A stretch of 64,000 nucleotides of DNA from Eledone cirrhosa (lineage: Eukaryota): the NCBI GenBank assembly GCA_964016885.1, contig OZ024741.1:228718001-228782000 (forward strand), read 5' to 3'. Of this stretch, positions 1-64,000 are shown in pieces. The position numbers and the translations under genes were made by a program. The notes under the pieces were generated by a model. It was not told the DNA's origin. It saw only the letters and a program-made list of their open reading frames with translations, and ran no database searches. The number at the start of each line of letters is the position of its first letter. Positions within the stretch are counted from its first letter, which is position 1.

Positions 1-3
1 TAC

Positions 4-93
<90 letters not shown>

Positions 94-260
94 TTATATC
101 TATATATATATAAATATAAATATATGTATATACATACCTACATACATACCAACCTAAATACATACATACCTACCGATATACATACATACATGCATAAATA
201 TATGCAAACATACCTACCTATATAAATGCATACATACATGCATAAATACATACATTAATA

Positions 261-654
261 CATGGTGGCTGCCAACTCGTTTTCGAGTACGGCCACCACT
301 TTATATCCATGTAGGAGAACCCCTACCGATGCGCTGAACGAGTGTGACTTTTTAGTCCAGCCAGCGACTTGAAAACTCTGGTACAAACACTACGCTTGTG
401 ACAATTATTGACACATAGTGCTGGGCCCATTGTACCATGTAACGACAAGTGCAGAGAGATCTCCAGATATAAAGCAATGCCTGTGCTGTGAAGCTTTTAT
501 AGTGAGCAAAGGCACTGCACAAAGTCAGTCCCACTCTCGTAACCAAGATGATATTTACCAAAAAGAAGAACAAGTCAACATCATTGGATACCATCAGGGT
601 TGCAGGTGTTTTATCAGAATTCTGCCTTGACAAAGTCTAAGGGGTCATCTCTCC
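261..654 (-). mobile_element. Non-coding ~600-bp retroposon (RTE-related, probably non-autonomous), partial copy
   Basis: Near-identical to 14086-14694 and reverse complement of 26465-27052; sense strand ends GAGTTGGCAGCCACC followed by an (ATGT)n-like tail. RTE affinity inferred from the CTAGGAGAAGGAAAACTCTGAT 5'-UTR-like motif seen in the other copies. Confidence 0.65.
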
Positions 655-926
655 TGCATATATACATACATACATACATGCATACATACATACATACATA
701 CATACATACATACATACATACATACATACATACATGCATGCATACATATCTACCTAGTTGATGTATAAATTCCAATGAGAGAGACTTGTGTCTATGATAG
801 AAACCGACTCTCTCTCTATTGGGAAAAAATTTGTGAAATTATAAAACCAGAAAACATACATACATATATACATACATACACACATGCATACATATATACA
901 TACATACATAGATACATACATACATA
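655..926. repeat. (TACA)n microsatellite region with a short embedded insert
   Basis: Direct reading of TACA arrays; non-repetitive insert at about 760-855. Confidence 0.9.
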
Positions 927-1082
927 ATTCATAGTCTAAAAATGGCTGCGATAGCTGGTACCTTCAAAATTTGCAAAACATTCTTGCGATTCAAGGGATG
1001 ACAATTTCTTTCCTCTTACATCGTTGCCACCAGGAAGGTGGCCGGTCAAAAATATACTCGAAATTAAGAGAAAGAGAGAACA
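927..1082 (+). mobile_element. 3' end of a restriction-like-endonuclease (R4-like) non-LTR retrotransposon in a (CATA)n tract
   Basis: 927-1001 translates IHSLKMAAIAGTFKICKTFLRFKG*, resembling the C-terminal LQKxxxxGTxxILRxxL helix of RLE elements (compare the ends of the Dong ORFs at 31439 and 34594); short 3' UTR then (CATA)n. Confidence 0.5.
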
Positions 1083-1362
1083 TAAATGCATACATACATT
1101 CATACATACATAATGGTTAACTGTAAATATTTTTTATTTTTTCTGGGGGGGTGGGGAGAACAGTGTCCATTACCCTTTAATTAAACACACACACACACAC
1201 ACAGGTACATTCATATACACATTTATTACCTTTCACTTTGTAAAAATGTGTGTCCTGGTGTTTTATATATTTGTTTATGTTTATTTCCTTTTTATGTGTG
1301 TGTGTGGGGGGGGGGGGGGGTTAGATACAATGAAATGTCTGTTCTATTGTACTGAATGCATC

Positions 1363-1402
<40 letters not shown>

Positions 1403-1615
1403 CTTATGTGTATCTATAGTTAGAGTAGTGATACATATTGATGCATACATTTATATATAAATATATAATATAATATAATATAATATATATATATATATAT
1501 AGTTATACTTGGGGAGGGTCATATTGTAATAATATTGGCAGAAGTAATAACGAACACACTCAGTTTGGTTGGTTTTCGCTTCTGTATCTCCATAGTTAAT
1601 TTATTGGGCAATCAA

Positions 1616-1652
<37 letters not shown>

Positions 1653-1726
1653 TAAGACAATACCTATATATTTGCTACCATAAGTATGCATCTGCGTGTA
1701 TATATATGTTACTAGATATACTAATT

Positions 1727-1796
<70 letters not shown>

Positions 1797-1800
<4 letters not shown>

Positions 1801-2060
1801 GAAAAAAATGAAACGAAATTTCATTTCCCACTCTTAGTACGGCTGTTACTTAAATATAAGTATGTATACGTACATACATATATGTATACAGACATACAGT
1901 AGTATGCATATATATATACACACATGCACACATATATATGTACGTATGGATTCACCGAACATTTATTATACGTACATATATATATGTATGTATATATATA
2001 TATATATATATATAGATACTACTGTACGTATGTATACATATATGTATGTACGTGTACATA

Positions 2061-2063
<3 letters not shown>
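1797..2063. mobile_element. Short inverted insertion of the 420-nt hammerhead family (no ribozyme in this truncated copy)
   Basis: Left part is the reverse complement and right part the sense copy of the unit at 28359-28944; same termini as 19603-20437 and 28281-28944; (TA)n both sides. Confidence 0.8.
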
Positions 2064-2121
<58 letters not shown>

Positions 2122-2126
<5 letters not shown>

Positions 2127-2237
2127 GGATTAGCGTCCGAAACTTTAAGATCCTCTTCCTGCTATATCAAGCGTTAACCTAATATATCCCTTCCATATAC
2201 TGTACCGATTGTGTTGTTATTTCTGTTTACCTTTTAC
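2122..2237 (+). mobile_element. 5'-truncated copy of the hammerhead-bearing repeat at 23900-24046
   Basis: ATGAAGGATTAGCGTCCGAAACTTTAAGA...TTTACCTTTTAC matches 23930-24045; CTG of the core is lost in (TA)n. Confidence 0.75.
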
Positions 2238-2385
2238 ATATGTACATATATATATTAATGCGAAGAAATACCAATGATAATCAGCAGACTTCTGATGATG
2301 GACAGTCCCGTTTCTCGGTCTATTTTCATTCATATATATATATATATAACATATAAGAATCAAAGAACTGTTCAAAACATTATTG

Positions 2386-2432
2386 TGCTTACAGCTGTTT
2401 CCTCCAAACCGAGGTTTGGATTCTTCGGAGCA
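2386..2432 (-). ncRNA. Minimal type I hammerhead ribozyme motif (core variant CCGAAGA)
   Basis: Minus strand: TGCT-CCGAAGA-A-TCCAAAC/CTCG/GTTTGGA-G-GAAA-CAGCTG-TA-AGCA; stems I and II pair, stem III palindromic, GUA site; U4 mutated to C. Confidence 0.65.
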
Positions 2433-2689
2433 ATTTATTAATGCATGGACAGTTATATGACCTCCTTTTCAGCCGAGAGACATTGAGCTACTTAACTTAC
2501 TGGTAATAAGGTAGTAATACATTACTGCCTACCACTATTTAGGGTGTGTGTAAAATACTTATAACTGCATAAGGTTTTGTATTTACATAACCATAAATAG
2601 TATAACTAATACTATATATATATATATATATGTATCACCACTCTCATTATCTCCGCCACACCTCGGTACGGACGCCTCCACTTCTTCTG

Positions 2690-3000
2690 GTAACCCGTTG
2701 ATAACGACGAAGGGTGTTCCAGTTTAACCGATCAACGGAACAGCCTGCTCATGAAATTAACGTGCAAATGGCTGAGCATTCCACATTCTCTATACGTAGT
2801 TCTCAGGAAGATTCAGCGTGACACAGAATATGACAAGGCTGGCCATTCGAACTACAGGTACAACTCATTTTTGCAAGCCGAGTGAACTGGAGCAACGGGA
2901 AATAACATGTCTTGCTCAAGGACACCACGTGTCGCCTGGAATCGAACTCTTGATCTTTTGATTGTAAGTGGCATATCTTAACCACAAACCACGCACCTTC
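2690..3000 (-). mobile_element. tRNA-derived SINE (CORE-like)
   Basis: Minus strand has tRNA-like head (GGTTAAGA...GAGTTCGATTCC) followed by GTGTCCTTGAGCAAGACA; body shared with 6445-6620 and 8960-9120. Confidence 0.65.
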
Positions 3001-3384
3001 ACTACCATCACTACAACAAACACTTCTACCAGCAGTACTACCGTCACATTCACTACTAATACTGCCACGACCGCATCTACCATCAACACTAACACCCATA
3101 CGAGCTGACACTGGCGTATCTACATAATTGTTCTACTTGCTAGAAATAGTAGCCAAACGTGCCCCAAATCTTTGTTGTTATTGATTTGTTGTTGTTGTTG
3201 TTGTTGTTGTTTTTTGTTGTTATTCTTCTTGTTTTTGTTGTTAATATTCTTGCTTTTTGTTGTTATTGTTGTTGTTTTTTGTTGTTATTGTTGTTGTTGT
3301 TATTGTTATTATTGTTGTTTAGCCTCAGCTCAATCCTGTAGTTTTTTTTTGTATATTTAGGACGTCATTATATACCGTACCCTA

Positions 3385-3600
3385 GGGAGGTGGAGTGGCA
3401 GTATCGGTAGAGAGTCGGACGTCATGCTTTGCAGCATAGAGTTATGGCCCTTTACGTTCTGAGTGCAAATCCTGTTGAGGTTAACTTTGCCTTTCATCCT
3501 TCCGATGTTGATAAAATAAAGCACCAGTAACATACTGGTGTCGATTTAATCGACTTTCCCCTCCCCCCAAATTACTCCTTGTGCCTATACTAGAAATCAT
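3385..3600 (+). mobile_element. tRNA-derived SINE, family 1
   Basis: A-box TGGCAGTATCGGTAG, B-box-like GAGTGCAAATCC, body TTTGCCTTTCATCC...GATAAAATAAAG; six copies in window. Confidence 0.8.
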
Positions 3601-3638
3601 TATATACTGTACCCTCATTCGTTGTTTTTAGTGTAGAG

Positions 3639-3963
3639 CAGAGGTTCTAGAAGTGGGGGCTACCACCCCCTAAAGGCATTGAGAAGGTCCGAGGGGGCGC
3701 TGGAACCTAAGGGGGCTTTGGGGGGGGGGGGGTGATATAGTATTTTAATTATCCAATTATATTATATATAAATATAGTAAAATAAAAAATATATAATATT
3801 TATTTAGACGTAGTATATTTATATTATTCATTATTTATAAATTAACGATTTTATTTATTATATATTATTTACAATTTGCATGTAGGTAGGTCTCTCTGAA
3901 AATAGGGGCGGGAGACGCTGAGGGTATTATGTGGCCATGGCCCAAAACGTTTGAGAACCTCTG
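3639..3963. mobile_element. hAT/Charlie-like MITE
   Basis: Terminal inverted repeats CAGAGGTTCT...AGAACCTCTG; flanks GTGTAGAG / ATTTAGAG form a degenerate 8-bp TSD resembling NTCTAGAN. Confidence 0.7.
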
Positions 3964-4059
3964 ATTTAGAGGGTGATTTGAGGCATATTTGTGTGTTATT
4001 TCTAGCAGATCCGAAGTCACTAAGGACGTAAATCAGGAAATTACCGGGGCAGACACAAA

Positions 4060-4420
4060 ATGCCGCACATAGAATACTGACATGTCATATATGATCTATA
4101 TTACCTGAGTACTGTAACAGCATCTATTTTCCATACAATCTAAAGGTCCCCACTACTGTAACATCTCTGACTTGTACGCACATCTATGTTCCATTGAGTA
4201 TAGAAGTGCCACCGATACAGTGCCTACATCTTTGATCTATATTACATAGAAGTGCTGCTTATATAGTGCATATACTGTGATTCATACAACATAGAAATGC
4301 GTCTGTAAAAAACCCACATCTTTAGTTTATGCAACATAGAATTGTCACTTGTACAAGACCGATAGTTTTGGTCCATATGACATAGAATTACCACCTATAT
4401 ATATCCACATCTATGGTCAC
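4060..4420. repeat. Degenerate ~45-bp minisatellite
   Basis: (C/T)ATAGAA recurs at about 4067, 4199, 4245, 4290, 4335, 4381 with related intervening sequence. Confidence 0.65.
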
Positions 4421-4804
4421 TTGATGGGGGATTGTATTATTATTGTTGGCAGATTGAGTGGTTAAATATAGGATCCTTCATTGGTGTAGTTGTTATCAAT
4501 GTGTTATCGTTGCTGATAAGTCGCAGGTCAACGTTGATTAAGAAGACCTATAATTAAAGACGTCCCAACCATGATCATTACTTTTTGTTTTGTTTTGATT
4601 TTGTTTTTTTTATTTTGTATACCTAAGACGACATAGAAATAATGTGTCCTCCAGTTCAAGACGATGAGATGCTATTTGAAGGCTATTTCACTATTTCTAG
4701 TGATTTTATGCCCTGTTTGTACACCACGATGCCGATAGACTTCAGTTCTCAATGACGAACATTTAACTTCAGTTCTAATCAAGCAAAACGAAATGAAATT
4801 CCAG

Positions 4805-4997
4805 TACAGGTTGGTTTCTTTAGCACGCCGCCGAGAACAATGTCATCGAAAAAGCCTTGAACGGATAGTTTAACATAACAACTAGAGCGTGCCGGCCTCG
4901 ACCGTGTTGATGTTAAGCGCCCAGATGAGATAATCATTTTCTCGATCGAGGTAGGAGGGCATATCTCTAATCTAGGACGCTACATGCTGCGACAAGT
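4805..4997 (+). pseudogene. Decayed CRE-clade-like non-LTR retrotransposon endonuclease fragment
   Basis: Piecewise translation HAAENNVIEKALN...LERAGLDRVDVKRPDEIIIF...DATCCD matches the RH-N-I-RAL / LE-GL-R-DG-RPDG / WDATC pattern of CRE-type RLE domains; frameshifted. Confidence 0.55.
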
Positions 4998-5082
4998 CTT
5001 ATATTCCACGGGGCTCAGCTGAGATATACCACCTTGATTGGGTGCAGTTTCCTCCCCACTTCTACTTACTTTCATTATTGAA

Positions 5083-5268
5083 TGGCACTATCGGTAGAGG
5101 GTCGGACGCCATGCATTGACGCATATTTACGGCCCTTGCCATTCTGAGTTCAAATCCCGCCGAGGTTAACTTTGCCTTTCATCCTTACGGGGTCGATAAA
5201 ATAGAGTACCAGTAATGCACTGCACTGGGTAATTGCTGGCCTTGTGCCAAAAGTAGAAACAATTATTG
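5083..5268 (+). mobile_element. tRNA-derived SINE, family 1
   Basis: Same A/B boxes (GAGTTCAAATCCC) and body as 12683-12863; ends AGAAACAATTATT. Confidence 0.85.
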
Positions 5269-5271
5269 AAT

Positions 5272-6420
5272 TCTTCTTCTCTTCTTCTTCTTCGCCCACT
5301 TATTCTTTAGTGGGTCCTATCAAAAGCAACCGTCTTCAAATGATCCGGCTGGATCTCCAAGCGAGACCAGCTGAGTTCATGGTTCTTATCCAACCATCCT
5401 GCTCGGGCTCTACGCCTGGGTCTCCTGTCGGTGGGTTTTACCCGTAACATCTGTCCGGCGATTCTTTCCTGAGACATTCTAGCCACATGCCTATAGTATC
5501 GGAACTGTGATCTCTCAATTCAGGGAAGTAACGGCCCTACCTGGAGTGGCTCTCTGATCTCTGAGCTATGCACTTTATCAAGTTATTCCAAGCAACCTTC
5601 GGAGGAACCCTATTTCGGCCGATTGCATTTGCGATCGTATACTTCCGTTCAGTACCCACAATTCAAAACCATAGGTAAGGGTTGACATGAATACCTAATT
5701 GAAGTTAATGAGTTTCGTTTCTGATTACTGAATGCTGGAGCTGGCACACTACTGCACCAGCTCCAGCAATTCTTGCACTTAATTCGGACCCTAGACACTT
5801 GAACTTCTCTTCCTGCTTCAGTGGAACTCCATTCACATGTAGAGTGCACTACGCAGGCTCCATTGAGAGAACGAGTGTCTCAGTCATGGCAATACTGATT
5901 TTCATTCCAGCTAAATTCCATTCAAACCAATCAAGTGCATGTAGGATATTACTTTCTAACGAGTTAACTAATAGCGTGTCATCTGCAACTTCCCGCTGAC
6001 TGATTCTACACCCGCCAGAGAGGTGTCAATACGTACCGTTTGACGATACCGACTTTCACATTGAATGGTTTCGATTTAACACCATTTATCCGACCCCAAA
6101 TTCTCGGGCATTCGGTTAGAGACATCAGGGCAACAAGAAGCTATCCAGGGTTAAGCAAGGCGATCCATCTATAATTGGAGCAATCTCTCTTGTCTCCCAT
6201 TTTGAATATTGGGATTATCACTGCCGATTGCCAATGCTTAGGCGCCTTTCCAGAGATCGAGGCCACCCACACCCAGCACACGCGACTCAGCCAGAGAATA
6301 CCTCTATTAAAGGTTTTAACATCTCGGAGTGAATATCAGCCACCCCAGTGGCCTTGTTACATTTGAGCATTTTAATTGCTCGTGTTATCTCAGCCCCAGA
6401 TAGATTAGTCATTGTTCCCA
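5272..6420 (-). pseudogene. Decayed RTE-clade LINE (Rex3/Expander-like) 3' part
   Basis: Minus strand encodes VFMSTLTYGFELWVLNGSIRSQMQSAEIGFLRR (about 5600-5695) and an ADD RT motif near 5980; ends in a (GAA)n tail at 5272-5292. Confidence 0.7.
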
Positions 6421-6444
6421 GATGCATTTCATGTACATTAGTAG

Positions 6445-6620
6445 ATGCTGTTCAAGGGAAAGGCAATGACCGATACAGCTTGGCACCAGTGACACCGCAA
6501 CTCATTTCTACAGCTGAGTAAACTGGAGCAATGCATGCGAAATAAAGTGCCCTGCACAAGGACACAACGCATCACCGGGTCCGAGAATCGAACTCACAAC
6601 CTAACAGCTAAGCCATGCGT

Positions 6621-6621
<1 letters not shown>
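6445..6621 (-). mobile_element. tRNA-derived SINE (CORE-like), related to 2690-3000
   Basis: Shares CAACTCATTT...GAGT(A/G)AACTGGAGCAA...CAAGGACAC...GAATCGAACTC. Confidence 0.6.
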
Positions 6622-6715
<94 letters not shown>

Positions 6716-6894
6716 GGAACAAGTAAGACCACGACGGCTGAGCTCAAGCCGTTTCGACGGCTAATTATGGACGTCGAAACGGCTTGAGCTCAGCCGTCGG
6801 GGTCTTACTTGTTCCAATTACACACTCTACTACCCTAAGTATTGAGTACTTTGGTGCGTTATGGTCCACCTGGTTCCTTACCACATTTCCTCCG

Positions 6895-6895
<1 letters not shown>
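6716..6895 (+). mobile_element. Short repeat starting with a 100-bp fold-back palindrome containing a hammerhead 3' half
   Basis: 6716-6815 is self-complementary; contains GTCGAAACGGCT...AGCCGTC; 6816-6895 is the reverse complement of 11229-11310. Confidence 0.7.
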
Positions 6896-6964
<69 letters not shown>

Positions 6965-6965
<1 letters not shown>

Positions 6966-7128
6966 TGATGCCTGACCCCTCGTTATGGAGTATGGCTATT
7001 GCACGATATACCGTTATTAATAATAATTAATTAATTCTATCATGCAATGCCTGTGCGTGAAGATATTTTTTAAAGTGACGAAAGACTGTGCACTGAGCCA
7101 ATCCCCCTCTCTGAGCGACAGTATCTAT
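6965..7128 (-). mobile_element. 3' part of RTE-related non-coding retroposon, subfamily 2
   Basis: Reverse complement of about 27550-27708. Confidence 0.6.
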
Positions 7129-7395
7129 AACATACATACATACGTACATACATATATACATACACAAATATGCGTGTCACTTGCACTTTTCTTTCTCTCT
7201 TTCCTCCTCTCTCTCTCCCTCTCTTGATCCCTCCCTATCTCCCTTATGTACGTGTGTGTGTGTGTATGTGTGTGTGCGTGTACATAGTGTATTATATGAT
7301 TTCATTCATGTGTAGGTGAGTATGTGCGTGTGTCGTCAGTGTGTGCATAGTTTGAGTTTATGTATGAATTTCTGTATGTGTGTGTGTAACATGGG

Positions 7396-7482
<87 letters not shown>

Positions 7483-7639
7483 GTGTGTGTCAGTCTGTGT
7501 GTGTCAGTCTGTGTGTTTTATATGTATATATGTGCTATCACATCCAACACCTCTGGCACTCAGATATTTACAAGACAACCAAGAAAACCAAAAGCTTTCA
7601 AACTATCTTCGGAAATACGAAACCATTGCGCTAAATCAC

Positions 7640-7770
7640 CGACATCGTCATCACCATCATCACCACCATCATCATCACCATCATCATCATCATCATCATC
7701 ATCATCACCGCCTTCCTTTTCCTCCCCCTCCTTCTCATCGTCATCATTATCATCACCTTCATCATTGTTC

Positions 7771-7833
<63 letters not shown>

Positions 7834-8218
7834 CCACAATCACCACCATCATCATTATCCCCACCACTAACACCACTATCAACAACAACACAGGCATCGT
7901 CATCACCACCACCACCACCACCACCACTATCACCGTTACCACCATAAGCACTACCACCACTACTTCTATTGCTATCACTACTACAACTACCAACAAACTA
8001 TCGCCATCACCACCACAACCTAAAACCACCAGCACCACTCATACCATCACTACCACTAAAAATACTCAGCTCGCCGACGGCTAGTAACTCGGTACCTAAA
8101 GTGTATGTCACGTGTCTACAGACATAATGCCACCATTTTGGAAGATACACCCTGGTGAATGGCAGAGGGTGGATGCTAGGGAAAGCTGCGTGGAGAATCA
8201 GACTACTACCACTATTAT

Positions 8219-8272
<54 letters not shown>

Positions 8273-8309
8273 CACCACCACCACCACCACCACCACCACC
8301 ACCACCACC

Positions 8310-8374
<65 letters not shown>

Positions 8375-8495
8375 TACTACTTCTGCTGCTGCTACTACAA
8401 CTATTACTGCTACTGCTATTATTGTATTTGCTAATACTAAATCGACTATCAATTCTAATAGCAAGACTACTACTACTACTACTACTACTACTATT
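7640..8495. repeat. Compound trinucleotide microsatellites (CAT)n, (CAC)n, (TAC)n
   Basis: Direct reading; explains poly-S/H/T/P/L ORFs. Confidence 0.95.
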
Positions 8496-8959
8496 AATAT
8501 TGCTACTTTTCCCAACTATATTGCTGAAGACTATTGAAGACAAACTGGTATTCCACAAGGCTCCAGTTTCTCGATCACTCTCTTTCTATATTTAGTTATA
8601 GAGCATCACCACTTCTCCAAAAACATATACATAATTACATATGCAGCCATCACATTTGACACCAAGCATCTCGCTTGTAAATTGCTGACACAGTTGTACA
8701 ACTACAACTATTACAATTCTAAATAGAAACCAAGCTCCACTCTGATATACTGTGAGTTACATCTCCAGATTCCACTTCCACCCTTCTTACCTGCAACAAC
8801 AAAGAAGATCAAACAGAATCACCAATTATCATATTGAACCTCATGTCACGGGAGGATGGCGGAGCTTCCACGTAATCGCTTCACCTGCTAGATATAGTAG
8901 CCAATTAAAAAGGAGAGACACATTAAATAATGCTGTCCTGGATACGAGGAATGGACCTC

Positions 8960-9290
8960 TGTCGGTTGCGATGTTCCAGTTGATCGATGAATGGAACAGC
9001 CTGCCCGTGAAATTATTGTGCAAGAGGCAGAGCCTTCTACAGACACGTGTACTCTTCACGTGATTTTCGAGAAGATTCAACCTGACACAGTGTGACATGG
9101 CTGCCTCTTTGAATTACAGGCTATCAATTCGTTGAGTTTCCAAACAGTTACCGTCTACCCTGTTTCACTCACAAAGCATAGGACGATATGAGGCTATAGT
9201 AAAGGACATTTGCCCAAAATGCAACCCAGTAAGAGCGAAACTGAGACCTAATGATTGTAAAGCTAACTTCTTAATTATTCAGCCATGCTT
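8960..9290 (-). mobile_element. Decayed SINE fragments
   Basis: 8970-9120 matches 2715-2858; 9140-9290 has a tRNA-like head on the minus strand. Confidence 0.5.
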
Positions 9291-9632
9291 CATTTTCAAC
9301 TCTTGGATATATGTAGAATACGAGAGTTTGAGGGCTATTAAGAAGTTAGCTTTCTGGCTTAATCGAACACATTATGGGCCTTTGTTACAAATACTGAGAT
9401 AATATCTCCGATCTAAATATAACCCACGAGTAGTGGTTCCTTCACCCGGGTCAATCAAATGAGTTACCCTACCCTCTATGGTTAAACCTTAAAGGAGCAA
9501 ATGTTTATTTTATCTGCATATCACGTCATATACCAATACTATATGATCTTTGTTGTTGTATAGTTCCAGATCAATGCTTCCTCCATGACCAGCCAGTCTG
9601 TTTCCCCAGACACCTAGCTCTGGAGACCATAT

Positions 9633-9672
<40 letters not shown>

Positions 9673-9675
9673 TTA

Positions 9676-9885
9676 GGGTGCTGAATGTTAGAGCGTCGGA
9701 CAAAATGCTTTGCAGCATTTAGTTAAGTCTCTTTACATTTATGGCACTTTATGCTGTGTGTTCAAATCCCGCCGCGGTTAACTTTGCCTTTCATTCTTAC
9801 TGAGTCAATAAAATAAAGTACCAGTAATGCACTGCGGTCAATTTAATCGACTTTCCCCTCCCCCTGGCCTAAATCAGAAACCATT
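9676..9885 (+). mobile_element. tRNA-derived SINE, family 1 (older copy)
   Basis: GTTCAAATCCCGCC...TTTGCCTTTCAT...AAAATAAAGTACCAGTAATGCACTG. Confidence 0.75.
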
Positions 9886-10754
9886 ATTTTCAGTCTCTTT
9901 TTTCGTGATTTCTAGAAAATTTAGCAACCGAGTAAATTCCTTTTATACCAGTAATCTCTTGGAGTCAATTACTTCAATCAAGCCTACTCGCTGTCTTGCA
10001 CAGTCGAATTCTATTGGATGAGAAGAAAGCTCTTTGTGAATCCCCTTTTCAATTCTTATTTAATTCTATTCTGATTTCACTTCACTAAAAAAGGGATGAA
10101 CACCTCAACATCATATTTTTCATCTTATAAATAGAGAACATTTTCTGTCTGGTATAAGCTAAGCCACTTACAGATTTGAGGGTTTAAAATAATTAATTGG
10201 CATACGTTTTCAATTTTTGTGAATAAGTCTTATGTAATTTTTTAACAAGTGATCTACCAGTTTTATACAGCGAAAGCCCTCACAAAGTGTCAATCTAGCA
10301 TCGCTGTCTGGTCAAAAGTGTTCCAAAGAAGCGATTGTTTTATTATTAAACTTACGTTGTCACCAAATACTTGGTATTTGCATCCACTAGTACCTTTGTC
10401 AATATATTGAAAGTAAATTTCCTCAAAGCTTCACTCTGAGAAACAGTTAAACATCACAACATCATATAATCCTTCTTGTAAGAATAAACCTCTTCCTGTG
10501 TGGTCAAAGGCATTTATTGTTTACTTCCTAAAAGCCATTATCAATAATTCTGCGCTGTCACTGAATACTTTGGTTTGAGATCCACTTCTATCATATTACA
10601 AGCAATACATCATACGTTATTTCTTCGAAAATCTGCTTTACAGAAATGGCTAAAGGCCACAACCCCACATTTCTTATCTCTTAAGAATAAACGTACTTTC
10701 TGTCTGGTCAAAGATTTCTATAAGCGATTATTATTTTACTTTGACAAAAAAAAA

Positions 10755-10860
10755 CTGTATCGTCCTGTGCCATCTGTATTGTCGACTTAATGTAAACTCC
10801 GTGTGGCTAATAAAGACCATTATTAATAATAATAATAATTATTATTATTTTTATTATTAT
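10755..10860 (+). mobile_element. Extreme 3' end of the Tx1-clade family with (ATT)n tail
   Basis: ACTTAATGTAAACTCCGTGTGGCTAATAAAGACC(ATT)n matches the reverse complements of 34776-34830 and 41320-41400. Confidence 0.6.
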
Positions 10861-11187
10861 TAAACCAGCGTTGCAATCGAATACTTTATGTTGGGATTTA
10901 TTTCTACCATATTACTGACAGTATAGGTTTAATTCTTTCTAAGCCTTCCTTTTGGCTATTTTACTGACCACATCCGCATCACATTTCAGTCAACGGAACA
11001 GGAATGGACAAAAAAGAAGTGAAAAGTGAAACGGTTTATTTATTTTCTTCGGCTTCGTATCTTTTTATTTTGCTTTCTTATTTGTTGTTGTTTTTGTTGG
11101 TGAGCTTGTCCTGGAGCGGCATTGCATATATATTGCAGGTGAGAGGTGCCAACTGTTTAAACTGGCTATTGTTTAACTACTATGTTT

Positions 11188-11228
<41 letters not shown>

Positions 11229-11230
<2 letters not shown>

Positions 11231-11403
11231 CAAAGAGGGTGTGGTTGGATACCAGGTGGACCATAACGCACCAGAGTACTCAATACTTAGGGTAGTAGAA
11301 TGGGTAATAGGAAAAGAGTCAGGACACCGACGGCTGAGCTCCGGCCGTTTCGACAGTTAGATCCGGTTCGGATACTAACGTCGGCGTCCTGACTTTTTTC
11401 CTA
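11229..11403 (-). mobile_element. Second copy of the 6716-6895 family; three-way junction lacking the CUGANGA core
   Basis: Minus strand: GTCAGGACGCC-GACGTTAG...CTAACTGTC-GAAACGGCC...AGCCGTC-GGTGTCCTGAC. Confidence 0.65.
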
Positions 11404-11420
11404 TATATACTATATATATA

Positions 11421-12420
11421 TTGTTATACTTTGGGAGGGTCATGTTGCCAATAAGAAACACACGCACCAGTTGCTTTCACTTCAATTTAATTTATTATAT
11501 ATTTATAAATTTACAAATTTATAAATTTCTGGTTGGTTGGTTGGTTCCACAACCAGATAGTTGTTTATATATATATAGTCATAGTTCTTTCGTCACACAC
11601 TCTGTGACCTCTTCAGTGACTGGGGATTTCTTTCTTCGTTCCTGTGCCTTTCCTTTCTTCTATCCTACGCCATTTTGTTTGTGTGTGGGTTGCGTGCTCC
11701 GTTTGCGCATGCGCCACATCCGGGTGTCTGTGTGTGTTTGTGTTCATTTTTCTATTTTTCTATTTATATTTTTCTATTTGTTTGTTTATTTATTTATTTA
11801 TTGTTGGTTGGTTGTTTGTTCTATGTGTGTGTGTGTTTTCATTTTGCCTTGTGTGTGTTTTCATTTTGTGTGTGTTTTCAATTGTAAGTTGTTTGTTCTA
11901 TGTGTGTGTGTGTTTTCATTTTGTCCTTAATTGTAAGTTGTGATGTTGCTGTTCCACTCATATTTTCTATTTAATTTTGGTTTTAATTCTTTTATGCTTA
12001 CTGCCTCTGTAATTTGCCTAAACATTGCGTCTTTCTTGTGTGTGGATTCTATTTTTATTTCTATGCTCTCTAATTTACCCCTGTGTTCTATCTTAGCATG
12101 TTGGTAGAGCACAGATGATTCTTTATTATCTTGGAGGTCTCGCCAGTGTTCATTTATTCGTTCCCCTATACTACGAGCTGTCTCACCTATGTACACTATA
12201 TTTTTGTTTCTACATTGTCCTTCAGTACATCTTATGCTATATACTACATTTCTAGTTTTACAGTTAATATGGGGGCTTATTTTACAGGTTATACATTTCT
12301 TATCTATACATGAGGGTCTTTGGAACGGGTATGTCTTGCTAATAAGTGTTTTTACGGAGGTACCAGGTCTTTCTACTATCTTTTCACCTTAGCGAATCTG
12401 GTCCCTTACGATTTGAACAA
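11421..12420 (-). mobile_element. 5'-truncated Penelope-like element (GIY-YIG end, 3' UTR/pLTR with hammerhead)
   Basis: Minus strand reads Cys-rich linker CIDKKCITCK...CKTRNVVYSIRC then YIGETARSIGERINEH...RQITEAVSI...LNRKYEW (ORF 11927-12196); hammerhead at 11577-11621; terminus shared with 17326-17421 and about 1500-1580. Confidence 0.8.
11577..11621 (-). ncRNA. Minimal type I hammerhead ribozyme motif
   Basis: Minus strand: AGTCA-CTGAAGA-G-GTCACA/GAGTG/TGTGAC-GAAA-GAAC-TA-TGACT; intact core, CUA site. Confidence 0.8.
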
Positions 12421-12516
12421 GTATATGTATATGTCTGTGTTCGTTTTTCTTTTATATTCAGTTATAATTATATATACGCATATGTATACAAACATTCACA
12501 CGTACACACGCACGCA

Positions 12517-12563
<47 letters not shown>

Positions 12564-12566
12564 CTA

Positions 12567-12628
<62 letters not shown>

Positions 12629-12637
12629 TAAATATAT

Positions 12638-13320
12638 AGTTTTAATATAGATGAGATTTTACAGGACTAGAACTGTTTCATTTGGCAGTATCGGTAGAGG
12701 GTCGGACGCCATGCTTTGACGCATAGAGTTACGGCCCTTGCCATTCTGAGTTCAAATCCCGCCGAGGTTAACTTTGCCTTTCATCCTTATGGGGTCGATA
12801 AAATAAAGTACCAGTAATACACTGGGTAATTGCTGGCCTTGTGCCAAAAGTAGAAACAATTATTTAGAAATTATCAGGAGTCTGGGTATCAAAAAATAAA
12901 TATGGTATTTATAGGTTTTTTCGGGTGGTAGGAGAGGGTGGGGAGTGGGATGGGTAGAGGTCATTGGTTGATAGAAAAGGGAATCTCATTAAAAGCTAAT
13001 TCTTTCAAGCTATAATTTATATTTAGAGTAACAAAGGCAGAAAGAATTCCATAAACAAGTTCAGAATGGGGTGCCACTCCTTATTTTTAAGTTTCTCTTA
13101 AGCTAACAATGCCTATATTTCAGGTGTCTATAAGATCGTTGGGGGTCAGTCATGGTTGATGGTTTTAAAGAAAAGGGAAATTCTTTAAAAGCTAATTCTT
13201 TAAGGTTCTACTTAGAGTGACAAAGGCCTAGAGAATTCTATAGACCAGTTCAAAGTATTGAGTGCCTATCATACCATTATCTTCAAGTTTCTCTTAAGCT
13301 ATATTCCAAATATCAACATA
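12638..13320 (-). mobile_element. Hammerhead-bearing non-coding repeat (copy of 20625-21170) interrupted by a SINE
   Basis: Reverse complement of 20625-21092; ribozyme split between 12682 and 12864. Confidence 0.8.
12683..12863 (+). mobile_element. tRNA-derived SINE, family 1
   Basis: A box, B box GAGTTCAAATCCC, body and AATTATT tail. Confidence 0.88.
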
Positions 13321-13441
13321 CACATTCAGAAACACACACACATGCGCCCCCCACCACCACCACACACATACATATATTCACATATATGCATGATACCATC
13401 AACACTATAAACACAGAGCTGACATATCTAAGAACTGACTA

Positions 13442-13497
13442 ACTGCCTGATGAGGTCATAGCCATTCAATGGCTATCATCGAAATATATATAGCAGT
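13442..13497 (+). ncRNA. Minimal type I hammerhead ribozyme motif
   Basis: ACTGC-CTGATGA-GGTCATAGCCATTCAATGGCTATCATC-GAAA-TATATA-TA-GCAGT; followed by AATAAA and a terminus running into (TA)n at about 13542. Confidence 0.8.
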
Positions 13498-13538
13498 AAA
13501 TAAAGGATTATGAGTTCATGCAATTGACTTTTGTTTCG

Positions 13539-13576
<38 letters not shown>

Positions 13577-13931
13577 CATACACATATACTTATATATATA
13601 TATATAAAAACATATATATATATATATACATACATATATATATAAATATATATATACACATATATATATACATATGAAATCCACCCAGCTTATGCTGATC
13701 GAATAACCATGTTGCTTGTTTTTCTTCCCATCTTCGGTTAGCTTTTCCTTCTATGTTGTTTACTTGTCTCACTCGCTTTACGCGTTTCACTTGTCCCAAT
13801 AGCTTATTTTAGTTATTGCTCGCACCAACCTGAGGTATATGATTTTTAATGCGATGAAATACCAATGATCGTTGGCAAATCACTGATGAAGGACTAATTT
13901 TATAATATGTAATCCATGTGCAACCATGCAG

Positions 13932-14061
<130 letters not shown>

Positions 14062-14085
14062 GACATATACACACATATATACACA

Positions 14086-14694
14086 CATGGTGGCTGCCAA
14101 CTCGTTTTCGAGTACGGCCACTACTTTATATCCATGTAGGAGAACCCTTACCGATGCGCTGAACGAGTGTGACTTTTTAGTCCAGCCAGCGACTTGAAAA
14201 CTCTGGTACAAACACTACACTTGTGACAATTATTGACACATAGTGCTGGGCCCATGGTACCATGCGACGACAAGTGCAGAGAGATCTCCAGATATAAAGC
14301 AATGCCTGTGCCGTGAAGCTTTTATAGTGAGCAAAGGCACTGCCAAAGCCAGTCCCACTCTCTTAACCAAGATGATATTTACCAAAAAGAAGAACAAATC
14401 AACATCATTGGATACCATCAGGGTTGCAGGTGTTATATCAGAGTTTACCTTCTCCTAGAATTCTGCCTTGACAAAGGCTAAGAGGTCATCTCTCACGGTG
14501 ATTTTGGATGGCCATTGACTGTTAAGAGCTCATTCTCCCTTTGACAGGTTTTGTTTTTAGTCCTGCAGGATGTCCAAAGTCACCCTACTCACCAAGAAAC
14601 CTTGGTGGGTTGCCAGTTTAGTCACCAACGACTCGACCATGAGACAGGTTGTACTGGAATACATGTTACCAGTAGCACCAACTGGTGACCTGAC
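14086..14694 (-). mobile_element. Non-coding ~600-bp retroposon (RTE-related), near full-length
   Basis: Longest copy of the family also at 261-654 and 26213-27052; no ORF; flanked by TA/CA microsatellite. Confidence 0.7.
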
Positions 14695-14722
14695 ATACAC
14701 ACATACATATATATACATACAT

Positions 14723-14795
<73 letters not shown>

Positions 14796-14954
14796 TATAT
14801 ATACATATATACATATATACACGTATGCATATATACATATATATATATATATACACACACATATATATATATACACATACATATAAATACATACATATAC
14901 ACACATACACACACACATAAATATATATATATATATACATATACATACACACAC

Positions 14955-14985
<31 letters not shown>

Positions 14986-15134
14986 GTAATAATAATATAT
15001 ATATATAGTAATAATAATGAATTTGAAGACTATATATATATATAAATATATATATATAAAAATAAATAAATACATACACAGATATATACATCTATACATA
15101 CATACACATACATATACACATACACATATACATA

Positions 15135-15208
<74 letters not shown>

Positions 15209-15233
15209 GATACACACATACATATATATATAC

Positions 15234-15306
<73 letters not shown>

Positions 15307-15540
15307 AATATATACATATATACACACATACATACATATACACATATATACATATATATATATATACATATATACACACATACACACACATACATACATA
15401 TACACATATATACATATATATATATACACACACACTCACACACACATATATATATATATACATATACACATATACATACACATACACACACATACATATA
15501 TATATACAAATAAGTACTCATAAATATACGCATATACACA
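14695..15540. repeat. (TA)n/(CA)n low-complexity tract
   Basis: Direct reading. Confidence 0.95.
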
Positions 15541-15544
15541 GGCA

Positions 15545-17145
15545 CATAAAAACAGCTCTACAAGCAGAAAACCTTTATACTCTGAATAACGTACCTTTTA
15601 GCACTCTCTGTGCCCCTTATAACCATCATCAAGAAACTATGCTCAGTAAGAAGATCCTAGATGGAGCAGAACATCTGCGGCAATATCCTGGTTCCAAGAA
15701 TTACCCGACAAACGCAACACTCGCTTCCTGCAACTCGACATAGAAAACTACCATGCTTCTATCTCGGAGCCCCTCCTGTATGACGCAATTACCTTAGCCA
15801 CGAATTTTACCACCATTACCGATGCTGAGCAAGTTGTTATCCTCCACGCCCGTAAGACCTTTCTATACCACGATGGATCTTACTGGATCAACAAGAAGTC
15901 TCAGACCACATTTGACGTCAGCATGGGAGCGAATGACTCGGCTGAAATTAGCGACCTTGTGGGCTTGTACATTTTACATAACATGAAGAACCTCTTTACC
16001 GGCCTAACCGGAGGTTTATACCGAGACGACGGCCTCTTCGCCCTGCACAAGGTTAACCCCAGAACCACCGATGGGTTTCGGAGAAACTTAAGCTCGTTCA
16101 TCTCTAATCTATGATTTAGTATAACTATAGAATCTAATATGACTAGGGTCAACTTCTTAGATGTCACTCTCGATCTAGATACTTCCCTCTATTACCCGTA
16201 CCACAAACCTAACGAGTCCCTTAGATATATTAATGTTAATTCTAACCACCCCAAAAACATCACTGATAACTTAGTAAAAAGCGTCTCTATTAGTATCTCT
16301 GGCCTCTCTGCCAACGAAGATATTTTTAACGCCTTTGCCTCCTACTACAATGACGTCTTCGCCCGCAGCGGATTTAAAGAAACGATAACCTACCTAGAAA
16401 CGACCGCAAGATTGCAGAGGAGGAATAGGCTTAGGCAGATTAGCTGGTACAACCATCCCTTCAATAGAGAGGTCTCTACACCGATAGCTAGGATTTTCTT
16501 CACTTTGCTGAAAACACACTTCCCCATACAACATAGGTACTACACCATCTTTAATAAGAACACAATAAGACTCTCCTACTCCACTACACCTAACCTAGCT
16601 AGGAATATAGCCAACCACAATTCTAAAAAATTAAATAAGCCAACCACCTCCGAACCCAATCCCCGGACTGGGTTCTTGTGTAATTGCCTAAATAAGGAAG
16701 CCTGCCCACTTGAAAACAATGCCTGACAAATGATATCGTATACAAATGCGATGTCATCTCAGGCACTGATGATCGCAATAACAAAAAGACTTACATCGGC
16801 ATGACTTCCAATACCCACTGCTTCAGAAGACCGGACAAATCAAACCAGACAACACTCGCCTCTTATGTTTGGTACCTCAAAAGGAACTCCACCCCCTTCA
16901 CGCTTAAATGGAAAATACTCAAGAAAAGCGCGCTCTTACATCGGAGGACACAAGGGCTGCGACCTTTGTATCTCAGAGAGCTATGAAATTTTATTCGCCA
17001 AAGGACGTTACTGAACAAACTCTCTGAACACTGCCCGAACTGCATGCACAAGAACTTTGCAACTTTCAAATACCTTAAGCCAGTGTTAATGCCCGATGGC
17101 TAAAAACGACTTCCCCCTTTTAGCCCGTCTACCTCCTTCCCACCC
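15545..17145 (+). pseudogene. Penelope-like retroelement (Naiad-like), RT + GIY-YIG, 5'-truncated and disrupted
   Basis: [61 protein letters not shown] (CxCx5C), DIVYKC...TYIG, C-terminal CDLC; one in-frame stop and several frameshifts. Confidence 0.88.
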
Positions 17146-17236
17146 CATATATGTGTGTGTGTGTGTTTGTGTGTGTATATATATATATTTATATGTGTGT
17201 ATATACGTGTATATGTATGTATGTGTGTATATATGT

Positions 17237-17268
<32 letters not shown>

Positions 17269-17325
17269 TTCGTTTCTGAATTTGTTTAGCAAGACTCTTT
17301 ATCTGAAAACGTGTGTTGAAACCGT

Positions 17326-17421
17326 TATTGTTATACTTTGGGAGGGTCATGTTGCCAATAAGAAACACATGCACCAGTGTGTTTCTTATTGGCAACATGA
17401 CCCGCCCAAAGTATAACAATA
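17326..17421. repeat. 96-bp fold-back palindrome of a Penelope-type terminus
   Basis: TATTGTTATACTTTGGGAGGGTCATGTTGCCAATAAGAAACACA-loop-reverse complement; arm matches 11419-11462. Confidence 0.85.
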
Positions 17422-17645
17422 TATATATATATACACACACACATATATATATATATGTGTGTGTGTGTGTATATATATATATATGTATGTAGTGTATGTA
17501 TGTATATATATATATGTATATATATGTATATATATATATGTATGATATGTGTATGTGTATGTGTATATGCATGTATGTGTATGTGTATGTATGTATATAT
17601 GTGTATATCTGTGTATGTATTTTATTATTTTTATATACATATATT

Positions 17646-17723
<78 letters not shown>

Positions 17724-17727
<4 letters not shown>

Positions 17728-17911
17728 GTTTCTACATTTGGCACAAGGCCAGCAATTACCCAGTACATTACTGGTACTTTATTTTATCGACCCCGTAAGG
17801 ATGAAAGGCAAAGTTAACCTCGGCGGGATTTGAACTCAGACTGTAAAGGGACGTAACTATGCTGGAAAGCATGGCGTCCAACCCTCTACCGATACTGCCA
17901 ATTCACCGCCC
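17724..17911 (-). mobile_element. tRNA-derived SINE, family 1
   Basis: Reverse complement of 12683-12863 with full head GGGCGGTGAATTGGCAGTATCGG. Confidence 0.88.
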
Positions 17912-17914
17912 TTT

Positions 17915-18014
17915 TAATTAATTGTAAATGACACTTTGAGTGTATACTCTAAATATTATATATATATATATAATATTTAGAGTATACACTCAAAGAGTGA
18001 TTTACAATTAATTA
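17915..18014. repeat. 100-bp palindrome centred on (TA)n
   Basis: TAATTAATTGTAAAT..CACTTTGAGTGTATACTCTAAATATT-(AT)n-reverse complement; right arm related to 24475-24540. Confidence 0.8.
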
Positions 18015-18554
18015 GCTCAAAGAAAGAAGCATTATATTAACTTGTATATATATATATATATATGTGTATGTGTGTGTGTGTCTGTATGTGTATATGTGTG
18101 TGTATATATGTGTGTATATATATTCATTTATATATGTATGTATGTGTATGTTTTTGTATATGTGTGTATATATGTATGTATGTATATGTGTGTGTATTTC
18201 TGTGTGTATATATGTGTGTATATATATATATATGTGTATATATATATGTATATATATATATATATATATGTATATGTGTGTGTATGTGTGTGTGTTTATG
18301 TGTATATATATGTATATATATATATTTATATATGCATACGTGTATATACGTACATATGTATATATATGTGTGTATATATATATATGTGTATGTATGTATA
18401 TGTATGTATTTGTGTATGTGTCGATATATGTGTGTATATGTGTATGTATGTGTATATATATATTTATATATATATATGTGTGTTTATGTATATATATATC
18501 TATATATATATATATATGTGTGTGTGTATATATATGAATGTGTATATATATATG

Positions 18555-18621
<67 letters not shown>

Positions 18622-18678
18622 GTGTGTGTATATATATATAAGTATATGTGTGGTATGTATATATATATATATATATAT

Positions 18679-19568
18679 GCAAAAGTTCTATTTAAAATTG
18701 TTGGGATACAACAAGTAAATATTTTATAACTGATATAAAGCACTCGACAAGTTTTTGGAGTAGATATACGATATTAATAAATGGAAACTATATTTATAAA
18801 ACCATATTTATTTCATTATACATATTTCAGGGATACCAAATTAAAATATGGTATGCCTTCATCAGACAAAATACAATATATAAACAGTTTTATAAATAAT
18901 TTTGACGTACCCTATTAAATGCAACCATTATTTTTGGAAGCTGTCTGGATAGTGAAATGTTTATATTATTTTATTAGTTATAGTGTTAAGCACAATTAGA
19001 AAATGACGGAGAGAAAGAAAGAAAGAAAACAGAGATAGAGAAGGAGAGAGAAAGAAGGAGAGAGAGAAAAAGAAAACCTGGAGAAATATCGGAGAGAGAG
19101 AGAAATGTATGTAGAAAAGAAATAGATAAATAGATAGGAGGAAATAAAAAAGAAAGAAAAAAAGTAAGAAATAAGAAAAACAAAGGAAAGCAACAGAGAG
19201 ATAATAAGTCATCATACAGATAGAAAAACTCAAGAGAGAGAAAATACTATATAGAGAGAGGGGGGAGATAGTGACAACTTTACGTCATGTCATATTAAGT
19301 TGAGTTAAAATTTATATGAAATGAATAATAAAAATATAAATATCAATATTCATGAATGGGACATAGATATATAACATGAGAAAATAACATTGTTCAATAA
19401 TGACCATATGTTTAGTTTAAAAATTTGAGATCAATATACCATATATAAAACTGTTTATATATTGTATTTTGTCTGATGAAGGCATACCATATTTTAATTT
19501 GGTATCCCTGAAATATGTATAATGAAATAAATATGGTTTTATAAATATAGTTTCCATTTATTAATATC

Positions 19569-19570
<2 letters not shown>
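18679..19570. mobile_element. Inverted pLTR-like pair, each arm with a hammerhead-like core
   Basis: 18767-18892 and 19443-19570 are near-perfect inverted repeats containing CTGATGAAGGCATACCA...TGGTATCCCTGAAA; stem I pairing imperfect; related to 63230-63451; (TA)n on both sides. Confidence 0.75.
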
Positions 19571-20538
<968 letters not shown>

Positions 20539-20624
20539 CATATATGTATATATGTGTATATATGTATGTGTGTGTGGGGGGGGGCGCTTGTGTGTGTGTG
20601 AGTATGTGTGTCTGTGAATGTGTC

Positions 20625-21170
20625 TGTTGACATTTGGAATACAGCTTAAGAGAAACTTGAAGATAATGGTATGATAGGCACTCAATACTTTGAACTGGTC
20701 TATAGAATTCTCCAGGCCTTTGTCACTCTAAGTAGAACCTTAAAGAATTAGCTTTTAAAAAATTTCCCTTTTCTTTAAATGCATCAACCATGACGGACCC
20801 CCAACGATCTTATAGACACCTGAAATATAGGCATTGTTAGCTTAAGAGAAACTTAAAAATAAGGAGTGGCATCCCATTCTGAACTTGTTTATAGAATTCT
20901 TTCCTCCTTTGTTACTCTAAATATAAATTATAGCTTGAAAGAAATGACCTCTACCTATCCCACTCTCCACCCTCTCCTACCACCTGAAGAGGCCTATAAA
21001 TACCATATTTATTTTTTGATACCCAGATTCCTGATGATTTCTAAAGAATGAAACAGTTCTAGTTCTGTAGAATCTCATCTATATTAAAACTTTTATACTC
21101 TGCTATGTATTGAGTACCTTACTTACTGTGGTTACCTCCGATTCCACCCGGAATAACGTATATAAATATA
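20625..21170 (+). mobile_element. Hammerhead-bearing non-coding repeat
   Basis: Second copy at 12638-13320; internal repeat of TTAAGAGAAACTT...TGAACT(G/T)GT.TATAGAATTCT..TTTGT.ACTCTAA; ends in (TA)n. Confidence 0.8.
21025..21075 (+). ncRNA. Type I hammerhead ribozyme motif
   Basis: AGATTC-CTGATGA-TTTCTAAAGAAT-GAAA-CAG/TTCTAGTT/CTG-TA-GAATCT; intact core, GUA site. Confidence 0.78.
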
Positions 21171-21191
21171 TATATATATATATGTACATAC

Positions 21192-21276
<85 letters not shown>

Positions 21277-21349
21277 GTATGATATATACATATGTATGCA
21301 TATACACACACGTGTGTGTGTGTGTGTGTGTGTGTATATTTGTATGTAT

Positions 21350-21990
21350 ACCCAAGCTATCACCAATAACGAAACAGGCGTAGCATCATTAAGTGACTTA
21401 GTGTTATAACATAACTCTAAATTTACCACTTTCTGCCCCATGTAGATGTTTCTACAAATTACTCAAAGGCATTTCTCGACGCTACACAAATATTACGAGA
21501 TATTTAACAGAAATAGAATTAAACATTTTCATTCACCCACGACCAATTTCGTTTTGAGCAAAGCTATATTTCTCTAAACTTCACACTAGCATTCTAAATA
21601 TCTCAAGTATTCTCTGTAATTGTCCTAACCGAAACTCCTGCCCTGCCAATTTGCAATGCCAAACGAAAGACATTATCTACAAATGCTCTGTTATAAATGG
21701 TTCTTACACCTTTATAGTTATGACGTTGAATCACTTTAAAACTAGATACTTTTCACGTAGTCATACTTTCCGAAACCTAAGCAATCATCCCAGATGCATA
21801 TATCTGTGAAGTTAATACATGTCATTATCCTTCCAGCTTGTGTAGAAAGTCTAAAGGACGACGAACTCGTATTACTGAAATAGGAACCCCTGTGAACCTG
21901 TACAGTGAAGAGCTTCGAAATACTGTTTACTACGAACAAACTCCGAGTGCTTCCTTCATATACACAGGATTTTTGTAACATATATACACT
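21350..21990 (+). pseudogene. Highly decayed Penelope-like (Naiad-like) linker/GIY-YIG relic
   Basis: KYYEIFNRNRIK and CNCPNRNSCPANLQCQTKDIIYKC readable at about 21488-21690. Confidence 0.65.
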
Positions 21991-22068
21991 TTAACCTGAT
22001 AAACCACCCCCACAACCATATACAACCGCTAATGAATATGCATGTTTGACAATAACTTATTTTAACTT

Positions 22069-22236
22069 CCGTGTTTCCCGACGTCGAAGACGCTACTTTT
22101 TTTTAAAAATAAGTCTCAAAAATCTAACATTCGTCCTGGAGGCCGAAGGTTCTTTATTATCTTTTTTCAAATTTTTGGTTGTAAAAATTAGGGTGTGTCC
22201 TCGAGGAGGAAGCCTCTTCGGCGCCGGGAAATACGG
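22069..22236. mobile_element. Tc1/mariner-pogo-type MITE
   Basis: About 25-bp TIRs CCGTGTTTCCCGACGTCGAAGACGC / GCCTCTTCGGCGCCGGGAAATACGG; TA on the right flank. Confidence 0.7.
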
Positions 22237-22674
22237 TACCTATCTTTACACACATACACGCACACATATATGTGTGCGTATGTGTTTGTGAACTTGTGTG
22301 TGCGCGTATGTGTGTGTGAGCATGCGTGTGTGTGTATGCGTGTGTGTATGTGTGCATGTTGAAATTCCAAAATGCAATAGTAAATTCTATTTTGATAGTT
22401 TCTTCCTTTGCACATCTCGCCTATGGAATTCTCCTCCAGCTTCTTGCTTTCCTGACCACTATAATTTCTAAAATTTCAAAAGCAACATCAATCGCCATCA
22501 CTCCCCTTGATTTATCTTCTCTCTGTCTTGTCATTTTCCTTTCTCAGCAACATTGAATTTTAGTGGCTTTATTGCCTTGTTCGGGGTGAGCAAAATATTA
22601 TAAAATTATAAAAACTGAAAGTACCATCATGTATAAGATTGCATGAAGAGAAATAGAAAAAGAAATCAGTGAGA

Positions 22675-23110
22675 TTGTGAGAGAGGGGGAGAATAGTGAG
22701 AGAGAGAGAGAGAGAGAGAAGGAGAGAGAGAGAGTGAAAGAGACAGAGAGAGTGAGAGGGAGAGAGAAAGAGAGTGTGTGTGTGTGTGTGAGAGTGAGAA
22801 AGGGAGAGAGAGAGGGAGAGAGGGAGAGAGGGAGAGAGAGAAGAAGCGAGTGTGAGAGAGAGGGGTAGAGAGAGACAGAGACAGGGAACGAGAGAGAGAG
22901 AGGGGAGACAGAGACAATGAGAGAGAGAGAGAGAGAAAGGGAGAGAGAGAGAGAGAGGGAGAGAGAGAGAGAGAGAGAGATGTGTCTGTTTCAATTCATC
23001 TTTCTACTATGTAGTGCGCATTTAGTTGCAGTCATTTGAATTTAATGTGAATGGTGGTTTACTGTGGCGTATAGTAGAAGGAAGTAACCTGTAGATAGAC
23101 TTGTGGTTAA

Positions 23111-23173
<63 letters not shown>

Positions 23174-23345
23174 TCTCTCTCTCTCTCTCTCTCATTGTCT
23201 CTGTCTCCCCTCTCTCTCTCTCTCGCTCCCTGTCTCTGTCTCTCTCTACCCCTCTCTCTCTCACACTCTCTTCTCTCTCTTTCTATCTATCTCCCTCTCT
23301 CCCGCTCTCTGTATATACCTCTCTCTCACTCTCTCTCTCTCCCCT

Positions 23346-23376
<31 letters not shown>

Positions 23377-23429
23377 CTCTCTGTGGCGTATAGTAGAATG
23401 AAGTAACGTGTAGATAGACTTGTGGTTAA
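22675..23429. repeat. (GA)n-rich tract and its inverted (CT)n copy flanked by a 49-bp direct repeat
   Basis: Distinctive interruptions of 22755-22980 appear in reverse complement at 23112-23380; CTGTGGCGTATAGTAGAA...TTGTGGTTAA at 23062-23110 and 23381-23429. Confidence 0.75.
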
Positions 23430-23732
23430 GAAATGCCTTTGTGAATGCGGACTTAACCCAGATGGGGACAAAGATATAGTTGAAGATGATAGATATTTGC
23501 CGTATCGTGGCGGTAGTGCTGATGGGGGAGGAAAGAGGTATTGGTGATGCTGGTTATTATATAATATACACGTTCATATTGGTAGCTCCAATTTTTTTTT
23601 TCAATACACCTCCGATGATCATGAAGTTTCAGAACATTTTTTCTTAGCTTCGTACGGACCTATGATAACACACACACACCCACACCACAAACACACACAC
23701 ACACAAACACACGCGCACACACACACACACAT

Positions 23733-23852
<120 letters not shown>

Positions 23853-23922
23853 ATTTTTACCTAAAAACATTTTTTACAATTCCATGCCGCCCGTCCCTTA
23901 ATCTATTTTATTTCTCATTCTT

Positions 23923-23958
23923 TCTTCTGATGAAGGACTAGCGTCCGAAACGTTAAGA
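23923..23958 (+). ncRNA. Minimal type I hammerhead ribozyme motif
   Basis: TCTT-CTGATGA-A-GGAC/TAGC/GTCC-GAAACGTT-AAGA; palindromic AACGTT stem III; part of repeat 23900-24046. Confidence 0.8.
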
Positions 23959-24249
23959 CCCTCTTTCTGCTATATCAAGCGTTAACCTAATATATACCTT
24001 CCATACACTGTACCAATTGTGTTGCTATTTCTGTTTACCTTTTACTGACAAGATAATACCACCCCACTCCTAACTGACTAACCTCAGTGTCACGTGATTG
24101 ATTCTTTAGAATCCACCACTGACCAGAGGCAGTGAACTTTTTCAGTGCTATGGAATTTAGTCCCCGCTAGCTTATTACATCCACTGAATTATTATTTTTA
24201 TATGGGTTCCTAGTGTCCGCGCATTGCCTGGGAATTTAGCTGAGAATAG

Positions 24250-24331
24250 ACTCCCTGATGACGTAATGAATTCTCGATAGTTACATTGTGTAACTATATT
24301 TATCCCATTACAGAAACTAATTAGTTGGAGT
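24250..24331 (+). ncRNA. Type I hammerhead ribozyme motif with extended stem II
   Basis: ACTCC-CTGATGA-C-GTAATG...ATAGTTACA/TTG/TGTAACTAT...CATTAC-A-GAAA-CTAATTAG-TT-GGAGT. Confidence 0.78.
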
Positions 24332-24390
24332 GAAAATTTTAGTAAGTTAATTTTTAATTTTTAAAATTTTCTTATTTTACGTCTTTCATA

Positions 24391-24474
<84 letters not shown>

Positions 24475-24557
24475 TATATATATAGATTTATAAACTCAAA
24501 TAGTCTTTTACAATTAAATAGCTCAAAGAAAGGAATATTTCTGAGCCGTGTAATACA

Positions 24558-25132
24558 AGGGATAAACACTGATACAAGTATACATGGGTTCGCATTGCAA
24601 ATGACCAAGTTAGCTAGGTTGAAAAATACTAATTAAAATAATACGGTTTGCCTGTCTCGATTTAAAATAATAAATCAATAAAAACAAACCTATATAGGCA
24701 ATAGCCGTGATACCGGGACAAATTTTAAATTTATTTCGGATACGTTGAGTTAATTTTTAGTCCCATAAAACCGGCTGATATTTTTAGCGGCACCAATATA
24801 GGACGAGCTAGGCGCTGGGACACATGTGCGTTCAACAACACGGTTCTCTCAGTCTTCTTAAGTATTTTGAAGTGAAACTTACCAATTCTGGATACCTGAA
24901 GAAGAGCACAGGAATGGGAACTTTCACTTAATTGTTGCGAAACAAATTTAAAATTTAAAATTTAAAATTTGTCCAGGTATCACGGCTATTGCGAATATAG
25001 GTTTGTTTTTATTGATTTATTATTTTAAATCGAAACAGGCAAACCGTAAAATTTTAATTAGTATTTTTCAATCTAGGTAACTTGGTCATTTGCAATGCGA
25101 ACACATGCATATTTGTGTCAGTGTTTGTCCCT
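24558..25132. mobile_element. Inverted pLTR-like pair with degenerate hammerhead
   Basis: 24558-24738 and 24938-25132 are inverted repeats; GATACCTGAAGA...CGAAACAAATTT...AAATTTGTCCAGGTATC at about 24892-24980. Confidence 0.65.
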
Positions 25133-25177
25133 ATCATATTCATTTGTATATATATATATATAGAGAGAGAAATATAT

Positions 25178-26210
<1,033 letters not shown>

Positions 26211-26212
26211 AA

Positions 26213-27052
26213 AGCTTCACGGCACAGGCATTGCTTTATATCTGGGGATCTCTGCACTTGTCGTCACATGGTACCATGGGCCCAGCACTATGTGTCAATA
26301 ATTGTCACATGTGTAGTGTTTGTACCAGAGTTTTCAAGTCGCTGGCTGGACTAAAAAGTCACACTCGTTCAGCGCATCGGTAGGGGTTCTCCTACATGGA
26401 TATAAAGTAGTGGCCGTACTCGAAAACGAGTTGGCAGCCAGCATGTATGTATGTATGTATGTATGGTAACATGTATTCCAGTACAACCTGTCTCATGGTC
26501 GGGTCGTTGGCGACTAAACTGGCAACCCCACCAAGGTTTCTTGGTGAGGAGGGTGACTTTGGACATCCTGCAGGACTAAAAACAAAACCTGTCAAAGGGC
26601 AAAGGAGCTCTTAAGAGTCAATGGCCATCCAAAATCACCGGGAGAGATGACCCCTTAGCCTTTGTCAAGGCCAAATTCTAGGAGAAGGAAAACTCTGATA
26701 TAACACCTGCAACCCTGATGGTATCCAATGATGTTGACTTGTTATTCTTTTTGGTAAATATCATCTTGGTTAAGAAAGTCGGACTGGCTTTGTGCAGTGC
26801 CTTTTCTCACTATAAAAGCTTTACGGCACAGGCATTGTTTTATATCTGAAGATCTCTCTGCACTTGTCGTCACATGGTACCATGGGCCCAGCACTATGTG
26901 TCAATAATTGTCACAAGTGTAGTGTTTGTACCAGAGTTTTCAAGTCGCTGGCTGGACTAAAAAGTCACACTCGTTCAGCGCATCGGTAGGGGTTCTCCTA
27001 CATGGATATAAAGTAGTGGCCGTACTCGAAAACGAGTTGGCAGCCACCATGT
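26213..27052 (+). mobile_element. Head-to-tail pair of the ~600-bp RTE-related retroposon
   Basis: 3' fragment 26213-26445 + (TATG)n + longer copy 26465-27052. Confidence 0.75.
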
Positions 27053-27091
27053 ATATATATGTCACTCTTGTGTATGTATATATATATATAT

Positions 27092-27703
27092 GTCGGGTCA
27101 CTCTTGAGTGCTACTGGTAGCATGTAGCCCAGTACAATCTGTCACATGGTCGGGTCATCGGCGACTAAACCGGCAACCCCACCAAGTTTACTTGGTGAGG
27201 AGGGAGATTTTGGATACCCGGCAGAACAAAAAAACAAAACCTGACAAAGGGTGGAAGAACACATAAGAGTCAACGGCCATACATAAGTGGATAAATATGT
27301 ATATACACAAATACATATGTATGTAAATGTGTATATACATGGTTGCATGTGTGTGTATATGCGCGGGGATACAGAAATAGTTGGGTTGGACACTGATCGC
27401 GCGGTTAAACTACTGGGAGTGAAGGACCCCTAGCCTTTGTCAGGGCATTCTTCTAGGAGAAGGCAACTCAGGAAACTAGGATATGTCCGATATAAAACGC
27501 GCGACTCAGTAGTTACCGATGATGTTGATCTTTCCTTCTTTTCGGGTTATAGCTACTGTCACTTAGAGAGTGGGATTGGCTCAGTGCACAGTCTTTCCTC
27601 ACTTTAAAAAATATCTTGACGCACAGGCATTGCACGATAGAATTATTTAATTATTATTAGTAATGGTATATCGGTCAATGGCCATACTCGATGAGGGGCA
27701 GCC

Positions 27704-27708
<5 letters not shown>
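27092..27708 (+). mobile_element. RTE-related retroposon subfamily 2 (5' part 27092-27280, 3' part 27420-27708)
   Basis: Shares GGCGACTAAAC.GGCAACCCCACCAAG and CTAGGAGAAGG.AACTC with the family above; ends GGCAGCCATGATG. Confidence 0.6.
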
Positions 27709-27791
<83 letters not shown>

Positions 27792-27834
27792 CATATACAT
27801 ATGTATACACACATACATACATATATGTATATAT

Positions 27835-27932
27835 GTTAACTTTGCCTTTCATCCTTACGTGATCGATAAAATAAAGTACCAGTAATGCACTGGTAATTGC
27901 TGGCCTTGTGCCAAAAGTAGAAACAATTATTT
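27835..27932 (+). mobile_element. 3' half of SINE family 1
   Basis: GTTAACTTTGCCTTTCATCC...AGAAACAATTATT. Confidence 0.8.
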
Positions 27933-28141
27933 ATTAGAAAGTGAGTTTTTTACAAAATGGAAAAAAAAACGAGGTGTCCTGCACGAATGAAAGTATGAGG
28001 AAAAAAGAAGAAATCAAAAATACAACTGATGTCTTTTTTTATAAAAATATATAATTATTTGGTTCCTTTACCGGTTTCGCAGTTCTTCTGTTTTACAAAA
28101 GTAGAATTGAGATGGAGGGTTTGTGGTTTGTCTCACATTTT

Positions 28142-28180
<39 letters not shown>

Positions 28181-28230
28181 TAGGAAACATCACGATCATC
28201 GGAGGTGTATTGAAAAAAAAAATGGAACTA

Positions 28231-28280
<50 letters not shown>

Positions 28281-28284
<4 letters not shown>

Positions 28285-28944
28285 GGAAAAAATGAAACGA
28301 AATTTCATTTCCCACTCTTAGTACGGCTGTTACTTAAATATAAGTATGTACACGTACACTGGACACTACAGCTTAATACGGGATGTTTGTTTACAAACAC
28401 ACCGAGCATTATAATAAATGTTCGGTGAATCCATACGTACATATATATATGTGTGCATGTATGTATACATATATACATACTACTGTACGTCTGTATACAT
28501 ATATGTATGTACGTGTACATACTTATATTTAAGTAACAGCCGTACTAAGAGTGGGAAATGAAATTTCGTTTCATTTTTTCCGTTTATCGTTTTCGGTGCA
28601 CCCGGCCGATTAACCCACTCGATATGCAAATTGGGCTACTCAGCCGTTAATATGCATAAGGTAAGTATATACGTTCAACAATCTGGCAGGAAGGTATACG
28701 TTGCTGATGATAGCTAATAAGCTTGAAACTAGTACAGCGTTCCTTTGTCAGTGTTGAACAAACGAGCAACGATGGTTGCTGGACACTACGACTTAATACG
28801 GGATGTTTGTTTACAAACACACCGAGCATTATAATAAATGTTCAATGAATCCATACGTACATATATATATGTGTGCATGTATGTATACATATATACATAC
28901 TACTGTACGTCTGTATACATATATGTATGTACGTGTACATACTT
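28281..28944 (+). mobile_element. Retrozyme-like element: 1.4 tandem copies of a 420-nt unit plus short inverted end
   Basis: 28359-28524 repeats exactly 420 nt later at 28779-28944; 28281-28358 is an inverted piece; no ORF; hammerhead at 28698-28740. Confidence 0.85.
28698..28740 (+). ncRNA. Minimal type I hammerhead ribozyme motif
   Basis: ACGTTG-CTGATGA-T-AGCT/AATA/AGCT-T-GAAA-CTAG-TA-CAGCGT; palindromic ACTAGT stem III; GUA site. Confidence 0.82.
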
Positions 28945-29041
28945 ATATATATATATATATACATATATACACACACACAGATATATGCATATATGTATTA
29001 TATATATATGAATGAATATATATATATATATATATTTATAC

Positions 29042-29123
<82 letters not shown>

Positions 29124-31513
29124 GGGGCGGAACAAGCTAAAACATTCTGGAGAGGAATATGGGAGCAGGATGTTAGACACAATGCCCCGGCAGGGTGGAT
29201 TGAGACAGTACAGAGGGAGATCGGTGAGCAGGCACAGCAACAGACTGATTTGAGTATCACAGTTGAAACTCTTAAGGGGCAAGCCAAAAAACTAACCAAC
29301 TGGAAATCACCAGGCCCAGATGGTGTGCAGGGGTATTGGATTAAACATTTAACATCCCTCCACCCGAAGCTGACGGCCATGTTCAATGACTGCTTAGTGT
29401 CGGGTGAGGTGCCAGAGTGGTTGACAAAAGGTACCACAGTTCTGATAATGAAAGACCGAATCAAGGGTAATGATGTTACCAACTATAGACCTATCACATG
29501 TCTGCCCGTAATGTGGAAACTGTTGACGAGCATTGTGTCTGAGGAAATCTACCATCACCTCCACACAAACAACTTGTTGCCGGACGAACAGAAAGGATGC
29601 CGAAAGAAGTCACGTGGTACAAAGGACCAGTTGCTTATTGATAAGATGGTAATGGGGAATTGCAGGAGGAGACACACTGATCTTGCCATGGGATGGATAG
29701 ACTACAGAAAGGCATTTGACATGGTGCCTCATTCCTGGATCACCAAAAGCCTGGAGATCTTCAGGGTGGCAGATAACATCAGACAGTTGCTGGGCAGGAG
29801 TATGGGGTCCTGGGAGACAGAGTTGACATCAACTGGAGTATCCTTGGGAAGCGTGAAGATCAAGAGAGGTATCTTCCAGGGAGATAGCCTGTTCCCTCTG
29901 TTCTTTGTCCTTGCCCTGATGCCCTTGACCATTATGCTGCGAAAAGTGAGAGCAGGATACAAGTTGGGAAGGGGAGAGCTTACCATCAATCACCTCCTCT
30001 TCATGGACGATCTTAAGCTCTTCGGGAAAAGTGAGAAGGAGTTGGATGTGCTTGTTGACACTGTCCGTATTTTCAGCAGTGATATATGTATGCAGTTTGG
30101 TATTGGTAAATGTGGAGTCATTGTGATGAGGAGGGGTAGGTTGAGCAGAAGTAACGGGATCCAGATACCAACAGGTGAGATGATAAAGGAAATTGACTCT
30201 GAGGAAGGATACAAGTATTTGGGCGTTCTGGAGGCTGATGGCATAAAGAACAAAAAAATGAAGGAATTGTTAAGAACTGAATACATTCGGAGAGTAAGGA
30301 GCGTATTGAAGTCACATCTGAACAGCAGAAATGCCATAAGCGCAGTAAATTCCCGAGCTGTGTCTATTATTAGGTACAGTGCGGGAATTCTGAGATGGAA
30401 TGTTGCTGAACAAAAAGAAATGGATAGGAAGACTAGGAAGCTATTGACTATCTACAACATGTTCCACAAGAGGAGTGATGTCGATAGACTCTACCTAAGG
30501 AGATCTGAGGGTGGAAGAGGTCTTATCAGCATAGAGGACTGTGTTCAGATGGAGAAAAACAACCTATACAAATACGTGACCTATAGTAAGGAGCCAATGC
30601 TCAGAGCTGTACTGAAGGAGGGGACAGTAGGCCAGGGGATACCCAAGGAGGAAATAACATCAAGGAGGAAGAGCAGCCTTAAGGGAAAATCCCTTCATAG
30701 TACCTTCTTTGAGAAAACTGAATTTAGAGATCCACAGACATGGAACTGGTTGAGAAGAGGTGACCTCAAAAAGGCTACAGAAGGAATGCTAATGGCTGCG
30801 CAGGAGCAGGCCCTCAAAACGAAGTGGTTGAAGCACCATATCTACAAGGAGGAGGCTAGCCCACTGTGCAGGATCTGTGGAGAGAGAGGGGAGACTGTGG
30901 CTCACATTGTGTCCGAGTGTAAACACCTAGCCCAGACCCGCTATAAGGGCTGGAGACACGATGTGATGGGCAGGGTGATCCACTGGCACCTGTGCAAAGT
31001 AAACAATCTACCACATTCTGAGAAATGGTATGAGCATAGGCCAGAGGCGGTGATGGAGAACAGTCAGGTGAAGGTGCTGTGGGATTTTAGGATACAGACG
31101 GACAAAAAACTGGAACACAATAGACCTGACCTGGTGGTTGTGGACAAAGAAAAAAGATCGTGCCTGATTGTGGATGTGGCCTGCCCGTTCGACACGAGAG
31201 TGCAAGAGAAAGAGAGGGAGAAAATTAACCGATACCAGGACCTAAAGTGGGAGGTGAAAAGGATTTGGAACTGCCATGAAGTCAAAGTGATCCCGATTGT
31301 CATAGGCGCACTGGGGACTATCTCCAAAGGTTTCCAGGGATGGTTAAAGAAAATCGGCCCCTTCACGCTTTTTGGAACGCTTCAAAAGGCATGCTTGCTT
31401 GGAACGGCAAGAACCCTCCGATACGTCCTGAATATCTGAGGCTGCAGGTAGTGGCTTGATATTCAATCCAACGGACTTTCCAGTTAACCAACATCAATGA
31501 CTGAGATTCAAGG
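29124..31513 (+). mobile_element. R4/Dong-clade non-LTR retrotransposon, family A, copy 1 (5'-truncated)
   Basis: Flanked by (AAT)n at 29046-29123 and 31514-31549; uninterrupted ORF; 3' UTR ends GAGATTCAAGG. Confidence 0.92.
29250..31439 (+). CDS. Reverse transcriptase + CCHC finger + restriction-like endonuclease (N-terminally truncated)
   Basis: KSPGPDG, NYRPITCL, WIDYRKAFD, GIFQGDSL, LFMDDLK, CRIC...H...C, RHD, RPDL..D, EKINRY; frame is open from 29124. Confidence 0.92.
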   Translation: MSITVETLKGQAKKLTNWKSPGPDGVQGYWIKHLTSLHPKLTAMFNDCLVSGEVPEWLTKGTTVLIMKDRIKGNDVTNYRPITCLPVMWKLLTSIVSEEIYHHLHTNNLLPDEQKGCRKKSRGTKDQLLIDKMVMGNCRRRHTDLAMGWIDYRKAFDMVPHSWITKSLEIFRVADNIRQLLGRSMGSWETELTSTGVSLGSVKIKRGIFQGDSLFPLFFVLALMPLTIMLRKVRAGYKLGRGELTINHLLFMDDLKLFGKSEKELDVLVDTVRIFSSDICMQFGIGKCGVIVMRRGRLSRSNGIQIPTGEMIKEIDSEEGYKYLGVLEADGIKNKKMKELLRTEYIRRVRSVLKSHLNSRNAISAVNSRAVSIIRYSAGILRWNVAEQKEMDRKTRKLLTIYNMFHKRSDVDRLYLRRSEGGRGLISIEDCVQMEKNNLYKYVTYSKEPMLRAVLKEGTVGQGIPKEEITSRRKSSLKGKSLHSTFFEKTEFRDPQTWNWLRRGDLKKATEGMLMAAQEQALKTKWLKHHIYKEEASPLCRICGERGETVAHIVSECKHLAQTRYKGWRHDVMGRVIHWHLCKVNNLPHSEKWYEHRPEAVMENSQVKVLWDFRIQTDKKLEHNRPDLVVVDKEKRSCLIVDVACPFDTRVQEKEREKINRYQDLKWEVKRIWNCHEVKVIPIVIGALGTISKGFQGWLKKIGPFTLFGTLQKACLLGTARTLRYVLNI

Positions 31514-31548
31514 AATAACAATAACAATAATAATAATAATAATAATAA

Positions 31549-34500
31549 TATCGTAAATGATAAAGAAATGAATGAGAATGAACTTGCCAACTTGAAGGAT
31601 GAAATTATGATCGAATGGATGAAAATGAAAGAATCTGACATGGGGGAACGAGACACCCTCCCTAAGATCCAGAACTCCAAACAGAACCAAAAGATAATAC
31701 ACAAGACTAACATAATTCTCAAAAACATTATCATCACAAACAAACTAAACATTACTGACTTAAATCATCTCTATTATGCATCGGCTAAAGTCACCACTCA
31801 CTTATGTGGAGTGAAGATGAAAAAACAAAGGAATTCCCACAAGAAATCTACTTGGCAAGATAACATCAATCGCCAAATAAACCTTCTCCGATCTGACATA
31901 GAAATTTTAACAAACTATAAAGTTGGTGAACATGTTAAACAAACTAAACTTAGAAAATTGAAAAAAAAGTACAGTATAAGATCAACATGTGACATAGACA
32001 TGCTGATAGAAACAATCAAGCAAAAAGTGTCGGCCAAAGCTGCTCGTATAAGGCGCTTTGAAAAACGATCTAGATTCTATAAGGACAATAATATGTTCAA
32101 AAACAACCAAAGAAACTTCTACAGAAAAATTGGTAAGTCAACAATAACTGCTAAATCAATACCACCCAAGGAGGAAGTGCAAGAATCCTGCGAAAAGATC
32201 TGAACCGAAGAAAAAGTTCATAACATACATGCCCCATGGATAGACAGACAAATGAAAGAAACAGCTCACCTTGAAGAACAAACATGGGAAAATATAACAG
32301 TTGAACAGCTGCGCTTGGCTCTAAGAAAAATCAGCAAATGGAAATCCCCAGGAAAAGACAAAATACAAAACTTTTGGATAAATGCCTTCACAGAGTCTCA
32401 TGAGCTGTTAGCCCAACTTTACAATGAAATAGTTAAGGAGCCAGAAAAGATACCATCATGGCTAGTTAACGGCATTACATTCCTGCTACCGAAGAATGAT
32501 GAGACAAACAATCCCAAAAATTACAGACCGATAACCTGCTTGACCACAATGTATAAAATTTTAACATCAGTCCTAACTGAATACACATATGACCACCTGA
32601 TAACAAATGACCTATTTCCCATTGAGCAGAAAGGGTGTAAACGAGGCTCATATGGCTGTAAGGATCAGCTTCTGGTTAACAAAATGATACTGGAAGATTG
32701 TCATAATAGACACAAAAATCTATCGATTGCTTGGATAGATTATAAAAAAGCATTTGATAGTTTGCCACACAGTTGGATTGAAAAATGTTTAGAGATTTTC
32801 AAAATATCCCCCGTTGTCAGGAGGTTTTTGTCATTCAGTATGAGGACATGGAGAACGACACTCCTTTTGATTAGTGAAACAAAATCACTGGAAGCTGGAG
32901 AAGTTAACATTAATTGTGGAATTTTTCAGGGTGACTCTTTATCACCGCTTTTATTCTGCATCGCGCTTATACCATTAAGTAAAATGCTCAATGAAACAAA
33001 ACATGGATATAGAGTCTATGACAAAACCATTAATCACCTGTTCTACATGGATGACCTGAAACTATTTGCAAAAAATGATGAACAATTGCAAGGGCTATTA
33101 TCCACTGTGAAGCAGTTCAGTGATGACATTAAAATGGAGTTTGGACTGGATGAATGCGCCAAAGCAACGTTCACCAGAGGAAAGCTGCTGAAGAGTTCAG
33201 ACATTAATCTTGATCGGGGGAACGTGATAAGAGAGCTTGATCAAGAACAAACTTACAAATATCTAGGTGTTTGTGAAGGAGACGGAATCAAGCACTCGAC
33301 AATGAGGGAAAGGATAAGGAAGGAATGTTACCGCAGAGTCAGAGCAATCTTAAGAACGGAATTGAATGCAAGGAATAGGATCGATGCCATAAACACGCTT
33401 GCCATACCAGTAGTAACCTACAGTTACAATGTTATCAACTGGTCAAGCACAGAGATCCGTAGGCTCGATACAAAAATCCGAAAATTCTTAACCATGCACA
33501 GAATGCATCACCCTAAGGCAGACATAGATAGAATATATCTCCCTAGGAAAGATGGAGGACGTGGGTTAATCCAGTTAGACATTGCGTTGAAAACTGCAAC
33601 AATTGGATTATCCACATATCTAAGGGAATCACATGATTGGATGATGAAACTCGTTTTGAAACACGAAAGCACCAAAAGATCATATTCCATTACAAAAGAT
33701 GCACAAAGATACAGTAATGGACTACAAATTTCAGAAGTCCCATTTACTGCTGAAATGGAAAACACAGAAAAAGCAAAGCAGGTAAAAGTAACTGCAAAGA
33801 AAGAACTGCTACAGAAACTGGCTAAGAAATGGCAAGAAAAGCCTCTGTATGGAAAATACCCAGAGCGAGCTAACAATCCTGATGTTGACAAAACTTTAAC
33901 CCATCAGTGGTTGGCATCCTCTGGACTGAAATCGGAGACTGAAGGACTGATTATATCCGCACAAGATCAGTGTCTGCCAACAAAAAATTACCAAGCCAAC
34001 ATAATAAAAAATGGGTGCAGCCCATTATGCCGTGTATGCAAAAAACAACCAGAGACCATTGACCATATAATTTCAATGTGCTGTCCTATAGTTCCAACCG
34101 AATACCTAAACAGGCATGACAGAGCTGCACAATACATACATTGGATAATGTGTAAGCATTTTGACCTGCCCCATCAAAAGAATTGGTGGGAGCATCAACC
34201 ACCTCCCATACTTGAAAAAGATCACATCTCAATCTTGTGGAACTTTAGCATCCAAACAGACCGAAAAATAGATGCAAACAGACCTGATATAATATTGAAA
34301 GACTTTCAAAAGAGGGTATGCCTGCTAATTGATATGTCTGTTCCAATAGACAAGAATGTATCTATAAAAACATTTGAAAAATTGAGCAAGTATAAGGACC
34401 TGGAGATAGAAATTGGAAAAATGTGGAAATTGAGAACTAAAACAATACCAGTGGTTGTAGGCGCTCTGGGAATGATACCTAAGGGGTCTAATGATTACTT

Positions 34501-34737
34501 ATCGCAAATCCCAGGAAACCCGCGTATAGGAGAAATACAAAAGATAGTACTAATGGGAACTGCCCATATACTAAGGAAGATTCTGTCAATATAAGTACAT
34601 CACAAGTCTAAACACTAAAGATGCATGTGTGAATATGTATGTTCTTTCTTGAACATGGCGGACCTTGTTGTCTCTTGAGGTCACTGGTTGTGACTTGGTG
34701 ATAACTCGTATGAACATAAAGCAAGATAAATGCAACT

Positions 34738-34739
<2 letters not shown>
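31549..34739 (+). mobile_element. R4/Dong-clade element, family B, copy 1 (5'-truncated, one nonsense codon)
   Basis: ORFs 31568-32203 and 32252-34594 are in one frame separated by TGA (TGG in copy at 48948); YMDD RT, CRVC/H/C finger, RPDI..D..EKLSKY; followed by (AAT)n 34740-34775. Confidence 0.92.
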
Positions 34740-34775
<36 letters not shown>

Positions 34776-34776
<1 letters not shown>

Positions 34777-35165
34777 TTTTCTTTATTAACCACAAGGGTT
34801 TACATAAAGTAGACATTAAGGACAGTACAGGACAATACAGGACGGTACAAATGGGCATTTCTGCGTGTAAAAAACAAAAACAGAGGATGTAATAAAAATA
34901 ACAATGAAAAATTCCCCAATAGGGGGAGACTTCGGAGGGACATTTGTGGAGAAAGTCCATTAAAAGGCCACAGTGACCCTGACCACCAGGGCAAGTGCTC
35001 TCTCCCAGTTTTCCACCTTTAATTTACAGACACATACTCGGGCCATTCTTGCTTCTCTCACCCATCTTTCAACAAAATGCTGGGAAGAGACCACTTCCCT
35101 CTCTACCCTGATTTTCATTTTCAAATGAAATTTGAAAAAGTTAATCAGGGCATCACCGAAGAGGT
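34776..35165 (-). mobile_element. 3' fragment of a Tx1-clade LINE
   Basis: Homologous to 41330-41790 (TTTCTTTATT..CCACAAGGG, AAAATT.CCCCAATAGGGGG, CCCTGACCACCAGGGCAAG, CCCTGATTTTC.T.TTCAA). Confidence 0.75.
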
Positions 35166-35309
35166 AATAATAATAATAAAAAAAAGAAAAGTAAAACAGA
35201 CAGACAGACAGACAAGCAAAAGAACTAAGTCAGACATTCAAACATTACTTTACAATGAAACTTATGCTTATTTTTGTTTTTTTTTACTTATTTGTTTGTT
35301 TGTTTATTT

Positions 35310-38300
35310 ATGTTCGTCTACAGCGTGATAGTGCCACACTAAAATCACCGAGGGTGATCAAATCACCGGAGTTGATGAAATCACCAGTGGTTATGTAACC
35401 ATACATTCACCAATCCTCGATAAGAGTGTTTCAATGTCGAACCTAAACAGTTCGAATAACGGTGAAGTGGAGACTGGAATGTCATGTAACAGACTCTCAC
35501 CCAGCAGGTACTCCCTGGCTCAGCAGCAGGGACCTGGCTGTCAACCAAATAGTGCTGGTGTCGGAGGAAGAAGAAGGAAATGGACCAGAACCAACTGGAC
35601 GAAAGAATTGAATAGAACTGTTATGCAATGTTACCTGAAGTGTCACCCCAAGGAAAAAGGCTATAGGAAACGGATGCATAACATCTGGAACGAGATTGGT
35701 CTATTTAAATTAGGTGAACAAAAATTGGCCGGACAGGCTCGGGTAATAAGAACTAATGGGTGGTTAAGCGAGCTGGAACTGGAGGAACTGAGCAGAGATT
35801 TTAGGTTGGAAATGGAGTGTGGAGTATGCCAGGCAAACGAGCCAGTGGGAAATGAAGGTGAAGAGGTTCAGAGAACGGAGGAACCACCCGAAGCAGACAA
35901 TGATCTGAATGCTGAAATAAATAATACCTGGAACAGGGATACGGCCATTGAGGAGATGAATGCTGACGGGCTAGGACAAGATTTGGTTGATATCCTAAAC
36001 TTAGTGGTAGATGAAATGAACAATGATAGTGGGAAACGTATGAACCTAATATTTGTAGACAGGAAAACGTTAAAAGAAACAACAGCTAAGGTAAACAAAG
36101 TCATCCCATACCTTGAGACGAGGAACCTTCACCAGTGCAACAATATCCTCAAAGCAACAGCAAATGCGGGGAGGAAATTACTTGGCATAAAAGCGAGAGG
36201 AAACAACAAACAAGAAAGATCAGAACTTTGGTGGAAGAAACGACTGAATGGTCAAATCAGGGAAATGAGAAATGACATTGGAAAGCTTGAGTCCCTACTG
36301 AATGGGACACTAAAAACATAGACACTAAAAATAGACTGGAAATAAAGTACAAAACTAGGAGGAAAAAGCTAAATATTATCATCGAGGAACTGAAGCAACG
36401 CATTGTAGCAAAGAGTGCAAAAATTAGGCGATACGAGAGCAAAGTCAGTCAGTATAGACAGAACCGCATGTTTGACAACAACCAGGAGATGCTGTTTGGA
36501 CAGCTTGAAGGGAAAGAAAGAGGCAACGACTTGATCCCTGAGGCGGAACAAACTAAAACATTCTGGAGAGGACTATGGGAGCAGGATATTAAACATAATG
36601 ACCAGGCAGTGTGACTTGAGACAGTACAAAAGGAGATTAGTGAACAGGCACACCAACAAACTGATTTGAGTATCACAGTTGAAACTCTTAAGGGGCAGGC
36701 CAAAAAACTAACCAACTGGAAATCACCAGGCCCAGATGGTGTGCAGGGGTATTGGATTAAAAATATAACATCCCTCCACCCGAAACTGACAACCATTTTC
36801 AATGACTGCTTGATGTCAGGCGAGGTACCAGAGTGGTTGACAAAAGGTACCACAGTTCTGGTAATGAAAGACCGAATCAAGGGTAATGATGTTAACAAAT
36901 ATACACCTATCCCATGTCTGTCCGTAATGTGGAAACTGTTGACAAGCATTGTGTCTGAGGAAATCTACCATCACCTCCACACAAACAACTTGTTACCGGA
37001 CGAACAGAAAGGATGCCGAAAGAAGTCCCGTGGTACAAAGGACCAGTTACTTATTGATAAGATGGTAATGAGGAATTGCAAGAGGAGACACACTGGTCTT
37101 TCCATGGTATGGATAGACTACAAAAAGGCATTCGACATGGTACCTCATTCTTGGATCACCAACAGCCTAGAGATCTTCAGGGTGACAGATAACATCAGAC
37201 AGTTGTTCAGCAAAAGTATGAAGTCCTAGAAAACAGAGTTAACATCAACTGGAGAATCCTTCGGAGGCGTGAAGATCAAGAGAGGTATCTTCCAGGGAGA
37301 TAGTCTGTCCCCTCGGTTGTTTTTCCTTGCCCTGATGCCCCTGACCATTATACTGCGAAAAGTGAGAACAGGATACAAGTTGGGAAAGGGAGAGCTTACC
37401 ATCAATCACCTCCTCTTCATGGACGATCTTAAGCTCTTCGGGAAGAGTGAGAAGGAGTTGGATGTGCTTGTTGACACTGTCCGTATTTTCAGCAATGATA
37501 TATGTATGCAATTTGGTATTAGTAATTGTGGAGTCCTTGTGATGAAGAGGGGTAAATTGAGCAGAAGCAACGGAATCCAGGTACCAACAGGTGAGCTGAT
37601 AAAGGAAATTGACAATTTAGATGTATTTGGGTGTTCTTGGAGGCTGATGACATCAAGAACAAAAAAATGAAGGAATTGATAAGATCTGAATACATTCTGA
37701 GAATAAGGAGCATATTAAAGTCACATCTGAACAGAAGGAAAGCCATAAGTGCAGTAAATTCCCGAGCTGTGTCTATTATTAGGTACAGTGCGGGAATTCT
37801 GAGATGGAATGTTGCTGAACAAAAATAAATGGATAGGAAGACTAGGAATCTATTGACTATCTACAGCATGTTCCACCAGAGGAGTGATGTCGATAGACTC
37901 TACTTAAGGAGATCTGAAGGCGGAAGATGTCTTATCAGAAAAGAGGACTGTGTTCAGATGGAGAACAACAACCTACACAAATACGTGACCGATAGTAAGG
38001 AGCCAATGCTCAGAATTGTACTGAAGGAGAGGACAATAGACCAGAGGATGTTCAAGGAGGAAATAACAACAAGGAGAAAGAGGAGCCTTCATGAAAAATC
38101 CCTTCATAGTACCTTTTTTGAGAAACCGGAATTCAGAGGTCCACAGACATGGAACTGGTTGAAAAGAGGAGACCTGAAAAAGGCTACAGAAGGAATGCTA
38201 ATGGCTGCGCAAGAGCAGGCCCTCTAAAAAAAAGTGGCTGAAACACCATATTTACAAGGAGGAGGCTAGCCCACTGTGCAGGATCTGTGGAGAGAGAGGA

Positions 38301-38920
38301 GTCTCTGGCTCACATTGTATCCAAGTGTAAACACCTAGCCCAGACTCACTATAAAGGCTGGAGACATGAAGTGATGAGCAGAGTGATCCACTGGCACCTA
38401 TGCAAAGTAAACAATTTACCACATTTTGAGAAGTGGTATGAGCATAAGCCAGAGTCGGTGATAGAAAACGATCAGGTGAAGGTGCTGTGGGATTTTAGGA
38501 TACAGACAGACAAGAAACTGGAACACAATAGACCTGCCCTGGTGGTTTTGGACAAGGAAAAAAGATCGTGCCTGATTGTGGGTGTGGCCTGCCCATTCGA
38601 CACGAGAGTGCAAGAGAAGGAGAGGGAGAAAATTAACCGATACCAGGACTTAAAGTGGGAGTTAAAAAGGATTTGGAACTGCCATGAAGTCAAGGTCGTC
38701 CCGATTGTCATAGGCGCACTAGGTACTATCTCAAGGGGTTTCCAGGGATGGTTAAAGAAGATTAGTCCAGCTCCGCTTTTGGAACACTTCAAAAGGCATG
38801 CTTGCTGGGAACAGCAAGAACTCTCCGATACGTCCTGAATATCTGAGGCTGCAGGTAGTGGCTTGATATTCATTTCAACAAACTTTCCAGTTAAATAACA
38901 TCAATGACTGAGACTCAAAG
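35310..38920 (+). pseudogene. R4/Dong-clade element, family A, copy 2 (near full-length, decayed)
   Basis: ATG at 35434, N-terminal WTKELNRTVMQCY...GYRKRMHNIW...EQKLAGQARVI domain typical of R4/Dong; RT and RLE in broken ORFs; 5' boundary approximate; (AAT)n tail 38921-39000. Confidence 0.9.
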
Positions 38921-38923
38921 AAC

Positions 38924-38998
<75 letters not shown>

Positions 38999-39001
<3 letters not shown>

Positions 39002-41233
39002 TAACCAACTGGAAATCACCAGGCCCAGATGGTGTGCAGGGGTATTGGATTAAACATTTAACATCCCTCCACCCGAAGCTGACGGCCATGTTCAATGACT
39101 GCTTGGTGTCGGGTGAGGTGCCAGAGTGGTTGACAAAAGGTACCACAGTTCTGATAATGAAAGACCGAATCAAGGGTAATGATGTTACCAACTATAGACC
39201 TATCACATGTCTGCCCGTAATGTGGAAACTGTTGACGAGCATTGTGTCTGAGGAAATCTACCATCACCTCCACACAAACAACTTGTTACCGGACGAACAG
39301 AAAGGATGCCGAAAGAAGTCACGTGGTACAAAGGACCAGTTGCTTATTGATAAGATGGTAATGGGGAATTGCAGGAGGAGACACACTGATCTTGCCATGG
39401 GATGGATAGACTACAGAAAGGCGTTTGACATGGTGCCTCATTCCTGGATCACCAAAAGCCTGGAGATCTTCAGGGTGGCAGATAACATCAGACAGTTGCT
39501 GGGCAGGAGTATGGGGTCCTGGGAGACAGAGTTGACATCAACTGGAGTACCCTTGGGAAGCGTGAAGATCAAGAGAGGTATCTTCCAGGGAGATAGCCTG
39601 TCCTCTCTGTTTGTCCTTGCCCTGATGCCCTTGCCCTGATGCCCTTGACCATTATGCTGCGAAAAGTGAGAGCAGGATACAAGCTGGGAAGGGGAGAGCT
39701 TACCATCAACCACCTCCTCTTCATGGACGATCTTAAGCTCTTCGGGAAAAGTGAGAAGGAGTTGGATGTGCTTGTTGACACTGTCCGTATTTTCAGCAGT
39801 GATATATGTATGCAGTTTGGTATTGGTAAATGTGGAGTCATTGTGATGAAGAGGGGTAGGTTGAGCAGAAGTAACGGGATCCAGATACCAACAGGTGAGA
39901 TGATAAAGGAAATTGACTCTGAGGAAGGATACAAGTATTTGGGCGTTCTGGAGGCTGATGGCATAAAGAACAAAAAAATGAAGGAATTGTTAAGAACTGA
40001 ATACATTCGGAGAGTAAGGAGCGTATTGAAGTCACATCTGAACAGCAGAAATGCCATAAGCGCAGTAAATTCCCGAGCTGTGTCTATTATTAGGTACAGT
40101 GCGGGAATTCTGAGATGGAATGTTGCTGAACAAAAAGAAATGGATAGGAAGACTAGGAAGCTATTGACTATCTACAACATGTTCCACAAGAGGAGTGATG
40201 TCGATAGACTCTACCTAAGGAGATCTGAGGGTGGAAGAGGTCTTATCAGCATAGAGGACTGTGTTCAGATGGAGAAAAACAACCTATACAAATACGTGAC
40301 CTATAGTAAGGAGCCAATGCTCAGAACTGTACTGAAGGAGGGGACAGTAGGCCAGGGGATGTCCAAGGAGGAAATAACATCAAGGAGGAAGAGCAGCCTT
40401 AAGGGAAAATCCCTTCATAGTACCTTCTTTGAGAAAACTGAATTTAGAGATCCACAGACATGGAACTGGTTGAGAAGAGGAGACCTCAAAAAGGCTACAG
40501 AAGGAATGCTAATGGCTGCGCAGGAGCAGGCCCTCAAAACGAAGTGGTTGAAGCACCATATCTACAAGCAGGAGGCTAGCCCACTGTGCAGGATCTGTGG
40601 AGAGAGAGAGGAGACTGTGGCTCACATTGTGTCCGAGTGTAAACACCTAGCCCAGACCCACTATAAGGGCTGGAGACACGATGTGATGGACAGGGTGATC
40701 CACTGGCACCTGTGCAAAGTAAACAATTTACCACATTCTGAGAAATGGTATGAGCATAGGCCAGAGGCGGTGATGGAGAACAATCAGGTGAAGGTGCTGT
40801 GGGATTTTAGGATACAGACGGACAAAAAACTGGAACACAATAGACCTGACCTGGTGGTTGTGGACAAAGAAAAAAGATCGTGCCTGATTGTGGATGTGGC
40901 CTGCCCGTTCGACACGAGAGTGCAAGAGAAGGAGAGGGAGAAAATTAACCGATACCAGGACCTAAAGTGGGAGGTGAAAAGGATTTGGAACTGCCATGAA
41001 GTCAAAGTGATCCCGATTGTCATAGGCGCACTGGGGACTATCTCCAAAAGTTTCCAGGGATGGTTAAAGAAAATCGGCCCCTTCACGCTTTTTGGAACGC
41101 TTCAAAAGGCATGCTTGCTTGGAACAGCAAGAACCCTCCGATACGTCCTGAATATCTGAGGCTGCAGGTAGTGGCTTGATATTCAATCCAACGGACTTTC
41201 CAGTTAACCAACATCAATGACTGAGATTCAAGG
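38999..41233 (+). mobile_element. R4/Dong-clade element, family A, copy 3 (5'-truncated)
   Basis: Almost identical to copy 1; one frameshift from a 14-bp tandem duplication (CTTGCCCTGATGCC) plus a 3-bp loss at about 39600-39645; (AAT)n both sides. Confidence 0.92.
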
Positions 41234-41239
41234 AATAAC

Positions 41240-41284
<45 letters not shown>

Positions 41285-41319
41285 GGCAATTTCACCACCA
41301 CCACCACCAATCCTAGCAT

Positions 41320-44300
41320 AATAATAATGATTTCTTTATTGGCCACAAGGGCTGACATCAAGAAAAACATTACAGACGGCACAGGACGGTACAGGACGGT
41401 ACGATGTGGGTTTTGTGCGTGTAAAGATTTTTATTATTTATACAAGAAAAGAAAAAAAGACATAGAAACATATATATATATATATATATAAACAATAAAA
41501 ATGAAAATTGAAACAATGAAAAATTTCCCCAATAGGGGGGAAACCTCCGAGAGTTACTCGTGGCGAAAACCACACAAGAGACCACGGCCACCCTGACCAC
41601 CAGGGCAAGCGCCCTCTCTCAATTTTTCTATCTCTCAAACTACAGACGTATATTCAGAGCGGTCCCGTTCACTTCTCGCTACATTCACCCACCTTTCAAC
41701 AAACTTGGCAGAAAAAAAGCACTTGCCTCTCCACCCTGATTTTCCTCTTCAAGTCAAACTTGAAAAAGTTAATTATGGATTCGCCGAAGAGGAAAGTGTC
41801 TGTCTTTAACCCTTTCAACCTTGTCCACCACACAATCTCTTTCGCCATGACCACCAGGCAGATGAAAACCGCCTTCCCTTCCTCCTCGAAGGAAGACGGC
41901 GAGACCATCTGCACAATGGACTCAGTCGATAACCGGATCAGACAAACACGCGACAACAACTGTTCGACATAGCTCCACAAGTCAACAATGCTCGGGCACT
42001 GAACGAGTACGTGCACTCTGCGCGCATCTCAGACAGGCTCGGCTGACGGCACTTCCGTGCCTGTAGAGCTTATCTCGAACCGGCAGCGCTCCCCGGTAGC
42101 ACTGCCAGGCCAGGGATTTTTGGAAGTTATCCATAGGCCCTGGGCTGAAAGTTCTCCGAGGACGTCGTCGCTTTTCCCCTCCACTAGTCCTCTATAGAAC
42201 GCCGAGGTGAATGTTCCACCGATACTGGTGCCCAGCTGGCAGAGGGCAGTGAGCGCCTGGAGACATTCCAGTTTCCAAGCGCTATCCCTCGGTCTTTTTC
42301 TGACCCAGGACTGCAGCTCCGTCAAGGAGACGAGCTGTGGGAAAATGTGCCTGGCGCCGGCGACCACACCTGTTCACCGTCAAGGAAGCACCAGAGATGT
42401 CGCAGCCTCAGCGTATGTTTGCGCATCATCAGCCATGGCATGCCCTGTCCTCCACGCAACCGGTGTTGACAGCAGATGGATCGTCTGACCATGGGATCGC
42501 GTCCATTCCACAAAAAGCGGAAGAGGAGGCGCTCCATTTTGGTGAGAGTTGGGCCGGAGCAAGGGACGACAGTGAGGCGGTAGTATATGACGGATGCGAT
42601 GTACGCATTCGCCACCTCCGCACGGCCTTTCAGGGACAGCTTCCTTTCGGCTCATTTCTGGGTGAGGGAGGCCACCTTGCTCGTCACCTCGTTCCAGTTT
42701 TTCTCCATCTGAAGGTCTGGTCCGAACCAGACCCCGAGCAATTTAATCGGTCCTTCCGTCCAACGCCCCACGACGCTGTTGGACGGCATAGACTTGCCTC
42801 TCCTGGTGCCGGCCGGCAAGCCCACCGACTTTTCCTGGTTTATCTTTGCTTCTGTCACCGCTTCGTATTCCTTGAGAGCGGTGCCGAGAATCTGGACGTG
42901 TCTGGTGCTCGACACCAATCCGGCGATGTCGTCGGCGTAAGCCGACTCAGATTTCCCGCATCCTAGTTCGCGTGGGACGCCGCTCATCGCCCCCAGTTTG
43001 TGCAGTAACGGCTCGAGAGCCAATACGTACAAGAGGGACGAGAGTGGACAACCCTGGCGGACCGAGCGCATGATGCTGAACAGCTGCGACAGGTGAACGT
43101 TCATCCTCACAACTGAGCAGATGTCGCTGTACATTGCTGCGATCCAACCCCTGAAAACGGGCCCGAAATCGGCTGCCTCGAGGACCGCCGCCAGGTACCG
43201 ATGGTCGACCCTATCGAATACCTTATCGAATACCTTATCGAATGCTTTGGATTGATCCAAGTTGATCAGAGCCCCACCCGTGCCAGGTTCCTTAACCACC
43301 CTCTCTATGATGTATCGCATGAGGTGGAGGTTGTCGTTAACGTATCTGTCCGGAATGGCGCATGTCTGCGCCTCTCCCACCACACCCTTGACGACAAGCG
43401 CCAACCTCGTTGATAACACCTTGGCCCAAATCATGAACTCTGCGTTAGGCAGAGTTATGGGCCGGAAATTATCGATAACATCCCCCTTGTTCGGGTCTTT
43501 TTTCTGCAGCGCCAACGCTCCCCGACTCACAAATCTGGGAATGCTCCCGTTCTGCTGCCAGTTGCAGTAGACGTCTGCCAAGAGGTCAGCGAACAAGTCT
43601 GGCATAAAGCTCGTAGGGCAGACCATTCAAACCTGGCGATTTACCCCTCGTGCAGTTAGCCATCGTATTTCACGGGCTGTTATTGGCTTTTCGTAACGCT
43701 GTGCTGCGGTCGTCGAGAGCCGAGGTAGTCCGTCGAGGTATGCACTGAAGTCCATGACCCAATCCGGGCCGCCGCTGCCCCCGAACAGTTCAGCACAGTG
43801 CTGCTGAAAAGCTTCACCCATCCCCTCGGGTTCGAGCATCACGCACCCGTTTTGGTCAGATAAGGACCGAATTGTGGCTTTGTTGCCACGTCGCGCCTCT
43901 GCCACCCGGGCCCATTGGACGGCTTTTGTCCCCTCGTGTTGCAGGACGGCCAGATTTCTTCAGACGTCTAGAGAAGAATTTGGACATGGACAAACCGCAT
44001 CGGGTCATCCAGATCGTATCTCGATAGGGTATTCTGCAGAGAACTAGACTAGGATAGTATAAGTTGTCCACAATTTAAAATAGTCGACTACACAGACCAC
44101 AAATTTGTGATCTTAGAGATCGACATAGACAGACTACATAGACAAGGGCCCGGTTACTGGAAGCTGAACGCGTCTTTCCCGATGCGTTCAGCTTCCAGTA
44201 ACGGGGCCCTTGTCTATGTAGTCTGTCTATGTCGATCTCTAAGATCACAAATTTGTGGTCTGTGTAGTCGACTATTTTAAATTGTGGACAACTTATACTA

Positions 44301-47080
44301 GCCTAGTCTAGTTCTCTGCAGAATACCCTATCGAGATACGATCTAGATGACCCGATGCGGTTTGTCCATGTCCACATTCGTCTCTAGACGTCTGAAGAAA
44401 TCTGGCCGTCCTGCCCCTGTTGGGGCGTAGACCGCTACTAGCCTGAAAGCATTGCCTTCGCTGCCGGTCACGTCCAGCACCACCGACTTACCTTCTGGGT
44501 CTAGGAAAATGGCCCGTATGGCGAGATCCAAGCCTCTCCGAAAAAGGACGGCAACCTCTCCCCCCGATCCTGAACGGCTGGGAGATGCGTATACATCGTA
44601 GCCGCCGAGAATCGGTGCGAAGGCTTATGCTTCGGAGATTCTGGCCTCGCTGACGGCCACCACATCTATGTTTAGTAACCTGAGGTCATTAAGAAGGTCA
44701 CCGTGCTTCCAAGATGACCCCAGGCCACGTGCATTTATACTGCCTATTCTGAGTACGGCCATATTGGATGAGAAACGGGGCAAGTGAGAAAGGGTCACTT
44801 ACCTTTATCGTGTGGTGAAGGGACAGTAGAACCGGCCCTTTGGATGGTCATGGGTGTTTCCAATAGGATGTCAGTGAATATCCTCTTGGTAACCGACCCT
44901 CTGAAGTCTCCAACTGCGTTGGGGAATTTTTGTTTTAAAGGTTTGTACTGTTCTATTGAGATTTCAATGATGCTTATGTTTGTGGGGAGAGTTCTTGGTG
45001 TTGGTGGGGTGTAGTAGTTTTTTTTCTGTGATGTCTGTGTGCTGCTTTATATATTGTATGAGTTCTTTTTTGCCATGTTTATGGCCCTGTACCTTTTGGG
45101 GGGAGGGGTGATTTTGTTGCTGTTTTCTTCTTGTTGCTGTTTGGTGTGTGTGTTTTGTTTTGTTTGCGCTGTTAGTGTTTTTGGTGATGCTGATGGTGGT
45201 GTGGTTGTTGTTGGCGGTGGTGCTTGTGGTAGTGATGGTGATGGTGGTGGTGTTGCTGCAAGTTTCCTTGCTGCCTTTACCCCCCCCCCCCCTCCCTTTG
45301 TGTGCCTTCTCTTTTGGAGGGTGAATCTAAGGGCTTTTTGTTTTTTTGTTTTTGTGGCAGACCGTTTGCAACTTCACTCCCGCCTCAAACTCGAGGTCGG
45401 ATTCCGTGGCTTCTGGGAGGGGTTTGTGCTCCACGGCTGTTTGTGGTGGTAGTGGGGCCCTCTTCGGCAATTTTGTTGTTGGTGTAGCTACTTCAAATGT
45501 AACTATTGGTGTAGCCGCCACTGATGCTGCTGCTTTAGTTGTCAGTGGCCTTGGTACGGGTGCCACGGACATTGCCCTCCTACTCACCGTGGAAGGGGCT
45601 TCTGCGTTTGTTGCCTGCCCTGATCTTGGTAGCAGCAGACCAGGTATTGGAAGGAGAGGGGCCTTCTTCTTCGCTGTCTTCTGTGGGCAAAAGGCCCTGA
45701 GGTGACCCTTCGACCCAGAGAGATAACATTTTGGCCGTCTTCCTTCTACACTTATAGGGAGTTTGAGTCCTTCCTCGAGGTCTATGATATCGGGGATAGC
45801 GTCGATACATTCCTGGTCAGTTTGTATAAGCATTTGCATGCCTATACCTGACTAGTTCGCTCTCCCTATTTTCTCTACTTGCAGCATGGTCGTCCTGTCC
45901 TCGATTCCAGCAAGGACAGATGCGGCCAGCCAAGGTATGTGCACGTCAGGTGGGACCTGGGTCACTTTGACCCTCACAGTTTTCTGCCTGCAGTAGGAGG
46001 GCACCAAGACTATCTCCTCACTCTTTAGGGTTTCCAAAGAGTGAGACTTCGCTTCCTGGGGAGTGGCGAAACGTACGTCTACTGTGGCATACATTCTGCC
46101 TCGGGTAATGTGGGTTTTGCGTGCCCAGACGCACCCCAAGACCTTTGGGATTTGAGCCTCCGTGGCTCTCTCCACCCGATGTGAGATTTTGTTTACAGTG
46201 CGGTAAGTCACCGTTCGTAACTGCTGGTCCTTCAAAAAATCGAGTGGAGGTTTCAGGGAGACTCTATTGGCGCTTCTTGTCACCATGGCCCTTGCGACTG
46301 CCATCTCCTCCTTTGTGACTAACACTGTCTCGATATTTCGGGCGACACCTGCAAAAAAAGTGGCCCCTTTTTCAGCAGCACCACTATTACTGCCGCTACT
46401 AGTCTTACTGGTGGTGCAGAGATCGCTATTACAGGTATCGGTGTCATTGTTGTTGTTTTCGTTGGTACAGTTGTTGGTGTTGTTGTTGTTGCTTTCGTTG
46501 ATACTGTTGCTGTTGTTACTGTTATTGTGGCAGTTGTCATTATTGTTGTTTTTGTTGATACTGTTCCTACTATTATTGTTGTTGTGGCTGTTGTTATTGT
46601 CATTGTTATTGTCGTTATCGACTTTACCGCTGTTATTTTTGTTGTTGCTGTTGTTATTGATGGTGTTGTTGTTGGTGTTATTGTTGGTGTTGTTTGTGTT
46701 AGAAATATTTGGTAATTTTAAATCTGTAACAATCCTCTTTCCCTTTGTAATATTTTCGTTTATATTTACCTCCGCTGGAACGCTGTCTTGTTGACATGCT
46801 GATAAATTCTCCCTCCCTCTGTGTTGTCTGACAGCGCGCTCTCTCTCTTTCTTGTGTTATCCATGTTGAAATTTTTTTTTCAAAAAATATTTTTATACAA
46901 ATACAACACCCCGTAAAGGGGTGCAATATTATTTACGAGTGAAGCCCTGTGTTAGGTGGGTCACTTCTTCTAAACTTTTATCAAATTTAAAACTTGAATA
47001 AAAGGTTTAGAACGGTTGAAAACGAGGTAAACTGTTGAAAAAAAACTGGAGGCGATAAGAAGCGTGGCTTCACCTTCGAT
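41320..47080 (-). pseudogene. Tx1/L1-clade LINE, near full-length, decayed
   Basis: ORF1 remnants (start near 46797; knuckle CYLSGSKGHLRAFCP); ORF2 APE (SINARGL, VAVYAP, YLDRV, TDH, YWKLN), RT (NFRPITL, LDQSKAFD, RQGCPLS, AYADD), C-terminal HVLVQCP; AATAAA + (ATT)n at 3' end; 5' boundary approximate. Confidence 0.88.
43941..44414. repeat. 474-bp near-perfect palindrome inside the Tx1 endonuclease region
   Basis: GCAGGACGGCCAG...AAGCTGAACGC-GTCTTTCCCGAT-GCGTTCAGCTT...CTGGCCGTCCTGC; only a few mismatches. Confidence 0.95.
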
Positions 47081-47624
47081 AATGTTTAATTCAAATATTA
47101 AGACAATATGTCAACACATATATTAAACATACGCAACAAACCACATAGATACACCGATCAAACAAACGCATACTACTACAGTCTATTCAACAAAACTCAG
47201 TAACGACAACGCCATCACAATAGTCACCGCCGCCACCACTCCATCATTGCTACCACTATCCCATCACCGCCGCCACCACTCCTTCATTGCTACCACCACT
47301 ATTCCCCCACTACCATCTATTAACTTAAGAAAGGGGAAGGTGGCGGTATCACTAGGCAAGGGAGAGGCTAGCAAAATATATAAATAGGCTGACTTAGTGA
47401 CCCGGTCAAACATCAACGACTATGGCACTGCTGGCTCCCCCCTTCCCCACCAACAATAGAAAAAGCCCCAGCACCACCACCGACATAGCCAACAACAATA
47501 ACAGGCAACTTCAACAAAAAATATATTATATTATTAATAATAATTTCATTCATAAGCCACGCAATGCTCACATTAAGGAACCACTCATGATAATAACAAT
47601 TTAAAAAAACAACAAAAAAGAAAA

Positions 47625-50600
47625 CCCCGTGACCAAGAAATACCGGGATGGCGGCCGGCGGGGAATAGTCGTGTCTCTAGAGGAGGATGACCCGTCTAGT
47701 CTCGGTTGACACTCGTCCTAGAAGTGGTAACACGAAATGATTACCCCTTGGCGGGTAAGGATAAAACGCGACAAAATAAAGTAAATGTCAAATGATAAAA
47801 TCTCATACCGGATCGGCCGTCACCCGGGTCAAAAAGGGCCGCGTCCCTCAGAGAGGAACCAGGTTGGGGTCGAAAAATCAGCTAACGGTTCAAACCTTTC
47901 CATCACTTCGGAGCTGGGGACCTCCCATAACCGGAATACTCCTACTGTTGGCCCTCCATGCTCACCACCAAGAATCGAATACAGAACAGACATATATCAA
48001 CTGGATAAAGAAACATCCCGAAAACAGAGGCTATATTGACAGTAACAAACTAGCCAATATACGAAGAAATATTGTTAAAAAAAGTTACTAACTGATATAG
48101 AAATTGATCAGATCAAGCTATTAGCACAAAGTCAGCGAATGGAAAATGAAACATGTGTCAGTGAAAACGAGGTAAATTGTAACACTTCGAATCTCAGCGT
48201 TGGGGCAGAATCACTGACAACAGAACAAATTAAAGAAAGGATCTAAAAAGTGGAGGGAGTGCATGCTCAGGATGAAACTCAAAATGAAAACAATGAGATC
48301 GTAAATGATAAAGAAATGAATGAGAATGAACTTACCAACTTGAATGATGAAATTATGATCGAATGGATGACAATGAAAGAATCTGACATGGGGAAACGAG
48401 ACACTCTCCCTAAGATCCAGAACTCCAAACAGAACCAAAAGATAAAACACAAGACTAACATAATTCTCAAAAACATTATCATCACAAACAAACTAAACAT
48501 TACTGATTTAAATCATCTCTATTATGCATCGGCTAAAGTCACCACTCACTTATGTGGAGTGAAAATGAAAAAACAAAGGAATTCCCACAAGAAATCTACA
48601 TGGCAAGAGAACATCAATCGCCATATAAAGCATCTCCGATCAGACATAGAAATTTTAACAAACTACAAAGGAGGTTAACATGTTAAACAAACTAAACTTA
48701 GAAAATTGAAAGAAAATACAGTATAAAATCAACAAGTGACATAGACATGCTGATAGAAATAATCAAGCAAAAAGTGTCGGCCAAAGCTGCTCGTATAAGG
48801 TGCTTTGAAAAACGATCTAGATTCTATAAGGACAATAATATGTTCAAAAACAACCAAAGAAACTTCTACATAAAAATTGGCAAGTCAACAATAACTGCTA
48901 AATCAATACCACCCAAGGAGGAAGTGCAAGAATCCTGCGAAAAGATCTGGACCGAAGAAAAAGTTCATAATATACATGCCCCATGGATAGACAGACAAAT
49001 GAAAGATACAGCTCACCTCGAGGAACAAATATGGGAAAATATAACAGTTGAACAGTTGCGTTTGGCTCTTAGAAAAACCAGCAAATGGAAATCCCAGGAA
49101 AAGACAAAATACCAAATTTTTGAATAAATGCCTTCACAGAGTCTCATGAGCTGTTAGCCCAACTTTACAATGATATAGTGAAGGAGCCAGAAAAGATACC
49201 ATCTAGTTAACGGCATTACATTCCTGCTTCCGAAGAATGATGAGACAAACAATCCCAAAAATTACAGACCGATAACTTGCTTGAACACAATGTATAAAAT
49301 TTTAACATCAGTCCTCACTGAATGTACATATGACCACCTGATAACAAATGATCTATTTACCAATGAGCAGAAAGGGTGTAAAAGAGGCTCATATGGCTGT
49401 AAGGATCAGTTCTTTGGTTAACAAAATGATACTGGAAGACTGTCATAATAGACACAAAAATCTATCAATGGCTTGGATAGATTATAAAAAAAGCATTCGA
49501 TAGTTTGCCACACAGTTGGACTGAAAAATGTTTAGAGATTTTCAAAATATCTCCCGTTGTCAGGAGGTTCCTGTCATTCAGTATGCAGACATGGAATACG
49601 ACACTCCTTTTGAATAGTGAAAACAAATCACTGGAAGCTGGAGAAGTTAATATTAATTGTGGAATTTTTCAGGGTGACTCTTTATCACCGCTTTTATTCT
49701 GCATCGCACTTATACCATTAAGTAAAATGCTCAATGAAACAAAACATGGTCTATGGTCTATGGTCTATGACAAAACCATTAATCAGTTGTTCTACATGGA
49801 TGACCTGAAACTATTTGCAAAAAATGATGAACAATTGCAAGGGCTATTATCGACTGTGGAGTTGTTCAGTGATGACATTAAAATGGAGTTTGGACTAGAT
49901 AAATGCGCCAAAGCAACGTTCACCAGAGGAAAGCTGCTGAAAATTCAGACATTAATCTTGATCGGGGGAATATGATAAGAGAACTTGATCAAGAGGAAAC
50001 TTACAAATATCTAGGTGTTTGTGAAGGAGACAGAATCAAGCACTCGACAATGACGGAAAGGATAAGGAAGGAATGTTACCGCAGAGTAGAGAGCAATCTT
50101 AAGAACGGAATTGAATGCAAGGAATAGGATCGATGCCATAAACACGCTTGCCATACCAGTAGTAACCTACAGTTACAATGTCATCATCTGGTCAAGCACA
50201 GAAATTGGTAGACTCGATACAAAAATTAGAAAATTCTTAACCATGCACAGAATGCATCACCCTAAGGCAGATACAGATAGAATATATCTCCCTAGGAAAG
50301 ATGGAGGACGTTGGTTATTCCAGTTAGATATTGCGTTGAAAACTGCAACAATTGGATTATCTACATATCTAAGGGAATCACATGATTGGATGATCAAACT
50401 CGTTTTGAAACACGAAAGCATCAAAAGATCATACTCCATTACAAAAGATGCACAAAGATACAGTAATGGACTACACATTTCAGAAGTCCCATTTACTGCT
50501 GAAATGGAAAACACAGAAAAAGCAAAGCAGGTAAAAGTAACTGCAAAGAAAGAACTGCTACAGAAACTGGCTAAGAAATGGCAAGAAAAGCCTCTGTATG

Positions 50601-51490
50601 GAAAATACCCAGAACGAGCTAACAATCCTGATGTTGACAAAACTTTAACCCATCAGTGGTTGGCATCCTCTGGACTAAAATTGGAGACTGAAGGACTGAT
50701 TATATCAGCACAAGATCAGTGTCTGCCAACAAAAAATTACCAAGCCAACATAATAAAAAAAATGGATGCAGCCCATTATGCCGTGTATGTAAAAAAATCC
50801 CAGAGACCATTGACCATATAATTTCAATGTGCAGTCCTATAGCTCCAACCGAATACCTAAACAGGCATGACAGGGCTTCACAATACATACATTGGTTAAT
50901 GTGTAAGCATTTTGACCTGCTCCATCAAAAGAATTGGTGGGAGCATCAAACACCTCCCATACTTGAAAAAGATCACATCTCAATCTTGTGGAACTTTAGC
51001 ATCCAAACAGACCGAAAAATAGATGCAAACAGACCTGATATAATATTGAAAAACTTTCAAAAGAGGGCATGCCTGCTAATTGATATGTCTGTTCCAATAG
51101 ACAAGAATGTATCTATAAAAACATTTGAAAAATTGAGCAAGTATAAGGACCTGGAGATAGAAATTGGAAAAATGTGTAAATTGAGAACTAAAACAATACC
51201 AGTGGTTGTAGGCGCTCTGGGAATGATACCTAAGGGGTCTAATGATTACTTATCGCAAATCCCAGAAAACCCGCGTATAGGAGAAATACAAAAGATAGTA
51301 CTAATGGGAACTGCCCATATACTAAGGAAGATTCTGTCAATATAAGTACATCACAAGTCTAAACACTAAAGATGCATGTGTGAATATGTATGTTCTTTCT
51401 TGAACATGGCGGACCTTGTTGTCTCTTGAGGTCACTGGTTGTGACTTGGTGAATACTCGTATGAACATAAAGCAAGATAAATGCAACTGT
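47625..51490 (+). pseudogene. R4/Dong-clade element, family B, copy 2 (near full-length, decayed)
   Basis: ATG at 47785; colinear with 31549-34739 from 48298; many frameshifts; same 3' end AAATGCAACTGT + (AAT)n; 5' boundary approximate. Confidence 0.9.
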
Positions 51491-51517
51491 AATAATAATA
51501 ATAATAATAATATTAAT

Positions 51518-51809
51518 CACATTCTGAGAAGTGGTATGAGCATTAGCCAGAGTCGGTGATAGAAAACGATCAGGTGAAGGTGCTGTGGGATTTTAGGATA
51601 CAGACGGACAAGAAACTTGAACACAATAGACCTGACCTGGTGGTTGTGGACAAAGAAAAAAGATCGTGCCTGATTGTGGATGTGGCCTGCCCATTCGACA
51701 CGAGAGTGCAAGAGAAGGAGAGGGACAAAATTAACCGATACCAGGACTTAAAGTGGGAGGTAAAAAGGATTTGGAACTGCCATGAGGTAAAAGTGGTCCC
51801 GATTGTTAT
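51518..51809 (+). pseudogene. R4/Dong family A fragment (endonuclease domain only)
   Basis: VKVLWDFRIQTDKKLEHNRPDLVVVD...; starts right after (AAT)n, 3' end cut off by a Penelope-like relic. Confidence 0.88.
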
Positions 51810-52963
51810 TAAAGAATGTTGTTAAAAACGAAGGAAAAAAAATTGGGGGATAAATGTATTAGTGAGAAATAACAAACTTATATAGACTACAAAGAATTTA
51901 GATTCATAATAGGAAATTAAAATAGTTTATATGTATACTTATAGGTATTAATTTTAAGAAAAGATAGCTGTAAAAGGGAAATATAATTATGAAGTTCTCT
52001 GTAGAAAAATAATAATTATAGGTTAACTAAATTAAAAATTACAAAAACTAATTATAATAATTTGTAAAATATAAGTGTAAGGTGTATATTAATTAGGTTT
52101 ATAATATTTGAAAGTTCTTCTAATTCTATGATTACACGATATAATTAATTCTTGTCGCTTATTTAATAGGTTATCCTTAGATTTCATTATTTCAAAAAGT
52201 TCCTGGGAACATAATCTACACTCATATCTGTTATTTTGATCAAGGGTGGTCCTTTTGAGCACACTCCAGCTCAGGTTATAATCGATATTCTTTTTTCTAT
52301 AATTATTAATTATTTCAGCCAAGGGTGTTGTATGAGCTAATGCTGCATTTTAAAAACTGTGTTTGTGGGTATTGAATCTTACTTTAAATTGGTTGGAAGT
52401 TGCTCCTATATATGAATAAGTTGAGTCCTTAGTGGTAATTTTACATTTATATACTATGTTATTAATAAGGTAATTTCCTTCTAATGGACAATTTGCTTTG
52501 TTTCTACAGTTACAACCATTCGTGAATATTATATCAGGGGAATTAGTCAAATTAGGTGTGGAATTTACTCTACTTGTTGTATGTGAAGGAGATGGTGGTT
52601 TGTTGCGGTTTATTTTAGTATTATGGTTAGTTTGATGTGTTGGTGGTATATTCAGGGTTTCTTTTACATTTATATGCATTGTAGGCACTTATATTTTGTT
52701 GCATATTTTTGGTAGTGGAGTAGGAAAATTTGACCTTTGATCTATTGAAAATTTGATGGTATTTATGGTTTGGCGGGAAGTTTTTCTCTAGGATAGTAAA
52801 AATATTTTTAGGGATTTTATCTTTAATTTGTAGATTAAATGGAGCATTATACCAAGTAACTCGGTTTCGATGCTGTTTTTTTAATATTTATACGATGTAT
52901 CCTGATGTTTACTAAGAGAGTTAGTATTAGTGAATTTATTATACATATGTTTAGTTAGATTCA

Positions 52964-52965
<2 letters not shown>
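51810..52965 (-). pseudogene. Penelope-like (Naiad-like) 3' part
   Basis: GCNCRNKANCPLEG, NIVYKC...SYIGATS..FKVRFNTHK, CRLCSQE...LNKRQEL..SCNH. Confidence 0.82.
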
Positions 52966-53020
<55 letters not shown>

Positions 53021-53504
53021 TCACATACACGCACACAACCATATACATAACAACATACGCGTCCACAGACGCCTGCCTACATGTCCACGTACATCAGCTC
53101 TCTCAGACACACACACGCACACACACACACGCGCGCACGCGCATACAACCGCACACACATGCATACGCGTATATCTACTCGTATACACCAACACGTACAG
53201 ACATATACATAGACACTCACACGCCCATACACACACGTGTCGGTATATACATGCACAAAGACAGACTCGTTCCCAAACACACATATATATGTATATGTAC
53301 ACACACATAGATGTACACACAAACAAGCCCTTACCCTACAGTAGATGCACCTACACACACACACACACACACATACACACGCACACACTGGCTCTTATAC
53401 ACTCCTATTACCAACATACGCGCCTATTACCTACATGCCCACGTACATCTATAAAGATACATACATACATACATATATCTGTCCGTACTCAAATATGATA
53501 TACT

Positions 53505-53774
53505 TGTGGGTATGGTGTGGAGTGCGGTGGCCGGAAGCTGGGGAGTGCTCGACCGGAAGAGTGCTTGACCGGAAGGGTGCTTGGCCGGAGGGGTGCTCGA
53601 CCTGAAGGGCCAGCAGATCGGTCTCTCTCAAGTGGTGACCAGGAACGGTGTAGACGGGAGTTTGGCAGCTCCCGGGTGTTAATGAGTTGGACACACGTGG
53701 AAGAGGAGAAATCAACCATGGGATTTAGCGGCTCCTATGAAAAGCGGTAAGTGAGATAGCTTTTTCTAACCACA
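53505..53774 (+). repeat. 5' LTR
   Basis: Direct repeat of 57476-57745, 17 substitutions counted by eye; contains about five copies of a ~16-bp CCGGAAGGGTGCTTGA-like unit. Confidence 0.95.
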
Positions 53775-53910
53775 AGCTATTTCGGCACTGGAAACTGAGA
53801 TCTGATTGAAAAAAAAAAAAAAAAAAAAACTTTCTCGAAAACAAAGCTACTGGAAAAACAGAGGAGTCTGTTTTTTTTTTTAAATTACGTACCACAAGAC
53901 AAATTAGGAT

Positions 53911-54669
53911 ATGGCGACGAGACTACGAACGAGCGAAGCGATTAGGGCATTTGCCGGTGAAGGCGATGTTGTCGCTTGGCTACGAAAAGTCCGGCTGGTC
54001 GCAAGCTTACAAAAGATAGATGTGGCTGGCCTCATGGCACTGTACCTCGAGGGGGACGCGTTGGTACTCTTCCTTGAGTTGGATGAACACAGCCAAAGTG
54101 ATGCGCAAAAGATTGAGAGGTGCATGATAGAAGCGTTCGCGGAGGGACCGTTAGCCGCTTTTGCTAAGCTGGCAAGAATTAGATGGAACGATGAACGCGT
54201 TGACATTTTCGCAGCGGAAATACGGCGATTGGCCATGTTGGCTGGATATCAGGTGGAATGCGAACGCACGGTGCGGTTGGCGTTCATAAATGGATTTCCA
54301 GACGTCATAGCGGTGAAACTGCAGCAAGTCCCCGGTTACAAAGAAATGGAGATGCGTTCACTGGTGGAAGAAGCCCGTGTCATAGCAGAAGATGCCAAGA
54401 AGAGTGTCGCGGCGATAGCAACTACTGAGGCTCAAGACATCTGGCAGCGAAATGGTGAAAGGGAGGCAACCACGGCACTCGGTCGCCCGCGAACGTTTAG
54501 AGGTCGCTGTTTTAGGTGCCAGGGCCCGCATATGGCGAGAGACTGTAGAGAGTCAAGGCCGGAAATAATATGCTACCAGTGTAAGCGACCAGGCCACATC
54601 GCTACTAACTGCGACCAGGGAAACGATCCAAGGGGAACTACTGCGCCAGTAGTTGCCCCTTACGAGTAG
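53911..54669 (+). CDS. gag: Gag with two CCHC zinc knuckles
   Basis: Intact 252-aa ORF; CFRCQGPHMARDC and CYQCKRPGHIATNC. Confidence 0.9.
   Translation: MATRLRTSEAIRAFAGEGDVVAWLRKVRLVASLQKIDVAGLMALYLEGDALVLFLELDEHSQSDAQKIERCMIEAFAEGPLAAFAKLARIRWNDERVDIFAAEIRRLAMLAGYQVECERTVRLAFINGFPDVIAVKLQQVPGYKEMEMRSLVEEARVIAEDAKKSVAAIATTEAQDIWQRNGEREATTALGRPRTFRGRCFRCQGPHMARDCRESRPEIICYQCKRPGHIATNCDQGNDPRGTTAPVVAPYE
54618..54661 (+). promoter_or_regulatory. -1 programmed ribosomal frameshift signal
   Basis: In-frame heptamer G_GGA_AAC (54618-54624), 5-nt spacer, hairpin AAGGGGAACTACTG-CGC-CAGTAGTTGCCCCTT; -1 frame is open into the protease. Confidence 0.85.
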
Positions 54670-57394
54670 AGGCGCTGCCCGTGGTGGAAGTCTTCGTGAG
54701 GGGGAAGCCACAGCGAGCCCTCGTGGACACGGGCTGTACAACGACACTGGTGACCGCGGGGATCGCGCAGAGGTGGAGAGGGAAGAGCAGCGTAAGGACA
54801 GTCGACGACAGGAAAATTGAATGCCGAGGTCGCAGCGAGGTGGAGATGGCGGGACGGGGAAGGAAAATAAGGCTTTCTGCCATCGTAGTTGACAACATGG
54901 TGGATGGGATTGGCGTGGTTAGGGGCATGGACGCAATTGGCTGTCTAGGAGGCGTCACAGTGAACAACGTCGGTGTGTCGTTTGGCGGCGCTGCATCGGT
55001 ATGCGCTGTGAGTTCGCCACAGGAGAACCAGAATGCCAACGAGGAGAAATACCCCGCTTACACTGTGCAGGACAAAGACTTCAAGGCCGTGTTCGATGGG
55101 CAGCGATGGGTTGTTGAGTGGTAATGGAAGGGAGAACCGCCAACACTGAAGACCAAAGTGGGCTGCTATCAACACACATTGAAGGGAGACATTAGGAGCG
55201 ATTTCCAGCGAGAGGTAGAGAGATGGATTGAGGAGGGCATACTGCTTCCCTGGAAAGAGGAGGTGAAGTGCGGAGTATTGCCGTTAATGGCGGTGGCGCA
55301 ACCCACGAAGAACAAGGTGAGGCCGGTACTGGACTTTCGGGAGCTGAACGACCACGTGTCATGCCACACGGGTGGCGAGGTCACGGATGTCTGTTGGGAA
55401 ACCCTGCGTGAGTGGAGACGCATGACGGGGGGTTCCGCAATCGTAGATCTAAAGTCGGCATACTTGCAATTGCATATAGATGAGAAGCCCTGGCAGTATC
55501 AGCTGGTCAGGTATAAGGGCCGGACATATTGCCTGACGAGGCTTGGTTTCAGGCTGAGCTCCGCACCGAAGATCATGGCGGCGGTCCTCAAGACCATTCT
55601 GAGAAAGGCCGACAAGATGAAGAGGGCCACTAACTCCTACATTGACGACATCCTAGTGGACGAGTGTGTAGTGTCGGCGGCGGAGGTCACGAGCTATTTA
55701 TGGACTGGCTGCGAAGCCGTCAGAAGCGTTGGAGCGAGGAGCCGCGCTGGGACTTAGGCTACGGCGAGACAGGACGGGCGTCTTGGTATTCCAGAGGGGA
55801 AATGAAGTTCCAGAACTGGGCCCAAGTATGAGTAGGCGGGAGGTTTTCTCGGTGTGTGGAAAGTTGGTGGGTCACTACCCGATTGCTAGGTGGCTCCGGA
55901 CGGCATGCAGCTACGTCAAGAGACGAGCGGGAGGGGTGAATTGGAGTGACACAGTGGGAGAGAGGACGGTGGCCATGATTCAGGAGATCGTGAAGAGGGT
56001 GAAGGCCGACGACCCAGTGCTGGGACGCTGGTATGTTCCCAAATCGCAGAGCGGGACCGTATGGTGCGATGCCAGCAGCATAGCGCTGGGTGTCACCTTG
56101 GAGATAGGAGGTGTTGAGATCGAGGAGGCAACCTGGCTTAGGAAGAAGGACGACTGCAACCGCATTAATGTGGCCGAACTGGACGCGGTGTTGAGAGGGT
56201 GAACCTCGCCCTGAGGTGGGGACTGCTCACCATCGAGATACGCACCGACTCGGCTACTGTACTCGGATGGGTGAGATCAGTGCTCACCAGTGAGAAGAGA
56301 CTGCGAACGAGAGGGGTGGCGGAGATGCTGATAAAGCGCCGCCTGGGAACTTTAGGAGAGCTGGCCACCGAGTTCGACATGAGGCTGAGCGTAGTTTTCG
56401 TGCCCTCAGAGAAAAATAGGGCGGACGTCTTAATCAGGGTGAAGAAAGCCTGGATGGAAGCGCCGGAGGAGGTAGAAGAGGAGATAGCTGCTGTGTGTCG
56501 GCTGACCGAGTCGGATCTGAAAGGGTTGCATGACATGCACCACATGGGAGTGGATAGGACTCTGTTCCTAGCCAGGAGAATCGACTCGGACGTTAACAGA
56601 CACAGTGTTCAAAGGGTGGTTAGAGTCTGCGTCCGATGTCAGTCCATTGATCCCGCCCCGGGTGTGCACGAAACGGGAAGCCTCCCGGTGGATCGCGACT
56701 GGAAGCGATTGGCGGTGGATGTAACGCACTACCAACAGGGAACGTACCTCCCGATGGTCGACTGTGGACCAGGACGGATCGCGATATGGAGGGAGATGAA
56801 GACTGGAACGGCCGAGGAAATCATGCGGACGTTGAGAGACGTGTTCTTAGAGCGGGGCCCTGTGGACGAACTACTGATGGACAGCAGCGCAGCGTTCCGC
56901 TCGGAGCCGCTCGGAGGCTCGATGGATGGAACGTGGACCGTTTCTTCAGAGCAGCGCACAGGCCGAACGGAAATGGAATTGTAGAGCGACACCACCGGAC
57001 GATCAAGGTAATGGCGGAACGGGGCCATATCTCACCAATGGAGGCAGTGTTCTGGTACAAAATGTCCCCTCGGGTGGGACAGGTTGAGGAATCGGTTCCA
57101 CACAGAGCAGTATTCAGATATGAGTGGCGGCACCCGTGCACGTCACCACAACGGCCAGTGGGGAGAGAGAATGCATTCGTGCATGTGGGCGAAGAAGTCT
57201 GGGTTAATCCCCCAGATGCACGCTGCACATCTCAATGGGGAAGGGGAACGGTGACGGCCGTAAATTACCAGAACAATGTGTCCGTGGACGGAGTACCACG
57301 TCATGTCCTGGATGTCCGTAGAATCACTGTGTCAACGGACTCCGAGGAAGAGGAAACCCAAAGTGCCGCCCCAACACTGCGGAGATCGCAATGA
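54618..57394 (+). pseudogene. pol: Pol (aspartic protease, RT, RNase H, integrase), disrupted
   Basis: ALVDTGC; RPVLDFRELN, DLKSAYLQ, YIDD; WCDASS, INVAELDAV, RTDS; H..H..C..C, RLAVD, LLMD, NGIVER; stop at 55122-55124 and frameshifts. Confidence 0.9.
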
Positions 57395-57475
57395 AGTCGC
57401 AAACCACCAACCTGGACAGCAGACTTTCATATGCAGAAGGACGAGGGGAAAATTGATCTTGAGATCAGGGGGGCG

Positions 57476-57745
57476 TGTGGGTATCGTGTGGTGTGCGGTG
57501 GCCGGAAGCTGGGGAGTGCTCGACCGGAAGAGTGCTTGACCAGAAGGGTGCTTAGCCGGAAGGGTACTCGACCGGAAGGGCCAGCAGATCGGTCTCTCTC
57601 TAGTGGTGACCGGGAACGGTGTGGACGCGAGTTTGGCAGCTCCCGGGTGTTAATGAGTTGGACGCACATGGAAGAGGAGAAACCAGCCATGGGATTTAGC
57701 GGCGCCTATGAAAAGTGGTAAGTGAGATAGCTTTTTCTAACCACA
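57476..57745 (+). repeat. 3' LTR
   Basis: See 5' LTR; preceded by purine-rich GAGATCAGGGGGGCG. Confidence 0.95.
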
Positions 57746-58903
57746 ATACTCACAGAATCATATAAATCTACATAGTGGGTCATACAGGATCATCCATGAA
57801 AAGATGCGTCTTATTATACACATGCACAAATATAAACAATGTAACCAAATACATACATCCATACACATAGATGCATGTATAAATACACACATATAAATAA
57901 ATAAGTAAATAAAGAAATAAACAAATGTATATATATATATACACATACATATATATATATACACACACATACACACATATATATATATATGTATACATAC
58001 ACACACATACATACACATCTATACAAAAAAACCTACAATATAATAAAATATATATATAATGTCATACATTAAAAGATGTATCTTGTGCTAAACATGCACA
58101 AATATAAACAGTATCCTCATATAAATACATCCCTACACATTCACATACATATACATATCTCTCTCTCTCTACATACACACACATATAAATATATATATAC
58201 CCATACATACATACACACATATAAAAAAAATAAATATACAATATGTTAAAATATACATATAACGTCACATAGAGATATATAAATATATATGCGTATGATA
58301 TGGTACATATGGGGAGTATGTGATGTACACTTGGGTCTGTATACGGAACAAATAATATGTGTTCCAAAATGGAACACGTGGAGGGTATGTATTCTCGATT
58401 GAAAAGGTACACATGCATGGGGGTGCGTAACCCGGCCATATATGACTATGTCACTGTGGTTGAGGTATGTTGTCCTATAGGTGTAAGGTATTTGACTGAA
58501 AGATCGCGTAATACCAAACCCAGCATCGATTCATTGGAGTGTGTCAGGCGGAGGGACAGCTGAAGACCAGTGTGACAGCAACTATTGGCCAGAATTGATG
58601 ATGACGTAGAAAAACAACAGCTAACAGCAGGGCAAGCGAGGAAGATGTTTTTTGACGCTAACACCCCAGTGAGAAAATTTGATCCGAAAATATTGCAAGT
58701 GTCCGACGAACCTGCAGGTCCAGAATCAGACAGATCCGTACAAATCGTGTCTCGAGCTGTCTGCCGGCGAAACAATTGTAACACACAATAAATTGAGTTC
58801 AGATGCATCACTGATTTTTCGTTTTACATTATATCACAGTCTGCTCTGTAAGAATATAGAGTACTAAACTGGCATACCGCCTATGGAAGCATCATAGCTA
58901 CCA

Positions 58904-58982
<79 letters not shown>

Positions 58983-59171
58983 CATATGTATATATATTAT
59001 ACTATATCATATTATATTATATTAGGTATTAATTTAACAATGAAAATAATAACAACAATGTCGAGTTAATTTATCTATGCATATCATTGTTTTACGATCG
59101 TTTCGGAGGGCTGATCATATTGACATATTGTCCTATCTATAGCAGTTATAAAACTGTATACTATCATACTT

Positions 59172-59211
<40 letters not shown>

Positions 59212-59777
59212 AAAGAATAGAGGTGTAACACACAAGTTATATACATATAACGGTTTTAAACTTAAAACCAAAACTGAATACTAACCAATACTATTACTAA
59301 TTCTCACTTATTCCTAATTAAACTATTTTTCACTGTGAACAATTTGTCAGCATTTTCTTTTCCGTTTACCAATATATATATATATATATATATAATATTT
59401 TTATATTATTATAATATATATATATTATATTATATTATATTATATTATATTATATTATATTATATTATATTATATTATATTATATTATACATATATAGCT
59501 ATACTACTTTCGGTACTTGATGAAATTATATTTGCAAACTGAAAGTGTATATTGACACAATTCGTAATTAAGTAAAGTATACATACATTTCACTATGTTT
59601 TATTTGAGGTTATTCAGTAAATACCAAATCAATTATCAGAAATTCATAAAAATGTGTTCAATTTCTACAACCTATTTTCCGATATATATTGTATTGGATG
59701 AGCTGATTTTAGGTATGTATAATAAAGTAAATGCTTGATACAATATGCACACACGAACGCACACACACACACCCACC

Positions 59778-59907
<130 letters not shown>

Positions 59908-59910
59908 CAC

Positions 59911-61830
59911 AATTGTAATGAATATCATAGATTAAAAATACTTCGGAAAGAGGAATTTTGGCGATGTCTGCAAATAGAAAATAATTCTGTTTTAAATTAA
60001 TAGAGTTTTGACAGTTAATTATATAAAACATTTCCTCGATACACAAATGACAGATTCTTGAGGAAGCCATATTTCGGTATGCAGGTGCTTTCGAAATCGT
60101 TTCCCAAGATATTGAATAGTCTATATTGTTGTCATTTAAATTCCAAATTAGATGTGAAAGTGAAGTGGAAGATTTTTTATTGGACCTATTAAATGTATGT
60201 TTGTGGTTGTACCAGCGTTCTTTGAATTTTGTAGAAGTGGCACCTATATAGTTAAATATTTTGTCTCTAGTTTTAACTGTGCTTTTATAAATTACGTTTT
60301 TGTCTAAGCAATTATTTTGTAAAGGGAAGTTTAATTTAATTCTACAGTTACATTTTCTGGAATTGTTGTTATTAGGAACGGTACTATTATTATGAATATT
60401 GTTGTTAGAAATATTATTATTGCTATCTTGGTTTGTTTGGTTAGGGTTTAAATTTAAGTTTCTATTATTAATTCTATTTATATTTTGTGCTATGTTCATA
60501 GTGGTAGAGTAGGATAGTTTTATAGTGTGTCTGTTAAAAATAGAGTGGTATATGTGAGCTTTAGGAAAACACTTATCTAGTGCTTTAAAAAATAGCTTTG
60601 CTAAAGGTGTTTTAACGCCTAATGAGAATGGGGGAGAGTACCAAATAATATTTCTAGTTCTAGTTTTTTTGTTTGGTTTACTATTTAAGTTGAATTGTTT
60701 ATTGATATTATAATGAATTCTAGGATGATTTATCATGTTATTGTTATGTAAGTATTTAATTTTATTCGAGTATCCTGCTCTATGTAAAGCTTTATTGTAA
60801 TATTCTGCCTTATCATCAAAAATATTTTTATTAGCAGAGGTGCGTGAAATCCGTTTCTGGACGCTATTGACAATAGTATTTTTTATATTTCTAGGATGAT
60901 TAGAATTGAAACTTACGTAATTTAGATTTTCGTTAATTTTATGGAATGGATAATAAAGACCTGAGCTAAGGTTTAAGGTTACATCTAAGAAGTTAACGAT
61001 TTTGTAATTATTCTCGATTTCTAAATTAAGGTTGTAGTTGTTGAAAAACTGTATTATGGATTTATTTTTCCTATTAATTTCACTATTGCTATGGTTTTCA
61101 ATTAAAAGTAACATATAGTAGCGATATAAACCTCCGGCCATCTCTGGCATTTTTCTATGCAGTACATTATTAATAAATAATCTAACGAGGTCTGTTACTT
61201 GCGCCGAGTCAGATGATCCCATAGTGATATCAAAATTGTTTTGTCTGTCGGCTCTTGTCCAGAGATGGTTATTAAATTCTATTAGGGTTTTACGTGCTGT
61301 TATAATGGTATTCATTTATCACTAGATAGATATGTATGTTTAGAAGCGTAGATAAGTGCCTTATTAAGTAAGCTAGGGGTAATAGAGGAGTAGTACTTTA
61401 CAATATCCATTTGAATGAATTTTTTCTTATGTTTTAATTTTGTTTTTAAGCCAATCTATTACTTCATTAGTACCGTTCCATAGTTTAAGGTGTGATTTTT
61501 CTTTAAGTAATGGTATAATTTTATCTAGTATATGCTTACTAATTATACCTAAGTAAGTTGAAATGGTGCTATGAGTCTGACTGGTAGTTCAACTTCAAAA
61601 TTTCTTTTGTGGTCCTTCAAGTTAATCTTCGGTTTTCTAGGTATAAAGGGTTCAATCTTATTTTGAATGCCTAATTTATAAATAATTTCCGAAGCTTCTC
61701 TATTTATGGTTGAAAGATCTTCATTTGATGTCCATTTGTAGTTTTTCCTGAGTTCTTTCAGTATTAGGTTATTATACTCGTCCTTTTCCATACCATATAG
61801 ATTATTGGTTTTGTCAGATTTTACTCTATT
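59911..61830 (-). pseudogene. Penelope-like retroelement (Naiad-like), RT + GIY-YIG, 5'-truncated
   Basis: KSDKTNNLYGM, LKDHKRNF, FIQMDIVKYYSSI, FDITMGSSDSAQ, GGLYRYY (catalytic DD lost), SNHP, CNC....., NVIYK...NYIGATS, CHLCIEE; 3' side runs into (TG)n. Confidence 0.88.
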
Positions 61831-62340
61831 AATTTAAAAACAGAATTATTTTCTACTTGCAGATATCGCCAAAATTCCACTTTCCGAAGTATTTTTAATC
61901 TATGATATTCATTACACTTGACTATATCTTATACACCTTTAAAATGATCCTATTATTTACTGAGTCTTTCTTTAAAAATTCATTTTTTTAAAAATGATCT
62001 TCCTTAAATTTAGTATTTTTACCATTTGATATTCTTTTCTCAATCTATTTTTTAGATGTAGATTGATACTCTTTAATTGACATTCTGAAAGATATCCTCT
62101 TTACGACAGTTCTTTGAAATGCACTCTTGACTTATCTAATAATACTTTTTTTCCTCTTTTTAATCTTCTAACTTTTCACACATCTTTCGACTTAAATAAT
62201 ATGTAATTGAAATTCTCATGCTTGAAAAATATATAATATAAAATACCTTATAATCTAACACAAAATAATATATAATTTTCTCTACATACTTTCTGAGTAA
62301 ATCATTCATCAAATTTAATGGTTAGCAAATATGATTGGAG

Positions 62341-62402
62341 TTATCTTTTCCTTTTTCCTTTACAATTGTTTGCTCAATTGTAAAGGAAAAAGGAAAAGAT
62401 AA
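62341..62402. repeat. 62-bp perfect-arm hairpin
   Basis: TTATCTTTTCCTTTTTCCTTTACAATTG-TTTGCT-CAATTGTAAAGGAAAAAGGAAAAGATAA. Confidence 0.9.
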
Positions 62403-62743
62403 AATTTATATAATTTCGCTAAATTAACAATATGCTGAAAACATTTTCAATGTTGGAACAAAATATTTGAATCTACAAATTGTTCTCCTCTTACAACTTG
62501 AACTACGTCTTTTTCTTAAATATTTATGTAAAATGTAAAATCAACATCCTTCGTAACTCATATGAGAAATATAAACAATTAATAAGTGTGGTTTATTTCT
62601 ATAAAATCACCAATAATATTTATACTTGCACAATTTTTAATCTTTATAGATATTTATATACTTACAACCTGTTGTAATGTAATACGAGAAAATGTTCTTA
62701 CATCCATAATTCTCCATATAATCTAATTGATTATATATACAAT

Positions 62744-63058
62744 ATTATTAGGATATATATATATATATATATGTGTGTGTGTAGGAAGAAGAAAGAGAAA
62801 GAATGAAAAGCTTGTATTTACGTGAATTTAAAAAAGAATTAACAGTTTGTAGGAATGGTGGAATATGATTCCACAATTTAAAAAAAATGATTTAGCTATA
62901 TTATGTGTTCATAATATAGCTAAATATATATTTTTTAATTCTGGAGTCATATTCCACTATTTCTACAAACTGTTAATTCTTTTTAAATTCACGTAAATAC
63001 AAGCTTTTCTTTCTTTCTCTTTCTTCTTCCTACACATACATACATATATCCTAATAAT
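62744..63058. repeat. ~315-bp imperfect palindrome
   Basis: Arms mirror around TTTAGCTATATTATG-TGTT-CATAATATAGCTAAA at about 62907. Confidence 0.88.
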
Positions 63059-63449
63059 TATTTAAATCTACCTAACGTCTAAAAATAACGTTTTTTTAAG
63101 CCCTATACCTCAACCTCATTTGCATACTCATCTTAATAATTTGAAATATTTGACTTTTCTTCCCTTTCCCTTCTTTCTTTTTACTATCCAGGAAAATCTT
63201 GAACCGTTAAGATCTTCTTCCTGGATATGTCAATATTTATAAAACAAACTTTGTATTTTATCTGATGAGAGCGTACCAAAGTTTTGGTACCCTTGAAATA
63301 TCTATAATTGAATAAATATGGTTTTGTAAATATAGTTTCCATTTTTTAATATCATTGAATATTATACTCCAGAAAATTTGTCGAGTGCTTCAAATCAGTT
63401 ATAAACATATATATTTGTTGAATTACCAACAAATTAAATATCCCTTTTG

Positions 63450-63511
<62 letters not shown>

Positions 63512-63779
63512 CGATGTGCAACTATTGTTTCTGTCGAAAAATACCCACACACAAGGCATTATGCAACCTGACTCATTGACTCTATGGTAGAAAACGCGTA
63601 GCAAATGGACTACACAGAGCACAGAGCCATGTCCTTGCCTATATGTGAGTGCGTGTGTTTACGTGTCTGTCTGTGTGTCCGTGTGCATGTCTCTGTGTCT
63701 GTCTGTGTGTGCGCACGAACGTTTTGTCTTTTTACTGACGCATGGTCATAATCACTACATTTCCTATAGCCGTATTTCT

Positions 63780-64000
63780 TTGGTTGACCATTGATTAATA
63801 AGGGAGTTTATCATCACTACCATCATTTCTGTTCCTTGCCTTCGTCTGGGCTCGCCTGGAATCTAAAGCGGTAGAACGTTGTGATGCTTCGTGAAAGCAT
63901 TCACCTTCATTTTGAGTACATCTATCAAGTTATTTGATAAGATGTTGAAGAGCAGTAGGCCCTCAAACCCTCAGCTATTGCTGTATCTGTTCCTTATTCT
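63780..64000 (-). pseudogene. Decayed CR1-group LINE ORF2 3' end
   Basis: Minus strand RIRNRYSNS*GFEGLLLFNILSNNL...IPGEP resembles the F.GP.LFN.LP..L...PDEP terminus of CR1-like elements. Confidence 0.5.

Follow-up and report, generated by a model that had tools for sequence, protein, structure and literature searches.

Structure of the insertion

The window, a 64,000-nucleotide stretch of Eledone cirrhosa DNA, includes a short non-coding tandem element inserted in a (TA)n tract. The locus consists, in order, of (TA)n (28235..28280), an 80-nt inverted arm (28279..28358, minus strand), a forward main arm of 1.4 units that is truncated at its 5′-end (28359..28944, plus strand), and (TA)n again (28945..28961). 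One full monomer length of 420 nt (28525..28944, plus strand) has 37% GC and no ORF; in the circularised unit, which lacks an LTR, the longest open frame across all frames is 64 codons. Positions 28359-28524 and 28779-28944 are identical at 162 of 166 positions; the longest exact run at period 420 is 103 nt, and the other periods from 415 to 425 give runs of at most 8 nt. The first-pass annotation, made from the sequence alone, had described an ORF-less 420-nt tandem unit with one hammerhead, and the period, the short frames and the type I core described below bear this out. It had taken 28359-28524 to recur exactly 420 nt later; the recurrence holds, the exactness does not.

That annotation had also treated the whole of 28281-28944 as tandem. 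However, 28279-28358 is a 100% reverse complement of 28508-28587 and lies outside the tandem. The 3′-end of this inverted arm falls at the unit position corresponding to 28587 (site B) and adjoins (TA)n, and the 3′-end of the main arm falls at a second site (site A), where it runs into the (TA)n on the other side. The inverted arm and the two fixed 3′-ends are features that the first-pass annotation had missed. The ∼59 nt between sites A and B (28529..28587, plus strand) correspond to a 'tail' of the kind found in Penelope-like elements (PLEs), with a predicted hairpin starting at 28555. The monomer is predicted to fold as a circle at -130 kcal/mol (z -6.9, partly due to self-complementary TA-rich sequence).

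A ATGCAAAT motif at 28624..28631 (plus strand), which we take to be an octamer, may be a promoter element. It lies ∼75 nt upstream of the hammerhead core and is kept in related families 2-5; the version in the youngest subfamily differs by one base. For newt satellite 2, use of an snRNA-type promoter is cited (PMC2220036).

Two further groups of retroelement frames were observed in the window. Broken gag-pol-like frames at 53908-57394 (plus strand) resemble an LTR retrotransposon by eye in the ORF list. A cluster of non-LTR reverse transcriptase frames, presumably of RTE type, adjoins the locus (29127-41159), and the frame at 29127-31439 matches Pfam RVT_1.

The hammerhead

The type I hammerhead core (28699..28739, plus strand) is composed of a 5-bp stem I, CUGAUGA, a 4-bp stem II with U.U at its base, GAAA, and a 2-bp palindromic stem III, and is surrounded by an extended stem I (28673..28759, plus strand). 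Cleavage is predicted after GUA at 28734. Rfam Hammerhead_HH9 matches the core with an E-value of 0.0017 and 22.5 bits, below the gathering score of 52, and the hammerhead was not among the matches listed (150 of 175) in an Rfam scan of the whole window. The miRNA matches among those 150 were driven by microsatellites and were rejected as composition artefacts.

An alignment of 12 copies from across related families has 86.8% of its cells paired, and in 13 of the 28 pairs both bases vary. None of the 500 shuffles and none of the slid controls reaches its covariation score; given the relatedness of the 12 copies, this count of shuffles should not be read as a probability. As judged from this alignment, compensatory substitutions maintain the hammerhead fold between families. 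In families 1-4, stem III has 2 bp and sits within a palindromic hexamer, and the middle of the hexamer differs in family 3 but is still palindromic. Hammerheads with a weak palindromic stem III are described as cleaving efficiently only as dimers (PMC4209133).

The predicted cut sites in arrays are ∼420 nt apart. The insertion at 28279-28951 carries a single hammerhead, whereas arrays of the family elsewhere carry several, and this locus would therefore be unable to release a monomer by itself. The monomer release proposed at the first pass does not apply to this locus. The companion statement that each unit has one intact hammerhead is correct for the family, but a third insertion in the window (below) has none. 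Further hammerhead-like motifs of other repeat families were seen in the window at 23922 (plus strand) and about 13445 (plus strand).

Other insertions and copy number

Three separate insertions had been recognised in the 64 kb, and all three (1795-2070, 19601-20444 and 28279-28951) were confirmed and share the head-to-head layout. The second includes an inverted arm (19601..19960, minus strand) that ends at site B and has a hammerhead at 19903, and a forward arm (19966..20444, plus strand) that ends at site A, with a hammerhead at 20186 that has stem mismatches. The forward arm spans 1.14 units, in agreement with the earlier view that the copy at 19962-20437 crosses the monomer junction. The third (1795..2070) is formed by a short inverted arm ending at site B and a short forward arm ending at site A, without a hammerhead.

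Searches of the species' own 3.0-Gb genome returned at least 1,101 to at least 1,328 candidates, which are lower bounds. Among 40 evenly spaced 10-kb stretches, 4 contain a total of 5 insertions, two of them mirror duplicates, and the extrapolated copy number is ∼37,000 (95% range 12,000-87,000), or 30,000 if these are counted as 4 insertions. Insertions thus probably number tens of thousands genome-wide, as the expectation of a high copy number had implied. One retrozyme insertion is present as mirror-image copies 4.3 kb apart (L114:135-574 and 4875-5313), which points to a local inverted duplication. Two runs under other organism labels gave 3 and 1 low-depth contigs and were not taken as evidence of relatives.

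Insertion ends

A total of 157 arms in 98 clusters was mapped, leaving out matches of <84% identity or <50 nt and those to microsatellite only; the sample is biased toward the best-scoring copies. Simple head-to-head pairs make up 51 of the 98 clusters. Of 151 uncut outer 3′-ends, 123 fall at two fixed sites ∼59 nt apart that both run into (TA)n: site A (near 28528) takes 52 of them and site B (28587) takes 71. The other 28 lie elsewhere. Where both ends of a pair are at A or B, one is at A and the other at B in 34 of 37 pairs (p = 6e-8 against 50%; one pair is a duplicate). Five more complete pairs from the young subfamily are all A+B.

The 5′-ends of the arms are scattered. Only 6 of 155 fall within 5 nt of the cleavage site, with 4.1 expected, and no pile-up at this site was found among the 155, which argues that cut linear monomers are not the main template. 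The cleavage site is crossed by 121 of the 155 arms, though the queries favoured crossing arms; of 6 independent arms from the evenly spaced stretches, 3 clearly cross it and one more does so by 7 nt. Target duplications in unique sequence (2 of 37, compared with 3 of 108 in the control) are not above chance, and any within (TA)n would be hidden.

Penelope-like elements in the same genome

The 3′-end of a young, abundant autonomous PLE is present in the window at 11420-12388 (minus strand), with the end of a GIY-YIG endonuclease at 11927-12388 and a minimal-type hammerhead at 11621. Elsewhere in the genome this PLE has 150 scored matches at 99-100% identity and copies with intact open frames of 1,280-1,294 codons, the one of 1,294 codons lying at G000:C4:370.58 Mb. 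The CX4CXXC linker of its predicted protein fits the description of Neptune or Nematis in PMC8557442. Of 17 head-to-head pairs retrieved, 12 were scorable; each of these 12 combines a short end with a long one, at a distance of 60 nt, and lies in (TA)n. In PLEs, the tail is the sequence between two internal reverse transcription start sites, and experiments in vitro show cleavage and extension of both strands by a PLE protein, which initiates at two positions within the RNA (PMC11167929); a tail at one end and an inverted 5′ copy are PLE traits (PMC8557442). The A/B end pattern is the same in the retrozyme and in the control PLE, and the retrozyme therefore carries the PLE 'tail' signature.

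The unit lacks both a reverse transcriptase and a GIY-YIG ORF and is not an autonomous PLE. Among the PLE ends sampled, which include the 3′ UTR of the active PLE, no sequence shared with it was found in 30 copies of the active PLE, 28 endonuclease ends and 30 further GIY-YIG loci. The few profile matches obtained were separate retrozyme insertions nearby. The 5′ flanks of 30 single-arm copies differ, and one of the 30 abuts a PLE ORF in the same orientation. It had been suggested that the unit might prove to be only a coding PLE's pLTR; for the copies studied here, these flanks and the lack of a match to any PLE 3′ UTR compared indicate otherwise. In that one copy (L013:1953-3250, minus strand) the 5′-end of the retrozyme joins directly onto a PLE endonuclease frame that runs in the same direction, by either a template switch or a chance neighbour, and this lone fusion can be explained by chance.

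Broken reverse transcriptase-endonuclease frames of a second PLE type, Hydra-like by eye, are found at 15650-17050 (plus strand), 52185-52908 (minus strand) and 59672-61315 (minus strand), and this type has many relatives among the loci examined.

Multimer arrays

The first-pass annotation had proposed looking for multimer arrays elsewhere in the genome, and such arrays were found, the longest spanning 16.7 and at least 18.7 units. A head-to-head insertion of a very young subfamily, at G000:C1:392885868-392895229, has one arm of 16.7 units and one of 5.6. The 20 full units in it are 0-1 substitution apart, with a median of 18 between arms; the arms differ in length variant and in one base, which suggests two separate templates. 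This variant recurs at 100% identity on C70, C28, C20 and C13, where it mostly forms multimers in both arms. The units of L304 have a length of 424 (6 of 6), those of L305 426 (8 of 9), those of L306 424 (4 of 4) and those of L308 422 (5 of 8); one arm of L310 alternates 422 and 424, with a private base in each of its 4 full units. Arms of young arrays at unlinked loci are mostly uniform for a private variant. Uniform arrays, such as those of the C1 insertion and at C20:28.31 Mb, may have been smoothed by assembly or expanded at the DNA level. Older arrays are mixed, with period 2-3 patterns that unequal crossover would also give.

Copying of a linear transcript cannot lengthen an array, and a step from monomer to array is therefore needed. 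Rolling-circle copying would supply that step at insertion, and uniform young arrays are what rolling-circle reverse transcription predicts.

Related families

Further ORF-less families in the genome are family 2 (∼75% identical, units of ∼450-575 nt), family 3 (old), family 4 (466 nt) and family 5. Family 4 is a low-copy sister retrozyme (L225:2000-2810, L261, L262-L273) with a uniform array of ∼8.5 units, in which 7 full units differ by 2 substitutions; no longer array was present among 14 candidates. The L261 copy is head-to-head and is flanked by a ∼70-nt duplication of unique target sequence. The older sister families (L246-L259, L139:7575-7850; ∼90% identity among copies, 1,816 candidates) keep the upstream motif, the hammerhead layout and circular continuity.

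Relationship to known retrozymes and PLEs

The family is a new member of the known non-LTR retrozymes. These were defined in PMC7229834, where RNA circles were shown in coral, mussel and axolotl, and where PLEs together with target-primed tandem cDNA were proposed as a hypothesis. With the retrozymes of these animals and newt satellite 2 it shares a short ORF-less tandem of <50% GC with one type I hammerhead per unit, a weak palindromic helix III, a strongly paired predicted circle and the presence of PLEs in the same genome, and the U.U at the base of helix II is also found in axolotl HHR_Amex2 (PMC7229834). At 420 nt, the unit is at the upper end of the 150-450 bp quoted. Fixed double ends and inverted arms are not described for metazoan retrozymes in the available text of that paper, and the larger target duplications mentioned there contrast with none beyond chance here. 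A 2020 review states that retrozyme repeats show no motif pointing to a helper (PMC7761336). A preprint interprets Xenopus retrozymes as non-autonomous PLE derivatives on the basis of co-occurrence and pLTR similarity; the words tail, priming and insertion site are absent from its available text, whereas the evidence here comes from junctions (bioRxiv 10.64898/2026.07.22.740005). Among the literature titles and abstracts searched, none concerned this 420-nt family or two-ended retrozyme junctions.

Features shared with PLEs are two internal start sites bounding an optional tail, an inverted 5′-truncated copy, partial tandems and (TA)n targets (PMC11167929, PMC8557442). The retrozyme differs in having no ORF and a canonical rather than minimal hammerhead, and its ∼59-nt tail is longer than the 30-40 bp quoted for PLEs, though close to the 60 nt of this genome's active PLE. 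Unlike in the Anolis PLE, both start sites match the TA target for a few bases (PMC11167929). Non-autonomous Chlamys PLEs such as MRC1 are likewise non-coding and multicopy head-to-tail with PLE structure. However, their 3′-ends resemble those of autonomous partners (PMC8557442), while the present family carries a hammerhead and revealed no similarity to a partner among the PLEs sampled.

Origin of the insertions

The best explanation, in which we have good confidence, is a non-LTR retrozyme that sits in (TA)n, has its arms head-to-head and its 3′-ends at two fixed sites, and is likely reverse-transcribed by a PLE protein, probably from circular RNA. The unit, the conserved hammerhead structure, the fixed ends ∼59 nt apart with one on each arm, the scattered 5′-ends and the uniform young multimers are direct observations. 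Mobilisation by a PLE is very probable, and circular RNA is the template we consider reasonably likely. The retrozyme candidacy put forward in the first-pass annotation is supported, and neither of the two opposing outcomes examined (copies that never exceed one unit elsewhere, a unit that is only a pLTR) was seen in the copies examined.

Linear array transcripts left uncut would give the same ends, and it is possible, if rather doubtful, that the unit is a non-autonomous PLE derivative moved as uncut linear multimeric transcripts, with array growth at the DNA level and circles, if any, as a side product. In favour of such movement, the Anolis PLE uses unprocessed RNA in vitro and does not need hammerhead cleavage (PMC11167929), stem III of the retrozyme has just 2 bp, cleavage in vitro failed for 8 of 9 dimers of Xenopus retrozymes (bioRxiv 10.64898/2026.07.22.740005), and older arrays are period 2-3 mosaics. 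However, linear copying only shortens arrays, and several unlinked, 100% identical insertions are two-arm multimers uniform for different private variants; compensatory change across families in the predicted hammerhead fold also speaks against it.

That the unit is only the pLTR or a 3′ fragment of an unsampled coding PLE is very unlikely. The PLE-type ends, the L013 fusion and the link drawn between Xenopus retrozymes and pLTRs (bioRxiv 10.64898/2026.07.22.740005) agree with such an origin, but ORF-less head-to-tail arrays of up to 18 units and the differing 5′ flanks of the single-arm copies do not, the sister PLE copy in L114 (83% identical) has an unrelated 3′ UTR, and the canonical short stem II is unlike the PLE hammerhead of this genome. 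A minisatellite arising at the DNA level, or a SINE moved by the neighbouring RTE-type LINE, would account for the tandem arrays and draws on the reverse transcriptase frame at 29127-31439. It is hardly credible, as the copies are dispersed and resemble the control PLE in having inverted arms and a fixed pair of ends, and is contradicted by the observed A+B pairing. The flanks of other copies differ, and the adjoining RTE-type ORF was rejected as a partner.

Under the preferred explanation of PLE-driven copying from circles, tandem arrays would be transcribed, perhaps from an internal promoter, and paired hammerheads would cut out monomers and some dimers or trimers, which a host ligase would close into circles. 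The PLE endonuclease would nick both strands of a (TA)n tract, and the two nicks would prime within the RNA, one at site A and one at site B. From there, each reverse transcriptase would run round its template for 0.2 to 17 units, and the two cDNAs would be joined at their 5′-truncated ends. We lean slightly towards extending this to animal retrozymes in general, which would be copied by a PLE protein via twin-primed rolling-circle reverse transcription. Two nicks in (TA)n would prime at two fixed sites within RNA circles, and a single step would yield back-to-back multimers that reach 17 units.

These results bear on two questions: the identity of the enzyme that mobilises retrozymes in animals, and whether it copies the circle. 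With two start sites, a (TA)n target and a candidate protein now defined, the model is directly testable. If it is correct, the insertion junctions of this genome record twin-primed copying, a retrozyme subfamily that is active at present occurs alongside an intact PLE of equal spacing, and the long-proposed step from circle to DNA could be rebuilt in vitro. It would also provide a one-step route for the birth of satellite-like arrays.
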